Shown piece after piece: positions 1 through 64,000 of a DNA stretch of 64,000 bases. The stretch covers positions 342,840 through 406,839 of the forward strand of contig CALJES010000012.1 in the NCBI GenBank assembly GCA_938074205.1, written 5' to 3'. A model generated the notes under the pieces. That model was not told the DNA's origin and did no database searches. It saw nothing but the letters and a program-made list of their open reading frames with translations. The translations under genes were made by a program, and so were the position numbers. Source of the stretch: an uncultured bacterium (GTDB taxonomy: Bacteria; Armatimonadota; UBA5829). Numbering within the stretch: position 1 is the first letter of the stretch; each line of letters opens with the position of its first letter.

Positions 1-146
1 TGACAAAAGGGTTGCGGGCGTCGGGATTCTAAAATGGGATAATCCGAAACCGCACGTTCGAGTCGAGAGTTTTGACTTCATATCTGATCTTTCCGAAGCT
101 TGTCCTTTTCTTCTAGCGGTGACTGCGGAGGTTTAGGTTGCATCCG

Positions 147-1691
147 CTAGCGCCGGGAATCTTTGGGCGATTTGTGTGTAGATCGCTCAGGATGTGGTAC
201 GACTTCCTTTTCCAGCGGGAATTTCAGATCCTTGGGTGTTAGTTTTTCTGTTGCTTTGGTCCAGTCGCTCATTGTCTTGCCTATTCTTTCGGCAAGATGG
301 TCGTCGAGTCTTTTGATCTCTTTATATGCTTTTTCGGCGGCGGTTGGGTTATTTAAGTTTGCATAAGCTTGGACCATTGCAACGTACACCACAGGTGCTT
401 CGGAATTTAGCTTCTTCACAGCGTGCTCAGCGTATTCAAGTGCCTTCTTGTGGTTCCCGAACCGAATGTAGGTTACAGCCAAACGCACCCACGGGTCTCG
501 GAATTCTGGCCACAATTTTACTGCCTTGTCGAACTGCCTTATTGCCGTGGCGTAATTGCCTTCCTGGTCATAAGTGGCGCCGATACCGCTTGTGGGCCTG
601 GCAAGCTGCTTGCGTTTTTCTTCTTTTGCTAGTTTTGCCTCGCGTACAAGTGTTTCAAACCGGCGATAATACTTTCTCGCAAGAGAGGGTTTCTCAGAAA
701 CGTAGTAAATATCAGCTATGTCAAGGATCAGACCCGCGCTGGCGTATTTGCTTGCCGGCACAAGCGCTTCAAGCTCTCGGACAGTACGCGCCATCTTGCC
801 AAGTTCGTAATCGCGTTGGGCGTTGATCAGTCGACCGTAGTAGTCGCTTTTTAAAAACACAAACAAGTAAACTCCGAACGCTAGTGTTCCAACTAGAGCG
901 GCCGACGATGCTGCTCGGACTGTAGTGCCGCTTTGCCAGCCGAGTGTGCGTCCGAGGTCTCGGAGTCCGATGTATAAGCCAAAAGCCGCGGCAGCCAACC
1001 ACGGCGTGCCGTCTGATGCAGCCACCTGTTGCGCTACGGACGCTATTCCCGGCAGCGCGTCGGCGAAAAGTTTCAGACGGGAATTTCCATAGGTTATGCC
1101 GAATGCTATGGTTCCCGCAAAGTAGACTACCACATATGTCATGATCCCGCGCGCTATCGGCGCACGAGTTGCTACGTTGATTCCTATGCCGATCAGCACA
1201 ACATAGGCGATTTGAAGAACTGCAGAAACAGCGTCTGTGAACTGCGACACGGTTTTGGCAGAATCGCTGGAGAGAGAAGGTACCAGTCCTAAAATTGACG
1301 CCACTGCTACTAGTGTTAAGGATATCTGAGCCCAGCCCATTATCGTGACCAGGCGGTCGAACTCTATCTCCGTGCCGATCCACTTTAAAAGCTTTTGTGT
1401 TGCCCACGCATATAGCAGGAAAAGTCCAAACCACGTTATCGGGTTATACTTTCCTGCCGCAAAATAATGAAGAGGACCTAGCACCGAAGCTGCCAGACAA
1501 GCCCTAATGCAGAACAACGCTCCTGCTGATGCGACAAAAACAAGTCCAGTGCCCACAAGCCGTCTTGAAAGTATCTCTTCATACGCAGCCCTTGGCGAGG
1601 TAAAAAGCGCAAGGGCTAGTTTCGCACGGGTGTGATAGCTGCTCTGATCGTTTGGTTGAGGCGAATAGTTGTGTGCGGTATTCCTACTCAT
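147..1691 (-). CDS. polytopic membrane protein with C-terminal TPR-repeat domain
   Basis: 514 aa; N-terminal ~300 aa has multiple hydrophobic TM segments; C-terminal ~200 aa has TPR-like A/Y/L periodicity; start overlaps upstream DAHP synthase stop by 4 nt (1688-1691). Confidence 0.6.
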
Positions 1692-2710
1692 ATTTCCCTT
1701 TCTACAGCTTGTGCAACTCGTTTAAGCTCTTCCATCAGATGAGCAAACTTGTCTGGCTTCAACGACTGGGGGCCGTCGCTGAGGGCTCGCTGCGGGTCGT
1801 TGTGAACCTCTATGAGCAGCCCGTCAGCCCCGGCAGCTACGGCAGCTCTGGCTACTGGTCCTACGTACTGCCAGTTTCCAGTCGAATGCGACGGGTCGAC
1901 CATTACCGGCAGATGCGTCCAGTGCTTGAGAACTGGTACGGCATTGATGTCAGTTGTGTGTCGGGTAGAGTCCTCAAAAGTGATTATCCCACGTTCACAC
2001 AGGATTACCTGATGGTTGCCTTCGGATATGATATACTCAGCCGACATCAGAAGGTCTCGGATCCTGGAACCCAAGCCTCTTTTCAGCAGCACCGGGTAAC
2101 CGGTTGAGCCAACCTTCTTGAGCAGAGGATAGTTCTGCATGTTTCGCGTGCCTATCTGTAGAACGTCTGCATACTTACAGACCAGATCGACGTCGTCGGT
2201 GTCCATAACCTCTGTGACTACAGGTAGTCCGGTTTCTTCACGTGCCTTTGCCAGTATTCTCAGACCTTCTTCTCCTAATCCTTGGAAGCTATAGGGAGAA
2301 GTCCTCGGCTTAAATGCGCCGCCACGCAGCATTCTTGCACCTGCCGCCTTGACTTGATGGGCTATTTCAACAGTCTGCGCCTCATTCTCCACGCTGCACG
2401 GCCCTGCAGCTACCACAACTTGTTTTCCGCCTATTTCTAAGTTGCCAACTCTTACTATGCTATCTTCCGGATGGTATGTTCGGGAGGCTAATTTCCAAAG
2501 GTCTGATATTAATTCAACCCGCACCACGCCCGGCATAGACTGAAAGTGCTCGACGAGATCAGCCTTTCGGACGTCCAGTTCGCCCAGAACCGCAATCACC
2601 TTGCGTTCCACGCCCGGGTTCATAAACGGACGAAAGCCAATTTTGGCAACTTCTTCCGTAACGGCGTTTATTTCCTCCTCAGTTGCCTGAGGATGCATTA
2701 TGATTATCAA
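1688..2710 (-). CDS. aroF: 3-deoxy-7-phosphoheptulonate synthase, type I-beta with N-terminal ferredoxin-like regulatory domain (Thermotoga-type); KDO8P synthase paralog not fully excluded
   Basis: 340 aa; ~75 aa N-terminal extension followed by DAHPS/KDO8PS TIM-barrel motifs ([28 protein letters not shown]...ILCERG, VMVDPSH); probable TTG start with GGAGG 6 nt upstream. Confidence 0.8.
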
Positions 2711-2991
2711 CTCCGACCTCCATATACGGCGTACATAAAAGTATAGCTTAAGCTTGGCTCCAAATCTACCGTTTCAGCCGATACTGCGGTTTCTGCGGTT
2801 TTACGGCAGCCCTCGGCAACGAAAGTTTCGTCTGATAAACTCGGTGGCAAGTGCAGCTTTCCTCGTAAAGTGATTGCTCCGCAGATAGCAAAAGGCGCCG
2901 AATGTCGACAGCTGCAGCGTCAACAGGGACCATAGCTCGACACGCGGCGCCTTGGCTAGCTTGGTGGTGTGCTAAGTTATGTAGCTTTGCG

Positions 2992-3873
2992 TTACTTGCC
3001 GTTCTTTCTCTTCTTCGCGATCAGGACGTTACACATAAGGGCAGCACTCTTGTGCGCTGCCTCTAACTCGCCGGTAGTCAAGTCCGCATATTCGTATGTC
3101 AAAGCTTCAGCTACCATTGGCGCCTCTACTTCTTGGGCATACGTTTTCCAACTCGACTTGTGCCTCTGAGTTCGCATCTCAGCACGTTGTAGATAATAGT
3201 GGGAGATCATGTGAAACACCTCTCCCTCTCCGTACTGAAATGTGATCGCAACCGGTGCTTCACCGTACCGTTGCTCCAGTTCTCGGCTTGTCAGGAGTAC
3301 GCGGACCCTTTCGTTGTCGAGGATTTTTATCGGGTAACTGCTTCCCTCCAGCCACCAGAGCGGGTCGGCGCCCTCGTGGAACACGTTCTTGAGGTATGGA
3401 CTGTCGCTGTCTTTGATCTCGATCCTAACCACCTCGTCGGCTGTGGGGCGCTCGTTGTAAGCCACAAAACCTGGAAACGCCTGTTCCAGCACGTATCTCA
3501 GAGCCCAGTCGGTCGTCATTAGCGAACCTCCTGATTCGACGAACCTTCTCACGTTTGTAATGGCTCGTCGACTGAGATGCCCTGGGCAGTTGATAACCAA
3601 CGTTTGGTGGCGGGACAAGCGCTCCGAATCCAAGACACTTGCGTCGACTAACTCAAACGGTATCTCGAGGATCTTTAGGACATCCTCAACTCTGTCGTAG
3701 CAGCCGCGGACAACAACCACGTCCGATCGGTCTATGCTCTCGTGAATGCGTCTGTCTTCTTCCGACATCCTCTCATCAAGGATCATTTTCGCGGCTGAAT
3801 AGGCTCGATGCATCCGGTCTGTCATTTTGATGACCTCCTTGGTTGTGTTGTTCGTTGCGTTCTGCAAGGTCAA
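2992..3873 (-). CDS. hypothetical protein, possibly class I glutamine amidotransferase-like / ThuA-like fold
   Basis: 293 aa, no TM; central VINCPGH...ESGGSLMTTDWAL segment resembles GATase1-like folds; 4-nt overlap with upstream MerR gene suggests co-transcription; true start may be the internal Met at residue 17. Confidence 0.45.
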   Translation of the reverse strand: MTLQNATNNTTKEVIKMTDRMHRAYSAAKMILDERMSEEDRRIHESIDRSDVVVVRGCYDRVEDVLKILEIPFELVDASVLDSERLSRHQTLVINCPGHLSRRAITNVRRFVESGGSLMTTDWALRYVLEQAFPGFVAYNERPTADEVVRIEIKDSDSPYLKNVFHEGADPLWWLEGSSYPIKILDNERVRVLLTSRELEQRYGEAPVAITFQYGEGEVFHMISHYYLQRAEMRTQRHKSSWKTYAQEVEAPMVAEALTYEYADLTTGELEAAHKSAALMCNVLIAKKRKNGK

Positions 3874-4454
3874 TAGCCGGTCTTCGAAAACAGTTGAGCA
3901 GCAAACCTCACCAGTGCCTGCAAGGCTTCGTTTCGCTTAGGATCGGGCTGGATTTCGTAGAGCAGCTCAACGCCCGGCGCCAGTATGATTTTGCGCCACA
4001 TTTTCTCCGGCGGCGGTGTCAAGGGCGCATCTGCCCGTCCTAGCGCCGGGAGAGCTTCTCGAAGAAGCACCGGCTCGCGGGGGGCTGCTCTATCATGCAT
4101 CACCGGCTCCTTGTCACAAGGCGCCAAAACGGCTGCCAAGAGTTCTCTCGGGCCGATTGGTCGGCGTGGTGTATCCTGCATTTTCATTCGGGTTCCTAGC
4201 TCCACAAGTTCCTGCATTTCTGCGAGTGAAAGTGAATCGAGCTGTGCTCGGATCTTCTTGAGAGGCACGTCCTCCTCTTGCAGAAGCTTAATCAACCTTA
4301 TTCGCAGGAAATGCTCGTATCCGTAGAGCCGCTCCTTGCCGGCTACGACCCCGGGCGGCAGCAGTCCTTGTTCGACATAGTAGCGTATTGTTCGCTGAGT
4401 CACCCCCGTTCTTTTAGCTAGTTCGCTTATCGTAACTTGCTCATTCATGTCCAT
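3870..4454 (-). CDS. MerR family transcriptional regulator
   Basis: N-terminal ISELAKRTGVTQRTIRYYVEQGLL helix-turn-helix typical of MerR family, followed by coiled-coil and Pro-rich C-terminal effector region. Confidence 0.85.
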   Translation of the reverse strand: MDMNEQVTISELAKRTGVTQRTIRYYVEQGLLPPGVVAGKERLYGYEHFLRIRLIKLLQEEDVPLKKIRAQLDSLSLAEMQELVELGTRMKMQDTPRRPIGPRELLAAVLAPCDKEPVMHDRAAPREPVLLREALPALGRADAPLTPPPEKMWRKIILAPGVELLYEIQPDPKRNEALQALVRFAAQLFSKTGY

Positions 4455-4478
4455 AATAGATCCTTTGAAAGCTGTCAG

Positions 4479-4524
4479 TATTACGTATCACTGTCAATAT
4501 ACCACAATTACGTAATGCTGTCAA
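4479..4524 (-). promoter_or_regulatory. sigma70-like promoter (minus strand TTGACA-17-TATATT) with two ATTACGTAAT-type palindromes; putative MerR operator
   Basis: minus-strand reading: cTTGACAgcATTACGTAATtgtggTATATTgacagtgaTACGTAATactgacagc; -35 at 4524..4519, -10 at 4501..4496, palindromes at 4507-4516 (inside spacer) and 4480-4488; sits 42-70 nt upstream of the MerR gene start. Confidence 0.45.
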
Positions 4525-4667
4525 GTCCTCTTTCTATTTTTTCGAGCAAATTTTTTGGCGTGCTGTGGTTTTGAGTCTGTACGGCTGTGAGGGTCTGATC
4601 GCTAAACTGACTGCGTCCGTATACAAACGTTCGTTGTTGCAACAGGGGAGTCAGACAATAATGTGCC

Positions 4668-6893
4668 CTACGGGTAAGAAGTTTTCTCAAACCTGTAGAT
4701 CACGTAACCACCCCACCGGGCAACCTGTTTCCTGACCTGAGGCAGTTCCTTAGACCTCAACGTGTGAGTGACAACTAGGAACGACTTTGGTTGCCGTGAA
4801 CTGCTTGTTATCTCCCGCAGGGTTTTCACCGGTACGATTGGCCTTTGTGAATAGAAGGGCAAGGAGGCAAAAGACGATGGCAGCAAATAGCTGAACACAG
4901 GTTCGTCTGAGCGCGCGGTCTTCGTTATTTGTCTGGCGATCTGAACAGCTGGTTCACCCATACTGGTAGCTGCAATGGGCAGTCCGAGCGCTACGGCAGC
5001 GAGCAGAAATCCTGTGACTCCCAACAGAAGCGCTGCTATCGCCTGTATTACGTGGTAACCACGTATTGCTAGATAGTGTACTACCATTCCGGCTATGAGC
5101 GAGACCGCCATAGGAACGAGTGCCGTTTCAAGCCTAGGAATCGGTCTAGGGAGAAACCTGATCCCTGAAATTATTGCGCATCCAATCACGCATGCTAACA
5201 GTAAAGCAGCCAAGCTATAACGCCGCATCGACGAGCACATTGTGTCACCTTTGTTTGCTTCGATAGACTCTGTGAATAACCGTCCCACCAGCAGTGCCGA
5301 CGGAGGAAACGCTGGATAAATATAAGCAGGCAACTTGGATCGCAGCAGTGAATACACACCTATGATAGTAACTATCCAAACAGCAGCAAAAAGCATTGCT
5401 TCGTCAACGGCATTCTGAGGCCTTCTCGTTACGTATCGACTCCAGGCAAGCGGTAAGAACACACTCCAAGGAAAGAAACCGATCAGGTATATAGGTAGGT
5501 AGAAGTAAAAAGGCATGTTGTGGTGGAAGTCTTGCCCCAATGCCCGCTGCAGGTTCTGATGGATGATAAATTCGCGCAGAAACGCGCCCTGAGTTTTGAG
5601 TTGTACAATTGAGTACCATGGGAGTGCAACTGCAAGACAAATCAGCACACTGAGAGCAAATAGTCGCAGGTTCGCAGTAGTGTTATTGTCCGAGTACTTA
5701 CTGGTTCTGGTGATGGCCATGTAAATAGCAATTGTGAGCGCTATGAGAATCACACCAGCAGGACCCTTCACCAGCATACTCAGCCCTGCACTTGCTCCAG
5801 CAACTAAGTAGCTCCACTGCGGGAGTTTATTGAGCTTTGCGAGAAGATACGCGCCAAGCGCGGCGGTCAGGGTAAGCGCGAACAGCATGTCGAGAATCGC
5901 CAGGCGTGCTAGTCCTACTGTCATTAGCGATGTTGCCAGAACAACAGCGCTCATCCAGCCAACTTTGGCTCCTTGCAGTTTTGCAGCCAGGAAATAAACA
6001 AGTGCGGTCAATGTGCATGCCGCCAAACACGAAGGCAGCCGGACAGCAAACGAGTTAGTGCCAAATGCCCGGATGGAAATCGCCATCAACCAATAGGCGA
6101 GAGGGGGCTTGTCGAAGAAAGGCCTGCCATTTACAGTGGGCACTATCCAACTTCCCCCAGCAGCCATTTCCCGGGCGCACTCCGAATACAATCCTTCGTC
6201 TAAACCAATCAGCGGGACAGCACCCAGCCTCCAGCAGAATAAAACAAAGCACATCAACGCCAGGACAACGTATGCTGCGTGCTGAAGCGGCAATCTCGCG
6301 AGGGCTTGCGTAGTTCTGAGCCCCGCAGCAGAGTAATCAGGGTGAGAACGGAGGTTGTCGGCTGAATGTTCCGGCGGTCTGAAAAGCGCTGCACAGCAGG
6401 AGCCTATGATAAATCCAAGAGCTGCTCCGCCGATAACATCAGTCGGGTAATGTGCGCCCACGTATATGCGGGAAATAGCTGTTAATAGGGCAAGTGGAAA
6501 TAGAACAATTCGTAACTTTGGCAGGAAGATACCCAAAGCAACTGCCACAGCAATGGAATTTGCTGTGTGTCCTGATGGAAAACTGTTCCAGAACAGTGCC
6601 TTCCCGACTGCTCGAGCTTCGAAAATTGTTGCCAATGGCCTAGGGCGGCTCCATAGATGTTTGACTATCTGTGTCATTATCACAGAGCCTGTACAAGCTG
6701 CAACAGCTGCGTAGGCGGCTGTCCTGATGTTGTGCTTGTCGAGTATCCAGCCGTAGAGCAAAACGGTGAAACACACGGCAGCTTGTGCAGCCCCGGTGCC
6801 CAGAACGCTTGCTGCAAACATTACGTGGTCAAGCCAAGGGTTTGCGAGTTGCAAGTTGATCAGCTTGAAAAGCGATACGTCGAATTGGTGCAT
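4668..6893 (-). CDS. fusion protein: N-terminal PAP2 (acid phosphatase / Und-PP phosphatase-like) domain + C-terminal GT-C glycosyltransferase (ArnT/PMT family 39/83-like)
   Basis: 741 aa; PAP2 motifs KHLWSRPRP, PSGH, SRIYVGAHYPTDV in first ~180 aa; then 11+ TM GT-C region with GLDEGLY and FFDKPPLAYWLMAISIRAFG signature of ArnT/PMT_2. Confidence 0.8.
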   Translation of the reverse strand: MHQFDVSLFKLINLQLANPWLDHVMFAASVLGTGAAQAAVCFTVLLYGWILDKHNIRTAAYAAVAACTGSVIMTQIVKHLWSRPRPLATIFEARAVGKALFWNSFPSGHTANSIAVAVALGIFLPKLRIVLFPLALLTAISRIYVGAHYPTDVIGGAALGFIIGSCCAALFRPPEHSADNLRSHPDYSAAGLRTTQALARLPLQHAAYVVLALMCFVLFCWRLGAVPLIGLDEGLYSECAREMAAGGSWIVPTVNGRPFFDKPPLAYWLMAISIRAFGTNSFAVRLPSCLAACTLTALVYFLAAKLQGAKVGWMSAVVLATSLMTVGLARLAILDMLFALTLTAALGAYLLAKLNKLPQWSYLVAGASAGLSMLVKGPAGVILIALTIAIYMAITRTSKYSDNNTTANLRLFALSVLICLAVALPWYSIVQLKTQGAFLREFIIHQNLQRALGQDFHHNMPFYFYLPIYLIGFFPWSVFLPLAWSRYVTRRPQNAVDEAMLFAAVWIVTIIGVYSLLRSKLPAYIYPAFPPSALLVGRLFTESIEANKGDTMCSSMRRYSLAALLLACVIGCAIISGIRFLPRPIPRLETALVPMAVSLIAGMVVHYLAIRGYHVIQAIAALLLGVTGFLLAAVALGLPIAATSMGEPAVQIARQITKTARSDEPVFSYLLPSSFASLPFYSQRPIVPVKTLREITSSSRQPKSFLVVTHTLRSKELPQVRKQVARWGGYVIYRFEKTSYP

Positions 6894-6985
6894 TGCGTTT
6901 GCCGACTGGCTTGTGTTTGGAAAAAATTATACAGTATTTTGTGCTATATCGGGTTTAGAGCCTGGCATCAGGAGGAACAATAGAC

Positions 6986-7014
6986 TTGACAGTATATGGC
7001 TCAAATCATAGTAT
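6986..7014 (+). promoter_or_regulatory. sigma70-like promoter of dnaK operon (TTGACA-17-TAGTAT) overlapped by degenerate HAIR-like inverted repeat CTTGACA-N7-GCTCAAA
   Basis: -35 6986-6991, -10 7009-7014, 17-nt spacer; inverted repeat 6985-7005 matches 10/14 of HspR HAIR consensus CTTGAGT-N7-ACTCAAG; hspR is encoded in the same operon. Confidence 0.45.
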
Positions 7015-7135
7015 AGTAATTAGTGATAACCCAGTCAGCTGGCAGGCTTTTTCGAATGCTATGAGCTGGCTGTGGAGTCCAACACACTGTAGTTTGGAAT
7101 TAGGAAGTTACATAGACCCACGGAGGTGAACAAAA

Positions 7136-8977
7136 TTGGGTAAGACAGTCGGTATAGACCTCGGAACCACTAACAGCGTTATCGCCGTGATGGAAGGTGG
7201 GGAACCGGTAGTTATCCCTAACGCGGAAGGTGGCCGGACTACGCCCTCGGTGGTAGCTTTCACGAAAACCGGGGAACGGCTTGTAGGTATCACTGCCAAA
7301 CGGCAGGCTATTCTGAACCCTGAGCGCACAATAATGTCTATTAAGCGCTACATGGGTACTGATCACAAGATAAAGATAGACGACAAGGTCTATACGCCCG
7401 AAGAAATTTCTGCAATGATTCTGCAGAAACTCAAGGCTGATGCTGAGGCTTACCTTGGTGAGCCTGTCACGGAAGCGGTGATCACTGTTCCGGCGTATTT
7501 CAACGACATGCAGAGAACGGCCACCAAAAACGCCGGTGAGATCGCTGGTCTCAAGGTGCTTCGCATAATCAACGAGCCGACTGCTGCATCTCTAGCGTAC
7601 GGCTTGGACAAGAAAGGAAACGAAACCATTTTGGTTTGGGACCTGGGTGGAGGAACCTTTGACGTGTCGATTCTCGAAGTTGGCGACGGTGTCTTCGAGG
7701 TGAAAGCCACCTCGGGTGACACACATCTCGGCGGAGACGACTGGGATCAGCGAATAGTCGATTGGATCTGCGACGAGTTCAAAGCTCAGCAGGGTATAGA
7801 CTTGCGCAATGATCGCCAGGCTCTGCAGAGAGTCCGAGAGGCCGCTGAGAAGGCTAAGATAGAGCTTTCGTCAATGGTGCAGACAAATATAAACCTGCCA
7901 TACATCACGGCTGACGCGTCTGGGCCTAAGCACCTGGATATGACCTTGACCCGTGCCAAGTTCGAAGATCTGACTCGCGATCTTCTGGAGCGCTGCGTCC
8001 CGCCATTCAGGAGAGCAATAGAGGACGCCAAGATCTCCGAAAGCGATATTGATGAGATCATTCTTGTTGGTGGCGCGACGAGGATGCCTATGGTTCAAGA
8101 CCTCGTCAGGAAGTTGGCAGGCGGAAAAGAGCCGAACAAGGGAGTCAATCCGGACGAGGTTGTAGCCATAGGCGCGGCGATCCAGGCTGGCGTACTCGCT
8201 GGTGAAGTTAAGGATGTAGTGCTCCTCGATGTTACGCCGCTGACGCTTGGCGTAGAGACTTTGGGCGGAATCACGGACAAGATCATTCCCAGAAATACAA
8301 CTATTCCGACCCGGAAGAGCAAAATATACACCACAGCGGCTGACGGCCAGACGGAGGTTGAGATCAACGTCCTCCAGGGCGAAGCAGAGATGGCTCAATA
8401 CAACCAGAGCCTGGGTCGATTTCATCTAACAGGTATTCCGCCAGCGCCCAGGGGCGTGCCTCAAATCGAAGTCACTTTCGACATTGACGCAAACGGCATA
8501 GTCAACGTTTCGGCGAAGGATCTGGCAACTGGCAAGCAACAGTCGATCACCATTACGGGTTCGACCAGGTTGTCTAAGGAAGACATTGACCGGATGATAA
8601 GACAAGCCCAAGAACACGCAGAGGAAGACAGACGGCTCAAGGAGGCTGCGGAGGCAAAGAACCGAGCGGAGCATCTAATCTACCAGACGGAGAAGATGCT
8701 CAAGGACCTTGGTGACAAGGTGCCGTCCGACGACAAGCTGCGAATCGAAAATGCAGTATCTCAGGTGAGATCTGCGATCGAATCCAACGATACGCAGCGC
8801 ATCAAGTCTACAAGCGATCAGCTTGAGCAAGAGACCTACAAGCTCGCACAACTTCTGTATGGTCAAGCGGCTCAAGCTGGTGCCGCAACCGGTCAGACTG
8901 CTGCTCCAGGCGGTGATGGCGGATCCAGGAGTGGCGATGACGATACGGTAATCGATGCAGAGTTCAAGGCCGAATAG
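7136..8977 (+). CDS. dnaK: molecular chaperone DnaK (Hsp70)
   Basis: 613 aa; [36 protein letters not shown] Hsp70 signatures; TTG start with GGAGGTG RBS. Confidence 0.97.
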
Positions 8978-9017
8978 CCGTTAGACTAAAACCTGATGCG
9001 AAAGGAGGAATCTAGTC

Positions 9018-9455
9018 ATGTGGACGAGATGGGATCCATTCCGAGACCTGAGTGTATTGCAAGACAGAATAAACCGGATATTCAACGAGCACTTCGGTAG
9101 GGTCGAGGGCGAAGCTCCTGGGAAAAGGCCATGGGCGCCTCTGGTCGACATGCTAGAGACGCCGACGGATCTCGTTGTTCGAGCTGAGATCCCTGGTGTC
9201 AGGCGCGAGGACATAGACGTCGAGGTGACATCTGAGTCGCTTACCATTCGAGGAGAGCGAAAATTCGACGAGGCAAACAAAGATCAGTATCTGCGGGTCG
9301 AGCGGCCGTATGGGCCGTTCCAGAGATCGTTTTCCATCGGCGTGCCTGTGCAAGCCGACAAGGTGAAAGCCAGCTACAAAGATGGCATACTAGAGATAAC
9401 TATACCGAAAGCTGAGGAAGTTACACCGAAGAAGGTCGAAATCAAGGCTGAATAG
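9018..9455 (+). CDS. Hsp20/alpha-crystallin family small heat shock protein
   Basis: 145 aa; alpha-crystallin domain (PLVDMLETPTDLVVRAEIPGV...DGILEITIPK); AAGGAGG RBS; 40 nt downstream of dnaK. Confidence 0.9.
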   Translation: MWTRWDPFRDLSVLQDRINRIFNEHFGRVEGEAPGKRPWAPLVDMLETPTDLVVRAEIPGVRREDIDVEVTSESLTIRGERKFDEANKDQYLRVERPYGPFQRSFSIGVPVQADKVKASYKDGILEITIPKAEEVTPKKVEIKAE

Positions 9456-9562
9456 CCACGAGTTTGCGCAATGGGTGGCCGGGTGCTTGGGAGGAAGATA
9501 TATCTTACGGCATCCGGCACCCAACTTCTACGTAGTGCGTTTGATAGGGTGGTATTTTAACT

Positions 9563-10510
9563 ATGCCTACCGCTTATAAGGACTATTACAAAATACTGGG
9601 CGTTGATAGAAACGCAACCGACAAGGAAATAAAAGCCGCCTTCAGGCGCCTTGCTAGAAAGTACCATCCGGATGTTAATCCGGGAGACAAATCGGCTGAG
9701 GAGAAATTCAAGGAAATCAGTGAAGCATATGAGGTGCTCTCCGACCCGGAGAAACGCCGTAAATACGACCAGTTCGGTCAGTATTGGGAACAAGTAAGCC
9801 ACCAAGGCGCCAGTGCCGGCGGCGCGCAACAGCCTGGATGGGAGACTTTCATATTCGATTTCGGCGACTTTGTGGACCCTGGTGTTAGCAGCGAGGAGGT
9901 GGGATTCGGAACTTCAGGGTTCAGCGACTTCTTTGAGATGCTCTTCGGAACCGGACGCCCGCGCGGAGGTACTACTGGCAGCACCTCTCGCGCGGGGATG
10001 CGGGGTCGAGACGTTGAGGCAGAACTAGAAATATCTTTCGACGAGGCTTTTTCGGGTGGGAAGAAGGATTTCGTGATTAATGGCCGGCGGATAGAGCTTA
10101 CGATACCGAAAGGTGTAAAAGACGGGCAAAAGCTGCGATTGGCAAAACAAGGTGAGGAAGGTCCAGGCGGTAGGGGTGACTTGATTCTTACGGTGCGGGT
10201 CCGCCCGCATCCTATCTTCGAAAGAAAAGGAGACGACCTGTACTATGAAGTGCCGGTAGATTACGTTACGGCAATTCTTGGCGGCGAAGTGCCGGTTCCA
10301 ACTCCGACGGGCCGGGTGACAATGAAAGTACCACCTGGGACTTCGAGCGGCAGAGTGTTCAGATTGCCCGGTCAAGGAATGCCCAAGCTGAACCAGAATG
10401 CTCGTGGAGACATGTACGTAAAGGTTCAAATTCGCGTTCCGGAGTTCGTTTCTAGGCGAGAGAAAGAACTTCTTGAGGAAATAAGGCGGATTCGACAAGG
10501 GGGCACGTAA
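9563..10510 (+). CDS. cbpA: J-domain co-chaperone without zinc finger (CbpA-type DnaJ)
   Basis: 315 aa; J domain DYYKILGV...HPD; G/F-rich linker; DnaJ C-terminal domains; no CxxCxGxG repeats. Confidence 0.8.
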
Positions 10511-10613
10511 CTGCCAGTGTGTGCCGGTCCCAAGGTTGAGAAGATGCATTGTTAATATTAGGGTGTCTGCTCAGCCGTGGGACTTATGCCGAAGCGAAAG
10601 CGAGGCTTGAACG

Positions 10614-11000
10614 ATGGTTAAGGAGGGTGCAGTAAAAGCGACCACTATGAGTGGAGTGAGTCCGGAAGAGCCCTTATATATGATTGGCGTCGCAGCCAAA
10701 CTCTGCGATCTGCATCCGCAGACGCTGCGAATGTACGAGCGGCTCGGTCTCATACGTCCTGCTAGAGGAGCAAAAGGGAATCGCATGTATTCTCAGGCGG
10801 ATATAGAGCGTTTGCGTCAAATTCAGCGTCTTACGCAGGAGCTAGGCGTCAACTTGGCAGGTGTAGAAGTAATACTCAATCTCCTGGATAAGATGGAGAA
10901 AATGCGACAGGAAATGGAAGCTGAAATCCAGCGGATGCGCAGACTTGTGGAGGAACAGGCTCGGCGCTTGGAGAATTATTCAAATAGTAGCACCCGATAG
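10614..11000 (+). CDS. hspR: MerR-family heat shock repressor HspR
   Basis: 128 aa; MIGVAAKLCDLHPQTLRMYERLGLIRPARGAKGNRMYSQADIERLRQI matches HspR HTH; last gene of dnaK operon as in Streptomyces/Helicobacter; real start may be Met at residue 12. Confidence 0.8.
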   Translation: MVKEGAVKATTMSGVSPEEPLYMIGVAAKLCDLHPQTLRMYERLGLIRPARGAKGNRMYSQADIERLRQIQRLTQELGVNLAGVEVILNLLDKMEKMRQEMEAEIQRMRRLVEEQARRLENYSNSSTR

Positions 11001-11104
11001 ACAAAGGGACTTCGATAGTTCGCTAGCCTTGACAAAGGCGAGCGCGAGGAGGAGGTTCCTGCGGCGGAGGGTGGAGTATCAGTTACGGAAAAGGGGGTAG
11101 AGGT

Positions 11105-11311
11105 TTGCTGACAGGCGTCGTCAAGTGGTTCAATGATGCCAAGGGATACGGATTCATTTCCACCGACGAGGGGCAGGACGTGTTCGTGCACTACTCGGCC
11201 ATCGTCATGGAAGGCAGAAAGACGCTACGCGAGGGACAAAGGGTTGAATTTGAAATAACCGACGGCCCAAAAGGTCCGCAAGCTGCGAACGTCCAGCGAA
11301 TATCCGATTAG
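11105..11311 (+). CDS. cold-shock protein (CspA family, S1-like cold shock domain)
   Basis: 68 aa; [15 protein letters not shown]...VFVHYSAI motifs (RNP1/RNP2). Confidence 0.9.
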
Positions 11312-11351
11312 CTGTAATTCCTTGGGAATCAAAAGAAAATACAGAAATGCG

Positions 11352-11384
11352 CCCCGGAGCACATTTGCTTCCGGGGATTTTTTG
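11352..11384 (+). terminator. rho-independent terminator after csp (possibly bidirectional, convergent with GGDEF gene)
   Basis: stem CCCCGGA (11352-11358) / TCCGGGG (11370-11376) with 11-nt loop, followed by ATTTTTTG. Confidence 0.55.
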
Positions 11385-11407
11385 TCTGTGTCTGCCGTTG
11401 TTGGTTG

Positions 11408-13594
11408 CTACGCAGCAAGCTTGCTTCTTCTGCCGAAAAGAACGTCGTGCTCCAACATATCTCCGAGTTGCTCCGCGGGCACGGGGTATGCAATAAAGTA
11501 TCCTTGGATTTCGTCACAGCCCAATTTTCTCAGAAAATCGAGCTGTTCCATAGTCTCTACGCCTTCAGCTACCGCGCGAAGCCTCAATGAGTGAGCCATC
11601 GCGATAATTGCGCCGGTTATAGCGGCATCATTTGCATCACTGGTTATATCTTTGACGAACGACCTGTCTATCTTCACCACATCCATCGGCAGCTTTTTCA
11701 GATAGCCTAGAGACGAATAGCCGGTGCCAAAGTCGTCAATTGCTATACCTACTCCCAGATCCTTCAGTTCGCAAAGAACTCGTGCAGCTTCATCAGGAGA
11801 CTGGATCAATGTCTCCTCGGTGAGTTCCAATTCCAGAAATGAGGGATCCAACCCAGTCTCGTTCAAGATTTCTCTTACAACGCGTACGAGGTCCGATCTG
11901 TGGATGTCGTGGGCGGATATGTTTGCTGAGACTTTAATCGGTTCTTCTCGATTAACTTGCCATTTGGCAGCCTGTCGGCAGCAGTTGCTGAGGACCCACC
12001 TGCTTATAGGAATTATAATACCGGTCTCTTCGGCTAGATTTATGAATTGGGATGGATACAGAAGGCCTGATTGCGGATGTTGCCATCTGACAAGAGCTTC
12101 GGCAGCGACTATAGATCCGCTCTCGATATCTACTCGCGGTTGAAAGTGGAGCCGAAATTCATCCTTCTCAATGGCTTTTCGCAGGTCAAGTTCAAGTGTC
12201 ATTCTTCTGACAAGTTCCGTGTGCAAAGAAGGTGTATACATTCTATAGGTGTTCTTGCCAGCTTCTTTGGCTGTATACATAGCTGCATCTGCGTTTTTGA
12301 CAAGAGTTTCGACATCTGTTCCATGGTCAGGAAAAATACTTATGCCAATGCTTGCGGTTACATAGATTTCCCGATTTTCAATCAGGAAAGGTTTAGATAG
12401 TTCTACCAGGATGGCATCAGCTATTGAAATAGCTTGTTCCGCGTTCTGCAACCCTGTAAGCAGGATAGTAAATTCATCACCGCCCATGCGTGCCACAGTG
12501 CCTGTACCACCCAGTAGTGCCGAAAGACGATCAGCAACTGCTTTTATCAGCTTGTCGCCGGAGCTGTGTCCGAGGGAGTCGTTGATAAGCTTTAGCCGGT
12601 CGATGTCCAAGAACAAAACTGCGATTATAAGCCTCTCCTCGTGAGCCCGAGCTATTTCATGGTTTAGGCGATCACTAAAAACGAGCCTGTTCGGTAGACC
12701 TGTGAGATGATCTTTATAAGCGAGGCGCTTGAGCTTCTCTTGATATAGCTTGGTCTCGGTTATGTCCCGCACCATCTCGATTGCACCGGTAACGTTGCCA
12801 TCCGCATCGTAGATCGGTGAAGCCGTTGCGCAGACGTATTTTCCTTTGGGAGGCAAAAACGGTATAAATATTTCCGCCGTCAAGACACTCCCTGCCTGCC
12901 TCAAATCCCGATACTCGTATTTATCCAAGACACTCGGGTCTAAAACTGCGTTTGCCAGCACAGGTCTCCTTTCACCGTAGAAAGGAACTGCGGACTCATA
13001 AGAATTTTTACCCAGCATCTCGCAGGCAGGGATGCCGGTCAGCTCTTCAGCCGCGCGGTTCCAAGCCACAACTTTGCCCTCTTTGTCGATCACCATCACG
13101 GCGTGCGGGAGAAAGTCAATTATGTCTGCCAGCATTCTCTGGGAATTAAGGTTCGTCTTCTCAGCTTTTCTGCGAAGACCTATTTCTCGCTTGAGCCGGT
13201 CGCTTAATTTCCGTACTCTGTCTTGGACCATTTCTAGTTGATGTTGCATAGATAACAATTCGCTGGAATTGGCAACCCCCTCCGGGGGTCCACCAGACGA
13301 AAATTGAGACTTTTTGCGTCTGTGGCCGGTGCGCTGTTCGTCGGCTTTGTCGCTCGCAGTAGAAAGCAACTGTTCTCTGAGGGATTCGATGGCTCGACCG
13401 CTGTACCTACCGATTGCCCATGCGAACACAGCCATAAGACACGCAGCGAACGCTCCGACAATAAGTGCGTTATTACTGCTAGCTCGATGATTCCAAATTG
13501 CTATGAGTGTAGGAACCAAACCCGTGGCGAAAACAAGTAGCGAGAGGCGTGTTCCAAATCGTCGAGGGACTAGCCAGGCAAAAAACTTTCGCAT
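11408..13594 (-). CDS. membrane-anchored PAS-GGDEF-EAL c-di-GMP signalling protein
   Basis: 728 aa; 2 N-terminal TM helices, PAS domain, RMGGDEFTILL diguanylate cyclase motif, EALVRW...DDFGTGYSSL EAL phosphodiesterase motifs. Confidence 0.9.
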   Translation of the reverse strand: MRKFFAWLVPRRFGTRLSLLVFATGLVPTLIAIWNHRASSNNALIVGAFAACLMAVFAWAIGRYSGRAIESLREQLLSTASDKADEQRTGHRRKKSQFSSGGPPEGVANSSELLSMQHQLEMVQDRVRKLSDRLKREIGLRRKAEKTNLNSQRMLADIIDFLPHAVMVIDKEGKVVAWNRAAEELTGIPACEMLGKNSYESAVPFYGERRPVLANAVLDPSVLDKYEYRDLRQAGSVLTAEIFIPFLPPKGKYVCATASPIYDADGNVTGAIEMVRDITETKLYQEKLKRLAYKDHLTGLPNRLVFSDRLNHEIARAHEERLIIAVLFLDIDRLKLINDSLGHSSGDKLIKAVADRLSALLGGTGTVARMGGDEFTILLTGLQNAEQAISIADAILVELSKPFLIENREIYVTASIGISIFPDHGTDVETLVKNADAAMYTAKEAGKNTYRMYTPSLHTELVRRMTLELDLRKAIEKDEFRLHFQPRVDIESGSIVAAEALVRWQHPQSGLLYPSQFINLAEETGIIIPISRWVLSNCCRQAAKWQVNREEPIKVSANISAHDIHRSDLVRVVREILNETGLDPSFLELELTEETLIQSPDEAARVLCELKDLGVGIAIDDFGTGYSSLGYLKKLPMDVVKIDRSFVKDITSDANDAAITGAIIAMAHSLRLRAVAEGVETMEQLDFLRKLGCDEIQGYFIAYPVPAEQLGDMLEHDVLFGRRSKLAA

Positions 13595-13819
13595 TAGCTG
13601 GTCCTTTCCAACAGGTAGATCGCAGCGAACTAGTCGATGGGAGCGATCAATCTGAATAGCCTTGAACTTACGCCACTATTATTGGCATCTTCGAAGACTT
13701 CTTGAGGTATGGTGAGAGCGGAGGTGCGAAGCTATGAGTGAGTAATCAGACAAACCTGAGATGTTCTTTCTGCCTAGTTGGCACTTTTGACCGCGCGTGT
13801 TTTCCTCCATTACCACGTC

Positions 13820-14551
13820 TTACACACTGCGCGCCAGTGCGTAGACATACACCGATGCTGCTCCAGCCCAGCGCAGAGCTTTCGCAACTTCGTTAGCAGT
13901 AGCTCCTGTGGTGAAAACGTCGTCGATCAAGAGAACCTTTTTTCCCCAAACATCCCGTGTGTGCGTTACTACGAAGGCTCCTTGGAGATTGAGTGACCTC
14001 TGAGATTCCGGCAGCCCGACTTGATCTAAAGTTTTCTTTTCCTTTTTCATTAACCTCTCATCAAATGGAAATCTGAGTGCGGCTGCAATTCTTAGTGCGA
14101 GCTCGCCGGATTGGTTGAATCCGCGTTCTAAGAACCGATCTCGGTGTATGGGCACCGGTACTACCAAATCCGGTTTGAGCCCAGGGTAAAGCCGAGGAAA
14201 TTCACGCACCATAAGTTGCGCAAGGGGTTCTGTCATTGCTGTTTGCAGGTCGTATTTGAATGCGTGGATCGCGTCGCGCAACACGCCGTCATAGATGCCC
14301 ACGCAGCGCGCCTGTACAAAGTGATAGTTTCGGCCACTGCACTCGCAATGTGAGCCTTGTGAATCTGTCCGCGGGATTCCGCACCTGCTGCAATAAGGAT
14401 ATTCTATTATTTCAATGCGATTGGCGCATTCGGTGCATAAGTACTGGTCACCAGGTTTGCCGCAGACAAGGCAAAAAGGGGGATACACTATATCAAGCAG
14501 GCCTTCCCAAAACTGTTCAAAAAAGCAAGATACGCGCGACAGCAGCAGCAT
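13820..14551 (-). CDS. comF: ComF family protein (phosphoribosyltransferase domain with N-terminal zinc ribbon)
   Basis: 243 aa; CLVCG...CTECA...CSRCG Cys cluster then PRTase-type VLLIDDVFTTGAT motif. Confidence 0.75.
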   Translation of the reverse strand: MLLLSRVSCFFEQFWEGLLDIVYPPFCLVCGKPGDQYLCTECANRIEIIEYPYCSRCGIPRTDSQGSHCECSGRNYHFVQARCVGIYDGVLRDAIHAFKYDLQTAMTEPLAQLMVREFPRLYPGLKPDLVVPVPIHRDRFLERGFNQSGELALRIAAALRFPFDERLMKKEKKTLDQVGLPESQRSLNLQGAFVVTHTRDVWGKKVLLIDDVFTTGATANEVAKALRWAGAASVYVYALARSV

Positions 14552-15484
14552 CTACTCCACCGGTTCGAAGTGGACGATTCGCCGAAACTCTTCGTAGCGG
14601 TTGTTGATATCGTTCATCGTCAACGTGCGAAGCCGATTTAGGCTGAAGTCTTGCACATTGAAAGATGCCAATGTGCTGCCGTATACAACAGCTCGTCGTA
14701 GATGATCGCGGTCAATGACACCTGCCTGCGCCATATAACCCATGAAACCGCCTGCAAACGTATCACCTGCGCCAGTCGGATCTACAACTTCGTAGAGCGG
14801 GTAGGGGGCTGCCATAAAGCACAGGTCTGAATCGCAATAGAGGACAGCTCCATGTTCGCCCTTCTTAATAACTACGTAATTTGGTCCTAGCTTGTGAATT
14901 TCATGTGCGGCGCGGTTCAAATTTGTCTGCCCTGTAAGCAGCCGTGCTTCAGCGTCGTTCATAAACGCTACGTCTACCTTTCGCAGCACGTTCAGCAGCG
15001 ATGGGTGCTTTCGCTCAATCCAGAAATTCATGGTGTCGCAGGCAACTAGCTGTGGTGAGTCAATTTGATCGAGCACTTCAAGCTGTAAATCGGGATCGAT
15101 GTTGGCTAGGAACACGTATTTTGATAACCTGTATTCGGAGGGTAACTCTGGTTTGAAGTTTTCGAAGACGTTTAACTCCGTTTTGATTGTCTGTGCGTTA
15201 TTCAGATCGTCTAGATAGGCTCCTTGCCAATGGAACGTCTTCTTTCCTTTTGCCACTTGTAGTCCACTCGTATCAATTCCGCGCGAGATCAGAAATGCCA
15301 AGTGCTCCTCTGGAAAGTCGTCTCCGACAACTCCTACTATGCGAACCGCTGCAAAGAAGCTCGCCGCAACTGCAGAATATACTGCTGCTCCGCCAAGTGC
15401 CCGCTCAACCTTGCCCGTTGGGGTTTCTACTGAGTCTAGCGCTACGCTTCCGACAATCAACACAGAGTTGTCCCCACGTGCCAA
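14552..15484 (-). CDS. PfkB family carbohydrate/nucleoside kinase
   Basis: 310 aa; ribokinase-like fold motifs GGAAVYSAVAA and DPTGAGDTFAGGF; abuts comF start (operon). Confidence 0.85.
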   Translation of the reverse strand: MARGDNSVLIVGSVALDSVETPTGKVERALGGAAVYSAVAASFFAAVRIVGVVGDDFPEEHLAFLISRGIDTSGLQVAKGKKTFHWQGAYLDDLNNAQTIKTELNVFENFKPELPSEYRLSKYVFLANIDPDLQLEVLDQIDSPQLVACDTMNFWIERKHPSLLNVLRKVDVAFMNDAEARLLTGQTNLNRAAHEIHKLGPNYVVIKKGEHGAVLYCDSDLCFMAAPYPLYEVVDPTGAGDTFAGGFMGYMAQAGVIDRDHLRRAVVYGSTLASFNVQDFSLNRLRTLTMNDINNRYEEFRRIVHFEPVE

Positions 15485-15590
15485 ACCTACAACCTCCGTT
15501 GCGCTACAAACAGCATTGTCCTAAAGTGTTTTGCCTGAGTGTTACTTGGTACCAATGCTAACAATGCTAATAATCCAAATAATCAATGAG

Positions 15591-17683
<2,093 letters not shown>

Positions 17684-17772
17684 TTAAGGCGATGAGCTCT
17701 GCCAATGGTGCTCAGGAGCAATTCCCACCCTCCAGTGGTCCGATTAGTTTTGCTTGATAATACAATTGACTA

Positions 17773-18843
17773 TCAAGAACAGGAGTTTGCATTCGTTCGC
17801 CGCACGGGGTCGACGATAACTCCATCGAAAACTGCAGCCGATGACTTGACACTACAGTTCTGAGCTACCACGCAGCGCTCCAACATAGTGCCGCGCATAA
17901 CGCATGCACCATGCCATAGAATGCTCTGCTTAACTACGGCGCCTTCTTCCAACACGCAGTTGTCCGCCAAGACGGAGTACTCCAGCAACCGCGCGCCTTT
18001 TTCGATCCTGCAGTTATTGCCGATGACAACAGGATAGCCGATTTCTGCGCTGGGGTCAATTTCGACGTTTTCCCCCATCCACACGTACTTGCGCACTTCG
18101 GGCACTGGTATCTTGATGTCGACGCGACCGTTCATCGCATCGATATGAGCTTCGCGATACTTGCGAAGGTTGCCAACGTCTTTCCAGTAACTGGAGGTAA
18201 GGTATCCGAAAAATCTTTTTCTTTGCTCCAAGAGCATGGGGAATAGATCATTGCCGAAGCCATAGTGCACGCCCTTGGGTATCAGCTCGAATATCTCTCG
18301 GCTGAACACATAAACGCCGGTATTCGCTGAATTGGAGAATATGACTTCTCCCTTCGGTTTCTCAAGAAACCTGGTGATTCGTCCGCGCTCGTTCAAGAGA
18401 GCTATTCCGTATTCCGAGGGGTCATCAACCAGCGACAGAGCTATTGTAGCTATTGCTTTCTTTTCTTTGTGAAACTGGACCAAGCGGGTGATATCCATAT
18501 CAACCAAATCGTCGCCGCCGACAACCAGGAAAGTATCTTCGTCGAAAAAGTCTTCACATCGCTTCACACTTCCGGCATCTCCCCACAGTCGGTCCTCGGG
18601 TGAGTAGTGGATTCGTACTCCCCAGCGCTCGCCGCTGCCAAAATGGGCTTCAATCTGATCCCCAAGGTAGTGCAGGTTCACGATAATATCCTTAATCCCG
18701 TTCCTGGCGAGCATCTCGACTATATGCTCCATGACGGGCTTGTTAACTATAGGAACCATGGGCTTAGGGATATTCCTGGTGAGCGGGTCTAATCTCGATC
18801 CAACACCGGCGGCCAATATCATCGCTTTCATAGTGTGTCGCAC
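17773..18843 (-). CDS. sugar-1-phosphate nucleotidyltransferase (mannose-1-P guanylyl / glucose-1-P thymidylyl transferase-like) with C-terminal left-handed beta-helix
   Basis: 356 aa; MKAMILAAGVGSRLDPLTRNIPKPMVPI NTP-transferase motif; hexapeptide repeats at C-terminus. Confidence 0.85.
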   Translation of the reverse strand: MRHTMKAMILAAGVGSRLDPLTRNIPKPMVPIVNKPVMEHIVEMLARNGIKDIIVNLHYLGDQIEAHFGSGERWGVRIHYSPEDRLWGDAGSVKRCEDFFDEDTFLVVGGDDLVDMDITRLVQFHKEKKAIATIALSLVDDPSEYGIALLNERGRITRFLEKPKGEVIFSNSANTGVYVFSREIFELIPKGVHYGFGNDLFPMLLEQRKRFFGYLTSSYWKDVGNLRKYREAHIDAMNGRVDIKIPVPEVRKYVWMGENVEIDPSAEIGYPVVIGNNCRIEKGARLLEYSVLADNCVLEEGAVVKQSILWHGACVMRGTMLERCVVAQNCSVKSSAAVFDGVIVDPVRRTNANSCS

Positions 18844-18866
18844 CTAACAGTAGTCTGTTTTGTTTT

Positions 18867-19979
18867 CTAGCTGCTCAACTCTTGCACACACTTCCTCACT
18901 GCTTCGACGACTTGCTCTCGTTGCGAGCTGGTAAGCTCAGGGAAGACAGGCAAACTGAGCACTTCCTTGGCTGCCCTTTCGGCCTCGGGAAAGTCTCCTT
19001 CTTTGTATCCCAGTTGGGCATAGGCCTTTTGTACGTGTAATGGGCTGGGGTAAAACACCGCAGATCCGATATCCATTTCAGCAAGTTTTGCTTTAAGTTC
19101 GTCGCGCTTCGGAAAACGGATCGTGAATTGGTGATACGTGTGGTAATTGTCGGAATTTGCCACCGGAAGCTGTAGAGGTAGATCCCTTAGCGCCTCTAAG
19201 TAGTACGTCGCATTTGCAATACGTGCAGCATTCCAGGACTCGAGATACTTCAGCTTCACACGTAGTATTGCCGCTTGTATCTCGTCCAATCTGCTGCAAT
19301 AGCCAACGTATTGGTACGAATAAGCTGAATCCTGACCGTGGAAGCGCAGTGACTTCGCACGTGCGCACAACTCGGGGTCATTTGTTAGTACCATACCTCC
19401 GTCTCCGCATGCGCCGAGGTTTTTCGTCGGATAAAAGCTCAAGGTCACCGCGTCTCCAAAAGCACCTATGCCCTTGCCTTTGTGCTTTGAGCCTATGGCC
19501 TGTGCACCGTCTGCGATTAGCTTCAGGCCGTACCTTTTCGCCACTTGTTCCAGGCGTTCTACCTGAGCGCACTGCCCATAAAGGTGCACGGGCAGAATAG
19601 CTTTCGTGCGTTCCGTTATCGCTTGTTCTACAAGGTCGGCATTAAGGTTGAAGTCTCGGGGATCTATGTCCACATAAACAGGCTTTGCACCAACAATCAT
19701 TATCGCTTCTGTAGTAGCGACGAACGTGAACGGCGTGGTAATGACTTCGTCTCCCGGTCCGACTCCCGCTGCTGCCAGTGCAATAACTATTGCGTCCGTA
19801 CCTGAGTTCACTGCAACTCCGAACCGCGAATTACAAACGGCGGGTACTTCCTCTTCCAAAGCGCTGACGTTCGGTCCCAGAATAAATTGTCCGCTTTCAA
19901 GAACTGAATCGATCGCGGATGCAATCTCATCCCTGAGCGCATCAGTCTGCGCTTTGGGATTTGCCATAGGAACAACCAA
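18867..19979 (-). CDS. DegT/DnrJ/EryC1/StrS family PLP-dependent sugar aminotransferase
   Basis: 370 aa; characteristic N-terminal and PLP-lysine region (SFYPTKNLGACGDGG). Confidence 0.9.
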   Translation of the reverse strand: MVVPMANPKAQTDALRDEIASAIDSVLESGQFILGPNVSALEEEVPAVCNSRFGVAVNSGTDAIVIALAAAGVGPGDEVITTPFTFVATTEAIMIVGAKPVYVDIDPRDFNLNADLVEQAITERTKAILPVHLYGQCAQVERLEQVAKRYGLKLIADGAQAIGSKHKGKGIGAFGDAVTLSFYPTKNLGACGDGGMVLTNDPELCARAKSLRFHGQDSAYSYQYVGYCSRLDEIQAAILRVKLKYLESWNAARIANATYYLEALRDLPLQLPVANSDNYHTYHQFTIRFPKRDELKAKLAEMDIGSAVFYPSPLHVQKAYAQLGYKEGDFPEAERAAKEVLSLPVFPELTSSQREQVVEAVRKCVQELSS

Positions 19980-20363
19980 TGGTGTTACTCCTTTTTTAGT
20001 TGATCTTCAAATTGAAATACCGCGCAGTATTATGCTGTCTTTCGAAGGTATCTGTCAAATGGGCTGATTTCGCTAGTCTAGACTATGTGTGAATGGTCAT
20101 CTCTTGAAAGAAGCAACGCACTCTCTGGGCAGCAACATAAAGAGGTAAGTATAGTGTTTTGCGAAAGCTATTTTGCAACAACTAGGCTTGAAGGAAGAAG
20201 TTCTGGAATTTTGAGCGGTCAAGTTTTAGGAGTGGTGACGGTTTGGGAAACGGTGCGAATCGAGATTGCTCTTAAGGCTTCGGAGTAGAGCATGTCAACC
20301 AGGATTTTGCTGTTTCTCGTGATGCGTTTGCCAAAGCTCGGGAGTCTATTGTAAGCTATCAAT

Positions 20364-21599
20364 ATGGACTGGCAGAAGAGACGTTGGACGGTTCTAGCAG
20401 GTTGTATATTAGCAAATTTAGCAAGCGGTGCTCCTTATGCCACAAGCATATTTAAGAAGCACATTGTGGCCCTGTGGGGAATGACGAACGAGCAGTGGGC
20501 TGTGGTATTCTCCATGATGCTGATATTGTGGCCTATGGGCATGCTGTTATCCGCCAGGTGGGTGGATAAGGGTGGTGCGCGAATTTTGGTGGTTTGTGGC
20601 GGGTTTTTGCTTGGCCTTGGGTTCTTTTTAGCCGGGTCTACTAGGTCGTTTTCCTTGCTTTGCTTAAGTTTTTCCTTGGCATCTCTGGGAATAGGCTTTT
20701 CGTACGGAGCGGCTGTTGCACTTTCCGTGAAGTGGTTTCCTGAAAGGCGAGGGTTGGCTTCCGGTTTGACGGTTGGAGCACTCGGTTTCGGGACTGCGAT
20801 TATTTCCGCAGTTGGGCAGTGGCTGTTAGAATCTAGAGGGATTGCTGTTGCATCCGTGCTGCAGATATTTGGTGTAGCCTTTTTTCTCCTGCTGATTGCA
20901 GCGGCATGCGCGGTTGCCAATCCGCCTGCAAAATTATCGGGTTTGGTATCCAACTATGGCAGCCGTGATGTGTCGTGGAATGAAATGATTCTGCGGGGTC
21001 GGTTTTGGTTGCTATACTTGCTTTATGTGTGCGGAACTTTCTCAGGACTTATGGTAATTAGCCAAGCGGCTCCAATTGCAATCGAGATGGCTCGAATGAG
21101 CCCAACGGCTGCTGCGGGTGTGGTTTCCGTGATGGGTCTGGCAAATGCAGCTGGGCGCTTTGTGTGGGGAGCTGCATCCGACAAACTTGGGCGTTTTACC
21201 GTACTAACGTTACTTTTTGCAATAACAGCGTCTTTAGTGGCTGGTCTGCCAGCTCTTGGGCGCGAAAGCGCTATATTGGCTGCCGCACTTTTTGTTCTCG
21301 CGCTTTGCTTTGGAGGTTTTTTAGGAACGTTTCCTTCGATTTGTGCCGATTATTTCGGAGCAAAGAATGCGGCTGTCAACTACGCTTTGCTATTTACTGC
21401 GTTTGGAATATCAGGGGTGCTGGGACCGAGAGTGGGGGCAATGTTTGGTACAACTCCTGCCGCATTTGCTCGGGCCTTCCAAGTAGCAGCGGGTGTTGCA
21501 GGAGCCGGTCTCGTTCTTGCTGTTTTTCTGCGGCTGGCTGAGCTGAGGTCCAATAGATTTAGACTTAGTATATCCCAGCTCGAAAGGAGTGAGGTATAG
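20364..21599 (+). CDS. MFS transporter (oxalate/formate antiporter-like)
   Basis: 411 aa; 12 predicted TM helices, MFS loop motifs. Confidence 0.8.
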
Positions 21600-21604
21600 C
21601 TTCT

Positions 21605-23287
21605 GTGGAGAGCACGCAGACTTCTACGGATTTCATCCGCGAGATCATAAGGCAAGATCTCGCTGAGGGTAGGTTTGATAGGGTTCATACGCGTTTTCCA
21701 CCGGAGCCGAACGCGTACCTACATCTCGGCCACGCGAAGGCTATTTGGATAAACTACAGTATAGCCCAGGAATTCGGTGGCCTATTCAACCTTCGCTTTG
21801 ACGATACCAATCCTTTAACAGAGGAGAAAGAGTTCGTTGATGCAATAATTGAGGACGTCCGGTGGCTGGGAGTCGACTTTGGTGACCGAGTGTTTTTCGG
21901 CTCAGACTACTTTGAGCAGCAGTATCAATGGGCCATAGAGCTTATCAAAAAAGGCAAGGCGTACGTATGCGATCTGTCTCCTGAAGAAGTCGCCGCAACT
22001 CGTGGAACACCCACGCAGCCGGGCATAGAGAGCCCATATCGAAACAGAAGCGTTGAGGAAAACTTAGACCTATTTCAACGTATGCGAGCGGGCGAGTTTC
22101 CAGACGGCTCGCGCACCCTTCGAGCAAAGATAGACATGGCCTCACCCAATCTGCTGATGCGCGACCCAGTAATGTATAGGATCCGCCATGCAGAGCACCA
22201 TCGACAAGGAAACAAGTGGTGCATCTATCCGATGTACGACTGGGCACATCCTCTGCAGGACTCCATCGAGGGTATTACGCATTCGCTGTGCTCTTTGGAG
22301 TATGAGAACCATCGTCCGCTCTACGACTGGTTCTTGGATGAGCTAGGGATATACCACCCTCGTCAGATAGAATTTGCTCGTCTAAATATGACATACACGG
22401 TTATGAGCAAGCGGCGATTCATTGATCTTGTAGAAGGCGGATACGTGAGGGGTTTCGACGATCCGCGGCTTCCGACGATTGCCGGCTTGCGCCGTCGAGG
22501 TTATACGCCTGAAGCGATTCGCGAGTTCTGCTCCCGCATCGGAGTGGCAAAAGCCTACAACGTGGTAGATATCGCCGTATTGGAAGACTGCATCCGCGAT
22601 GATCTCAACAAACGTGCCGAACGGCGAATGGCGGTGTTAAACCCACTGAAGGTTGTTATAATCAACTATCCGGAGGGCAAGACAGAGGAATTCGATGCTG
22701 TCAACAATCCAGAGGATCCTTCTGCAGGAACTAGGAAGGTGCCCTTCTGCCGTGAGCTGTACATAGAGCAGGACGACTTCCGTGAGATTCCGCCGCCGAA
22801 GTATTATAGACTGGCTCCTGGTCGAGAAGTCCGGTTGAGATATGCATACTTCATAAAGTGCGTGGATGTTGTCAAGGATGCTGAGGGCAACGTCGTCGAA
22901 CTTCGGTGCACTTACGATCCAGCAACACGCGGCGGCGATGCTCCCGACGGCCGCAAGGTGAAAGCGACGCTACATTGGGTGTCTGCAAGGCACGCGGTGG
23001 AAGCGGAGGCAAGACTATACGACCACCTGTTTGTCAAACCGGATCCTGAGGAGGTAGAACCAGGCGGCAGTTTCTTAGATAACCTCAACCCGAATTCTCT
23101 TCAAATTATACGGTGTTTTGTAGAACCAAGTGTGATTGGAAGTGAAGTCGGAACCCGATACCAGTTCGAGCGGCTTGGCTACTTCTGTGTGGATCCCGAT
23201 TCGACGCCTTCAAGACTCGTTTTTAACCGCACGGTGACTCTTCGCGATACGTGGGCAAAGGTGGAGAGGACTCTGGGTATTCGCTGA
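21605..23287 (+). CDS. glnS: glutaminyl-tRNA synthetase
   Basis: 560 aa; class I HIGH motif ([13 protein letters not shown]), VMSKR, GlnRS anticodon-binding C-terminal domain. Confidence 0.93.
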
Positions 23288-23333
23288 GAAGTTGCTCAGC
23301 GGTTAGTGAGCTACATTTCGTGAAACGAAAGCC

Positions 23334-24551
23334 ATGCCAGTGGAGAAACACCAAGAAGATACAGACCAGAAGATCGACCGCGATGCGGAACTCGCACGCG
23401 AGAAGCGGCGCTTGCAAACAGTGTTGGATACTGTTCCGTCGGGCATTATCGTTACTGAGGGGCCAGAGTTACGCGTAGCCTTTATGAATCGAAGGTCACA
23501 AGAGTTCTTTCGCGTAAGACCTGAGATTGGCGAACCCCTGCCTTCCTACCTTGCCAACAGCAAGCTGCTACACCCAGACGGAACGCCCTTTGCGGAGGAA
23601 GATCTGCCTATACACAGATCGCTACGGACTGGCGAGGTTGTTTGCGGTGAGGAAATGATAATAGAAACAGAGGATGGTCAGCGCAGTTACCTTTTGCTTG
23701 GCTCAGCGCCTCTGTATGATGAGCACGGCAGGATCTCCGGTGCAGTGGCCTCAACAGAGGACATTACTCCCCTTAGAAAGGCGGAAGAAGCGCTTCGACT
23801 TGCCTACGCCAGGGAGCGGCGTATCTCCGAAACCTTACAGCAAGCTCTACTTCCTGCATTGCCCGAGAGAATCGACGGTTTGCGGATAGCCAGCACTTAT
23901 ATTGCAGCAGTCGAAGAGGCACAGATAGGCGGAGACTTCTACGACGTATTCACGCCCGGGCCTGAGCTTGTCGGGTTGGTTATTGGCGACGTAGCTGGCA
24001 AGGGAGTGCAAGCAGCGGTCCATACAGCGCTCATCAGACAAGCTCTAAAGGCGTATGCATATCTCGACCCCTCGCCAGCATACGTAATGGAAAAGCTCAA
24101 CGATTTGGTACTCAAAGAGACTCCCTCGGAGTTTTTTGTTACCCTCTTCTACGGATTGCTGAACCTCAAGGATCATTCTCTTCACTACGCCAACGCTGGT
24201 CACGAATCTCCATTGTATGTTGATTCGGTTCGGCGGCAAGTTGTTGAAATTCCAAACACCGGTGTGCCATTGGGAATTATCCGGCTTGCCAAATGCGAAC
24301 AAAAAGTAATGCACCTCGAGTATGGTTCAAAGCTGGTGATGTACACCGATGGTGTTACAGAAGCGCGCTCGAATGGGGCACATTTTGGATTGGAGGGACT
24401 CAAGCAATACCTGTTGTTGCACGCGAGTGGTTTCCCGGATGAGCTCATAAATGGGTTAGTTGCACAAGTGCAAGAGTTTACTGGGCAGCACTTGAGAGAT
24501 GACATAGCCTTGTTGGTTGTTGAGTTGGAGCGTGAGGGCGAAGCGAGTTAA
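23334..24551 (+). CDS. PAS domain-containing PP2C-type phosphatase (SpoIIE/RsbU family)
   Basis: 405 aa; N-terminal PAS (VPSGIIVTEGPELRVAFMNRRSQEFF), C-terminal SpoIIE-like PP2C (GGDFYDV...GDVAGKG...YTDGVTE). Confidence 0.85.
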   Translation: MPVEKHQEDTDQKIDRDAELAREKRRLQTVLDTVPSGIIVTEGPELRVAFMNRRSQEFFRVRPEIGEPLPSYLANSKLLHPDGTPFAEEDLPIHRSLRTGEVVCGEEMIIETEDGQRSYLLLGSAPLYDEHGRISGAVASTEDITPLRKAEEALRLAYARERRISETLQQALLPALPERIDGLRIASTYIAAVEEAQIGGDFYDVFTPGPELVGLVIGDVAGKGVQAAVHTALIRQALKAYAYLDPSPAYVMEKLNDLVLKETPSEFFVTLFYGLLNLKDHSLHYANAGHESPLYVDSVRRQVVEIPNTGVPLGIIRLAKCEQKVMHLEYGSKLVMYTDGVTEARSNGAHFGLEGLKQYLLLHASGFPDELINGLVAQVQEFTGQHLRDDIALLVVELEREGEAS

Positions 24552-24633
24552 AGCCATTGCAGGTTGTTGGGTTTACAGGAATAAAAGATTGGACTGTTGA
24601 GAAGAGGTAGTTTGTTTGAGCGACAGTTTGATG

Positions 24634-24663
24634 TTGACAACAAGATCTAAATTCGGGTAATTT
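24634..24663 (+). promoter_or_regulatory. sigma70-like promoter for tRNA-Gln (TTGACA-18-TAATTT)
   Basis: -35 24634-24639, -10 24658-24663, about 10 nt upstream of mature tRNA 5' end. Confidence 0.4.
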
Positions 24664-24673
24664 AATAATGTGC

Positions 24674-24749
24674 TGCCGACTAGCTCAATTGGCAGAGCGT
24701 CTGACTCTGGATCAGAAGGTTCTAGGTTCGAGCCCTAGGTCGGCAGCCA
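24674..24749 (+). tRNA. tRNA-Gln (anticodon CTG), CCA encoded
   Basis: manual cloverleaf fold: acceptor TGCCGAC/GTCGGCA, D-stem GCTC/GAGC, anticodon stem TCTGA/TCAGA with loop CTCTGGA (anticodon CTG), T-stem CTAGG/CCTAG with loop TTCGAGC, discriminator G, 3' CCA. Confidence 0.85.
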
Positions 24750-24905
24750 TTTGTATGTACGCTCAAAACCATTATCCGAATAAGCTGAATAGGTAACGCG
24801 TGGGTAGATCTTAATCCAACCCTGGACAGCCGACGGACGAAATTTGACAGTGCTATGTCTCAACCGTATAATCGTCTCGCCAAGCTCACTTTCTGGAGGA
24901 GACAA

Positions 24906-25487
24906 ATGAAACACAGTGCACTCATCTGTGCTACCGCAGTATTATTGATGCTCTTGCCATCTTTTGCTAATGCGCAATTCAGATCGCCAGATACCAGCCC
25001 TCTTGGATTCAATATATCTTGGTATGTACCTTCTGACAGCGACCTAAAAGACATCCGAAGCGGTTGGCTTGGAGCAACCATTCAGTATAACTTCCGGCGA
25101 GACCAATTAGGACGTCCGACAGCAGTTGCTGAGATCGAGTGGCTTTCGGCGGACACGTCAACTGGCAAGGCCAATTTGCTGCCCGTAAGGGTATCAACCA
25201 TCAAGCGGTTCGGTGATGAGGAAAAGTGCTGGTTCGTTACCGCTGGTATCGGTGTTTACGCATTAAGACACAAGTACTGGGGCTACAACCCGGGAACCAA
25301 TACCTACGGTTGGAATTCTGACGGCGGTGAAAAGCTGGGCTATGTGGTCAGTGTTGGTCGCGAGTTAGGCAACGGACTCTATGTTGAACTCACACATCAG
25401 GGGATTGCAAAGCTGAGTCGGGAAGTTGGCGGAAAAACTGATTTCAGCGGTTGGACGATACGGTTTGGAACTCGCTTGGCTTACTAG
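24906..25487 (+). CDS. putative outer-membrane beta-barrel protein (signal peptide, C-terminal aromatic residue)
   Basis: 193 aa from internal ATG with GGAGGA RBS; signal peptide MKHSALICATAVLLMLLPSFANA; alternating hydrophobic pattern, ends in Y. Confidence 0.5.
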   Translation: MKHSALICATAVLLMLLPSFANAQFRSPDTSPLGFNISWYVPSDSDLKDIRSGWLGATIQYNFRRDQLGRPTAVAEIEWLSADTSTGKANLLPVRVSTIKRFGDEEKCWFVTAGIGVYALRHKYWGYNPGTNTYGWNSDGGEKLGYVVSVGRELGNGLYVELTHQGIAKLSREVGGKTDFSGWTIRFGTRLAY

Positions 25488-26857
25488 TGGCGAAGACAAG
25501 AACAAGATATGTATGCCAGTCCTGCGGATATGAATCTCCGAAGTGGGTAGGACGCTGTCCTGACTGTGACGAGTGGGCTACCCTCATTGAAGAAACCGTC
25601 GAGGAAACCTCTCCTAATAAGCGTTCAGCTGTTCCCAGCACAGCAGCGGTCGCCGTTCCGATAAACGAGCTCAGCGCCGCAGGTGCACAAAGGGTCAGCT
25701 GTGGGCTTTCTGAGTTCGACCGAGTTCTCGGAGGCGGTGTTGTCGACGGGTCTCTGGTGCTTATCGGTGGTGATCCGGGCATCGGGAAATCTACAATACT
25801 GATGCAAGTTGCCAACAACCTTAGCACTAGCGCAGGGCGGGTACTGTACGTTTCGGGAGAAGAGTCAGCAGAACAAATTAAGCTTCGCGGAAATCGCATC
25901 GGCGTAGAATCACCCGAGCTTTATGTTGTGACCGAGACGAACATCGATGCAGTGCAAGACTGTATCGAGAGGCTTGCGCCAAGCTACGTGGTGATCGACT
26001 CCATTCAAACAATGTATGATCCCGGCATCTCATCCGCACCTGGAACTGTCAGCCAGGTGAGAAGCTGTACAGGCGCATTCGCTAATCTAGCCAAGGGAAA
26101 AGGGATATCGGTTTTCATAGTGGGTCATGTCACGAAGGAAGGCTCGCTGGCTGGCCCGCGGGTGCTGGAACACATGGTTGACACAGTCCTATATTTTGAA
26201 GGCGACAGGCATCAGACTTATCGGGTGTTACGCGCAGTTAAGAACAGATTCGGCTCGACCGACGAAGTCGGCGTCTTCGAAATGCGGGAGTCCGGCCTTG
26301 AAGAGGTGCCGAATCCCTCTGAGGCCTTTCTAGCTGAACGCCCTGTGCACGGCGTAGGATCAGTGGTTACGTCGACCATGGAGGGTTCTCGTCCTCTCCT
26401 GGTAGAGATTCAGGCTCTTGTCGCGCCATCATTTTATGCAAGTCCTCGGCGCATGGCTACAGGAGTAGACTACAACAAAATGTTAATGATAATCGCTGTA
26501 TTGGAAAAACGGGTTGGGCTACCGCTCGGAAACAAGGATGTATACGTAAACGTGGCAGGGGGCGTGCGAGTTATAGAACCTGCTGCTGACCTGGCTATCG
26601 CAGTTTCGATTGCTTCCAGCCTTATGGACAGACCAGTCGATCCGAATACTATCGCGCTGGGCGAAATAGGACTGGCAGGTGAAATCCGCTCAGTGGGGAG
26701 ACTCGATGCTCGCTTGAGAGAAGCTGCTCGGCTGGGCTTTGCTCGTGCTGTTGTTGCCTTACGAAGTGATCGAGGCCTAAGAAGGGACTACTCAATTAGA
26801 GCTGTGGGTGTTCCAAACTTGAAAGAAGCGATAGACGCAGCGCTGGAGTCAGCGTAG
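25487..26857 (+). CDS. radA: DNA repair protein RadA/Sms
   Basis: N-terminal C4 zinc finger (CQSCGYESPKWVGRCPDCDEW), RecA-like ATPase (GDPGIGKST), KNRFG motif, Lon-protease-like C-terminal domain; probable GTG start at 25487 overlapping preceding stop. Confidence 0.93.
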   Translation: MAKTRTRYVCQSCGYESPKWVGRCPDCDEWATLIEETVEETSPNKRSAVPSTAAVAVPINELSAAGAQRVSCGLSEFDRVLGGGVVDGSLVLIGGDPGIGKSTILMQVANNLSTSAGRVLYVSGEESAEQIKLRGNRIGVESPELYVVTETNIDAVQDCIERLAPSYVVIDSIQTMYDPGISSAPGTVSQVRSCTGAFANLAKGKGISVFIVGHVTKEGSLAGPRVLEHMVDTVLYFEGDRHQTYRVLRAVKNRFGSTDEVGVFEMRESGLEEVPNPSEAFLAERPVHGVGSVVTSTMEGSRPLLVEIQALVAPSFYASPRRMATGVDYNKMLMIIAVLEKRVGLPLGNKDVYVNVAGGVRVIEPAADLAIAVSIASSLMDRPVDPNTIALGEIGLAGEIRSVGRLDARLREAARLGFARAVVALRSDRGLRRDYSIRAVGVPNLKEAIDAALESA

Positions 26858-26923
26858 CTACTGAACCCGTTCATCATCCGTCCGACGAGAAGCACAACAA
26901 GACCTAAGAAGTACTTCAAAACG

Positions 26924-27826
26924 ATGAGTGAAGACCTAATCAAAAAGATAAGAGAGCTAAAGAAAAAACGCGAAGCCATAATACTTGCCCACAACTATCA
27001 GCTGCCTGAAGTGCAAGAAATCGCCGATATCACGGGAGATTCACTTGAGCTTTCGCGTGCAGCGGCTCGAACAGAAGCCAAGGTAATAGTTTTCTGCGGC
27101 GTCCATTTTATGGCGGAAACCGCAAAGGTGCTGAGCTCTGCAAAGACCGTTCTGCTGCCTGACGAACAAGCAGGTTGTCCTATGGCGGATATGATCACAC
27201 GGGAACAGCTTCTGGAATTCAAGTCCGCTCATCCGGGAATTCCTGTCGTTGCCTATGTGAATACCTCGGCGGAAGTCAAAGCTGAAAGCGATATCTGCTG
27301 CACTTCTGCAAATGCCGTGCGCGTGGTGGAATCTCTGGAATCCAGAGAAATACTGTTCGTGCCGGACAAGTCGCTCGCCGCCTATGTGGCTTCAAAGACG
27401 AGTAAGACGATAATACCCTACTGCGGGTATTGTCCTACCCACCACCGAATACTTGCCAGCGACGTTCTTCGAGCAAAGAGGGAACATCCCGAAGCATTGG
27501 TAATTGCGCATCCTGAGTGCACTATGGATGTTATTTCCCTTGCCGACGCTGTGGAAAGCACGTCGGGCATGCTGAGATTTGTGGCTGCAAGCCAGGCGAA
27601 AGAGTTCATAATCTGCACCGAGAGAGGACTGCTCTACAGACTCAAAAAGGAAAATCCGAACAAGGTCTTCTACAATCCGAGTCCGGTGAACGTGTGTCCC
27701 AATATGAAAAAGATAAACCTGGAGAAGATCCTTTGGAGTTTGGAGGATATGCAGCCTGCGATCGAATTACCAGAAGACGTGATCACTCGTGCTCGCTGCG
27801 CTATAGAAAGGATGATAGCGCTATGA
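26924..27826 (+). CDS. nadA: quinolinate synthase
   Basis: 300 aa; three-repeat NadA fold with conserved Cys ligands and ILAHNYQ motif. Confidence 0.93.
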   Translation: MSEDLIKKIRELKKKREAIILAHNYQLPEVQEIADITGDSLELSRAAARTEAKVIVFCGVHFMAETAKVLSSAKTVLLPDEQAGCPMADMITREQLLEFKSAHPGIPVVAYVNTSAEVKAESDICCTSANAVRVVESLESREILFVPDKSLAAYVASKTSKTIIPYCGYCPTHHRILASDVLRAKREHPEALVIAHPECTMDVISLADAVESTSGMLRFVAASQAKEFIICTERGLLYRLKKENPNKVFYNPSPVNVCPNMKKINLEKILWSLEDMQPAIELPEDVITRARCAIERMIAL

Positions 27827-28659
27827 CGCGGTTGGAGCTGCTTGCGGTGGAACCAATAGTAAGGCGAGCTCTTGAAGAGGATTTGGGTAATGGGGACATA
27901 ACCACTGCTCTGACTGTCCCCAGATCAGCTCGTGCGGATGCTAGGATTGTGTCCAAGGCCGCGGGCGTACTTGCAGGAATCGACGTTGCACGCATGGTGT
28001 TCACAATGCTCGACTCGCGCCTGACATTTGAGCCGCATCTTGAGGACGGCGCAAGATTTGAGCGGGGCACGGTTATCGCCAATGTGGTTGGCAACGCTGC
28101 TGAGATTCTCAGCGGAGAAAGGGTGGCGCTGAATTTCCTACAGCGTATGTGCGGAATAGCGACGCTAACATCCGAGTATGTAGCCCGGGTTTCTCACACG
28201 AAAGCGAAAATTATTGATACTAGAAAAACGGTGCCAGGTTTGCGCTGTCTCGACAAGTACTCAGTCAGAGTCGGGGGCGGATATAACCACAGGTGTGGGT
28301 TGTATGACGGAATACTCATCAAAGACAACCATATTACCGTTGCGGGAGGCATTGCGTCTGCCGTGCGTGCGGCAAAGAGCAAAGCGCCCCACACGTTGTT
28401 GGTTGAGGTAGAAGTCAGGAACCTTGACGAGCTCAAAGAAGCGATTGAGTCGGGAGCCGACTCCGTATTGCTCGATAATATGAGCATTGAAATGTTGAGC
28501 AAGGCGGTGCAATTAGCTGACGGAAGGGTCATTCTGGAAGCTTCCGGAGGAATAACTTTGGAAAACGTTGCGGCGATTGCTGAAACAGGGGTCGATCTTA
28601 TATCAGTGGGTGCGTTGACTCACAGCGCTCCCGCCATTGACATCAGCATGGAGTTTTGA
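27823..28659 (+). CDS. nadC: nicotinate-nucleotide pyrophosphorylase (carboxylating)
   Basis: ~278 aa from ATG overlapping nadA stop (ATGA); QPRTase N- and C-terminal domains (ILIKDNHI, LLDNM motifs). Confidence 0.9.
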   Translation: MTRLELLAVEPIVRRALEEDLGNGDITTALTVPRSARADARIVSKAAGVLAGIDVARMVFTMLDSRLTFEPHLEDGARFERGTVIANVVGNAAEILSGERVALNFLQRMCGIATLTSEYVARVSHTKAKIIDTRKTVPGLRCLDKYSVRVGGGYNHRCGLYDGILIKDNHITVAGGIASAVRAAKSKAPHTLLVEVEVRNLDELKEAIESGADSVLLDNMSIEMLSKAVQLADGRVILEASGGITLENVAAIAETGVDLISVGALTHSAPAIDISMEF

Positions 28660-29420
28660 GGCGTTTTCAGTGGCCCACCATGCTAAGGCCTGTATTTGTA
28701 TATTTCGAAGTAGTGAGCTCCACTAACGATGTAGGGCTAGAGCTGGCCAAAACCGGGGCTGCGGAGGGCACAGTTGTTGTGGCGCACAGTCAATACGCCG
28801 GTCGGGGAAGACGAGGTCGTGTTTGGTTGGACGAGCCGGGTTCGTCTGTGTTGATGAGCGCAATATTGCGCCCACGATTGCCCTCGGAAAGATTACACGA
28901 ACTTTCATTTGTTGCGTCCCTCGCCGTTGCGGAAAGCCTCAGAGAACAGTTTGGATTACAGTGCGCGCTCAAATGGCCGAATGACGTGCTGGTAGGCTCG
29001 CGCAAAATATGCGGTATTCTCGTAGAAACGACTGGAGCATCTTCCGAGGCGGCAGCCGTGGTCGGAATAGGCGTCAATGTTAACCAGACTGAGTTTCCGA
29101 GTGAAATCGCGGAAGAAGCGACGTCCATTGCACTGGAAACTGGCTCAAGGCAGGATGTCCGAGCTGCAGCGGAGAAAATGGGCATAGCGCTCTTGAATTG
29201 GTATGATGCTTACCGCTTAAGAGGATTCAAAGAGATTCTCGATCGCTGGCGAACATATATGTGTGGTGTGGGCACCCGTGCGGAAATGATGGTTAGTAAG
29301 AAACGGATAGTCGGTGAGATCCTGGGAGTAGATGAGCATGGTAGGCTGAACTTGCTGGATAATGCTGGCAGAATTCACAGTATCCCTTGGGCAGACTACT
29401 TTTCGTTTCGACCGTTGTAA
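28656..29420 (+). CDS. birA: biotin-[acetyl-CoA-carboxylase] ligase (group I, no HTH)
   Basis: 254 aa; GRGRRGRVW motif, KWPNDV motif, C-terminal SH3-like domain; 4-nt overlap with nadC. Confidence 0.85.
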   Translation: MRRFQWPTMLRPVFVYFEVVSSTNDVGLELAKTGAAEGTVVVAHSQYAGRGRRGRVWLDEPGSSVLMSAILRPRLPSERLHELSFVASLAVAESLREQFGLQCALKWPNDVLVGSRKICGILVETTGASSEAAAVVGIGVNVNQTEFPSEIAEEATSIALETGSRQDVRAAAEKMGIALLNWYDAYRLRGFKEILDRWRTYMCGVGTRAEMMVSKKRIVGEILGVDEHGRLNLLDNAGRIHSIPWADYFSFRPL

Positions 29421-29440
29421 ACTATACGACTTGGAGGTAG

Positions 29441-30682
29441 TTGATGAATAAGGCGAAAGCTATTCTGTTGGTGGCAGACGGCCTCGGAGATAGGCCTATC
29501 AAGTCTTTGGGCAACAAGACTCCCCTGGAGGCAGCAAATAAACCGAACCTGGACAAGCTGGCAAAAGAGGGTGAATGCGGCTTGATGGATCCTATCGCTC
29601 CGGGCGTAAGAGCAGGAAGTGATACTTCGCATCTTGCGATACTGGGTTATGACCCATACAAGTACTACACCGGACGAGGGCCATTCGAGGCTGCCGGTAT
29701 AGGCATGGACGTCAAGCAGGGCGATGTGGCGTTCAGATGTAACTTCTCGACAGTCGACGAGAATATGGTGGTAGTGGATCGACGTGCCGGGCGCATAACC
29801 AGCGGGACCGAGCAGCTTGCGTCAGCGGTTAATGGCTTGGACCTTGACGGCATTCAAGCCATATTTAAGGAATCAGTGGCCCATCGCGGTGCTTTGATCC
29901 TGCGGGGTGCGAACTTGTCCGCCAACATTACGGACACCGACCCACACCACGAAGGCGAGAAAGTCCTGACTTGCGAGCCGCTTGACCCTAGCGACGAAAA
30001 CGCGGTGCGAACGGCAAGAGCAGTAAACGAGTTTGTTCGTCGTTCGTATGAGATACTCAAGGATCACCCGGTAAATAAAGAGCGGGTTGCTCAGGGTTTG
30101 AAGCCAGCTAACATTATCCTGCCGCGTGGTGGCGGGATAGGGCCCTCTATTGAGTCTTTCGAAAAGGAGTATGGGCTGAAAGCAGCTTGTGTTGCAGAAA
30201 CAGGATTGATCAACGGCGTTGCGCGGTATGTGAGGATGGACATTACCGAAGTGCCCGGCGCAACAGGAGGCCCGGATTCGAACCTTTTGAACATGGCACA
30301 GGCCGTGATTGAGCAACTCAAAACGCACGACTTTGTATTGTGCAATGTGAAGGGTGCAGACGTCGGTGGCCATGATAACGCACCGCAGGTTAAGCTTGAT
30401 ATGATAGCAAAGCTTGATGAGATGGTAGGATTCATTATGTCGCATCTTCCCGAAAACACCTACGTGATTTTGACGGCTGACCATTCAACTCCGTGTGCCG
30501 TGAAGGACCATTCTGGGGATCCCGTACCAATTGTCTTCTGGGGAGAAGGCGTTCGCGTGGACAGGTGCGAGTGCTATGATGAGAGGTCAGTAACCGCGGG
30601 GGGTCTGGGGCGAATTCGCGGAATTGACATAATGAAAATACTCACGCAACTTATGGGTGTGCAGGAGAAGTTTGGGGCCTAG
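29441..30682 (+). CDS. apgM: cofactor-independent phosphoglycerate mutase, archaeal type
   Basis: 413 aa; [14 protein letters not shown]-terminus and alkaline-phosphatase-superfamily metal-site residues typical of ApgM. Confidence 0.85.
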
Positions 30683-30724
30683 GCGCAGGTTGCCCCGAAG
30701 TTCGAGGTTGGAGGCGCTACGTGT

Positions 30725-32221
30725 ATGGCTAAGGACTCGAAGTTTTTGGCTATCGATCTTGGTGCGGAAAGCGGACGGGCGCTTTTGGGCATCATCAAGA
30801 ACAACAAGTTGGAACTGCGCGAGGTGCACAGGTTCCCCAATGGACCTGTCAATGTGCTTGGACACCTGCATTGGGATGTGCTTAAGCAGTTTTCCGACAT
30901 CAAGGAGAGCATTAGACTAGCGCTCCGCGAGGCTGACGGAGCCATCGACGGAATCGGTGTAGATACCTGGGGTGTGGACTTCGGTCTTTTGGGAGAAGAC
31001 GGCGAGCTTTTGATGCTGCCATACCATTACCGAGATAGTCGAACCAACGGAATGATGGAAAAGGCTTTCGAAAGGGTGCCTCGTCGCCAGATATTCGAGC
31101 GCACTGGAATTCAGTTTATGCAGCTAAACACCATATTCCAACTCTACGCTATGGTAGACAGCGGCTCTCCCGCACTGAAGAGCGCCTCAACCTTGCTTAT
31201 GATGCCAGATCTGTTCAATTACTGGCTCACGGGTGAGAAACTCAGCGAGTTCACAATTGCCACTACGTCCATGCTGTATGATCCAAGATCTGACGGCTGG
31301 GCGACAGACCTTGCTGAGTCACTAGGGATCCCACCTCGAATCTTCCCACTCATTATTCAGCCCGGAACAGTTATAGGCCACCTCCATGAGAGTATCACCT
31401 CGGAGCTGGGGTCAGGAGAAGGAGTTCCTGTGGTCGCACCAGCAACCCACGACACAGGCAGCGCTGTTGCAGCGGTTCCGGCTATGGGTGAAGGACACGC
31501 TTATCTGAGTTCTGGCACATGGTCACTGATGGGTGTGGAACTGCGCGAACCGTTAATCAACGAAGCGTCTTATGAAAGAAACTACACGAATGAGGGTGGC
31601 GTTTGCGGTATGTTCCGCTTCCTCAAGAACATAATGGGCCTGTGGATCGTTCAGGAATGTCGCAGAGCATGGGTTGCAAGTGGAGAAGAGTTCACATATG
31701 CTGATTTGACTGAGATGGCTGCTGAGTCTCCAGCATTCAGGTCCATTATCAATCCAGATGACCCACTTTTCTTGCCTCCAGGCGACATGCCTCAACGTGT
31801 GCAACATTTCTGCAAAGTAACCAGCCAACCAATCCCCGAAACGAAGGGCGAAATAGTACGCTGTATACTTGACAGTTTGTCTTTGCGGTATCGAGCGACT
31901 GTCGAAGACCTTGATGAAATGTTGGGCCGCAGACACGAGCCTATCCATATAGTCGGTGGCGGAACACAGAACAAGCTTCTGTCACAGTTAACAGCAGACG
32001 TCACAGGCCGAAAGGTTATAGCTGGACCAGTGGAGGCAACAGCGACAGGAAACGTGCTCGTTCAAGCAATGGGCAGAGGATTTGTCGAGTCACTTGAGGA
32101 AGTTCGGCAGATCGTACGCAACTCGTTCGAACTTGAAACCTACGAGCCAAGAGAAGCGCCAGGCATCGATGAAGCATATACCAGATTCAAGCAGATAGCG
32201 TCTCAGCCATTGGTAAGCTAA
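30725..32221 (+). CDS. FGGY family carbohydrate kinase (rhamnulokinase-like)
   Basis: 498 aa; LAIDLGAESGRALLG N-terminal actin-like fold and HRFPNGPV...HWDV pattern resembling RhaB. Confidence 0.8.
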   Translation: MAKDSKFLAIDLGAESGRALLGIIKNNKLELREVHRFPNGPVNVLGHLHWDVLKQFSDIKESIRLALREADGAIDGIGVDTWGVDFGLLGEDGELLMLPYHYRDSRTNGMMEKAFERVPRRQIFERTGIQFMQLNTIFQLYAMVDSGSPALKSASTLLMMPDLFNYWLTGEKLSEFTIATTSMLYDPRSDGWATDLAESLGIPPRIFPLIIQPGTVIGHLHESITSELGSGEGVPVVAPATHDTGSAVAAVPAMGEGHAYLSSGTWSLMGVELREPLINEASYERNYTNEGGVCGMFRFLKNIMGLWIVQECRRAWVASGEEFTYADLTEMAAESPAFRSIINPDDPLFLPPGDMPQRVQHFCKVTSQPIPETKGEIVRCILDSLSLRYRATVEDLDEMLGRRHEPIHIVGGGTQNKLLSQLTADVTGRKVIAGPVEATATGNVLVQAMGRGFVESLEEVRQIVRNSFELETYEPREAPGIDEAYTRFKQIASQPLVS

Positions 32222-32236
32222 AGGGCGCAGGGTCTG

Positions 32237-33448
32237 TTATAAGTTATTGCGGCGACGATATTTCCGCAGGCCGACGATCTGGATCAGAGCACCGGACACG
32301 ATCATCACAGCGCTCAGGGCAAAAATCGCTCGTGGGGAGAGAAGTCCAGACTGTTGCAGCGCCGCTCCGAGAAAAGGCGCGACGACACCTCTGAATCCCA
32401 TAAGGCTAAGGAATAAGCCTTGGTAGCTCGTTACACGATCTTCGGGAGCAAAATACAGCACACCGCTGAAATACGATAGCTCCAGACCCGCATTTGCTAT
32501 GCCGGCTATGATCATCGCGGGAAGCAGCATCCACGGCTGCGTGGCAAAACAGTAGATAACAGGCACCATGGCGAACATCAGCGTCTGAACAGCAACTGCA
32601 ACTTGGGGACTTCTCCTGTCAGTGTACGGGCCCCAGTATGCATAGGCGAATGTCATAGTTAGCGCGGCGATAATTGAGTAGATACCTGCCCAAGTCGTAT
32701 CGACCCCTATTTCTACCTGATACACAGTATATATCGGCGTCGCTAAAAAGTTGGCAAACCCAAAGACGAATATCCCCGCACAAAACCAAGCAAATCCAAG
32801 GTCATCACGCAGAATCATCAAGCCGCTGCCAACAAATTGATGGAGCGGAACGTCGGCATTGCCCTCCGCTTTCGTGGTCTTGATGCGACCGAATACAAGT
32901 GCGGATGCTACTCCGAACAAGGCAGCGGCCGGAAACACAAACCGATAGTTGTAACCTTTCACTAGGGGAGCTGCTAGGGCAGTTACGACCACATATGCGG
33001 CAATTGTGCAAACCCGAGCATATCCCATTATCTTGGAGCGATCGTTGTCCGGATATACCTCCTTCATAACTGCGGAATATGCCGGCTGTGCAACCGAGGC
33101 AATGAAAGAGGTAATCGCGAAGATTCCCACAAACAGCCATGACCGTGTGGCCGCTACACATAAGACCAAAAGCGCCCGCGCAATTACCCAGGACCAGACT
33201 GCAAATGGCATCTTTGGCCGGCCTTCCATGATGTTCGCCCAGACCAGCGACAAAAGATAGCCGGCCATGGGAGCTACCGAAAGCAAACTGATTTCAAGAG
33301 CCGAAGCGTGTAGGGTTTTACGAGCGATTACCGCTACAAATGGAGCTGTGAGCCCCGACATAACAGCTCCCAGAATCCCAGCTACAGCATCGCACTTGTA
33401 GGCAGATCGAGCATCAGGAGGCACAGAATTGGCAAAAGGAACCCACAT
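32237..33448 (-). CDS. MFS transporter
   Basis: 403 aa; 12 TM helices. Confidence 0.8.
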   Translation of the reverse strand: MWVPFANSVPPDARSAYKCDAVAGILGAVMSGLTAPFVAVIARKTLHASALEISLLSVAPMAGYLLSLVWANIMEGRPKMPFAVWSWVIARALLVLCVAATRSWLFVGIFAITSFIASVAQPAYSAVMKEVYPDNDRSKIMGYARVCTIAAYVVVTALAAPLVKGYNYRFVFPAAALFGVASALVFGRIKTTKAEGNADVPLHQFVGSGLMILRDDLGFAWFCAGIFVFGFANFLATPIYTVYQVEIGVDTTWAGIYSIIAALTMTFAYAYWGPYTDRRSPQVAVAVQTLMFAMVPVIYCFATQPWMLLPAMIIAGIANAGLELSYFSGVLYFAPEDRVTSYQGLFLSLMGFRGVVAPFLGAALQQSGLLSPRAIFALSAVMIVSGALIQIVGLRKYRRRNNL

Positions 33449-33638
33449 ATTCGCACATTAGATGTGTCTTAGTATTCTGCGAAAGGGTATAATTTCTCCA
33501 GTCAGAAGACCCACTACGCTGACGGAGGCGACGCCCTAGAGGTTGAGTTATTGACCAGTGTCTTTCGTTCCTGCGTTGGAGTCGGGTCGGGTTATTGGCT
33601 AATGATATCACCAAAAGACAATCACAGGGGGAATTCAG

Positions 33639-34079
33639 ATGAGAAAAGTGACAAGATCAAAGCTTTTCGCAACTGGTTTGGCAGCTGCCTTGTTTGCGGC
33701 AAGTATGGCCAGCTTCGCGGGTTTGCCGGGCGACATACTGAAAGCCGGTGGAATTGCCTTTGTCGTGGACAAATTCGGTGACCAGATCAACAACTTCATC
33801 AACAAGCTGACAGCCAACAAGAACGTCGGCACTACCGAAGCGACAGCAGTTGTTCCCATACTTAGTTTGGGCAGTGGGGCGCATATTGGGGCTGCCCAAG
33901 TGATAGGGGCAAAGGAAAACGTCGAAAAGTGCAAAGCCGTTGTGCAGATTGAGGCCAACACGGTGATAGGCAGAAATCTCAGGGTGAGAGCACTTGTTCC
34001 AGTTGGTAGCAAGACAACGAGCAATATCAAGCGCATATACGGCGTCGGTGTAAGCGCGATAATCGATATCAAGATATAG
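33639..34079 (+). CDS. small secreted hypothetical protein
   Basis: 146 aa; signal peptide (LFATGLAAALFAASMASFAG); AGGGGG RBS; preferred over the Cys/Trp-rich antisense ORFs 33635-34072 and 33657-34154. Confidence 0.5.
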   Translation: MRKVTRSKLFATGLAAALFAASMASFAGLPGDILKAGGIAFVVDKFGDQINNFINKLTANKNVGTTEATAVVPILSLGSGAHIGAAQVIGAKENVEKCKAVVQIEANTVIGRNLRVRALVPVGSKTTSNIKRIYGVGVSAIIDIKI

Positions 34080-34893
34080 CTGCCAAGTAGGCTTGCCGCC
34101 AGAACTCAGCGGCCTTTCGGGCTTCCTGCCATCCTTGCTCGTTGTCAAGACCACACCACGCAGGAACTATCTCGATAGTAGATAGGCATCTGATGCGCAT
34201 CTGAACAAGTATTTCGGCAAGCGCAGACATATCGGCTGTACCCTTGAATAGCGGAGCATGCTGATCTCGCTCGCCGTTGTTATTGTGGATGTGCAGCTCG
34301 TTGACAGGAAGTGACAGGCGGCGAAAAAAGTCTTGTGCGGCTTCAACCGGAAAGGGAACATCCAGACCGTGCTGGCGCCGCAGTCTGATGTTCAGGTGCC
34401 CTAGGTCGATCAGTAGACCAAAATGTTCAAACTGCGCCAGATCCTCGCAAGCCGCGAGTTGGTCTTGCGTCACGGGCCAATCTTCGACCCCAACCTTGAC
34501 GCCGGTGCGTGCAGCACACGCAAGCATTTCCTTCAGAACATTCCTCATATGCGACGACAAGTATGCTCCGTTGCGGGTGCGAGCAGGATCGTAATGAATA
34601 CAGGCCAGGCGGCTAGTGCGTCCATGCCAGGCTAGAAACGCATTGAAGTCTTCCAAGAGCGACTCGGGCGGTATAGGGTCGAATCCAGACATCATACTGG
34701 CGTGAATTGTAACACCAAGAGAGGTCTGCAGGATTATATCTTCGACATCTTGGCACTCGCCGCGGCAGAGGCTAGCCGCGTCTTGGCCGATCAAACTCAC
34801 GAAATCGAATCCCTCCTCAGCGCAGTGCAGAATGCGTTGAGACAGTGTGCCCTGAGTGAAGTTCCATATTGCCAAACCTATTCCATTTTGCAT
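34069..34893 (-). CDS. sugar phosphate isomerase/epimerase (xylose isomerase-like TIM barrel)
   Basis: 274 aa; AP-endonuclease 2 / XylA-like TIM barrel pattern. Confidence 0.8.
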   Translation of the reverse strand: MQNGIGLAIWNFTQGTLSQRILHCAEEGFDFVSLIGQDAASLCRGECQDVEDIILQTSLGVTIHASMMSGFDPIPPESLLEDFNAFLAWHGRTSRLACIHYDPARTRNGAYLSSHMRNVLKEMLACAARTGVKVGVEDWPVTQDQLAACEDLAQFEHFGLLIDLGHLNIRLRRQHGLDVPFPVEAAQDFFRRLSLPVNELHIHNNNGERDQHAPLFKGTADMSALAEILVQMRIRCLSTIEIVPAWCGLDNEQGWQEARKAAEFWRQAYLAAIS

Positions 34894-34963
34894 ATTGTTA
34901 GAGTTCCTTCCATAAGTATCTCACACAAACAGCGTGCGATGTTTCATCTTTCGCTAAGTTGGT

Positions 34964-36022
34964 CTAAACTGCGCTCGAAGCGTTGCCCACGCTGTGCCTC
35001 TTTAGCTGGCCGCATGCTGCCGCAACCGTGTGGCCGCGCTCTGCGCGCTGAGTAACCTGCACCCCATGGCGTTCCAAAACTGCGCGAAAAGCGGCTATGG
35101 CACGCTCCGATGGACGTCTGAAGTCTTTTCCAAGTACTTCATTGAACGGGATCAGATTTACATGACAGAGGGCGCCTCTCACAAGCTTTGCCAGACGAGC
35201 CGCGTGGGACGGCGAATCGTTTACTCCTGCAAGCAGTAGGTACTCAAAGGTAATTCGGCGCTTCGTGTAGTCCGCGTAGTCTTTGCAGACGGAGAGCAGT
35301 TCTTCCAAGGGGTATTTTGCAGATAATGGTACAAGTCGCTTTCGAAGATCTTGCTCCGGCGCGTGGAGCGACACTGCTAGCGTCAACTGTAGTTTGAGGT
35401 CAGCCATCCTGCGAATTGCAGGTGTGATGCCGACAGTTGAAACAGTCATCCGCCTCATCGAAATGCCCACTTCATCGTGCAAAAGCTGAATAGCTTTGAG
35501 CAGATTGTCAAAATTCAGGAGCGGCTCGCCCATGCCCATGAATACGACGTGCGTAGCACGGTTTTCTTCGCTGAGTGTCAGCACTTGATCGACTATTTCC
35601 CCGGCGGTCAGGTTGCGCGCGAAACCTGTTGCGCCGGTGGCACAAAACACACATCCAACGGGGCAGCCCACCTGTGTCGACACGCACACGCTCACACGGT
35701 CCGGATACGGCAGCAGAACTGACTCGATTGTTTCCCCGTCCGCAAGCCGTAACAAGAATTTGGTTGTGCCATCCTCAGCCTTGTACTTGGTAACTATTTG
35801 GGAGCGTGTGAGAGAGATTGTATCCTTCAAGCGCTCACGCAGCGCTTTAGGCAGATTTGTCATTAAGTCGAAATCTCGAGCACCCTTGCGATACAACCAG
35901 TTGGCCAATTGCTTAGCTCTGTACCGCGGCTCGCCGAGTTCATCGCATAGCGTGGCGAGTTCTGACGATGTCAGTCCGAAGATCTCCTTTTGTCGATCCG
36001 AAGCCATCTCGACCTGATGCAA
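34964..36022 (-). CDS. rlmN: 23S rRNA (adenine2503-C2)/tRNA methyltransferase, radical SAM
   Basis: 352 aa; CxxxCxxC (GCPVGCVFCATG) radical-SAM motif and RlmN N-terminal RAKQLANWLY motif. Confidence 0.9.
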   Translation of the reverse strand: MHQVEMASDRQKEIFGLTSSELATLCDELGEPRYRAKQLANWLYRKGARDFDLMTNLPKALRERLKDTISLTRSQIVTKYKAEDGTTKFLLRLADGETIESVLLPYPDRVSVCVSTQVGCPVGCVFCATGATGFARNLTAGEIVDQVLTLSEENRATHVVFMGMGEPLLNFDNLLKAIQLLHDEVGISMRRMTVSTVGITPAIRRMADLKLQLTLAVSLHAPEQDLRKRLVPLSAKYPLEELLSVCKDYADYTKRRITFEYLLLAGVNDSPSHAARLAKLVRGALCHVNLIPFNEVLGKDFRRPSERAIAAFRAVLERHGVQVTQRAERGHTVAAACGQLKRHSVGNASSAV

Positions 36023-36025
36023 AGG

Positions 36026-37192
36026 TCACCCGCAAAAGCTCTTTGCAAGCCGTACCATCGTCTGATAGTTGATGAGCGTTCTCTGGCTGATGATGCGACC
36101 GTACGGAGCAGCTGTCGGCATCAGAACGAAGCCTCTGCCCTCACCGTCTGTTCCGTTGCGTAGAGTCTTCGCAACTAACTTTTCAAACTCATCGGGTGGT
36201 AACGTTTCGATGTCGGACACTTCTATATTCCCAAATAGAACTAGGTTACTTCCATACTGGCGGCGAACTTCCAACAATTCAACATCCCCCTGAGGCGGCG
36301 GCTCGATCGGGTCCAAACCAACGGCGCCCATTTCCATGATATAAGGCAGAACATTTCTTATGCGACCATGACAGTGAATGCGGGCGAACCCGCCGTATTT
36401 TTGAATCGCCTGGACTAGGAGTCCTGTGTATGGAACCACGTATTCACGAAACAGATTTGGTGGAAGGTAGGGTTCGGTTGCGTACTCAGGCCCACAAATG
36501 CGCCACAAACGACCTGGAAACTCAGATGCCACCTTCTCCACGCGCGGTAGGATGACGCGCGTGAACTTTTCCAACAGCTTGTGGAATAGATGCCTTTCTG
36601 TAAATGCTATTACAGTGTAATCTCCGAGGGAGAAAAGGCTGGCAGCGAGACATATCGGATCTGCAGTGTCGACCATTACTATGCCGCGGTCACCGAGTTC
36701 GGCTTCCACACCGAATAGGTTGGAAACGTCTGGTTCACGGATGAGCACATCGTCGGGAATCTCTAGGTACAGTTTCGCGTCTTCCGGAGTTTTCAATAGG
36801 TGCTCAATAGTCCAAACGGTGTGCACGTCCGGATCGCGCCTAGTAAGCGAGGTTAGCACTCTGCCACCGACGTGAACTGACGTGCGTGTGTAGAGAGAGC
36901 CGTTCTCGATCCAACTTTCCGTCTTGAAAAACTCCTCTATCTGCACTCCCGGCAGGGGGCTATAAGCCGGGGAGCACATACGGATTATGTCCGTCTCGTT
37001 CTCCGCGAGCTCTAGCAGCGGCCACCAACTGGGATGGTTGTAGATGTTGAAGGGGTCAGGGTTGTTAGGGTCTGCTTTCCAACCGCCTATTTCATAGAAA
37101 GACACCGGTGGTCGATCCACTGGCTCACCCCGCAGTGTCGCCACCAGCCTCTCGCGTCTGGTCATACCCTTAAATCTCCTTGTATTACACAA
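36026..37192 (-). CDS. uroporphyrinogen decarboxylase (URO-D) family protein, function unassigned
   Basis: 388 aa; URO-D/MtaA-like TIM-barrel; 3 nt from rlmN (operon). Confidence 0.7.
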   Translation of the reverse strand: MCNTRRFKGMTRRERLVATLRGEPVDRPPVSFYEIGGWKADPNNPDPFNIYNHPSWWPLLELAENETDIIRMCSPAYSPLPGVQIEEFFKTESWIENGSLYTRTSVHVGGRVLTSLTRRDPDVHTVWTIEHLLKTPEDAKLYLEIPDDVLIREPDVSNLFGVEAELGDRGIVMVDTADPICLAASLFSLGDYTVIAFTERHLFHKLLEKFTRVILPRVEKVASEFPGRLWRICGPEYATEPYLPPNLFREYVVPYTGLLVQAIQKYGGFARIHCHGRIRNVLPYIMEMGAVGLDPIEPPPQGDVELLEVRRQYGSNLVLFGNIEVSDIETLPPDEFEKLVAKTLRNGTDGEGRGFVLMPTAAPYGRIISQRTLINYQTMVRLAKSFCG

Positions 37193-37386
37193 TGCTCCTT
37201 ACGAAGTTCCTTGTGTGATTCCTGCGGATCTGAGAATCCGAAAACAATCGATTAGACAAACCGCTGCAGTCAGATTCACGCACTTGCGTCTGTAATGCCC
37301 ATTCGAGGCAGAAATGTGAGAAGCTTTTTTAGTACGTTTCGGCACGTTTCTTGCATACATGATAAGATGAAACCGGAGGTGCAAAA

Positions 37387-39111
37387 ATGCGGATTGTATA
37401 CTGCTTTCTGGTTGCTTTGACGGTACTTTCTCTTCTGGCACCCAGCCAGGCGATACTTGCGCAGTGCGACCCTGACTGGGCACGCGATCTATTTGCTACG
37501 GAGGGACTAGGCGGTACCACTTATGCTTATGCCAACTCGCTTTGTGTCTTTCGCGACCAAATGTACGTGGGGGGCACGTTTCTGGCGGCAGGAAATCTGT
37601 CTGTGAATTACATCGCCAGGTGGAACGGTTCGTCCTGGCAAGGAGTGGGTTCAGGAGTAAACGGATACGTGCAAGCTATGTGCGAGTATGATGGCGAGTT
37701 GTACGTGGGCGGGCATTTTACATCTGCGGGCGGTATAGAAGCCAACTTCATTGCAAAATGGGATGGTCAGAACTGGTCTCCTGTAGGTGTCGGCACGGAC
37801 GGGCCAGTTCTTGCTCTTTGTGTATACAATGGTGAGCTTTACGCAGGCGGTGCCTTCACGGCAGCAGGAGGAATTCCGGCGCTTCACATAGCAAAGTGGA
37901 ACGGCTCGTCATGGAACGCTGTCGGTAGTGGCCTTGATGGGGGAGCCTTTCCTTACGTGTTCGCGCTTTGCGTTTACAACGGAGAGCTGTATGCTGGAGG
38001 CGGATTCCAACGCGCAGGTAACGTGAACGTACCTTACGTAGCCAGGTGGAACGGTGAAGAGTGGCGAGCGCTCACATCCGGTGTGAACAACTTCGTCCAG
38101 AGCCTTTGCGTCTTCGATGGCAAGCTCTGTGCGGGCGGTGACTTTACCCTAGCCGGAGGCATGCCGGCCGCCAGAATCGCTTGCTGGGACGGTTCCTCGT
38201 GGCAATCGTTGGGCTCTGGCATGAACCAGTCTGTGCGAGCTTTGCTTGAGTTTGATGGTAAGCTCTATGCGGCAGGCGCATTCACCACAGCAGGTGGCGT
38301 ACAAGCAAGCAGGATAGCCGTATGGGATGGCAGCTCTTGGCAGTCGTTGGGCAATGGTATTGGTGGCGAATATCCCGTCGTCTATGCGTTGTGTGATTAC
38401 ACCGACGGAATAGGGCCTGGTAAAGCCCTGTATGTCGGCGGTTATTTTTCAAGCGCTGGTGGGTACGACTCGCTCTGCATAGCTCGTTGGGGTTGTGAAA
38501 GTGCTGTGATGACCATTCCGGAAGCAAAACTAAGCTTTGACAACCGACTTGTGACCCTAACGGGCGTTGTTTCAACCATGGCTGACCAACCAGTTTTCTA
38601 CGTGTCTGAGGTTACCGAAGGCATTCAAGTTTCCGGCATAAGGGTGGAGATGGAGGACAACAACCTGACCGCTGGACAGCGGGTGAACCTCATAGGGCGA
38701 CTCGCGACGAATTCTAATGGTGAACGATACATACGAGCATGGTCAGCCCAAGCGATAGAGCCGGCGACCGCAAGACCATTTTACCTGGTGGCGAAGAACT
38801 TGGGCGGTGGGCCATTTGGCTTCGCGGGTGGAGCCGGACAGGAAGGTGTTACAGGCGGAGTTGGATTGAACAACATTGGGCTTTTGGTGAAAGTATTCGG
38901 GCGGTTCACCTATGTGGACAGCAATACGTTTTTGCTCGATGACGGAAGTGCCCAGGTTAAGTGCGCAGTGACACCTGACATAACTATAGATCCATCCTGG
39001 CAGTACGTCGTGGTAACGGGCATCGTTTCATGCATACGAGACCAACAAGGGATCCATCCACAGTTGATCGTAAGCTCGGTCGAAGACATTTCTGCCTTGG
39101 ATCAGCGCTAG
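37387..39111 (+). CDS. secreted protein with ~7 tandem ~48-aa repeats (probable beta-propeller) and conserved C-terminal domain
   Basis: 574 aa; signal peptide; repeats of consensus LYxGGxFTxAGGxxAxxIAxWNGSSWxxxGSGxxGxVxALCxYxGE; C-terminal ~110 aa similar to C-terminus of the BNR protein at 53231-56755. Confidence 0.75.
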   Translation: MRIVYCFLVALTVLSLLAPSQAILAQCDPDWARDLFATEGLGGTTYAYANSLCVFRDQMYVGGTFLAAGNLSVNYIARWNGSSWQGVGSGVNGYVQAMCEYDGELYVGGHFTSAGGIEANFIAKWDGQNWSPVGVGTDGPVLALCVYNGELYAGGAFTAAGGIPALHIAKWNGSSWNAVGSGLDGGAFPYVFALCVYNGELYAGGGFQRAGNVNVPYVARWNGEEWRALTSGVNNFVQSLCVFDGKLCAGGDFTLAGGMPAARIACWDGSSWQSLGSGMNQSVRALLEFDGKLYAAGAFTTAGGVQASRIAVWDGSSWQSLGNGIGGEYPVVYALCDYTDGIGPGKALYVGGYFSSAGGYDSLCIARWGCESAVMTIPEAKLSFDNRLVTLTGVVSTMADQPVFYVSEVTEGIQVSGIRVEMEDNNLTAGQRVNLIGRLATNSNGERYIRAWSAQAIEPATARPFYLVAKNLGGGPFGFAGGAGQEGVTGGVGLNNIGLLVKVFGRFTYVDSNTFLLDDGSAQVKCAVTPDITIDPSWQYVVVTGIVSCIRDQQGIHPQLIVSSVEDISALDQR

Positions 39112-39143
39112 CTGATCAGTGTCATGGATGCGCCTTGAAGTGG

Positions 39144-40862
39144 TCAGTATTGGTCCTCTTCTAAGAATACCTTACGGCGGGCTTCATCTAACGTGGTGAC
39201 ACCAGCCAGAACTTTCTCGACCGCCGATTCACGCAGCGTTTTCATTCCGGAACGAATGGCAAGCTCGCGAACTTGATTCGCCGTGGGCATTTGTAGTGTT
39301 AGGCGTCTTATCTCTTCGGTAACACGCATGAGCTCTACGACTGCGGTGCGGCCAATAAAACCACCGCTGCAGTGTCCGCATCCGACAGCTTTGTAAAGCG
39401 TGACACCAGTGCGCTGCTCCGAAAATCCTAACACGGCCAGCTCGTCCGGGGTTGCCTCGTAAGCGACTTTGCAGCGAGGACACAATGTGCGCACCAGTCT
39501 TTGTGCGATTATCCCGATGACTGAAGAGCCTATTAGGAATGGTTCCACACCCATATCTGTAAGGCGCGTGATTGCAGAAGCTGCGTCATTGCAGTGAAGT
39601 GTTGAGAAAACAAGGTGCCCAGTCATTGCCGCCTGGAACGCGATTGTGGCGGTCTCTCTGTCCCTTATTTCGCCTACGAATATGACGTCAGGGTCCTGCC
39701 TAAGTATTGCTCGCAATTGAATGGGAAACGTAAGCCCAGTCTTTACATTAACTGCCGACTGGTTTATTCCATCCAATTCGTATTCTATTGGGTCTTCGAC
39801 AGTCATTATGTTAATTTCCGGCGATCGGATGCTGTCCAATGCGGAATATAGTGTGGTTGTCTTTCCACTACCCGTTGGTCCCGTAACCAAAATGATACCG
39901 TGAGGCCGCTTGATCAGGTACTTGAACGACTCTAGATCATCTGCGCTGAAGCCTAGTCTTTCAAGCGACAAGAGCACTCCCGATTTGTCAAGTATTCGCA
40001 CTACTACACGTTCGCCGTGCTGAACTGGCAGTGTGGAGATTCTAAGGTCGATATTTTTGTTGTTCAATTTTACGCTTATCCTGCCGTCTTGGGGAATGCG
40101 CTTCTCTGCTATGTCAAGGTCTGCCATGACCTTGATTCTGCTAACTACCGCGCCTTGCAGGTTTTTGGGTATATCGCGGACGTGCTGCAAAACTCCGTCA
40201 ACGCGATATCGAACCTCCATTCGGTCTGCCCTAGGTTCGAAATGGATATCGCTCGCGCGCTGCCTTATAGCCTCCTGAAGAACCAGGTTCACCGCTTTGA
40301 TGACGGGTGCCTCTTCGCTCTTACGCCGCTCCTCAGATATGTCCGGTGAGAGTTCCGGCTGATCTATCTCTACAGAAATTCCTTCGGAAGCTTGTTCTAT
40401 CGAGGTAGTTATGTCATCGGCAGTTGCAGCGCCGTACAAACGATCTATCAAGGTCTCTATCTGCGACCGGCTTGCCAGCAAAGGTTCTACTCGACGTTTG
40501 GAGACCCGCGTGACAGCGTCCATAGCTTCAACATCCATGGGATCAGCAGTAGCTATTGCGATGCGGTCTTCCGTCGCGTAGATGGGGACGACAGTATATG
40601 TGCGGGCAATACCCTCCGGAACCAATCGAACGACGTAGTCCGGAACTCTGATGTCGGCCAGGTCGACGGAGGGCATTTCCATCTGCAGTGCCCGTGCTTC
40701 TACGATATCTTCTTCAGAAACAAGGCCTGATTCGAGCAGTATCTCGCCCAATCTCTTGTAATTGAATTTCTGCTGTTCGAGCGCCCAATCCAACTGCTTT
40801 TCGGTTATTACACCAGCAGCAACTAGAACGTCGCCCAGCCGTGTCCTAAGCTGCGACTGCAT
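39144..40862 (-). CDS. type II secretion / type IV pilus assembly ATPase (GspE/PilB family)
   Basis: 572 aa; N-terminal GSPII_E_N domain, Walker A GPTGSGKTTT, Asp/His boxes, C-terminal CPRC...CGHC zinc motif. Confidence 0.9.
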   Translation of the reverse strand: MQSQLRTRLGDVLVAAGVITEKQLDWALEQQKFNYKRLGEILLESGLVSEEDIVEARALQMEMPSVDLADIRVPDYVVRLVPEGIARTYTVVPIYATEDRIAIATADPMDVEAMDAVTRVSKRRVEPLLASRSQIETLIDRLYGAATADDITTSIEQASEGISVEIDQPELSPDISEERRKSEEAPVIKAVNLVLQEAIRQRASDIHFEPRADRMEVRYRVDGVLQHVRDIPKNLQGAVVSRIKVMADLDIAEKRIPQDGRISVKLNNKNIDLRISTLPVQHGERVVVRILDKSGVLLSLERLGFSADDLESFKYLIKRPHGIILVTGPTGSGKTTTLYSALDSIRSPEINIMTVEDPIEYELDGINQSAVNVKTGLTFPIQLRAILRQDPDVIFVGEIRDRETATIAFQAAMTGHLVFSTLHCNDAASAITRLTDMGVEPFLIGSSVIGIIAQRLVRTLCPRCKVAYEATPDELAVLGFSEQRTGVTLYKAVGCGHCSGGFIGRTAVVELMRVTEEIRRLTLQMPTANQVRELAIRSGMKTLRESAVEKVLAGVTTLDEARRKVFLEEDQY

Positions 40863-41502
40863 TAGAAGTTCCCTCCACTATCTCGCTAATGCGCTCCGCT
40901 ATTCTCCACAGCGGCAAAATTTCCTGTACCAGACCTGCCTCGATAGCGGCCGAAGGCAAGCCGTGTACAACGCTAGTGGCTTGGTCTTGAGCAATAGTTA
41001 CTCCACCCGCCTCGTGAATTGCCCGCATGCCCTCGCGGCCGTCGGTCCCGACACCGGTCAATAAGACACCCACCGTACGCTTTCCGAAGACTTCCGCTGC
41101 GGAAGTCATAAGCTCGTCGATTCTGTTCCTTGGCGGTTCTGTGCTGCCACTTGCGTATTCTATATTGATACAATAGGCGGGAGTAGGCGCAAAACCGACT
41201 CTAGCTACGCTGACTTTCGCAGTTAAAGGGCATACCAGGATCCTAGAAGCGAGGAGCGCCTGACCATCCTCCGGTTCGAAAACCGGTAATCTGCATAACT
41301 TTTGTAGGTGTTTAACCAGCACTCGCGTGAAACCAGGTCTCATGTGCTGAGCCACAAGTATCGTCGCGGGAATAGTAACTGAAAACTGCGGAAGAATCTG
41401 CGACAAGGCTTGTGGCCCGCCGGCTGTTGCGCCAAATACGACAACCCAATCCGGTGCTTTCTGATTCAATCTTTGACCTGCTGAGTCATTTGTGTTCGCC
41501 AT
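40846..41502 (-). CDS. standalone CheB-type methylesterase domain protein (no receiver domain)
   Basis: 218 aa; aligns to CheB catalytic domain (GATAGG~GASTGG, AQHMRPGFT, LTGVGTDG, IAQDQATSVVHGLP); putative nucleophile Ser appears replaced by Thr; 17-nt overlap with gspE/pilB start. Confidence 0.7.
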   Translation of the reverse strand: MANTNDSAGQRLNQKAPDWVVVFGATAGGPQALSQILPQFSVTIPATILVAQHMRPGFTRVLVKHLQKLCRLPVFEPEDGQALLASRILVCPLTAKVSVARVGFAPTPAYCINIEYASGSTEPPRNRIDELMTSAAEVFGKRTVGVLLTGVGTDGREGMRAIHEAGGVTIAQDQATSVVHGLPSAAIEAGLVQEILPLWRIAERISEIVEGTSNAVAA

Positions 41503-41526
41503 CTTGGTCCCCCTTGCTTCCAGAGC

Positions 41527-42360
41527 CTACTGAGGCTCAACAGAAATCGAGCGGCCGTCAGTAACCATTTTGACTATGCCGTCGTTGTCAGTTCTGTACA
41601 CCCTCGCACCGGTATTATTCGCATCTATCCGTTCGAGGATAGAGCGACCGGGCTTCTTGTGCCCCCTGTTGACAAGCAACACAAAATACTTTGGTTTCGC
41701 CGCGACAATCAGCTCCAACGAAGTAGTTGAATACCGACCGTTTCGCCCTATAACCAAGATATCAGTGCTAACGTCCTGCCCAGATCGAATTAGGTAACCC
41801 TCATCTTCGATACCAGCGTCCGACATCAGCAAAAATCGACTTCTTCGATATTGCAAACGCGTTATCAACGGCCTTTCATCAGCATCGACCGCATCTCGCG
41901 GAGGCGACAACGCAGTAAGCCTAAGCTCGCCACCGAGTCGAAAGGAGTCTCCTCCAAATAGGAGCACCTCCGCAATGCTGCCACCAGGTCCGTGAATAGA
42001 TTCGGCCCATGGTGTGCCGGTGTGTATAACGCGGCGCACTTCGAAAGCCTCGAAAAGCCGCCGCAGAGTCTCTAAAATGGTTCCGTTGCCACGCGTTATT
42101 AGAACGTCGATCGACGAAATGTCGTTATACCGAAGATACTCTACAAGGGCATCGGCAGTATTTGGAGCGCCTGGGTCGATGACAAGTGCGCGTCCATCTG
42201 GCATCTTGAAAACTGTAGCGTTGCCAAAGTCCGCAGTTAGGAAACTTGCTATTACAACGGGACCTGCGGGTCTAGATACTCTCTTGCCCTGCCGGTTCAA
42301 AAGGAAAAACGCACCTGACGACAGGACTACTATGATGATTATCGGCAAGAGCTTACGCAT
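41527..42360 (-). CDS. membrane-anchored metallo-beta-lactamase-fold-like protein with degenerate metal-binding motif
   Basis: 277 aa; N-terminal signal anchor; ALVIDPG...IDVLITRGNGT resembles MBL/ComEC-C fold but lacks HxHxDH. Confidence 0.4.
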   Translation of the reverse strand: MRKLLPIIIIVVLSSGAFFLLNRQGKRVSRPAGPVVIASFLTADFGNATVFKMPDGRALVIDPGAPNTADALVEYLRYNDISSIDVLITRGNGTILETLRRLFEAFEVRRVIHTGTPWAESIHGPGGSIAEVLLFGGDSFRLGGELRLTALSPPRDAVDADERPLITRLQYRRSRFLLMSDAGIEDEGYLIRSGQDVSTDILVIGRNGRYSTTSLELIVAAKPKYFVLLVNRGHKKPGRSILERIDANNTGARVYRTDNDGIVKMVTDGRSISVEPQ

Positions 42361-42527
42361 TCTTTCCTCACGGGTAAATCATATTGGTGCAGGATGACTG
42401 AGTCAATGAGACACAGGGTTAAAAGCGCCTATAGTAGACAGTTTTGACAAAGGATTTAAGCCAAGATGTGCAGTAAGAACAAACGTGAAATCACAGGTCT
42501 AAGCAGCAGCTTTGAGGTACATCGTGC

Positions 42528-42899
42528 ATGTCCATCATAGGAATTGGCACAGACATAGTAGAGATCAGGCGAATAGAAGAGATTGTCAGGAAAACAGACC
42601 GATTCTGCAAGCGCATATTCACACCTTCTGAGATTGCTTACTGCGATTCGAAGGGCAAGTCTCGTTACGCTAGTTTGGCAGCAAGGTTCGCCGCCAAGGA
42701 GGCGGTGGCAAAAGCAATCGGGCAGCCTTTGCCGTGGCAAGATGTGGAAATATTTACTCAGCCGAATGGAAAACCAACCGTGAGACTACACGGTCGTGCC
42801 GAACAGCTAGCCGGAAAATCGAAAGTCCACATAAGTCTGGCGCACACAAGGAGCTATGCTCATGCAGTAGCAGTGGTGGAGGTTGATGAGAACCGATGA
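42528..42899 (+). CDS. acpS: holo-[acyl-carrier-protein] synthase
   Basis: 123 aa; IGIGTDIVEIRRI and KEAVAKA motifs of AcpS 4'-phosphopantetheinyl transferases. Confidence 0.9.
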   Translation: MSIIGIGTDIVEIRRIEEIVRKTDRFCKRIFTPSEIAYCDSKGKSRYASLAARFAAKEAVAKAIGQPLPWQDVEIFTQPNGKPTVRLHGRAEQLAGKSKVHISLAHTRSYAHAVAVVEVDENR

Positions 42900-44506
42900 A
42901 AGTAAGGAAGCCTCCGATGAGGATGCATTTGGTGAACGCGGAGGAAATGCGTTTCCTCGACCGGCTGGCCACTGAGAAGTACGGCATTCCCAGCCTGCTC
43001 CTTATGGAAAATGCTGGTCGGGCAGTTAGCGCTACCGCAGTTGAAATCTTAGGCGAAGTTCGCGGTCGCAGGGTTTTGGTTGTATGCGGTCCTGGAAATA
43101 ACGGGGGCGACGGTTTTGTAGCCGCGCGGCACTTGCATAACGCAGGAGCCGACGTCCGCATATCATACTTCGGCGATAGGTCGAGGTCAAAAGGTGATGC
43201 CCTCACCAACTTGGAAATCGCCGAAAAAATGCAACTGGATATAGATTTTTCAGGAAGCCTGAGGCGCTTGAGGTTATCAGCCGGCTGGGCTGAGCTAGTA
43301 GTCGATGCGCTTCTTGGAACTGGTGTCAAGGGCGAGATCACTGGAGATCTAGCCAAAGCTATCGAGACAATCAATACCCACAAAGTGGGAGAAGTTATTG
43401 CAGTAGATATACCTTCCGGCGTCGATGCTGATACGGGGAAAACATGGGGAACGCTGCCGATGGGTGGCGCAGTAGATGCCGATTACACCGTGACCTTCGG
43501 TTTACCAAAAACCGGCCTAGTGACATACCCAGGCGCGAGCTATGTGGGGGAACTCATTGTAGCAGACATAAGCATTCCCAAGGAAGCTCTCAATAGCTGC
43601 AACAGCCAAACGTTCTTGCTAGACCCGAACGCTTTCTCCCTACCGCCCTGCAGATATGCCGCATCGCACAAAGGCGACTATGGTCACCTCGTCATAGTTG
43701 CAGGATCTGTCGGCATGACGGGAGCTGCCGCTTTGGCAGCCGAAGGAGCACTAAGAATAGGTACCGGACTGGTGACTGTGGCAGTGCCGGAGTCTTTGAA
43801 TGATATACTTGAAGTGAAACTTACCGAAGCGATGACAATACCTGTTGCGGAGAATCAGGCACGGGCTTTTGGTAAAGCTTCTGTCGACCAGACGTTAGAA
43901 ATTATCAATAAACGCGATGCTGTTGCGATTGGTCCTGGGTTGGGCCGTGGCGAGGATACGGTTGCATTCGTTCTGGACGTGGTGCACAGACTCGAAAGGC
44001 CAGCAGTCATCGATGCCGACGGGCTGTTTGCCGTTTCCAAAGACCTGAGTGTGCTCAAGGCTGCGAGAGAAGCAATCGTTATCACTCCCCATCCCGGCGA
44101 GATGGCGATCCTATTAGGAACTAGCGTTTCGGAGGTTCAGTCAAATCGTTTAGAGGTAGCTCGTGCGTTTGCTAAGGATTATGGTGTGACTGTAGTCTTG
44201 AAAGGAGCGGGAACTGTAGTTGCTCATCCAAGTGGCCGCGCTTTTGTCAACACCAGCGGCTCCCCAGGAATGGCGACCGGTGGAGTTGGAGACGTTCTCT
44301 CCGGAATGATTGGAGGACTGCTCGCTCAGGAATGGACTCCTGAGTCTGCGGCCTGCGCGGCAGTGTATCTACACGGTCGCGCGGGTGAGCTTGCTGCCGA
44401 AGAGTGCACTGAACCTTCGATGATCGCGTCCGACGTGGCTAGACACATAGGAGATGCCATCAACGAGACTATATACCTACAACACAGACAACGCGGAGAA
44501 GACTGA
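42896..44506 (+). CDS. nnr: bifunctional NAD(P)H-hydrate epimerase/dehydratase (YjeF N+C)
   Basis: 536 aa; YjeF_N (VLVVCGPGNNGGDG) plus carbohydrate-kinase-like YjeF_C; 4-nt overlap with acpS. Confidence 0.9.
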   Translation: MKVRKPPMRMHLVNAEEMRFLDRLATEKYGIPSLLLMENAGRAVSATAVEILGEVRGRRVLVVCGPGNNGGDGFVAARHLHNAGADVRISYFGDRSRSKGDALTNLEIAEKMQLDIDFSGSLRRLRLSAGWAELVVDALLGTGVKGEITGDLAKAIETINTHKVGEVIAVDIPSGVDADTGKTWGTLPMGGAVDADYTVTFGLPKTGLVTYPGASYVGELIVADISIPKEALNSCNSQTFLLDPNAFSLPPCRYAASHKGDYGHLVIVAGSVGMTGAAALAAEGALRIGTGLVTVAVPESLNDILEVKLTEAMTIPVAENQARAFGKASVDQTLEIINKRDAVAIGPGLGRGEDTVAFVLDVVHRLERPAVIDADGLFAVSKDLSVLKAAREAIVITPHPGEMAILLGTSVSEVQSNRLEVARAFAKDYGVTVVLKGAGTVVAHPSGRAFVNTSGSPGMATGGVGDVLSGMIGGLLAQEWTPESAACAAVYLHGRAGELAAEECTEPSMIASDVARHIGDAINETIYLQHRQRGED

Positions 44507-44540
44507 CAGGAAAGAGCTGCTAGGAAAGGGGTGAGCCGCT

Positions 44541-45824
44541 ATGAAAGCTATTAGGCTACTGGCTATTGCTGCGCTGGCAGTACTGACGCTGTGCGAACTA
44601 GGCGTATGTGGTCCTATTTTAAAGGTCGAGAAGAAAGGAACGTATTTCTATTGGTTTGATTATACCGATGGCTTCGGGGGCAAACGTGTTACCCAGCCCA
44701 TCAAGTTCAAGGGCAACTCGACCGAGCTCGATACATCGGCTTTGGGGACAACCTTTAAGGGCGCAAAACTGTTCGTCATGAGCAAAAAAACCGGAAACCT
44801 CGCGATTCTCGACTATGCACCGGAAAAGAATCAGAAATCAGCCAAAGAGATTGTGCTTAAGAACGATGCGTTCGCGTATGTCCGCAACGTACGGCTGCGT
44901 ATCGTTGCAGAAGATGGTTCTCCCGTTGAAAGCGCCCTAGTCGAGATAACGGATGGCGAAGGAACACCGATGGCGGCGGTCATAACACCGGCCGATAACG
45001 GCACTGCAAGTTTTCAGAACGTTGCGGCAGGGGAGGTTAATGTCAAAGTCCGAGCAGCTGGCGTTACGAAGACAATAGACTCCGATATAGAAGTCCCGAC
45101 AAAGCGCGATAAACCCTGGTTCGAAAAAGACGTGAGGGTGAAAGGTGACGTGGATACTCTTCCCACTCAGGTTATTGTTCCCACTGAGGCCAAGACAGGT
45201 GAGGCCGAAACAGCAAAGCGCGAGCACGCATCTAGTCTAGATCTAGCTCTGCAAACGCTAGCTGGAATCATATTTTTGGTAATCGTTGTCGCCATCATAT
45301 ACGCAGTAGTTAGGGCCAGAGGCATCACTGTAGAACAAGCGCTGCGCAAATTGGGCGTTCAGTTGCCGGATAGTGCAACTGGTACGGCACAACCTGGCGC
45401 TGGTGAGGTCGGGCCAGCAACATCGGGTGTTGACCAAAGCATTTGTCCGTTCTGCGGCCAGAAGCGAGACGCTTCCGGAAACTGCGCTTGCTCTGTTCAA
45501 CCAACTGCTGCAACGCCCCAAACTGCATTCGACCTAGCACCTAGGCTAGTTGGTTTGACGGGGTTATATGCAGGCCAAGTGTTCGCACTCAGTTCGGGAA
45601 CTCAAGTTGTCGGTAGAGAAGCTGGGTGTCACGTGCCTCTGGTCAATGACAATACAACGTCGCGTCGTCACGCGACTATAACCGTGTCGCCAGACGGTTA
45701 CACGATTCGCGACGAGGGAAGCTCCAATGGTACGTTCGTAAACGGTGTTCGCATTCAGGAACAGAAGCTCACTCCCGGCGACGAGATTCAGATAGGCGCG
45801 ACCCGATTTCGGTTCGAGGTATAG
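44541..45824 (+). CDS. single-pass membrane FHA protein: signal peptide, extracytoplasmic domain, TM helix, cytoplasmic zinc ribbon, C-terminal FHA domain
   Basis: 427 aa; TM LQTLAGIIFLVIVVAIIYAVV; CPFCGQ...NCAC; FHA signature GRE...SRRHATI...GSSNGTFVNG. Confidence 0.85.
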   Translation: MKAIRLLAIAALAVLTLCELGVCGPILKVEKKGTYFYWFDYTDGFGGKRVTQPIKFKGNSTELDTSALGTTFKGAKLFVMSKKTGNLAILDYAPEKNQKSAKEIVLKNDAFAYVRNVRLRIVAEDGSPVESALVEITDGEGTPMAAVITPADNGTASFQNVAAGEVNVKVRAAGVTKTIDSDIEVPTKRDKPWFEKDVRVKGDVDTLPTQVIVPTEAKTGEAETAKREHASSLDLALQTLAGIIFLVIVVAIIYAVVRARGITVEQALRKLGVQLPDSATGTAQPGAGEVGPATSGVDQSICPFCGQKRDASGNCACSVQPTAATPQTAFDLAPRLVGLTGLYAGQVFALSSGTQVVGREAGCHVPLVNDNTTSRRHATITVSPDGYTIRDEGSSNGTFVNGVRIQEQKLTPGDEIQIGATRFRFEV

Positions 45825-45871
45825 GATCGGGCAGGAGCGCCAGCCGACGTGACGGTTGTGCGGAGGCGAAG

Positions 45872-47371
45872 TTGATCCGAGTAATCCGATGTACACTTGG
45901 GGCGCTTACGGGGGCTATTGTGGCATGGGGGTCAATGGAATGGACGAGACTCTTGCCAGAGTCGCGCACGCCGGGTGTGGAAGTGATAATCCCGTACTCC
46001 TATCTGTTCATAATAGGACTTGTTTCAGGGCTACTTATCGGCCTCGCGGTGGGAATAGCTGAAGCTCTTGGAGCCTTTTCACCAAAAGAGGCGCGTAGGG
46101 GTCTTCTGGCTGGGGCAACGATGGGTGCAGCTGGTGGGGTTATCGGCGTCACATTGGGAAATGCGGTATATAATGCTATGCGAGCGCTCGCGGGCGGAAG
46201 TCCGTATGGTCCGCAGTTGCCATCAAATGTGCCTCCTGAAGCTAGAATTCCATCGGTCCCTGCTCCTATAGCATTCCTACTGCTGCTTATTGGCCGTGGT
46301 CTAGGATGGGCTCTCATAGGAGCTTTCATCGGAATTTCGCAGGGGATCGCCGCCGGTTCAATGAGGCGTATGGTCAACGGCACCGTCGGCGGATTTATCG
46401 GCGGCGGGCTTGGTGGATGCGTTTTCGAGATCCTTGTCTGGCTTAACAAGGGTGGTGTTGCAAATTTCCCGCCGGAGTTTATCCGCTTCATCAGTTTTAG
46501 CTCTACAGGAGCGGCAATTGGACTGTTTATCGGTTTTGCAGGGGAGCTCGCAAAGCAAGCCTGGCTGGTGCGTCTTGTCGGAATCAATGAAGGCAAGCAG
46601 TACATTCTCGAAAAGCCCGAAACGGTTATAGGGCGAAGCGAATTGGTAGACGTGCCCATATTCGGCGATCCGGACGTAGCAGAGCGACATGCGGTGATAG
46701 TTAAAGAAGTAGGGCGTTTCTACATACAAGACCTTGGCTCATACGCCGGAACATGGGTAAATGACGTCCGAGTATCCAAGCAAATACTGCAGGACCGTGA
46801 CACGATAACGTTAGGCAAAACTCGATTCTTGTTTAGAGAAAAGGCAACGGAGCGAATTGACTTTGCGCCGACAAACTCATACGGCCCCCGCGAAAAGATT
46901 CCAACATCGCCACACATATGCCCGTTTTGCGGGTCGGTCAAAGATGAAATGGGCAATTGCCAGTGTGCTGTACCTCCTGGGCCCACATCTCAGCCAACAG
47001 CGTCGACCCCAAGCCAGATTTTGCAAGTTAATCAGCCTATACAACCTTCTGATGTAACTGTGCCCATGGCGACAACCGTTGATCAACCGAAGCTAGTTGC
47101 CCTCACCGGGCCTTATGCGGGACGAACGTTCACGCTTAAGCCTGTGATTACTGAGATCGGCAGAGAAGCTACGAAAGACATATCTCTTTCGGTGGACAGT
47201 GCTGTCAGTCGGAAACACGCGCGCATAGTCCGCGAGGGCACCTCATACGTCATATACGATGAAGGCAGTACGAACGGAACATACGTCAACAACACTCGCG
47301 TAACAAGACAGGAACTTGTTAACGGAGACGTGGTTCAGATCGGCAGCACGAAGTTTATGTTTGAATTGTAG
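45872..47371 (+). CDS. polytopic membrane protein (Gly-zipper-rich TM domain) with FHA - zinc ribbon - FHA cytoplasmic module
   Basis: 499 aa; ~6 TM segments rich in GxxxG; FHA1 (GRSEL...ERHAVI...GSYAGTWVN); CPFCGS...NCQC; FHA2 (GREAT...SRKHARI...GSTNGTYVN). Confidence 0.85.
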   Translation: MIRVIRCTLGALTGAIVAWGSMEWTRLLPESRTPGVEVIIPYSYLFIIGLVSGLLIGLAVGIAEALGAFSPKEARRGLLAGATMGAAGGVIGVTLGNAVYNAMRALAGGSPYGPQLPSNVPPEARIPSVPAPIAFLLLLIGRGLGWALIGAFIGISQGIAAGSMRRMVNGTVGGFIGGGLGGCVFEILVWLNKGGVANFPPEFIRFISFSSTGAAIGLFIGFAGELAKQAWLVRLVGINEGKQYILEKPETVIGRSELVDVPIFGDPDVAERHAVIVKEVGRFYIQDLGSYAGTWVNDVRVSKQILQDRDTITLGKTRFLFREKATERIDFAPTNSYGPREKIPTSPHICPFCGSVKDEMGNCQCAVPPGPTSQPTASTPSQILQVNQPIQPSDVTVPMATTVDQPKLVALTGPYAGRTFTLKPVITEIGREATKDISLSVDSAVSRKHARIVREGTSYVIYDEGSTNGTYVNNTRVTRQELVNGDVVQIGSTKFMFEL

Positions 47372-47438
47372 CCGGTATCTAAACGCAACGGAGTCGTAGG
47401 TCACTTGACTAATTCAATTCGATTCCCGAACTTACGGG

Positions 47439-48794
47439 GTGAATGGCATGGACGATAAAACGCACATTTTTCCGCCTGAAGATCCTAACAAAACGCATAT
47501 CAGCAGCTTCGATCCCAACGCAACTCAGCTTGCTGGGTCGATAGATCCGAACCGCACAGCGATGGCCGGAAGCATCAGGTCTCTCACTGTAGAGTGCGTT
47601 CTGGAAAACACCTGTGCCCTTGCAACTCAGGCGAGCCGCATGCATGTGTTGGTCAAGATCATTGCGAGTGGCAGCGCTATGGGTGCCCGAATGCCTCTGA
47701 ATTTGTGTCTGATTCTGGATCGCAGCGGGTCTATGGAAGGCTCGCCTATGGACTATATGAAACAAGCGTGCGGATATGTGGTAGACATGCTCCAGCCGAA
47801 TGATGTGCTGTCGATCGTGGCTTTTTCGGACGAGGCCGAAGTCATTATGCCGGCGCGCAGAGTTATCAACAAACAGCTTATAAAGGAGCACATAAACCGC
47901 CTCGAAGTGGGAAACACCACAAATCTCTACGACGGCATTGCACTCGGTGCAAGTCAACTGGCTGCCGTTGCTTCGCCTGGGTACGTGACTCGTGCCCTGC
48001 TGTTTACGGACGGTGAACCGACCTCGGGCAATAAAGACTTCAGCTCTATCGTTGGACAGGTAGTGGAACAGAAAAGTAGAGGTATCACGTTTACGGCTTT
48101 GGGCTTTGGGCCTGAGTATAACGAGGAGCTTCTTTCCGCCATCGCTAAGCGCAGCGGAGGCAACTACTACTACATTATGCGTCCGGAGCTAATACCTGAA
48201 ATATTCCGCAAGGAGCTCGAGTCGGTCATGATGACGGTGGCTCGGAACGTCAGGATGCGCGTACTTATGTCGCGGTGGGTGCAAGTTAGACAGATCTATA
48301 ACAAACTCCCCACCTATGGGCATCGAAGCGCCGAGGTCACTTTGGCGGATCTAGAACGTGGCGAACTGCAGACAGCTATTGTGGAGTTGGAGCTTGGACC
48401 GCGGCCTGGCGGCAGATACCGTGTAGCAAAAATCGAAATCATATACGATGACTCTTCCACTGGAAAAACCGAAACGGTTTCATCAGATGTAGTTATTAGC
48501 TTCACGACAGATGCTGCGCGCATCGCAGGCGGTTTCAACCCAGAAGTGCAGCGCGAACTTGAGGTAGCTAAAGCCTCGCGAAATCTCGAGCGCACAGTAA
48601 TGGGGATGCGCACACAGATGATATCGCCCGATGAGGCACTTAGAGAGCTGGAAAAGACACAGGCTCTACTTATCCAGCAGGGCAAGACTCTTCAGGCGCA
48701 GGATATCCAGAGAGCGATCGATCAGATCAAACAGGGAGCTGCAGCCGAAAAGACACTTATAGGTATAAACCTTGACCGGGAGAAAGCACAATGA
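47439..48794 (+). CDS. von Willebrand factor A (vWA) domain protein (TerY-like)
   Basis: 451 aa; MIDAS motif LDRSGSMEG, vWA fold, C-terminal beta-rich + coiled-coil region; N-terminal DPNxT x4 repeats. Confidence 0.85.
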   Translation: MNGMDDKTHIFPPEDPNKTHISSFDPNATQLAGSIDPNRTAMAGSIRSLTVECVLENTCALATQASRMHVLVKIIASGSAMGARMPLNLCLILDRSGSMEGSPMDYMKQACGYVVDMLQPNDVLSIVAFSDEAEVIMPARRVINKQLIKEHINRLEVGNTTNLYDGIALGASQLAAVASPGYVTRALLFTDGEPTSGNKDFSSIVGQVVEQKSRGITFTALGFGPEYNEELLSAIAKRSGGNYYYIMRPELIPEIFRKELESVMMTVARNVRMRVLMSRWVQVRQIYNKLPTYGHRSAEVTLADLERGELQTAIVELELGPRPGGRYRVAKIEIIYDDSSTGKTETVSSDVVISFTTDAARIAGGFNPEVQRELEVAKASRNLERTVMGMRTQMISPDEALRELEKTQALLIQQGKTLQAQDIQRAIDQIKQGAAAEKTLIGINLDREKAQ

Positions 48795-49696
48795 TGATGG
48801 AAGACGTAGATAAAACGATTCCAGCAGGAGATCTATATCCGGGAACAGTGCCCACAGTGAGCCGGACTGACGCAGAGCCTACGCAGATGGCCGTAAGTGT
48901 GGAGTGCCCGGTTTGCCATACGCCGAATCCCCCTGCGGAAGTCTACTGCATGGACTGCGGCTTTCTGTTGTCATCTACGCCTGAGGAGCGAATGGAAGAA
49001 TTTGAAGTTAGTCCTCCTGCCGTTCTGGTAACGCAAGACGGAACGCGCGAGTTTACACTGCGAGTCGGCGAGAACACTGTCGGCCGGCAGGATGCGGACG
49101 TGCTCCTTACACACAACACGGTTTCAAGAAAGCATGCTGTTGTTACCTTAGAGGATGGCAAGGTATATGTCGAAGATATCGGAAGCACCAACGGGACCTT
49201 TGTCGGTGGGAAAAAACTGGAGCCAGGGCAAAGAGTTGAGTTGGCTAACAGCGCAGAGGTAGTTTTTGGAAACCAGTTGCTAATTCTGAAACTTGTTGCC
49301 GCAACGCAGGAGAAGGCCGCTGAAGAAGAACCACCGCAGCAGAAATACGCTATCGAAACAGGTCAAATTAGTGTACAAGAGCAAGAGACAGAACAAGCCC
49401 AACTTGTTGCCAAGCTGGTGTCTGAGGACGGCAAGCTGTCTTATATTCTTGCTCCAGGAACGTACTCAGTAGGTCGCAGAGAAGGAAACGCCATCGTAAT
49501 TCCTGACCCGTATTGTTCCGGCAGTCACGCGGAGCTACGCGTTCAGAAAAGCCGGATCGAGGTTGTAGATCTCGAGAGCACAAATGGTACGTGGGTCAAC
49601 GGGGTAAGAATCGAGCCCAACGAGCCTCGTGAGGTGCAAATTGGCGACGAGCTGACTTTCGGAAAAACCGTGCTCAGATTAGAGGAAATGCAATGA
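48791..49696 (+). CDS. cytoplasmic zinc ribbon + tandem FHA domain protein
   Basis: 301 aa; CPVCH...CMDCG; FHA1 (GRQDA...SRKHAVV...GSTNGTFV), FHA2 (GRREG...GSHAEL...ESTNGTWVNG); 4-nt overlaps with vWA upstream and PP2C downstream. Confidence 0.85.
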   Translation: MMMEDVDKTIPAGDLYPGTVPTVSRTDAEPTQMAVSVECPVCHTPNPPAEVYCMDCGFLLSSTPEERMEEFEVSPPAVLVTQDGTREFTLRVGENTVGRQDADVLLTHNTVSRKHAVVTLEDGKVYVEDIGSTNGTFVGGKKLEPGQRVELANSAEVVFGNQLLILKLVAATQEKAAEEEPPQQKYAIETGQISVQEQETEQAQLVAKLVSEDGKLSYILAPGTYSVGRREGNAIVIPDPYCSGSHAELRVQKSRIEVVDLESTNGTWVNGVRIEPNEPREVQIGDELTFGKTVLRLEEMQ

Positions 49697-50580
49697 CAGA
49701 CGACTCCAAACAGGAGATCACAGCCAAGATAAACACTGCCGAACTTGTTCAGGCTTGGGAAGAAAAAGCCCAAAAAGCAAGGCGTATCAAGCTGGTAACT
49801 GCTTTAGGTGCGCGAACAGATTTGGGACGTATTCGTGAGAACAACGAGGACAAGTTTGAGTTTTACATGCCCGAAGACGAAGAAACGCTTGCCAGAAAAG
49901 GCTGGTTCTTTGCAGTAGCAGATGGTATGGGAGGTCATTCGGCAGGTCAAATAGCCAGCGAACTTGCACTTAAGACTACCATAAGCAGTTACTACAGCGA
50001 CGATTCTCCTATTGTGGAAGAGTCTCTCAGAGCAGCCATAGCAAAGGCTAACGCGCTCATATTCGATACTTCGAGAGCCGTCCTAGAGCGCTCTGGCATG
50101 GGGACAACGATCACTGCGTTAGTATTGCGCGGAGATGAGGCGTTCGTCGCGCAGGTCGGCGACAGCAGGTGTTATCTAATGCGTAATGGCCGGTTGACAC
50201 AAATAACAGAGGATCACTCTTGGGTAAACGAGCAGGTAAAGCGCGGTGGACTATCGCGCGAAGAGGCAGAATGTTCACCATTCAAGAACGTCATCACTCG
50301 CTCGCTGGGGACATCACCTACTGTTGAGGTCGATTTATTCACTCAGGACATAATGCCAGGAGATGTTTTCCTGCTTTGTTCAGACGGTCTGAGCGGGGAG
50401 CTCAGCGATGACGAAATAAGAGACGTTCTAGCTGGCGAGTGTGCGTCTGTGGCAGCGTGGAAACTCGTTGACCGAGCTTTGGAAAATGGAGGGCACGACA
50501 ATGTCACGACACTTGTTGTTGCCATTAAAGATATCATTAGACCCAAAAAGAAAAGGCGCTTTTGTTTGCTGTGTGGCTAG
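49693..50580 (+). CDS. PP2C-family Ser/Thr protein phosphatase (Stp/PstP-like)
   Basis: 295 aa; FAVADGMGGH, GTTITAL, VGDSRCY, LLCSDGL, GGHDNVT motifs. Confidence 0.9.
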   Translation: MTDDSKQEITAKINTAELVQAWEEKAQKARRIKLVTALGARTDLGRIRENNEDKFEFYMPEDEETLARKGWFFAVADGMGGHSAGQIASELALKTTISSYYSDDSPIVEESLRAAIAKANALIFDTSRAVLERSGMGTTITALVLRGDEAFVAQVGDSRCYLMRNGRLTQITEDHSWVNEQVKRGGLSREEAECSPFKNVITRSLGTSPTVEVDLFTQDIMPGDVFLLCSDGLSGELSDDEIRDVLAGECASVAAWKLVDRALENGGHDNVTTLVVAIKDIIRPKKKRRFCLLCG

Positions 50581-50635
50581 CAGCGCCGAAATTTTGTATA
50601 ACAATTGAATTGGTGTAACGTTCGACTAGGTAGTT

Positions 50636-52276
50636 ATGACGGTGTCTGCGCAATCAACCAACACTCTCGGAAAATACCAGATAATTAGGGAGATCGCTCG
50701 GTCGAACGATATCGTGTACGAGGCGATTGACCCGTCCATAAACCGACGCGTCGCCCTGAAGGAGCTTTGGCTTGACCCTAGTCTAACAGGCGTACAGAAG
50801 CGGGAACGCATAGAGCGCTTTTGGCGCGAGGGGAAAGCAGCCGGCCGACTGAGCCACCCGAACATTGTCACCATTTATGAGGTAGGGCGCGACGGTGATC
50901 GGTACTTTATTGCAATGGAATACCTGGAAGGACAGACCCTGCGCGATGTGTTGCAGGCGGGAGGTCCTTTACCCATCGAAACGATCAAGGATTACGTGCT
51001 CCAATTGTGCTCAGCACTCTCGTATGCGCACAGCAACGGCGTGATACACCGTGATATCAAGCCAGAAAACGTACAAATTCTTCCCGGCGGACATATCAAG
51101 CTGACGGACTTCGGCATTGCCCGCATAATGGGTGAGCCTGTAATCACACAGGACGGACAAGTTTTCGGAACTCCCAGCTATATGTCTCCGGAACAGGTCG
51201 CCGGTAAACCTATTGATGCACGATCCGACATCTTCTCTTTGGGAGTTCTGATATACGAAATGTTGACTGGCAAAAAGCCTTTTGCAGGTGACAGCCTCGT
51301 CACCATAACCTACAACATAATGAATATGGAGCCGCCTCCACCTCCTGGGGCACCGCCTTATTTAGCAGCAATTGTAAGAAAAGCAATGGCAAAGGACCCA
51401 GAGAAGCGGTATCAATCAGTGGACGAGCTGGCTGAGGATCTTCGGAATGAAAGATGTAGCGATCCGGATTTCTATACCGGTCTTGAATCACAACCCAGCA
51501 CTTCGGCCTCTCAGCTGACGAGACAGCAACCAGTTCCCGTAACAGGTTATAGCGCTCCAATGCCTTCGTCCACGACTGCTGGTCCGCCGGATCCTTTTGC
51601 GCAGCCTTTTCCGGCTCCCTCGCCGCCTCCTCCCCCGCAGCCGATACTCAGCGCGGAGACCCGAAGCTTTTTGGGAGTGTTTTTCCTCGTGATAGGTGTA
51701 GCTGGAATGATTATCTTCGCCATATGGGCGCTCAATATTGCGTATGAGAGTTATGTAACGGCTCAGACGACCTCTGCTGCTGCGCGATATTACGAACAAG
51801 GCATCGAACTACTAAAGAGGGGCAGATTGGATGTCGCGGAGCAGCAGTTTCAACACGCGATCAGGGTATCTCCTAAGTCAGAAATTGCAAAGTATTCGCA
51901 AGATGCAATCTACCAGATCTGGACAGCTCGCGCACATTCTTACGCAAGCCAGCGCAACCAGCGAGCGTTGGAAGAGCAAGCTCGCAGGATGATCGAGTTG
52001 AGGCCCAATAACCCTGAGGGCCACTTCTACCTAGGACTTGCCTACGAACGGCAAGGCAAGTTAAGTGAGGCCATTGCCGAGTACGAAAAGGCTTCGCTGT
52101 TGGCGGGTAACGACGAGGCAGGTTACGGACAAGCTTCTCGATCTAGGATTGAATACTTAAAAGACTTATTGCAAGAAGCTAACACGCCTGGTTCAATGCA
52201 ACCACCTACCTACGATGCACCGCAGCCGCCTTCGTCCGATATTCCGTATCAATGGCCGCCGCGTGGGAGTCCGTAA
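50636..52276 (+). CDS. Hanks-type Ser/Thr protein kinase with Pro-rich linker, TM helix and extracytoplasmic TPR domain
   Basis: 546 aa; VALK, HRDIKPEN, DFGIA, SPE kinase subdomains; TM FLGVFFLVIGVAGMIIFAIWAL; C-terminal TPR. Confidence 0.92.
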   Translation: MTVSAQSTNTLGKYQIIREIARSNDIVYEAIDPSINRRVALKELWLDPSLTGVQKRERIERFWREGKAAGRLSHPNIVTIYEVGRDGDRYFIAMEYLEGQTLRDVLQAGGPLPIETIKDYVLQLCSALSYAHSNGVIHRDIKPENVQILPGGHIKLTDFGIARIMGEPVITQDGQVFGTPSYMSPEQVAGKPIDARSDIFSLGVLIYEMLTGKKPFAGDSLVTITYNIMNMEPPPPPGAPPYLAAIVRKAMAKDPEKRYQSVDELAEDLRNERCSDPDFYTGLESQPSTSASQLTRQQPVPVTGYSAPMPSSTTAGPPDPFAQPFPAPSPPPPPQPILSAETRSFLGVFFLVIGVAGMIIFAIWALNIAYESYVTAQTTSAAARYYEQGIELLKRGRLDVAEQQFQHAIRVSPKSEIAKYSQDAIYQIWTARAHSYASQRNQRALEEQARRMIELRPNNPEGHFYLGLAYERQGKLSEAIAEYEKASLLAGNDEAGYGQASRSRIEYLKDLLQEANTPGSMQPPTYDAPQPPSSDIPYQWPPRGSP

Positions 52277-52346
52277 ATAATGAAGGTCTACGAATTCTAA
52301 GATATGAAGGATATGTGCAACTTTGGAATAATCCAAATAACTTGGT

Positions 52347-53150
52347 ATGACGAGGTGTAGTAGTTTGGCAGGAATCATTACTCTGACAACTGATTTTTCA
52401 ATGTCGGATACCTACGTGGGAATGATGAAAGGGGCTATCCTGAGCGTAGCTCCTGATGCAACTTTGGTAGACCTAGCCCACGATATTAATGCTCACGACG
52501 TTCTGGAGGCCGCATTCGTTATCCACACGTCCTATCGGTACTTTCCGCCTGGCACTGTGCACTTGGTGGTAGTCGACCCGGGAGTGGGGTCAGTTCGAAG
52601 ACGAATAGCGATGAAATGCGGTGAACACTATTTCGTCGGGCCGGACAATGGTGTGTTTACCTATATGATAAGGTCGTCAGACGGCTGTGAAGCAGTGGAG
52701 ATTGAAGCCCCCCGCCGAAATGGTGGGCTGCGCGGAGTAACATTTGAAGGAAGAGACGTTTTCGCTCCCGCCGCTGCTCGACTCGCACTAGGAGTTCCGC
52801 TTACTGAACTGGGAAAGCCTGCACACGACCTAGTGACTTTGGATATACCGAAGCCGCGCATAAACGAATCGACCATAGAAGGCAAAATAATTTACATCGA
52901 CCACTTCGGCAACTGCATATCCAATATCGAAGCATCACACATTGAATCTCTCAGCGGTTCGCCGCGTGTGTCGGTAGCCGGCCATGATCTGGGATCGCTT
53001 CGCTCCTCTTATGCAGACGTTCCGGTTGGCGAACCGCTGGCCATAATCAACAGTTTGGATCATCTGGAGATAGCTATCAACCAGGGCAATGCTGAACAGG
53101 ACCTAAACATAAAGGTCGGAACCCCGGTTCGAGTAAGAACTACCAGATAG
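52347..53150 (+). CDS. SAM hydroxide adenosyltransferase family protein (DUF62; fluorinase/SalL-like fold)
   Basis: 267 aa; GIITLTTDFS...DTYVGMMKG...VVVDPGVGS signature of DUF62. Confidence 0.85.
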   Translation: MTRCSSLAGIITLTTDFSMSDTYVGMMKGAILSVAPDATLVDLAHDINAHDVLEAAFVIHTSYRYFPPGTVHLVVVDPGVGSVRRRIAMKCGEHYFVGPDNGVFTYMIRSSDGCEAVEIEAPRRNGGLRGVTFEGRDVFAPAAARLALGVPLTELGKPAHDLVTLDIPKPRINESTIEGKIIYIDHFGNCISNIEASHIESLSGSPRVSVAGHDLGSLRSSYADVPVGEPLAIINSLDHLEIAINQGNAEQDLNIKVGTPVRVRTTR

Positions 53151-53177
53151 TTACCGTGTGCATCGAAGCCAAAAGTT

Positions 53178-53200
53178 AGGGGCGTCCGGAGGACGCCCCT
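53178..53200. terminator. bidirectional rho-independent terminator (perfect 10-bp stem AGGGGCGTCC/GGACGCCCCT, loop GGA)
   Basis: seen directly; T-tract TAACTTTTGG follows on minus strand (downstream of BNR gene), weaker TTGCTGG on plus strand (downstream of DUF62 gene). Confidence 0.6.
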
Positions 53201-53230
53201 TGCTGGCGCTATGCAGATGTGACTTTATTG

Positions 53231-56200
53231 CTATTGTCCGATGAACTGCAGAGTATCAATCTCTGCTCCAGCATAGCCAGTGCGCATCAGCATCATTCTG
53301 ATACGACCGGAACCTGAGATATACCTATTGCAGCAAATACCCTGCACAACCACTTGTTTTCCTATGTCCTCGGGTGAGCGCGGGAACGCTGAAATTGCAT
53401 CCCAGGCTCTTATTACTTTGATGCCCTTATATCCATCGGGTCCGCCCTCGCAAGGAACGCCGCTGCCGTCGTCTACATAACACCACATCCAGCCTTTCGA
53501 AACGTCCTCACCGTATCCAAGCACCTTACCTGTTACTCTAATCAGCAGACCCTCAGTGTTGAGACCGGTCGCAACCACCGGATTATTGCCGACCCAGGCT
53601 CCGATTACGGCTGGCGTGCCATCACCAGGTCCGGGATTGGCGACGTTAGAACGCCAACCACCGCCGTAGGATTTCACGTTCATACAGATGAACGGCGGCA
53701 AATCAGTGTATCCGCCGAGTGTCGGCATCGAATCCAACCTCAACTCACGAGTAAGGTCAATCACTGGGTCAGTGCTGGAGGTCGGCAGCACCAGGGTGCC
53801 ACTCATTCTGGTTATTGTGGCGCCGGCAGTCATCCCGGGCGGGAAGTAGTTCCCGAGGGCCTTCGCGTTGACCTTTAAACCTGCGGCACCCAGCCCGCCA
53901 TCTGGCGTCAATTGCTCAACCCAGAACCACTTCTCCGCATTCGAGCCATACAAATCACCCGGATCGACATACGTCACGATACACGGATTCTCGTAGTTCT
54001 CGAATATGACTGAGGTGTCTTTACAGGCTTTGATCTCGCCTATCGTAGAGTACTTGAACAAGATTTTTATACCGTCGCTGACTCCTGCTTCGCTCCAAAT
54101 GCCTGCACCGTTCTTGGCCTTAACCAAGACATAGTAGGTGCCGAGTTTCAAGTTCAACCCCGTGAACGTATACTCTGTGACGTTGCCCACCGAGCGCCAG
54201 TCTGCAACGTAGTCGCGACCTATGTCCATTGGCACGCCGCTTATCGCGCAAGCATACTCGACCACTCCACTCTCAGGATCAGAAGCAGCAGTCCAAGTGA
54301 CGTGCATAGTGGTCATACTATTCTGCTCATCTCCGTCGTCGAACACCACCGGTATGCTAGGCGGCGTAACGTCCCCTGCCGTTGGCACGACTACGCCGTA
54401 GGACTTAGTCGTTGACGAGTTGGGACCGTCCGGAGGCGAGTAAACTCTCAGGATCTCGAGGTTGTTGTCTATGGCGTAGAGGTTGCCGACAGCGTCAAAA
54501 GCGGCGTCACGCCAGGTAGAGAAGATAGTCTTTCCCTGCTCGTAGACGTCGCGGGTGAATACGCTCTTAAGTGCAGTGGTAACTCCAGTTGTCTGCTCCG
54601 TCCAGGTTGCGCCGCCGTCCCTGCTGACGTAGGCTTTTCCATTAGGCCCGACTGCCCAACCAAGTGCCGGGTCGACAAACTTAGCACAATTAAGTGCCGG
54701 TGCTCCCGACGAAACGATAGTCCACGTGGCACCGCCGTCTTTCGTCTTAGCAACCGTTCCGTCTTCCGCAACCACTTTAGCAACCAGACTTGTCACCACG
54801 GATACGCTCTTGAGCTTCTTGCCTGCCAGCTCAGGGACAACTTGAGGTACCCAAGTAGCTCCGCTGTCGGTGGTGCGCAGTATAGTGCCATTGTCGCCCA
54901 CTGCCCAGCCATATTCCTGAACAGAAGGTAGGTGCCGATGCCTTGCTACGCCTATTGAATAAAGGTTTGCGGTCGTGCCAGAGTTCAAGAGAGACCAAGA
55001 TGTACCAGAGTTGACGCTTTTCAGTATGACACCACCGTTACCGCAGACATACAGTACCTGTTGACCAGTGGTTGCTGAGCCGAAGGGTTGATCTATCCAG
55101 TTAAGATCCTGCGTGGTGCCGGAGCTTGCTGCGGACCAGGTAGCACCGCTGTCTGCCGACACGTATATTGCACCGCCCGCACCAACTGCCCACACGTAGT
55201 ATGTATAGACAACCGGGCTTCCGGATGAGGACATAAAAGCTCTCACGCATTTTAGGTCCTGCGAACCGGGCGTGCTAGGGATGGTCCAGGTGGCGCCGCC
55301 GTCTGTAGTTCTTAGGAATGTGCCTGCGTTACCTACGGCGTAGCCGACAGTGGATGAGCGCATGAAGATGTCGTTTAGGTCGTTGGTTGTTGGGGACGTC
55401 ACATTTATCCACGTCCGACCTCGATCAGCAGATCGCAGGATCGTCCCGCCGGAGCCCACTGCCCAAACTCCGACGGGGGAAATAACTTGCATGCGTTCTA
55501 GGTCGAAATCTTTGTCGGTGACAATCAGTCGGCCGTTGTTATACGTGCATACAGCCACTCTGTTGCGGGCATCGTCAAGCGCCAAACCATATGTGTTACG
55601 GAGCACGTCCTGGCCGCCCCAGTCTGTAAGTGATAGGAACAACAGTGTCTGGTCCTGAGCCACTTTTATGACGCTCGAAATGTCAGTTCCGTCCGCTCTG
55701 TTTTGGCTAATGTACCAGTTACCCTCAGAATCCTTGGCGAAGTCTTGGTAGGTGTTTTGCATTATGTTGACAGGATAGTTGTCATTGTACGGAATGGCAT
55801 CGGGCTTTCCCCACCAAGGCAGCTGACTGTTTCCAACGTTGTACTGCCACACGCTGCCTCTTTGAGCAACGTTGCCGGGATAGTCCTCGTCGAGCGTGTA
55901 GATCACTCTATCCGGACCGACGCCTTCGACGATCGCGCCGAGTATATTACCGTGGTTCGACGTAAGACCAGTACTGTCAGCACCGGCCGGGTCAAAAATC
56001 GACTGCGCGCTGAGAAAATCAGGGTCGCCAACCCAAAGCCCCGGGTGTGAATCGTGATTATCACACACATATAGGCAGTCGTCCGGGCCTACGGTGCATC
56101 GCCAGGGACTATATGAGCTTAGTACCCACGTAACACCGCCCGTTCGTGCATGGTCGCCCTGCCCGACAGCATCGGTGCCGTCGGCGTTGAGAATATAGAT

Positions 56201-56755
56201 TCCATCTTCGGTTACCTTCGGCGAGCCGCTCCACTGGTTCGCTCCTGATGGGTACGCTTCCGAAACGTAGATTCGGCCGTAGTACTTGCTGCGCGGGTCC
56301 TTGTTTACATCGACACCACGCGGGCTGTAGTACTTGCACCGGTCTGTGACAGTCTCATCGATGATCGGAGTCCACTCAGAGTAACCATCGTCCGAGGCAG
56401 TCACAGTGAAGTAATACGGTTCGCCAAGGGGCACGAGAGCGCCGGCATCATTCTTGCCATCCCACACCCAGGTTTGTGTTCCCCTAGTTAGTGGTCCAAG
56501 ATTGACCGTGCGCACGAGCTGGTCACCAGCAGCACGATAAATTTTCAAGACGACGCCGTTGTCCGCGTTCTCGTTCAGAATGAATGACAGCGTTACCGTG
56601 CCGCCAGACGCTGGGGCGAAGGCAGGTGCGCTTGCCTCAAGCTTAGTGGCGTAGACATTTGCGAGGATCTCCGCGGGGAGGCTCATCACCAGTGCGAGGC
56701 ATAACACAAGTACCGGGCGGATCTTAGCACTTCCATTGCCGGAACATCCCCTCAT
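53231..56755 (-). CDS. large secreted protein with fibronectin type III-like domain, seven BNR/Asp-box repeats (beta-propeller) and conserved C-terminal domain
   Basis: 1174 aa; signal peptide; repeats xSxDxGxTW (SADRGRTW, TTDGGATW, SADSGATW, SVNSGTSW, TTDSGATW, TKDGGATW, SRDGGATW); FN3-like VTWTAASDPESGVVEY; C-terminus similar to that of the 37387-39111 protein. Confidence 0.8.
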   Translation of the reverse strand: MRGCSGNGSAKIRPVLVLCLALVMSLPAEILANVYATKLEASAPAFAPASGGTVTLSFILNENADNGVVLKIYRAAGDQLVRTVNLGPLTRGTQTWVWDGKNDAGALVPLGEPYYFTVTASDDGYSEWTPIIDETVTDRCKYYSPRGVDVNKDPRSKYYGRIYVSEAYPSGANQWSGSPKVTEDGIYILNADGTDAVGQGDHARTGGVTWVLSSYSPWRCTVGPDDCLYVCDNHDSHPGLWVGDPDFLSAQSIFDPAGADSTGLTSNHGNILGAIVEGVGPDRVIYTLDEDYPGNVAQRGSVWQYNVGNSQLPWWGKPDAIPYNDNYPVNIMQNTYQDFAKDSEGNWYISQNRADGTDISSVIKVAQDQTLLFLSLTDWGGQDVLRNTYGLALDDARNRVAVCTYNNGRLIVTDKDFDLERMQVISPVGVWAVGSGGTILRSADRGRTWINVTSPTTNDLNDIFMRSSTVGYAVGNAGTFLRTTDGGATWTIPSTPGSQDLKCVRAFMSSSGSPVVYTYYVWAVGAGGAIYVSADSGATWSAASSGTTQDLNWIDQPFGSATTGQQVLYVCGNGGVILKSVNSGTSWSLLNSGTTANLYSIGVARHRHLPSVQEYGWAVGDNGTILRTTDSGATWVPQVVPELAGKKLKSVSVVTSLVAKVVAEDGTVAKTKDGGATWTIVSSGAPALNCAKFVDPALGWAVGPNGKAYVSRDGGATWTEQTTGVTTALKSVFTRDVYEQGKTIFSTWRDAAFDAVGNLYAIDNNLEILRVYSPPDGPNSSTTKSYGVVVPTAGDVTPPSIPVVFDDGDEQNSMTTMHVTWTAASDPESGVVEYACAISGVPMDIGRDYVADWRSVGNVTEYTFTGLNLKLGTYYVLVKAKNGAGIWSEAGVSDGIKILFKYSTIGEIKACKDTSVIFENYENPCIVTYVDPGDLYGSNAEKWFWVEQLTPDGGLGAAGLKVNAKALGNYFPPGMTAGATITRMSGTLVLPTSSTDPVIDLTRELRLDSMPTLGGYTDLPPFICMNVKSYGGGWRSNVANPGPGDGTPAVIGAWVGNNPVVATGLNTEGLLIRVTGKVLGYGEDVSKGWMWCYVDDGSGVPCEGGPDGYKGIKVIRAWDAISAFPRSPEDIGKQVVVQGICCNRYISGSGRIRMMLMRTGYAGAEIDTLQFIGQ

Positions 56756-56938
56756 AGCAGTTCACTCCCCTCTCTTTCACTGATTTGCGTTTGGGCACGC
56801 GGTTCCGCGTGCTGTTACTATTCGCAGTCTAACAGCAGATCATGCGTGTGTCAACCTAGTACAAATACCGGCAATGCCGTGAGGTTTCACAGGGCAATTG
56901 TCTGATGTCGACTTGCGCGAATTGACGCAAGCTAGGTT

Positions 56939-57979
56939 TTGCTTAAACGGTTGTTAATGCTTGATACTCATGCTATACTGTGTGCGCTAATGGCGCCGGC
57001 AACGCAGGTGAAAGAACCGGGGGTGCGGTCCAGGGTCATTGCTATTGTCGGCCCAACTGCAGTTGGGAAGACAGCAGCTGCCATTGAGCTGGTATCAAGA
57101 GTCGGCGGTGAAATCGTTTCAGCTGATTCGATGGCAGTCTATAAAGGAATGGACATTGGGACCGCCAAACCGACGGCTGAAGAACGCAAGCTGGCTAGGT
57201 TCCATCTTGTCGACGTAGCGGATCCTGCGAAGCCATTCAGCGTAGGCGAGTACCAGAGATTAGCTCAAGCTACCATCGCGGATATCGTTAGTCGAAATCC
57301 GCCTGCGATCATTGTCGGCGGAAGCGGGCTGTATGTTAAGGCAGCTGTAGATGGGCTTGCGCTGTGGATTCCGCCGCGGAACGATGAACTGAGGCGCAGA
57401 CTGTGGGATCAAGCGGAAAAATTGGGAAACGAGGCGGTTCACTCGCAACTTGCCGAAGTCGATCCTGAACTCGCCAGTAAAATCCATCCGAACAATCTGA
57501 AAAGGGTGATTCGCGCACTAGAAATTTACGATGCGACTGGCATACCGCCGTCAGTCCTTTTCAGAAAGGACTCTGCGAGAGAGCCTGCTCATCCGGAAGC
57601 GCGGTTGTTTGGTCTGACGATGCGGCGGGACGCCCTCTACGTTAGAATAGAAAAGCGCGTAGACGAGATGGTTGCTGCGGGTTTGGTTGATGAGGTGGCA
57701 GCTTTGCTGAGACGCGGCATCGACCGAACATTACCCTCAATGCAGGGGCTGGGCTACAAGGAGATCGCAGGCTACTTAGCTGGAGAGTATAGTTTGGCGG
57801 AAGCCATAGCTCTGCTCAAAAGGAACACCAGGCACTTCGCGAAACGTCAGCTGACCTGGTTCCGAGCTGATAAGCGGATAAAATGGATTGACGTAGAGAA
57901 CTGCACGGCGTCGGAGGTTGCTAAACTAATTGAACAGGAGCTCAAAAATGAACAAGAGCCAGCTCAACCTGCAGGATAA
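56939..57979 (+). CDS. miaA: tRNA dimethylallyltransferase
   Basis: P-loop VIAIVGPTAVGKT, SADSMAVYKGMDIGTAKP; true start probably downstream of annotated TTG (ATG at 56957 or later). Confidence 0.9.
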   Translation: MLKRLLMLDTHAILCALMAPATQVKEPGVRSRVIAIVGPTAVGKTAAAIELVSRVGGEIVSADSMAVYKGMDIGTAKPTAEERKLARFHLVDVADPAKPFSVGEYQRLAQATIADIVSRNPPAIIVGGSGLYVKAAVDGLALWIPPRNDELRRRLWDQAEKLGNEAVHSQLAEVDPELASKIHPNNLKRVIRALEIYDATGIPPSVLFRKDSAREPAHPEARLFGLTMRRDALYVRIEKRVDEMVAAGLVDEVAALLRRGIDRTLPSMQGLGYKEIAGYLAGEYSLAEAIALLKRNTRHFAKRQLTWFRADKRIKWIDVENCTASEVAKLIEQELKNEQEPAQPAG

Positions 57980-58286
57980 CTTTCTTAACCAGGTTAGACG
58001 AGATAACACGTTGGTCACAGTGTACTTGATCAGCGGAGTGCAACTAAAAGGCCACGTCCGAGCGTTCGATTCGTTCACTATTTTGCTGGAAACTCCTGGC
58101 AAACCTGCTCAGCTTGTTTATAAGCACGCGATGGCGTCGGTGGTGCCGAGCAAGCACGTCCAAATTGCTTCAGTGCGTGAAGAATCGGCGGAAATCGAGG
58201 AAAAACTTACTTCCTCACACGAAGAAGCAGCTGAGCCTGCAGCAGCTGCTTTGACAATTGAAGAGCCTATCCACGTTGGTTCCTAG
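57948..58286 (+). CDS. hfq: RNA chaperone Hfq with extended acidic/Ala-rich C-terminal tail
   Basis: 112 aa from ATG 57948; Sm1/Sm2 motifs (VTVYLISGVQLKGHVRAFDSFTILL, YKHAM); overlaps miaA 3' end. Confidence 0.9.
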   Translation: MNKSQLNLQDNFLNQVRRDNTLVTVYLISGVQLKGHVRAFDSFTILLETPGKPAQLVYKHAMASVVPSKHVQIASVREESAEIEEKLTSSHEEAAEPAAAALTIEEPIHVGS

Positions 58287-58355
58287 CAGGTGTTGCTTTT
58301 CCCAAAAGTAACGATCATTGTTGAACTGTAGTACACGTCTCAAGGAGATTCGCAA

Positions 58356-59201
58356 TTGAAATTTGTGAAGTTGCATGGCGCTGGCAACGACTTTGTCGTC
58401 GTTGACGGGTCAGAGGAAAAGATTTCTGAAGAACGACTGCCGGAAATGGCGACATACATCTGCGACCGGCATTTTGGCGTCGGCGCCGACGGACTGATTC
58501 TTGTGCTGCCTTCAAAGGTCGCAAACTTCAGGATGCGCATTTTCAATCCTGACGGCTCAGAAGCAGAAATGTGCGGCAACGGAGTGCGGGTTTTCGCGAA
58601 ATACGTATATGACCGCAAGATGCACGACGACGTCGTAATGACAGTCGAAACTCTTGCTGGAATAAAGACTTTGAAACTCAATACAGTCAGCGGGAAAGTG
58701 CAGACAGTGCGCGTGGATATGGGAGAACCAAAGCTGCTGAGGTTCGAAATCCCGATGCGAGGCAAGGCCAACACAAAGGTAATCGCCGAACCTCTCAGGG
58801 TAGGCGGCAAGAAGATTGAAGTTACCTGCGTTTCCATGGGCAATCCGCACTGCGTCACATTCGTTGATGGGGTGGATCACTACCCCGTGGAAAAAATGGG
58901 ACCCCTCATCGAAAACCATCCAAGTTTTCCTGCAAGGACCAACGTTGAGTTTGTCGAGGTATTGAGTCCGCAGGAGATTAAGGTGCGGACGTGGGAACGA
59001 GGTGTAGGCGAGACACTTGCTTGCGGCACCGGTTCGTGTGCAGCAGTGGTTGCCGGATACCTTAACGAAAAGACTTCGCGAAAAGTGACCGTGCATCTGC
59101 GCGGAGGAGATTTGTTCATCGAATGGGCAGGCAATAACCGATTATTTATGACAGGGCCGGCCGAAGAAGTTTTCGAAGGCAGCATCGACATTAGCAGTTG
59201 A
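58356..59201 (+). CDS. dapF: diaminopimelate epimerase
   Basis: 281 aa; FVKLHGAGNDFVVVD, catalytic Cys pair (MCGNGVR, ACGTGSCA). Confidence 0.92.
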   Translation: MKFVKLHGAGNDFVVVDGSEEKISEERLPEMATYICDRHFGVGADGLILVLPSKVANFRMRIFNPDGSEAEMCGNGVRVFAKYVYDRKMHDDVVMTVETLAGIKTLKLNTVSGKVQTVRVDMGEPKLLRFEIPMRGKANTKVIAEPLRVGGKKIEVTCVSMGNPHCVTFVDGVDHYPVEKMGPLIENHPSFPARTNVEFVEVLSPQEIKVRTWERGVGETLACGTGSCAAVVAGYLNEKTSRKVTVHLRGGDLFIEWAGNNRLFMTGPAEEVFEGSIDISS

Positions 59202-59296
59202 TTTCTTTATCAGTTCGGTTGATCCGGACAGGGCATGGCTGTAGGTAAATGTCAGTCGCCTTGTCCGTTTTAGCATCTTAACCGGCGGAGGACAGA

Positions 59297-60475
59297 ATGG
59301 ATAGAGCGAAAAGACTTGATAAGATACCGCCATATCTCTTCGGCGAAATAGCGCGACTGAAGGCACAGGCGATATCCGAAGGTCGAGATCTTATAGATCT
59401 GGGTATCGGAGATCCTGATCAACCCACTCCTGAACCCATCGTTGAAAAACTGTGCGAAGCTGCTCGAAATCCCATTACGCATCGGTACGACGAGACAGAA
59501 GCCGGATGGCCTGAGTTCTTGGAAGCAGTTGCGCGCTGGTATCGTCGTCGATTTGGTGTTGGCATAGACCCCAAGAGCCAAGCCCTACTTCTTTTAGGAT
59601 CCAAAGACGGACTGGCTCACATATGCTGGGCGATGATCGACGCTGGAGACGTAAGCCTGGTGCCAGACCCCGGTTACACTGTTTACAAGGTAAATACGCT
59701 GATGGCAGGTGGAGACGCTTATGCAATGCCGCTACTCGAAAAGAACGGTTTTCTGCCGGATCTCTCCAGCGTGCCGTCGGATGTCGCAAAGCGCGCCAAG
59801 TTAATGTTTCTTAACTATCCGAATAATCCAACTGGAGCCACGGCAACTGTGGAGTTTTTCCATGAGGCGGTGAAGTTTGCCAAAGACTATGATATTGCCA
59901 TTGTCAGCGACCTAGCTTACTCTGAAGTTACCTACGACGGCTACGTAGCCCCGAGTATGTTGCAAATCGAGGGTGCTTTCGACGTCGTCGTCGAAATGCA
60001 CTCAATGTCAAAGACCTTCAACATGACGGGTTGGCGCATAGGATTCGCCGTCGGCAACAGTGATCTGATTGCACATCTGAACAAACTTAAGTCGAACCTC
60101 GACTCGCGGCAGTTTCCGGCGATCGATATCGCGGCAGCGTATGCTCTGGACCACGTGTCGAACAACGCCACCCTTGAACTGTATCGAAAACGCAGAGATA
60201 TACTCGTCGATGGGCTCAACGCAATAGGTTGGAAAATTCGCAAGCCAAAAGCCTCACTTTACGTGTGGGCTCCTGTGCCCGACGGTTACACCTCCGCTGA
60301 GTTTGCGAAGCTGCTGCTGGTGGATGCTGGGGTTCTGGTGGTTCCGGGCAGTGGATACGGGCAGTACGGGGAGGGCTACGTGCGCATGTCCCTCACAGTC
60401 TCCGGCGACCGCGACGGCGAACGTGTTGCTGAGGCAGTGCGCAGGATTAAAGAGAATATCTCAGTGAAGTGGTAA
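59297..60475 (+). CDS. dapL: class I PLP aminotransferase, probable LL-diaminopimelate aminotransferase (DapL-type)
   Basis: 392 aa; LGIGDPDQPTPEPI and NYPNNPTG motifs, PLP-Lys SMSKTFNMTGWR; adjacent to dapF. Confidence 0.65.
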   Translation: MDRAKRLDKIPPYLFGEIARLKAQAISEGRDLIDLGIGDPDQPTPEPIVEKLCEAARNPITHRYDETEAGWPEFLEAVARWYRRRFGVGIDPKSQALLLLGSKDGLAHICWAMIDAGDVSLVPDPGYTVYKVNTLMAGGDAYAMPLLEKNGFLPDLSSVPSDVAKRAKLMFLNYPNNPTGATATVEFFHEAVKFAKDYDIAIVSDLAYSEVTYDGYVAPSMLQIEGAFDVVVEMHSMSKTFNMTGWRIGFAVGNSDLIAHLNKLKSNLDSRQFPAIDIAAAYALDHVSNNATLELYRKRRDILVDGLNAIGWKIRKPKASLYVWAPVPDGYTSAEFAKLLLVDAGVLVVPGSGYGQYGEGYVRMSLTVSGDRDGERVAEAVRRIKENISVKW

Positions 60476-60495
60476 ACTGCCTAAGGCCTACGTGG

Positions 60496-61998
60496 TTAGC
60501 CGCTTTGCCCTAGGCCAGGATACAGAAAGATATCCGCGTCGACAATGCGGCCGTCACGCAGTACGTATTGCACAGGCCCGTGTGAGCCGCCCCAGTTGAA
60601 TTGGGGTCGGCGCTTCGTCTCTTCTTCACGTATACTCGCGATTTCACTCCACGTTATCCCTTGGGTGGCGATGGACCGCAGCTTGTCAAGCGGTATGTCC
60701 TGGAGGATCTGTTGACTTTGAGTATTCTCCAATAGGTTGTTGGTCTCGTCAGGATCGTTTAGCATATCAAACAACACAGGCTGCGCGGTTGCGAACTCGA
60801 CGTATTTCCACCGCTCGTCTCTGGCCATGCGGAACTCGAGGCGTTCATTTGGCATGAGCAGCTCGCACCTGGCCCAACACTTCTTTCGCGAGTTCGTGTC
60901 GCTCTTAAGAAGTGGAACCAGACTCTCACCGTCTAGACCCCTCGGGGCAGGAACACCAGCCCACTCGCAAAAAGTCGGAAACAGATCCAGCAGCTCCACT
61001 GGTGTTGTAACAACTTTGCCTGCCGGTATTCCAGGACCACATACGACCAGCGGAACACGAGAGGAACCGTCGTAGTACGACCTCTTGCTCCACATTCCGT
61101 GTTCACCGGCCATTTCGCCGTGGTCGGATGTATAGATTATGTAAGTGTTCTCGAGTAAGCCGTTTCGTTCCAATACATTCAGCAAATCGCCAATGCAGTC
61201 GTCTAGATAGTTGACACAAGCGTAGTATGCAGCGAGCGTCCGTTGCTGAATTTCATCCGAAAAGTCGTAGATATGAAAGTCATCAACTATGTATCTGTCG
61301 TGCGGGTGCAAAGACTCCGGATAACCTTCAGGCCTCGGAGGTAGGGGTGGGGGATCAGCCATAGCTCGTCTGAAGTAACGCCCGGGTGCCGTGAATGGGA
61401 AGTGCGGCCGCCCGTAACCGGCACATAGAAACCAAGGAGTGTCAGGATTCTTGCTGGCATGCTCTAGAAGGAATGCTATAGATTCCCGCGTCACTACACC
61501 ATCCATCAGCAGGCTTTCTGGGATCTCTGTTTCCCCAGCCCATGGGAAACGTCCAACCTTGTGGTCACACCAGCGGCCGTCCCACGTCTCAACGGGATCT
61601 GGCTGATGACCGCAAAAACGATCGATTATGATGTCTCCGTATGGCCGATGCTTGAATCCTCCATCCCATCTGGGTCCTTTGAGATGCATCTTGCCGACTA
61701 GCACAGTCTCGTAGCCGTAGTTACCTAGGTGTTGCGGGAGTGTCAATTCATCTGGGTAAAGCACAGACGCGTTATTCCAAGCAAAACATCGAAACGCATA
61801 CTTGCCTGTGAGCATAGATAAACGACTTGGTACACACAGTGGTGATTGACAGTAGCACGCCTCAAAGCGCACGCCGCGCTCAGCAAGCAGATCTATGTTT
61901 GGTGTGTGCGCCTTCTTATTACCAGCGTAACCTACGATATGCGGATTGTGCTGATCAGAAATCAAAAGAAGTATGTTTGGCCGACTTTTCTGGGACAC
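60496..61998 (-). CDS. sulfatase (Cys-type formylglycine motif)
   Basis: 500 aa; NILLLISDQ, CVPSRLSMLTGKY (C-x-P-x-R), GKMHL, YTSDHGEM motifs. Confidence 0.9.
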   Translation of the reverse strand: MSQKSRPNILLLISDQHNPHIVGYAGNKKAHTPNIDLLAERGVRFEACYCQSPLCVPSRLSMLTGKYAFRCFAWNNASVLYPDELTLPQHLGNYGYETVLVGKMHLKGPRWDGGFKHRPYGDIIIDRFCGHQPDPVETWDGRWCDHKVGRFPWAGETEIPESLLMDGVVTRESIAFLLEHASKNPDTPWFLCAGYGRPHFPFTAPGRYFRRAMADPPPLPPRPEGYPESLHPHDRYIVDDFHIYDFSDEIQQRTLAAYYACVNYLDDCIGDLLNVLERNGLLENTYIIYTSDHGEMAGEHGMWSKRSYYDGSSRVPLVVCGPGIPAGKVVTTPVELLDLFPTFCEWAGVPAPRGLDGESLVPLLKSDTNSRKKCWARCELLMPNERLEFRMARDERWKYVEFATAQPVLFDMLNDPDETNNLLENTQSQQILQDIPLDKLRSIATQGITWSEIASIREEETKRRPQFNWGGSHGPVQYVLRDGRIVDADIFLYPGLGQSG

Positions 61999-62129
61999 CT
62001 AATCGTCCTCCACCGTAATGTAATTACAAAACTCGGTGTGAAGGGAAAACTCCTCTGGCGCATAACCAAAATACTGTATACATACTACAATACCACCTCC
62101 ATAATGGGCAAACTGATTGCAGGTAGGCG

Positions 62130-63575
62130 GTGCACATGAACCTTTTGATACTTTGTCCCGATCAGCTTCGGGCTGATTATCTTTCTTGTTACGGTCACCC
62201 CACCATTGGAACGCACAATATCGACCGTTTGGCGGCTGAAGGGGTGAGGTTCGAAAAAGCCTACTGCGCCGCTCCGCTTTGCGGTCCTAGTCGGATTAGC
62301 TTTGTTACGTCACTTCGTTTCTCAGAACACAATCACCGGAACTACGGCTCGACGATCGATTATACAGTACCGAATCTGGTCCGGTCCTTGAAGGAATCCG
62401 GTTATCGCACTGCAATGTTTGGGAAAAACCATTGTTTCAACTACGAACAACTCCCTCAGATATGGGATGAACTCCATGAGATATGCCTGGGCAACTACGA
62501 TAGGCACCCGAAGTATCAGCGATCTTTTGACGCGTTCCCTCTTGAAAAGGACCACGAATATAACATAACGGCCTTGCTCGCAGACGAAGCAATTTCATTC
62601 ATTAGACGCCAGGGTGAGAGGCCGTGGTTGTGTTGGGTCAATTGGCAAGATCCACATCCGGCGTTCACGTGCCCTGAACCGTACTTCTCGATGTTCGAGC
62701 GGGCTTCAATTGAAACCCCTCTGGGCTATCGCGAATCAGCGGCTAAGAACAAACCGAAACGACTCAAGAACTGGCAGATAAATAGTCTTGCTCAGCAAGC
62801 CTCGGACGAGGAAATTAGAAACGCAATAGCAGCCTATATGGGTCAAGTCAGATACGTGGACGATTCGGTTGGCAAAATACTGGACGCATTGGATCAGACA
62901 GGTCAGCGCGACAATACATTGGTCGTTTTCTTCGCAGACCATGGAGAGCTGCTTGGGGATCAGGGTGCTTTTCATAAGATCGGGGTTTTCTACGAATGTC
63001 TCACGCGAATACCGGTCATAATAAGACACCCGCACGGGAAGTACCGCGGGGTGTTCCAGGGGCTCGTAGAAGAAGTGGATTTAGCCCCCACCATCTTGGA
63101 CGCCCTAGGTATACCGAAGCCGCTAACATTTGTCGGTGAGAGCCTACACCAAAGGTTGCTCGATGGCAAGCTGGAAAGAGAACACGGCAGACCTACCGCT
63201 CTGGTGGAAACGGGATTGCAAGCACCGACTTGGCCCGCACCTGTCGGATACAACCAGAAAGCGCCGTTCGCCCCGAACAATTTTGGCCCGGGGGCAATGC
63301 TTACGGATGGGAGGTTTAAACTGTCGGTCTACTACGACGACGTGTGCGAGCTCTACGACCTTGGCGAGGATCCGAAAGAGCTTGAGAACAGATTTGACGA
63401 TCCGGCACTGAAGGACGTTCGCGACCGATTGACGCTAGAACTATGTAAGCGCCTAATGGGCGTAGGGGTGCGCGATATTGGCCGTATAGACTGGCCGGAG
63501 CCAGACGCCGATCCACGAGAGGCTCCCATTGAGGTTATTTCGTTGCGGCGTTCTCTCAAAGGAGTGCGCAGCTAG
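62130..63575 (+). CDS. sulfatase (Cys-type formylglycine motif)
   Basis: 481 aa; LLILCPDQ, CGPSRISFVTS, GKNHC, FFADHGEL motifs. Confidence 0.9.
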   Translation: MHMNLLILCPDQLRADYLSCYGHPTIGTHNIDRLAAEGVRFEKAYCAAPLCGPSRISFVTSLRFSEHNHRNYGSTIDYTVPNLVRSLKESGYRTAMFGKNHCFNYEQLPQIWDELHEICLGNYDRHPKYQRSFDAFPLEKDHEYNITALLADEAISFIRRQGERPWLCWVNWQDPHPAFTCPEPYFSMFERASIETPLGYRESAAKNKPKRLKNWQINSLAQQASDEEIRNAIAAYMGQVRYVDDSVGKILDALDQTGQRDNTLVVFFADHGELLGDQGAFHKIGVFYECLTRIPVIIRHPHGKYRGVFQGLVEEVDLAPTILDALGIPKPLTFVGESLHQRLLDGKLEREHGRPTALVETGLQAPTWPAPVGYNQKAPFAPNNFGPGAMLTDGRFKLSVYYDDVCELYDLGEDPKELENRFDDPALKDVRDRLTLELCKRLMGVGVRDIGRIDWPEPDADPREAPIEVISLRRSLKGVRS

Positions 63576-63657
63576 GTTGGCAGACTAGTGATACTGAGGA
63601 TCAATATGCCTATAGTAAGTTTTTGAGATCCCTTGTGCTGCCGGGAGGGAATGAGAA

Positions 63658-64000
63658 TTGCCTCAGGACATATTGGTGCTAATGACTGATCAACATAGGG
63701 CTGATTGGGTTGGATGCTACGGAGCGACGTGGGTGCGGACTCCCACGCTGGACAGCATCGCGGCTGAAGGCGTAAGGTTTGCCAATTGCATTACTACATC
63801 GCCGCTTTGTATGCCAGCGCGGGCATCTTTTTTGACCGGCCAGTACCCACACAATACTGGTATGTGGGACAACGTCGGGCGTGTCCACGACGTTCACAGC
63901 ACTTATCTGCATACGTTGAGACAAGCTGGTTACCGAACTTGTCACGTCGGTAAGAGCCATCTTCACCCACATGGAGGCGGCCGCGATCTACGGGCTGAAC
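63658..64000 (+). CDS. sulfatase, 5' fragment truncated by window end
   Basis: open frame from TTG 63658 (GGGAGGG RBS) or ATG 63682 to window end; LVLMTDQHRADW, CMPARASFLTGQY (C-x-P-x-R); not in ORF track because incomplete. Confidence 0.8.
   Translation, partial: MPQDILVLMTDQHRADWVGCYGATWVRTPTLDSIAAEGVRFANCITTSPLCMPARASFLTGQYPHNTGMWDNVGRVHDVHSTYLHTLRQAGYRTCHVGKSHLHPHGGGRDLRAE

Follow-up and report, generated by a model that had tools for sequence, protein, structure and literature searches.

A tandem OB-fold module on exported proteins of Armatimonadota: homology of two protein tails, distribution, and a possible role in envelope binding

The T9SS C-terminal domain of Bacteroidota (Por_Secre_tail, PF18962 / TIGR04183) is a globular domain of about 100 amino acids that has no transmembrane segment and is found at the C terminus of many unrelated signal-peptide-bearing proteins within a single phylum. 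In these respects it resembles the module described here. SLH, CWB2, LysM and choline-binding repeats resemble it in another way, as promiscuous modules that occur at either end of exported proteins, are often repeated, and have many paralogues per genome. Proteobacteria have small periplasmic BOF proteins (YgiW/YdeI/VisP), each consisting of one stand-alone domain; for one of them, VisP/YgiW, binding to peptidoglycan has been reported (PMC5636140, which cites Moreira et al. 2013). HIN-200, RPA and CST proteins contain tandem OB folds, in which two consecutive barrels act as one unit. Here we compare with these systems a domain found at the C termini of two exported proteins, A and B, which are encoded in the window, the whole stretch of 64,000 nucleotides that was analysed (Table 1); it is chromosomal DNA from a member of the Armatimonadota.

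A shared C-terminal domain in proteins A and B

Protein A matched the Pfam families DUF5122 (E 1e-17) and Rax2 (E 5e-9), and its signal peptide, inferred by eye, shows an A-x-A-like site after the hydrophobic core FLVALTVLSLLA. An exact-sequence look-up of the protein returned no record; an ortholog with 74% identity was found in an Armatimonadota MAG, at a locus (L001) that is syntenic with the window. Protein B matched PSII_BNR (E 6.5e-22), FlgD_ig (E 2e-13), Sortilin-Vps10 and BNR, and a homologue with 39% identity is encoded in the same related MAG (L048, 6037-9729). The proteins end in ...SSVEDISALDQR (A) and ...EIDTLQFIGQ (B).

Table 1. Features of genes A and B in the window
Feature	Coordinates	Strand	Basis
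Gene A, 574-aa exported protein: signal peptide, DUF5122/Rax2-type propeller, OB1, C-terminal OB2	37387..39111	+	ORF list, translation
Predicted Sec signal peptide of A, residues 1-25, ...AILA/QC	37387..37461	+	Read by eye from the sequence
Beta-propeller passenger of A, repeats of ~48-50 aa, residues ~30-365	37474..38481	+	Pfam DUF5122, Rax2
OB1 of A, residues ~368-455, predicted five-stranded barrel, weakly BOF/YgiW-like, invariant DGERYI motif	38488..38751	+	AlphaFold2
Shared C-terminal domain of A, residues 463-574: Gly-rich linker and OB2 barrel	38773..39108	+	Alignments, AlphaFold2
Gene B, 1174-aa exported protein: signal peptide, FlgD_ig-like, BNR/Ycf48-type propeller, FN3-like region, divergent C-terminal domain	53231..56755	-	Translation, Pfam
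Divergent B-type copy of the shared domain, residues ~1023-1174, with inter-strand insertions	53234..53689	-	HMM, hhalign, AlphaFold2
Candidate OB1-like region of B, residues ~897-1010, FWVEQ...GLKV...RELRL	53726..54067	-	Aligned with OB1 by MAFFT

The first-pass annotation had aligned the C termini of A and B by eye and taken them for a common domain, placed in gene A at 38780-39111 (residues 465-574 of the ORF). When the two tails were compared directly by BLASTP the match was non-significant (E = 0.17, 27% identity over 84 columns), and in Smith-Waterman alignment they scored 53, against 31.5 +/- 5.4 for shuffled sequences, with 4 of 2000 shuffles reaching 53. As pairwise BLASTP was not significant on its own, profile methods were used. 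An HMM of 14 protein-A-type tails matched the B tail with an E value of 2e-6 (23 bits), and when this HMM was run against the complete set of 850 six-frame ORFs from the window, the tail of protein B was the only sequence picked outside A. Using hhalign, an A-type profile was aligned with B and its closest relative over the whole domain (probability 96.4%, E 1.4e-9, 93 columns), and a four-sequence B-type profile gave a probability of 97.0% and an E value of 8e-11. The motifs that had been matched by eye, KNLGGG/KSYGGG, GLNNIGLLVKVFG/GLNTEGLLIRVTG, LLDDGS/YVDDGS and VVVTGI/VVVQGI, occupied the same columns in the profile alignment. The common domain was thus confirmed by profile comparisons and not by pairwise BLASTP, and the tails of A and B are homologous.

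A likeness due to chance or composition, with no shared domain, would be compatible with the BLASTP result and with the abundance of Gly, Val and Ile in both tails. It is contradicted by the significance of the HMM and whole-domain hhalign results, by the specificity of the HMM for B within the window, and by the identical five-strand pattern of the A and B models, and we consider it extremely improbable.

In protein A the shared domain comprises a conserved linker, PxxxxKNLGGG...GQxGVxGGxGLNNIG, and an OB2 barrel carrying the motifs DDGS, VKC and TGIVSC. Protein A scored 150 bits against the family HMM and contains all of the family motifs. The domain of protein B retains YGGG, GLNTEGLL, DDGS and QGICC and lacks GQxG. 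This B-type variant is rare: besides B it was found only in P0014, P0160 and the L048 ORF, and word-indexed homology searches with the B tail, either alone or as a two-sequence profile, returned two relatives only. Between A and its close ortholog, OB2 has diverged further (54% identity) than the propeller passenger (82% identity), which shows that constraint acts on a small number of OB2 positions only.

Predicted fold and OB1-OB2 architecture

The AlphaFold2 model of the A tail (210 residues; pLDDT 88.4, pTM 0.84) contains two five-stranded barrels with pLDDT >90, OB1 (strands 24-36, 39-46, 49-57, 67-77 and 83-95) and OB2 (strands 136-145, 150-154, 159-164, 176-188 and 191-203). Foldseek searches of the PDB with this model returned OB folds only, including RMI2, RPA14, Ten1, YgiW (1nnx) and the tandem-OB HIN-200 proteins, with a probability of 1.0 for RPA14, RMI2, Ten1 and YgiW and a TMt of 0.66 for YgiW 1nnx; the PDB and a viral library together likewise yielded generic OB folds only. 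The predicted structure places the A tail in the OB-fold superfamily, with five-stranded closed beta-barrels. Profile searches of PDB sequences gave a best match of E 0.017. The best PDB sequence match of OB1 was the N-terminal OB domain of an extracellular endonuclease/exonuclease/phosphatase (9sf8/9sf9; E 0.018), which, like the module, belongs to an exported protein; this match is marginal, covers only about 55 residues of OB1, and has no bearing on OB2. The model of the B tail was poor overall (pLDDT 45), its low confidence being due to a multiple alignment that was too shallow, and in the shared domain (pLDDT 55-80) it has five strands in the same order. OB1 was not detected in protein B by the OB1 HMM or hhalign, including residues ~897-1010, where the AlphaFold2 confidence was below 40.

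The segment of A that lies upstream of the shared domain (LVTLTGVVS...) had been described as a partial duplicate of it. This segment is OB1, and it does have the same predicted fold as the tail; it is, however, a separate domain and no recent duplicate. The likeness between OB1 and the tail domain is weak (hhalign probability 67%, E 5e-5; 20/2000 shuffles), and the OB1/OB2 pair may represent an ancient duplication. OB1 was found upstream of OB2 in 244 of the 259 copies in which this could be tested.

Like the BOF proteins, OB1 is predicted to be an extracytoplasmic five-stranded OB barrel. OB1 of protein A scored 15.3 bits against Pfam BOF (PF04076; E 0.022), below the gathering threshold of 25.8 bits, and its match to NCBIfam YgiW/YdeI (E 0.014) was also sub-cut-off, while OB1 of a further family member (L062, 8822-11914) scored 29.4 bits on the Pfam model and so exceeded the cut-off. 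In contrast to the stand-alone BOF proteins, OB1 is joined to a distinct second barrel and to large passengers, and OB2, the domain common to A and B, is unmatched by BOF models. The alignment with HIN-200 extends over about 220 columns, but the superposition is poor (TM 0.36-0.41, rmsd ~7 A). Furthermore, the HIN-200, RPA and CST proteins are basic, intracellular and nucleic-acid-binding, whereas the module is acidic (median pI 5.4 for OB2 and 4.8 for OB1) and exported. DNA binding of the kind known from classical OB folds was rejected because of this acidity. The most conserved residues, located from the alignment and the AlphaFold2 positions, lie in OB1 at DGERY (loop 4-5) and in OB2 at DDGS (beta2-beta3 turn). 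Loops of this kind usually touch the ligand in OB folds, and the DGERY and DDGS loops are likely to be ligand-contact sites in the modelled structure.

OB-OB packing, as in RPA, RMI and CST, could instead make the domain a protein-protein docking or oligomerisation module, through which its carriers would gather on a shared scaffold or a surface layer. Hetero-oligomerisation cores (RMI1-RMI2, the RPA trimerisation core and Stn1-Ten1) give the best structural matches, the confident inter-domain geometry indicated by the pTM shows OB-OB packing inside the predicted module, and the acidity of the module would also fit. These Foldseek matches are nevertheless weak and fold-generic (TM 0.45-0.66, E ~3e-4), the model is without the C-terminal helix of RPA-type trimerisation, and no candidate scaffold gene is conserved nearby. 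We regard a docking function as distinctly unlikely.

Distribution, position and genomic neighbourhood of the family

The OB1-OB2 module, of about 200 amino acids, is a large family without a matching model in Pfam or NCBIfam, and neither database holds a model that covers OB2. The family signature consists of the linker and OB2, with P-x4-N-x-x-LGGG, GQxG, GLNNIGLLV, DDGS and VTGISSC; an OB1 containing DGERYI usually comes before them. An exhaustive profile search returned 3,428 protein clusters at E<=1e-3 and 2,026 at E<=1e-10. Cluster look-up of ten family members gave no names and no taxonomy, and within the literature library searched no paper had the OB2 motif and nothing relevant turned up on surface anchoring in Armatimonadota. 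Genomes were scanned with a 6-sequence alignment, yielding 79 loci in 27 MAGs, with up to at least 13 copies per MAG within the sampled stretches. A phylum is named in 52 of the records, in every case Armatimonadota, and the family has so far been found in that phylum only; every genome found here to carry the module is an uncultured MAG.

The sharing of the tail by unrelated N-terminal architectures, first seen in A and B, proved to be general: 66 relatives contained 115 Pfam families, none of which covers OB2. The passengers include beta-helix/NosD, SBBP, PD40, RCC1, propeller, Ig, FN3 and LRR domains, and many members have N termini that resemble signal peptides, as judged by eye. Short proteins consisting of the module alone were fragments or had doubtful start codons, and were left out as evidence. 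The domain lay within 20 amino acids of the end in 133 of 159 proteins and in 89 of 121 complete ORFs from the genome loci (73-84%). The first-pass annotation had named internal occurrence as a refuting result, and internal copies were present in a sizeable minority, 26 of the 159 proteins and 32 of the 121 ORFs (16-26%). Some copies are near the N terminus, upstream of FGE-sulfatase, GH3 or FKBP domains. About 21 proteins contain two or three copies, among them P0016, which has three copies and matched no Pfam family.

The first-pass annotation had read the domain as a candidate sorting or anchoring module with no obvious likeness to known tags. The second part of this reading stands, since neither A nor B matched a known sorting tag in Pfam or NCBIfam and none was present among the 25 commonest families of the relatives. 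The first part is supported in that the N-terminal architectures are diverse and many begin with signal-peptide-like sequences, judged by eye, and an anchoring or binding role is plausible; a strict C-terminal tag is not supported, given the internal and repeated copies. Among 219 proteins that end in a copy of the domain, the longest hydrophobic run within the last 40 amino acids did not exceed 6 residues (median 3), and the transmembrane helix and basic tail of LPXTG, PEP-CTERM and GlyGly-CTERM signals were absent. Neither the scan of 32 window ORFs nor the search for conserved neighbours at the 79 loci turned up a sortase, exosortase or rhombosortase gene, and the same 32 ORFs contained no T9SS machinery (PorU/PorV/SprA etc.). 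All-against-all clustering of ORFs at the 79 loci revealed no conserved partner gene beside family members; the commonest neighbours were prepilin-type (DUF1559-like) proteins, at 8 loci, and regulators were also found. A gene for a T2SSE-type ATPase adjoins gene A in convergent orientation, and this gene order was seen elsewhere only in one closely related syntenic genome.

These observations bear on whether the domain acts in secretion or sorting as a C-terminal signal, comparable to the T9SS domain, that is recognised by a dedicated Armatimonadota translocon or sortase-like enzyme, which would move the cargo across the outer membrane and cleave or attach it. The strong terminal bias is as such a signal would require, as is the presence of very diverse signal-peptide-bearing passengers in a single phylum; the conserved LGGG/Gly-rich linker could serve as a processing site, and the neighbouring ATPase might be involved. 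However, the orientation and restricted recurrence of the ATPase gene weaken the last point, some copies are internal or N-proximal with enzymes downstream, and others occur two or three to a protein, even in P0016. PF18962/TIGR04183 gave no match to A or B in Pfam/NCBIfam searches at E<=1, nor did it or other sorting models occur in the 25 commonest families of the 66 relatives. The T9SS domain is an Ig-like beta-sandwich, whereas AlphaFold2 and Foldseek indicate an OB barrel here, and the module is neither strictly terminal nor single-copy and has no associated machinery at the 79 loci. The internal and repeated copies, together with the absence of a transmembrane tail and of a conserved partner gene, argue against a T9SS-like or sortase-like sorting signal, which we consider unlikely.

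It is also improbable, in our estimation, that the OB1-OB2 module serves as an address label for an Armatimonadota-specific secretion-and-attachment pathway, in which one machine would export dozens of different proteins through the outer membrane and attach them at the surface, perhaps processing them at the LGGG/Gly-rich linker. The Gln of GQxG and the Cys of SSC, both near-invariant in A-type domains, might take part in covalent chemistry. If the address-label reading were true, the module would be a functional analogue of the T9SS C-terminal domain, with a different, unrelated fold and in a phylum unrelated to Bacteroidota.

A possible envelope-binding role

We tentatively favour a role as a binding and retention module on exported proteins, whose ligand would be a glycan of the cell's own envelope; we put this forward as the most probable of the readings, though with less than even confidence. 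OB1-OB2 would then be a mobile extracytoplasmic domain, usually C-terminal, on Sec-exported proteins with very different passengers. The folded module would remain on the mature protein rather than being cleaved, and would bind a common extracytoplasmic ligand non-covalently. The likeliest ligand would be an envelope or matrix glycan of the producing cell, either peptidoglycan or another envelope glycopolymer. Binding would retain or concentrate diverse proteins at the cell surface or in the periplasm, much as SLH, CWB2 and LysM do, by means of an OB fold. The presence of two or three modules in tandem, and their placement N-terminal to FGE-sulfatase, GH3 or FKBP domains, argue for a binding module rather than a tag. 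The above-threshold BOF score of the L062 OB1, taken with the peptidoglycan binding reported for VisP/YgiW, provides a precedent, and the likely ligand contacts at DGERY and DDGS would also fit.

For SLH, CWB2, LysM and choline-binding repeats the proposed parallel lies in holding diverse passengers on an envelope polymer. They differ from the module in fold and sequence, and the module is known from uncultured Armatimonadota MAGs only; Pfam models for SLH, CWB2, LysM and CBM domains gave no match to A or B and were absent from the 25 commonest families of the 66 relatives. Three observations weigh against a binding module. The C-terminal bias of 73-84% exceeds what is expected of a freely mobile domain and fits a terminal signal too, OB2 has diverged faster than the passenger between close orthologs, and the BOF likeness of A's own OB1 is sub-threshold in Pfam.

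A binding module could also be directed outwards. In that case the domain would act like a CBM, recognising environmental polysaccharides of plant or microbial origin, and would target proteins to a substrate rather than retain them on their own envelope. OB folds can bind oligosaccharides, tandem repeats are frequent in CBMs, and the partners include some enzymes and beta-helices of lyase-like type (GH3, FGE-sulfatase, Beta_helix/NosD, Disaggr_assoc). The passengers are, however, mostly non-catalytic repeat domains (propellers, Ig, FN3, LRR, RCC1), glycoside-hydrolase families are absent from the 25 commonest partner families of 66 members, and no CBM model was matched. We consider a CBM-like function rather unlikely, and return to envelope binding as the preferred reading.

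Soils, groundwater and anaerobic digesters commonly harbour Armatimonadota. In these bacteria a single module marks a large and varied set of exported proteins, with more than 3,400 clusters and up to at least 13 copies per genome, and it provides a means of listing the likely surface or periplasmic proteome of the phylum from sequence alone. The tandem OB unit of about 200 amino acids is a defined target for binding and structural work. Should it turn out to be a secretion signal, a new export pathway would be indicated. If its ligand is an envelope polymer, the module would add an OB fold to the few bacterial wall-anchoring modules.

The shared tail domain

Protein A begins with a signal-peptide-like sequence (...AILA|QC), continues with propeller repeats of ~48-50 aa matching Pfam DUF5122 (E 1e-17) and Rax2, and ends in a ~210-aa tail. 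Pairwise support for a resemblance to the tail of protein B was marginal by BLASTP (E 0.17), and their Smith-Waterman score of 53 was reached in 4 of 2000 shuffles. When the protein A tail was searched against a protein collection, 13 relatives were found, one of them carrying an Armatimonadota MAG name, with differing N-terminal domains (DUF5122, RCC1, FN3). When all 850 six-frame ORFs in the window were scanned with an HMM built from the tails of protein A and these relatives, only the A and B tails matched (E 2e-6 and 23 bits for B). Profile-profile comparison of A-type copies (those like protein A) with protein B and its closest relative gave a probability of 96.4% (E 1.4e-9, 93 columns), and with a four-sequence B-type profile 97.0% (E 8e-11). 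The columns paired in these alignments are those paired by eye in the first-pass annotation. The HMM and profile matches, together with this agreement, therefore confirm that the two proteins share a domain, although BLASTP alone was not significant. The common unit is a Gly-rich linker plus the C-terminal barrel, OB2; the B-type is divergent, with insertions, and is common only to protein B, family proteins P0014 and P0160, and one ORF at locus L048. In the A-type family alignment A1 (window 38773-39108, +), the Gln of GQxG and the Cys of TGISSC, the latter often unpaired, are near-invariant; in the B-type variant neither residue is retained at the equivalent position.

The protein A tail was modelled with AlphaFold2 from 12 sequences (pLDDT 88.4, pTM 0.84) as two five-stranded beta-barrels. 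Foldseek against the PDB returned OB folds only (RMI2, RPA14, Ten1, YgiW, ExoVII and tandem-OB HIN-200 domains), with modest scores (E ~3e-4, TM up to 0.66); a PDB search by sequence gave no match below E 0.017. The upstream barrel, OB1 (residues ~368-455), weakly resembles BOF/YgiW (E 0.02), and OB1 of one relative exceeds the Pfam BOF threshold. The two barrels are only faintly alike (hhalign 67%, E 5e-5), so the upstream segment previously read as a partial duplicate is a second OB domain and not a recent repeat. OB1 was undetectable upstream of the protein B tail.

The linker and OB2 consensus from 293 distinct copies is PLgM.NrsLGGG....GQ.GVtGG.GLNNIGLLVRTwGrVT....F.IDDGSG..VkC.......YV.VTGISSC......RLlRVR. 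OB2 lies outside every Pfam and NCBIfam model, and its motif is absent from all papers in the searched literature library. The most conserved residues are DGERY in OB1 loop 4-5 and DDGS in the OB2 beta2-beta3 turn; such OB-fold loops usually contact ligand. The module (OB1-OB2, ~200 aa) is acidic, with a median pI of 4.8 for OB1 and 5.4 for OB2.

Distribution and architecture

Exhaustive HMMER searching of 1.84 billion representative proteins yielded 3,428 clusters with a cut-off of E<=1e-3, and 2,026 when this was tightened to E<=1e-10. A pattern-seeded scan, with one genome per species, yielded 79 loci in 27 MAGs, of which 52 are labelled Armatimonadota/Armatimonadetes, 27 have no phylum name and none names another phylum. 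The window and one locus, L001 (JARYME010000015.1), are collinear; neighbour genes are mostly 65-92% identical, and the protein A ortholog at L001 is 74% identical. The window is therefore Armatimonadota chromosome. Between protein A (37387-39111, +) and this ortholog (8594-10330) the tail has diverged more than the passenger, with identities of 82% (propeller), 69% (OB1) and 54% (OB2).

Counted within the sampled loci, as many as 13 domain-bearing ORFs occur in a single MAG, and these genes often adjoin each other. Tandem paralogue arrays occur in related MAGs at L074 (2158-15208; three ~1067-aa paralogues in 13 kb), L040, L058, L059 and L022.

The module is common to unrelated exported architectures, as first proposed: 115 different Pfam families occur across 66 members, mainly beta-helix/NosD, SBBP, PD40, RCC1, DUF5122, Ig, FN3 and LRR, and many family members have signal-peptide-like starts. 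OB1 precedes OB2 in 244 of 259 testable copies; a few OB2 copies directly follow an Ig or FN3 domain. Classical CAZymes are few among the 66 members' Pfam families, and a CBM-like module binding substrate is a rather unlikely reading.

Sorting signal or binding module

The first-pass annotation had proposed a C-terminal sorting or secretion tag. Most members have the domain at the position expected of such a tag, the last copy lying <=20 aa from the C-terminus in 133 of 159 family proteins and the domain being terminal in 89 of 121 genomic ORFs with true stop codons. An internal domain, which that annotation had named as refuting evidence, occurs in a minority (26/159 and 32/121), where FGE-sulfatase, GH3, FKBP, Big_1 plus beta-helix, or FN3 domains come after it. 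A true sorting signal would fit with the strong preference for the C-terminus and with the conservation of the Gly-rich linker. However, the domain can also be N-proximal or repeated (present two or three times, at a spacing of ~200 aa, in about 21 of 159 proteins), lacks a tripartite anchor (the longest hydrophobic run in the last 40 residues never exceeds 6), differs in fold from the T9SS CTD and has no linked machinery, and a sorting signal is improbable. That the module is unlike any known tag was borne out.

No gene family was found as a conserved neighbour of family members across the 79 loci; docking to another protein is the least probable role considered. Non-covalent binding modules (SLH, CWB2, LysM and CBMs, for example) are typically repeated in tandem and placed at either end, and the module resembles them in both respects. 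Because of this repetition and placement, the conserved residues in ligand-type loops, and the precedent of VisP, a BOF-family OB protein reported to bind peptidoglycan (PMC5636140), we tentatively favour a retained module that may bind or anchor to an envelope or matrix glycan.

Genomic setting and significance

Housekeeping genes surround A and B. The only secretion-related neighbour is the T2SSE-type ATPase gene, whose adjacency to gene A was seen in just one other place, the closely related MAG that is syntenic with the window (L001). The order gene A, ATPase, CheB is the same there, and the 277-aa ORF is conserved at 66% identity. The scattered glycopolymer genes encode a PAP2 and PMT_2 fusion protein, a WecG/TagA-family glycosyltransferase, a sugar nucleotidyltransferase and a DegT-type aminotransferase; their polymer is a possible source of ligand for the module. 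Since the Pfam match of the quinolinate phosphoribosyltransferase starts at residue 127 of its ORF, the true gene start is probably farther downstream than listed.

Features of the window
Feature	Position	Strand	Remarks
Shared tail region	38780-39111	+	Last ~110 codons of 574-aa ORF 37387..39111 (protein A)
Protein B, 1174 aa	53231..56755	-	Signal peptide, FlgD_ig-like domain, BNR/Ycf48-type propeller repeats, FN3-like region (Pfam)
T2SSE/PilB-type secretion ATPase, MshEN (c-di-GMP-binding type) N-domain	39144-40862	-	32 nt past gene A stop, convergent
CheB methylesterase	40846-41502	-	Next after the ATPase; ORFs overlap
PAS-GGDEF-EAL c-di-GMP turnover protein	11408-13594	-	Same window as MshEN-domain ATPase
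Envelope glycopolymer pathway genes, scattered	4668-6893, 15591-16421, 17773-18843, 18867-19979	all -	
ORFs without Pfam match, 277 and 293 aa	41527-42360 and 2992-3873	both -	
NadA and quinolinate phosphoribosyltransferase ORFs	26924-27826 and 27517-28659	both +	Overlap ~310 nt

The OB fold, and promiscuous tail modules as a kind, are already known; for the module family, as for its build from tandem OB domains and its confinement to Armatimonadota, Pfam, NCBIfam and the searched literature library offer no match. The module is useful for marking the exported proteins of a phylum about which little is known, and is a clear target for experiments.

What the first reader, a model, noticed from the sequence alone, without database searches (positions are those of the whole stretch)
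44541..49696. Three paralogous zinc-ribbon + FHA proteins with Thr/Pro/Gln-rich linkers (likely kinase substrates)
All three FHA proteins place a C4 zinc ribbon (CPFCG...NCxC / CPVCH...CMDCG) immediately N-terminal to an FHA domain, separated by T/S/P/Q-rich low-complexity linkers (e.g. PTSQPTASTPSQILQVNQPIQPSDVTVPMATTVDQPK), reminiscent of the TQ/TP phospho-acceptor motifs of FhaA/GarA/OdhI. Protein 2 has FHA-Zn-FHA and protein 3 has Zn-FHA-FHA, which suggests phosphorylation-dependent intra- or inter-molecular FHA:pThr closure. Repetition of the Zn-ribbon+FHA unit is unusual.
Basis: seen in the sequence. Interest (0 to 1): 0.6.

Follow-up and report, generated by a model that had tools for sequence, protein, structure and literature searches.

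The report
Bacterial ArnA/ArnB-like phosphothreonine signalling operon
Three zinc-motif + FHA proteins sit in a six-gene operon conserved across the phylum Armatimonadota, and its core looks like a bacterial, expanded version of the archaeal ArnA–ArnB phospho-switch, so it is an interesting variant of a known kind rather than something new in kind.

Summary
Window 44541-49696 encodes three proteins with five Pfam-significant FHA domains, and each has a four-Cys motif upstream of an FHA domain.

- The Zn–FHA linkers are variable spacers (16-82 aa in orthologues of protein B) with no conserved Thr.
- The conserved Thr sit in disordered N-terminal tails. In the vWA protein they are T8, T19, T29 and T40, consensus D-P-N-R-T-Q-M-G, about 11 aa apart. 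In the soluble Zn-FHA-FHA protein they are T9, a second site about 11 aa on, and T31.
- The three Zn motifs are of two types, and only the type in D scores as a zinc ribbon.

The vWA protein's best matches among solved structures are Sulfolobus ArnB and ArnE. Protein D has the same CxxC-x10-CxxC spacing plus FHA as ArnA. In ArnA the zinc ribbon docks on ArnB and the FHA domain binds phospho-ArnB.

The gene order Nnr-A-B-vWA-D-PP2C-kinase is conserved phylum-wide. More distant relatives keep only vWA, Zn-FHA-FHA and PP2C. Fused vWA-FHA-FHA proteins lack the Cys motif.

Verdict: a new, expanded variant of a known module. The mechanism is inferred, not shown.

The parts
44541..45824 (+). Protein A (427 aa). 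Bitopic membrane protein: N-terminal hydrophobic signal (residues 6-24), extracytoplasmic prealbumin-like domain (117-188), TM helix (239-257), Cys4 motif and a canonical FHA domain.
   Evidence: ORF. FHA E 3.6e-18 and CarboxypepD_reg E 1.2e-6 (below cut-off). Hydrophobic segments and Cys positions. In 55 orthologues the FHA columns checked at residues 358 (G), 375 (R) and 394 (S) are invariant.
45444..45491 (+). A/B-type Cys4 motif of A (CPFCGQKRDASGNCAC, residues 302-317).
   Evidence: Conserved in 44 of 55 orthologues and lost in a Chthonomonadaceae subset and in loci L058, L063, L064 and L070. No Pfam zinc model matches this motif type.
45872..47371 (+). Protein B (499 aa): six-helix glycine-rich membrane domain (1-227), FHA1 (230-323, degenerate pThr pocket), Cys4 motif (350-365), disordered linker (366-405), FHA2 (407-498, canonical).
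   Evidence: ORF. Two FHA stretches, E 3.7e-38. AlphaFold2 model mean pLDDT 84.7, with helices 2-227 mostly at 85-97, Zn region at 60-78 and linker below 50. 47 full-length orthologues.
46919..46966 (+). A/B-type Cys4 motif of B (CPFCGSVKDEMGNCQC).
   Evidence: C350, C353, G354, D358, G361, C363 and C365 are invariant in 47 orthologues.
46967..47086 (+). It is a variable spacer, not a conserved phospho-site region.
   Evidence: Length 16-82 aa, composition Q 17%, P 17%, A 14%, T 10%, no aligned conserved Thr. TQ at chance frequency. pLDDT below 50.
47439..48794 (+). Protein C (451 aa): ArnB-like vWA protein with a Thr-repeat N-terminal tail, a vWA domain with MIDAS motif DRSGS (94-98), and a beta-sandwich plus C-terminal helical region carrying invariant [KR]-T motifs.
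   Evidence: VWA E 2.7e-23. Best PDB sequence hits are ArnB 8s05_A (E 6.7e-11, query 86-427) and ArnE/vWA2 5a8j. MIDAS. C-terminal motifs.
47439..47588 (+). N-terminal tail of C with four Thr motifs (T8, T19, T29, T40) spaced 10-11 aa. Consensus D-P-N-[RK]-T-Q-M-G-G. Proposed kinase sites and FHA ligands.
   Evidence: T8 in 57 of 58, T40 in 58 of 58, T19 in 44 of 58, T29 in 38 of 58. 2.5 TQ per sequence, and 44% of Thr are followed by Q against 8% expected. Alignment.
48791..49696 (+). Protein D (301 aa): soluble ArnA-like adaptor with a disordered Thr-motif tail (1-38), a classical zinc ribbon (39-56), FHA1 (77-168), an acidic linker and FHA2 (207-299).
   Evidence: Two FHA stretches, E 3.7e-41, and Zn_Ribbon_1 E 0.002. 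AlphaFold2: tail pLDDT about 50, Zn region 78-92, both FHA domains mostly 95 or higher. Invariant C39, C42, C53, C56, T31 and both GR/SxxH/NG sets.
48905..48958 (+). Zinc ribbon of D (CPVCHTPNPPAEVYCMDC, CxxC-x10-CxxC). Same Cys spacing as the RanBP2-type ArnA zinc ribbon (C21, C24, C35, C38).
   Evidence: Of 44 orthologues, 40 hit DZR, 37 hit Zn_Ribbon_1 and 25 hit Zn_ribbon_RanBP. ArnA Cys positions from PMC12852372.
49693..50580 (+). Protein E: PP2C Ser/Thr phosphatase. Its start overlaps the end of D by 4 bp.
   Evidence: NCBIfam Stp1_PP2C_phos 248.8 bits, above the cut-off of 230. Overlap.
50636..52276 (+). Protein F: Hanks-type Ser/Thr kinase (about residues 12-272), Pro-rich juxtamembrane region, TM helix (345-363), C-terminal TPR domain (about 374-495, presumably extracytoplasmic).
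   Evidence: Pkinase E 1.9e-51 and TPR families. TM helix. Conserved HRD, DFG, SPE and an activation-loop Thr (ITQDGQVFGTPSYMSPE).

Best explanation
This is a vertically inherited operon for reversible Ser/Thr phosphorylation signalling, conserved across Armatimonadota. Its core (vWA protein C, Zn-ribbon-FHA-FHA protein D, PP2C phosphatase E) is a bacterial counterpart of the archaeal ArnB/ArnA phospho-switch.

Proposed mechanism:
1. The membrane kinase F, which carries a TPR domain presumed to be extracytoplasmic, phosphorylates the conserved Thr arrays. These are the 3-5 [RK]-T-Q-M motifs about 11 residues apart in the disordered N-terminal tails of C and D, and possibly the [KR]-T motifs in the C-terminal helical domain of C.
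2. The four canonical FHA domains (one in A, FHA2 of B, two in D) bind these phospho-Thr.
3. The Cys4 motifs act as phosphorylation-independent docking modules that pre-tether the FHA proteins to the vWA protein, as the ArnA zinc ribbon does on the ArnB beta-sandwich and helical domain.
4. Because A and B are membrane proteins, phosphorylation would draw the vWA hub and the adaptor D into a multivalent complex at the membrane.
5. The PP2C phosphatase E resets the system.
6. The T/S/P/Q-rich Zn-FHA linkers are flexible spacers, not the regulatory sites.

Shown by the analysis: domain identities, homology of C to ArnB, conservation of the Cys and Thr motifs, operon synteny, and the existence of fusions that lack the Cys motif.

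Inferred: who phosphorylates what, which FHA domain binds which site, zinc binding itself, and the cellular output. My guess for the output is a housekeeping envelope or cell-cycle process, or a transcriptional one.
For: (1) Domains: five FHA domains, vWA, PP2C above the NCBIfam cut-off, and a Hanks kinase.

(2) The best solved-structure sequence hits of C are ArnB (8s05_A, E 6.7e-11, aligned over residues 86-427, that is vWA, beta-sandwich and helical region) and ArnE (5a8j). PMC12852372 identifies 8S05 as the ArnA-ArnB co-crystal. It shows the ArnA RanBP2-type zinc ribbon (C21, C24, C35, C38) docking on ArnB, with the FHA domain binding phospho-ArnB after the kinase ArnC acts.

(3) D has the same CxxC-x10-CxxC spacing, and 25 of 44 orthologues hit Zn_ribbon_RanBP. 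The region is confidently folded (pLDDT 78-92).

(4) Genes C-D and D-E overlap by 4 bp. The order Nnr-A-B-C-D-E-F recurs in dozens of the 78 related genome loci, all that carry a phylum label being Armatimonadota, including Chthonomonadales and Fimbriimonas. Identities of all six proteins fall in parallel with the housekeeping neighbour Nnr.

(5) Conserved Thr arrays: C T8 in 57 of 58 and T40 in 58 of 58; D T31 in 46 of 47.

(6) Three more distant relatives examined (33-42% identity to C) keep the triad vWA, Zn-FHA-FHA, PP2C without A, B or F next to it. A sister clade that includes a Candidatus Riflebacteria protein carries 3-5 G-D-A-T-V-V repeats spaced 10-12 aa in the same vWA tail. Of 62 tails, 59 have at least two motifs.

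(7) Single-chain fusions vWA-FHA-FHA (P0282, P0442, P0297) have no Cys4 motif. This is as expected if the zinc ribbon's job is to tether the FHA protein to the vWA protein.

(8) Solved precedents for a tail-pThr/FHA logic appear among the structural neighbours: GarA/OdhI, DgcB FHA with its phosphorylated N-terminal peptide, and MDC1 FHA with pT4.

(9) The kinase activation loop has a conserved Thr followed by Q in the window's clade.
Against: - No experiment or complex prediction supports any specific contact here.
- The A/B-type Cys4 motif matches no zinc-ribbon profile. It is modelled with only moderate confidence (pLDDT 60-78). It is dispensable in 11 of 55 A orthologues. Its partner could be something other than the vWA protein.
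- By sequence alone the D zinc ribbon found no PDB match, ArnA included.
- The ArnB phospho-sites are C-terminal, not in an N-terminal tail, and the Arn phosphatase is of the PP2A type, not PP2C.
- The residue at pT+3 in the motifs is G, A or S. As I recall, that is not the hydrophobic or acidic residue many characterised FHA domains prefer.
- FHA1 of B lacks the conserved Ser and Asn, so it may not bind pThr.
- One relative with a Thr-repeat tail (P0262) has no FHA gene nearby.
- Pfam did not report the ArnB_C domain for C at E up to 1.
Confidence: 0.6

Rival explanations
1. The T/S/P/Q-rich Zn-FHA linkers are the kinase substrates, and phospho-linker binding by the neighbouring FHA domain closes each protein intra- or intermolecularly, in the style of GarA/OdhI or Rv1747.
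For: The window's B linker is 60% T/S/P/Q and has 6 Thr. Linkers are disordered (pLDDT below 50). Thr is about 8-10% of the B linker across orthologues, with a weak T-[VA]-Q tendency. As precedent, Rv1747 has phospho-acceptor Thr in the unstructured linker between its two FHA domains (abstract of PMC8339232, seen).
Against: No aligned conserved Thr. Linker length ranges from 16 to 82 aa. The shortest B linkers (P0118, P0119) contain no Thr. TQ occurs at chance frequency in the A, B and D linkers. The D Zn-FHA1 linker is short and acidic. Much stronger conserved Thr motifs exist in the N-terminal tails of C and D.
Confidence: 0.15
2. The Cys4 motifs bind nucleic acid. D, with C, would be a phosphorylation-controlled transcriptional or RNA regulator, and the membrane proteins A and B would sequester it.
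For: The ArnA/ArnB literature reports that RanBP2-type zinc ribbons can bind other proteins and single-stranded RNA (PMC6509490). One paper is titled 'ArnA functions as a global DNA damage response repressor' in Saccharolobus islandicus (PMC10470591). ArnB-like vWA genes sit next to MerR regulators or sigma factors on plasmids. The conserved C-D-E triad encodes no obvious enzymatic output.
Against: The ArnA-ArnB crystal structure shows the zinc ribbon contacting ArnB, not DNA. Fusion proteins drop the Cys motif altogether, which fits a tethering role better than a DNA-binding one. No HTH or other DNA-binding domain is present in the six proteins.
Confidence: 0.15
3. The cluster is a mobile anti-phage defence or conflict system built on a kinase, a phosphatase and vWA/FHA adaptors.
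For: Kinase F hits PADLOC kinase models (PD-T4-6 5e-84, mad6 9e-73) and PP2C hits PDC-M21C (3.7e-10). Associations of vWA, kinase and PP2C occur in conflict systems described in PMC7159879.
Against: A, B, C and D hit no PADLOC model. The kinase hits are generic Hanks-domain similarity. The cluster has a fixed position next to Nnr/AcpS across the phylum, with identities tracking the housekeeping neighbour. That pattern indicates vertical inheritance of a core function. No MoxR, effector or variable domains are present.
Confidence: 0.05

Closest known systems
ArnA / ArnB motility-repression module of Sulfolobus acidocaldarius (Saci_1210 / Saci_1211), with kinases ArnC/ArnD and phosphatase PP2A
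   Same: Adjacent genes encode a Zn-ribbon + FHA protein and a vWA + beta-sandwich + helical-domain protein. C aligns to ArnB over 340 residues (E 6.7e-11). D shares the CxxC-x10-CxxC spacing and RanBP-type profile hits. Both are controlled by a Hanks-type kinase and a Ser/Thr phosphatase. In ArnA the zinc ribbon gives loose, phosphorylation-independent docking and the FHA domain gives tight phospho-dependent binding (PMC12852372).
   Different: - The system here is bacterial.
- D has two FHA domains and an N-terminal Thr-motif tail.
- C carries its most conspicuous conserved Thr array in an N-terminal tail, whereas the ArnB sites are in the C-terminal helical bundle.
- The phosphatase is PP2C (PPM family), not PP2A.
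- Two extra membrane-anchored Cys4-FHA proteins (A, B) and the kinase are encoded in the same operon.
- There is no archaellum to regulate.
Deinococcus radiodurans DRA0331-DRA0334 operon (vWA, STPK, FraH-like FHA protein, KI-FHA-PP2C)
   Same: A bacterial operon that combines a vWA protein, a Hanks kinase, an FHA protein and a PP2C phosphatase. FHA and phosphatase act antagonistically on kinase signalling (bioRxiv 10.64898/2026.01.23.701218).
   Different: The Deinococcus operon has one FHA protein plus an FHA-like domain fused to the phosphatase, a different gene order, and no membrane FHA proteins. Sequence relationship to the window proteins was not tested here.
GarA / OdhI (mycobacterial and corynebacterial FHA regulators)
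   Same: A disordered N-terminal tail with phospho-acceptor Thr is followed by an FHA domain. The FHA domains here are most similar to GarA/OdhI (44% identity, rmsd about 0.9 Å).
   Different: GarA/OdhI have no zinc ribbon, no second FHA domain and no vWA partner. NCBIfam OdhI scores (55-113 bits) are far below the cut-off of 200. The motif is TQM rather than ETTS (the ETTS motif is from memory).
Actinobacterial fhaA-fhaB-pstP-rodA-pbpA-pknA-pknB cluster
   Same: A phylum-wide conserved operon with two FHA proteins (one membrane-anchored), a PP2C phosphatase and membrane Hanks kinase(s). FhaB/FipA is the best NCBIfam hit for A and D and the second-best for B.
   Different: The window's cluster has no rodA or pbpA and no PASTA domains. 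A vWA protein and Cys4 motifs are present. FhaB scores (59-113 bits) are below the cut-off of 125.
Rv1747 (M. tuberculosis ABC transporter with FHA-linker-FHA)
   Same: A membrane protein with two FHA domains joined by a disordered linker. Multivalent pThr-FHA interactions are involved (PMC3138270 and PMC8339232, listed). Phase separation of Rv1747 is from memory (Heinkel et al. 2019).
   Different: In Rv1747 the acceptor Thr are in the inter-FHA linker. Here the linkers lack conserved Thr, and the conserved sites are on partner proteins.
Anabaena FraH (from memory: double zinc ribbon, Pro-rich region, C-terminal FHA)
   Same: The architecture of a Zn ribbon, a Pro-rich spacer and an FHA domain, as in the C-terminal halves of A and B.
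   Different: FraH functions in cyanobacterial filaments and heterocyst membranes.

Membership tests
FHA domain (PF00498) | Profile match above the gathering score, and the pThr-binding residues G-R, S-x-x-H and N-G. | tested here: met
   All five domains score well above the cut-off of 20.7 bits. Four have GR/SxxH/NG conserved in orthologues. FHA1 of B keeps GR and H but has A in place of S and lacks the N.
Zinc ribbon (Pfam Zn_Ribbon_1 / DZR / Zn_ribbon_RanBP), D-type motif | Two CxxC knuckles that score against zinc-ribbon profiles. | tested here: inconclusive
   The window protein scores 18.3 bits against a cut-off of 25. However, 40, 37 and 25 of 44 orthologues hit DZR, Zn_Ribbon_1 and RanBP at E up to 0.05, with a best E of 7.5e-6. 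The four Cys are invariant and pLDDT is 78-92. Zinc binding itself was not tested.
Zinc ribbon, A/B-type motif CPFCGxxxDxxGxCxC | Match to any curated zinc-ribbon profile. | tested here: not met
   The only hit is UPF0547, in 6 of 47 orthologues at E 0.11 or worse. The Cys are invariant in B but lost in 11 of 55 A orthologues. This is a probable metal-binding knuckle of an unclassified type.
ArnB-type vWA protein | A vWA domain with MIDAS, an inserted beta-sandwich and a C-terminal helical (RHB / ArnB_C) domain. | tested here: met
   The phmmer alignment to ArnB 8s05_A covers query 86-427 and chain 39-349, E 6.7e-11. MIDAS motif DRSGS at residues 94-98. Caveat: Pfam ArnB_C was not reported at E up to 1, and no structure model of C was made.
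ArnB-type vWA protein | Phospho-acceptor Thr in the C-terminal helical bundle that the partner FHA domain binds. | not testable with these tools
   Invariant [KR]-T motifs exist in the aligned region (LERTVMGMRTQM, EKTQ, EKTL), but their phosphorylation is unknown.
ArnA-type adaptor | An N-terminal RanBP2-type zinc ribbon (CxxC-x10-CxxC), a linker and an FHA domain, encoded next to the vWA gene. | tested here: met
   Cys spacing is identical to that of ArnA. RanBP profile hits occur in 25 of 44 orthologues. The D gene overlaps the vWA gene by 4 bp. Caveat: direct sequence search of the D zinc region against the PDB found nothing, and D has a second FHA domain.
ArnA/ArnB system | Regulation of archaellum expression, with PP2A as the phosphatase. 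| tested here: not met
   The organism is a bacterium of the Armatimonadota. The phosphatase is PP2C/Stp1-type. This is therefore a homologous module, not the Arn system itself.
OdhI/GarA (NCBIfam NF041660) | Score above the equivalog cut-off of 200 bits. | tested here: not met
   Scores are 55.4, 112.8 and 76.8 bits for A, B and D.
FhaB/FipA (NCBIfam NF049868) | Score above the equivalog cut-off of 125 bits. | tested here: not met
   Scores are 58.6, 105.9 and 112.8 bits.
T6SS TagH / T3SS SctD FHA proteins | Score above the family cut-off, and secretion-system neighbours. | tested here: not met
   TagH scores are 30-66 bits against a cut-off of 120. SctD scores 16.9 against 86. No secretion genes lie in the conserved cluster.
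Known anti-phage defence systems (PADLOC) | Several components matching the models of one system. | tested here: not met
   Only the generic kinase and PP2C domains hit. A, B, C and D hit nothing.

The most novel reading that the evidence does not exclude
The Thr-repeat tails (3-5 sites at a spacing of about 11 residues on the vWA hub and on D), together with five FHA domains spread over two membrane proteins and one soluble adaptor, form a kinase-triggered multivalent pThr-FHA lattice at the membrane. This would be a switchable scaffold or condensate. It would be the Armatimonadota's own housekeeping controller of envelope growth or division, equivalent in rank to the actinobacterial FhaA/FhaB/PstP/PknAB system. 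It would also show that the ArnA/ArnB pair is an ancient module shared by archaea and bacteria, whose zinc ribbon is a dedicated vWA-docking device.
Probability: 0.25. Interest if true: 0.65.

Novelty: new variant of a known kind. Interest (0 to 1): 0.45.

Why it matters
The work links an uncharacterised operon, conserved across the little-studied phylum Armatimonadota, to the only structurally understood Zn-ribbon-FHA/vWA switch, the archaeal ArnA-ArnB pair. That suggests the pair is an ancient module shared by bacteria and archaea.

It also yields concrete, testable predictions:
- Defined phospho-acceptor motifs: [RK]-T-Q-M repeats in Armatimonadota and G-D-A-T-V-V repeats in a sister clade.
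- A docking role for the zinc ribbon, supported by fusion proteins that have lost it.
- Two membrane anchors that could localise the complex.

If confirmed, it would add a multivalent tandem-pThr/tandem-FHA design principle to bacterial Ser/Thr signalling. It would also give a handle on core physiology in a phylum with few cultured members.

Tried and rejected
- Foldseek against afdb50 was unavailable. Foldseek against the PDB with the B model returned only FHA-domain hits and nothing for the six-helix membrane domain.
- A sequence search of that membrane domain against the PDB gave only a weak NDUFA11 hit (E 5.6e-4). This is probably compositional (glycine-rich TM helices), and I did not pursue it.
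- A sequence search of the D tail plus zinc ribbon against the PDB gave only chance hits.
- tblastn of the vWA protein against plasmids found ArnB-like vWA genes. They sit next to MerR regulators or sigma factors, or are alone, never next to FHA genes. This did not help for the FHA module.
- The PADLOC scan was negative apart from generic kinase and PP2C hits, so I rejected the defence-system reading.
- The MoxR-vWA ternary conflict systems of PMC7159879 were considered and rejected. No MoxR, VMAP or effector domains are present.
- The promoter and terminator scan gave counts at or near the shuffle expectation (promoters 9 against 9.4; terminators 15 against 10.1, sd 3.1) and no convincing internal terminator.
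- One relative with a Thr-repeat tail (P0262) had no FHA neighbour.

Full report
**1. What is in the sequence**

Between 44541 and 52276 the + strand carries six closely packed genes.
- A (44541-45824, 427 aa).
- B (45872-47371, 499 aa).
- C (47439-48794, 451 aa).
- D (48791-49696, 301 aa).
- E (49693-50580, 295 aa).
- F (50636-52276, 546 aa).

The pairs C/D and D/E overlap by 4 bp. The other gaps are 34-67 bp. A consensus scan found no convincing internal terminator, so this is most likely one operon, possibly continuing from the upstream acpS and nnr genes.

Pfam and NCBIfam give the following.
- A has one FHA domain (E 3.6e-18) plus a weak carboxypeptidase-regulatory-like (prealbumin fold) match in its N-terminal half.
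- B has two FHA domains (E 3.7e-38).
- C has a vWA domain (E 2.7e-23).
- D has two FHA domains (E 3.7e-41) and a sub-threshold zinc-ribbon match.
- E is a PP2C phosphatase of the Stp1 family, above the NCBIfam cut-off.
- F is a Hanks-type kinase followed by TPR repeats.

Hydropathy and the AlphaFold2 models add topology.
- A is bitopic: a signal-like segment, an ectodomain, a TM helix at 239-257, then a cytoplasmic Cys4 motif and FHA domain.
- B starts with six long glycine-rich helices (residues 2-227, mostly pLDDT 85-97). These are followed by FHA1, the Cys4 motif, a disordered linker and FHA2.
- D is soluble: a disordered tail (pLDDT about 50), a folded Cys4 region (78-92) and two FHA domains (mostly 95 or higher) joined by a disordered acidic linker.
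- F has one TM helix between the kinase and the TPR domain.

**2.

The three Cys4 motifs are at A 302-317, B 350-365 and D 39-56. A regex for such motifs finds only seven in all six reading frames of the window, and these are three of them.

The motifs are of two kinds.
- A and B share CPFCGxxxDxxGNCxC (CxxC-x9-CxC). Their whole Zn-FHA modules are 42% identical over 151 residues (E 4e-39), so they are genuine paralogues.
- D has a classical CxxC-x10-CxxC ribbon.

In orthologues the four Cys are invariant in B (47 sequences) and in D (44-47 sequences). Of 44 D orthologues, 40 hit DZR, 37 hit Zn_Ribbon_1 and 25 hit Zn_ribbon_RanBP. The A/B type hits no Pfam zinc model. It has been lost in 11 of 55 A orthologues.

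Four FHA domains keep the canonical G-R, S-x-x-H and N-G residues. FHA1 of B keeps G-R and H, but it has Ala in place of the Ser and lacks the Asn. This degeneracy is conserved in the family.

**3. The linkers are not the conserved phospho-sites; the N-terminal tails are**

- In 47 B orthologues the linker varies from 16 to 82 residues and is rich in Q, P, A and T.
- It has no aligned conserved Thr, and the shortest versions have no Thr at all.
- Across the A, B and D linkers Thr is 7-8%, and TQ occurs at chance frequency.

Two other regions carry sharply conserved Thr motifs.
- The N-terminal tail of the vWA protein C has four motifs: T8, T19, T29 and T40 in the window. The consensus is D-P-N-[RK]-T-Q-M-G-G, spaced 10-11 residues.
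- T8 is present in 57 of 58 orthologues and T40 in 58 of 58. There are 2.5 TQ per tail, and 44% of Thr are followed by Gln against 8% expected.
- The N-terminal tail of D has three motifs about 11 residues apart. T31 is present in 46 of 47 and Q32 in 41 of 47, seven residues before the zinc ribbon. Two further sites are each present in 42 of 47.
- The C-terminal helical region of C also contains invariant [KR]-T motifs (LE[KR]T[VM]MGM[RK]TQQ, ELxKT, EKTL[IM]G).
- The kinase activation loop has a conserved Thr, followed by Gln in the window's clade.

**4. What it is related to**

Homology searches place the locus in Armatimonadota. A scan of species-representative genomes with the B alignment returned 78 loci. 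All that carry a phylum label are Armatimonadota, including Chthonomonadales, Chthonomonas calidirosea and Fimbriimonas.

Annotating those loci with the window proteins shows the order Nnr-A-B-C-D-E-F wherever the contig is long enough. Identities of all six proteins fall in step with the housekeeping neighbour Nnr. This is a vertically inherited core operon, not a mobile island. The PADLOC scan was negative for A-D.

The key comparison came from solved structures. The best sequence matches of C are 8s05_A (E 6.7e-11, aligned over residues 86-427) and 5a8j. According to PMC12852372 and PMC6509490 these are ArnB and its paralogue ArnE (vWA2) of Sulfolobus acidocaldarius. The published Arn system has these features.
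- ArnB consists of a vWA domain, a beta-sandwich and a helical bundle.
- Its partner ArnA, encoded next to it, is a RanBP2-type zinc ribbon (C21, C24, C35, C38) plus an FHA domain.
- The co-crystal shows the zinc ribbon docking on the ArnB beta-sandwich and helical domain without phosphorylation.
- After phosphorylation by the kinase ArnC, the FHA domain binds phospho-Thr of ArnB and tightens the complex. PP2A reverses this.

D has the same Cys spacing, RanBP-type profile hits and adjacency to the vWA gene. C and D are therefore a bacterial ArnB/ArnA-like pair.

An operon of vWA, kinase, FraH-like FHA protein and PP2C has also just been described in Deinococcus radiodurans.

**5. Wider distribution and two independent supports for the docking idea**

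An exhaustive profile-free search with C found 829 clusters (at 50% identity) with E up to 1e-30.

Three more distant relatives examined (33-42% identity) keep the triad vWA, Zn-ribbon-FHA-FHA and PP2C. A, B and the kinase are not next to it. This triad looks like the core, and A, B and F are additions seen in the Armatimonadota loci.

In a sister clade that includes a Candidatus Riflebacteria protein, the vWA tail carries 3-5 copies of a different motif, G-D-A-T-V-V-[AS]. These are again spaced 10-12 residues, and 59 of 62 tails have at least two copies. A periodic Thr array on the vWA tail is therefore a conserved design whose sequence has drifted with its partners.

Some relatives are single chains of tail, vWA, FHA and FHA (P0282, P0442, P0297), and these have no Cys4 motif at all. 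That is what one expects if the zinc ribbon's role is to tether the FHA protein to the vWA protein.

**6. Most likely mechanism (inferred)**

1. Kinase F, whose TPR domain I presume to be extracytoplasmic, phosphorylates the Thr arrays of C and D.
2. The canonical FHA domains of A, B and D bind them.
3. The Cys4 motifs pre-dock the FHA proteins on the vWA hub.
4. Because A and B are membrane proteins, phosphorylation assembles a multivalent complex at the membrane.
5. PP2C E disassembles it.

The T/S/P/Q-rich linkers serve as flexible spacers. Solved precedents for binding of a phospho-tail to an FHA domain are among the closest structural neighbours of these FHA domains: GarA/OdhI, DgcB with its phosphorylated N-terminal peptide, and MDC1 with pT4.

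The output is unknown. Phylum-wide synteny with housekeeping genes suggests a core process. I hold this mechanism at about 0.6.

Rival explanations and my estimates:
- A nucleic-acid-binding regulator, about 0.15.
- A defence system, about 0.05.

**7. Weak points**

- No contact, phosphorylation or zinc binding was tested.
- The A/B-type Cys motif is unclassified, only moderately confident in the model and dispensable in some lineages.
- The D zinc ribbon is too short for direct sequence matching to ArnA.
- Pfam did not report the ArnB_C domain for C.
- The known ArnB phospho-sites are C-terminal.
- One relative with a Thr-repeat tail has no FHA neighbour.

**8. Verdict**

The locus is a new, expanded variant of a known module (Zn-ribbon-FHA with vWA, a Hanks kinase and a Ser/Thr phosphatase). 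It has clearly defined, testable phospho-motifs.

Interest is moderate (0.45). A specialist would find the ArnA/ArnB link, the periodic Thr arrays and the triplicated Cys4-FHA proteins worth an experiment, but the underlying logic is familiar.

Noticed in passing
window 50684-50722 (kinase F residues 17-29): The glycine-rich ATP-binding loop of the Hanks kinase is replaced by 'REIARSNDIVYEA', which has no glycine. The sequence is nearly invariant in all 26 orthologues, while HRD, DFG and SPE are intact and a Lys (VALKEL in the window) is present. The Pfam kinase match starts only after this segment.
   Followed up: partly
window 46631-46750 (B residues 254-293, FHA1): FHA1 of protein B keeps the G-R and His residues but has Ala where the pThr-contacting Ser sits (AERH) and lacks the Asn of the N-G motif. 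The degeneracy is conserved across orthologues, so this domain may bind something other than pThr.
   Followed up: partly
window 48588-48758 (C residues 384-440): The C-terminal helical region of the vWA protein has invariant [KR]-T motifs (LERTVMGMRTQM, EKTQ, GKTL, EKTL). It aligns to the Thr-rich regulatory helical bundle of ArnB. The internal 'MRTQM' echoes the N-terminal tail motif.
   Followed up: partly
P0397-P0462; L086 4037-5458: A sister clade of ArnB-like vWA proteins, which includes a Candidatus Riflebacteria protein, has N-terminal tails made of 3-5 'G-D-A-T-V-V-[AS]' repeats spaced 10-12 residues.
   Followed up: yes
P0282, P0442, P0297: These are single-chain fusions of Thr-repeat tail, vWA, FHA and FHA (811-864 aa) that lack any Cys4 motif. 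Shorter vWA-FHA fusions (about 550 aa, for example P0502) also exist.
   Followed up: partly
L085 7152-8741; L086 6370-8052: In the distant triads the PP2C phosphatase carries an N-terminal extension of about 270-300 residues with no Pfam match. By eye it has a faint kinase-like look. It was not analysed.
   Followed up: no
L084 9319-10395: The D-like Zn-FHA-FHA protein of this relative has an extra N-terminal region with weak J-domain similarity (DnaJ E 0.054). It also has an 'MRTQA' motif just before the zinc ribbon.
   Followed up: no
L079 6291-8137; L080 6213-8146; L081 6229-8053; L083 5499-8161: On plasmids of Deinococcus, Picosynechococcus and Meiothermus, an ArnB-like vWA gene directly follows a MerR-family regulator gene, with the genes overlapping in two of the three loci. 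In Rhizobium plasmids a longer vWA protein follows an RNA polymerase sigma factor gene. This is a different partnership for the same vWA type.
   Followed up: partly
window 45872-46552 (B residues 1-227): The six-helix glycine-rich membrane domain of B has no Pfam family. Its only PDB sequence hit is a weak one to NDUFA11, which I recall as a Tim17-like fold (E 5.6e-4). A few orthologues weakly hit CTP_transf_1, microcin or colicin V families.
   Followed up: partly
window 53231-56755 (- strand) and 37387-39111 (+ strand): Two large repeat-rich secreted-looking proteins flank the region. One is a 1174-aa protein with many 'DGGxTW' sialidase/BNR-like repeats. The other is a 574-aa protein with repeated 'NGxxYAGGxF...W(N/D)GxxW' units. 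Neither is conserved next to the operon in other genomes.
   Followed up: no
window 39144-42360 (- strand): Divergently upstream lie a PilB/GspE-type ATPase, a CheB-like methylesterase domain protein and a ComEC-like metallo-beta-lactamase protein. They are linked to the operon only in the closer relatives, so they are probably not functionally coupled to it.
   Followed up: partly
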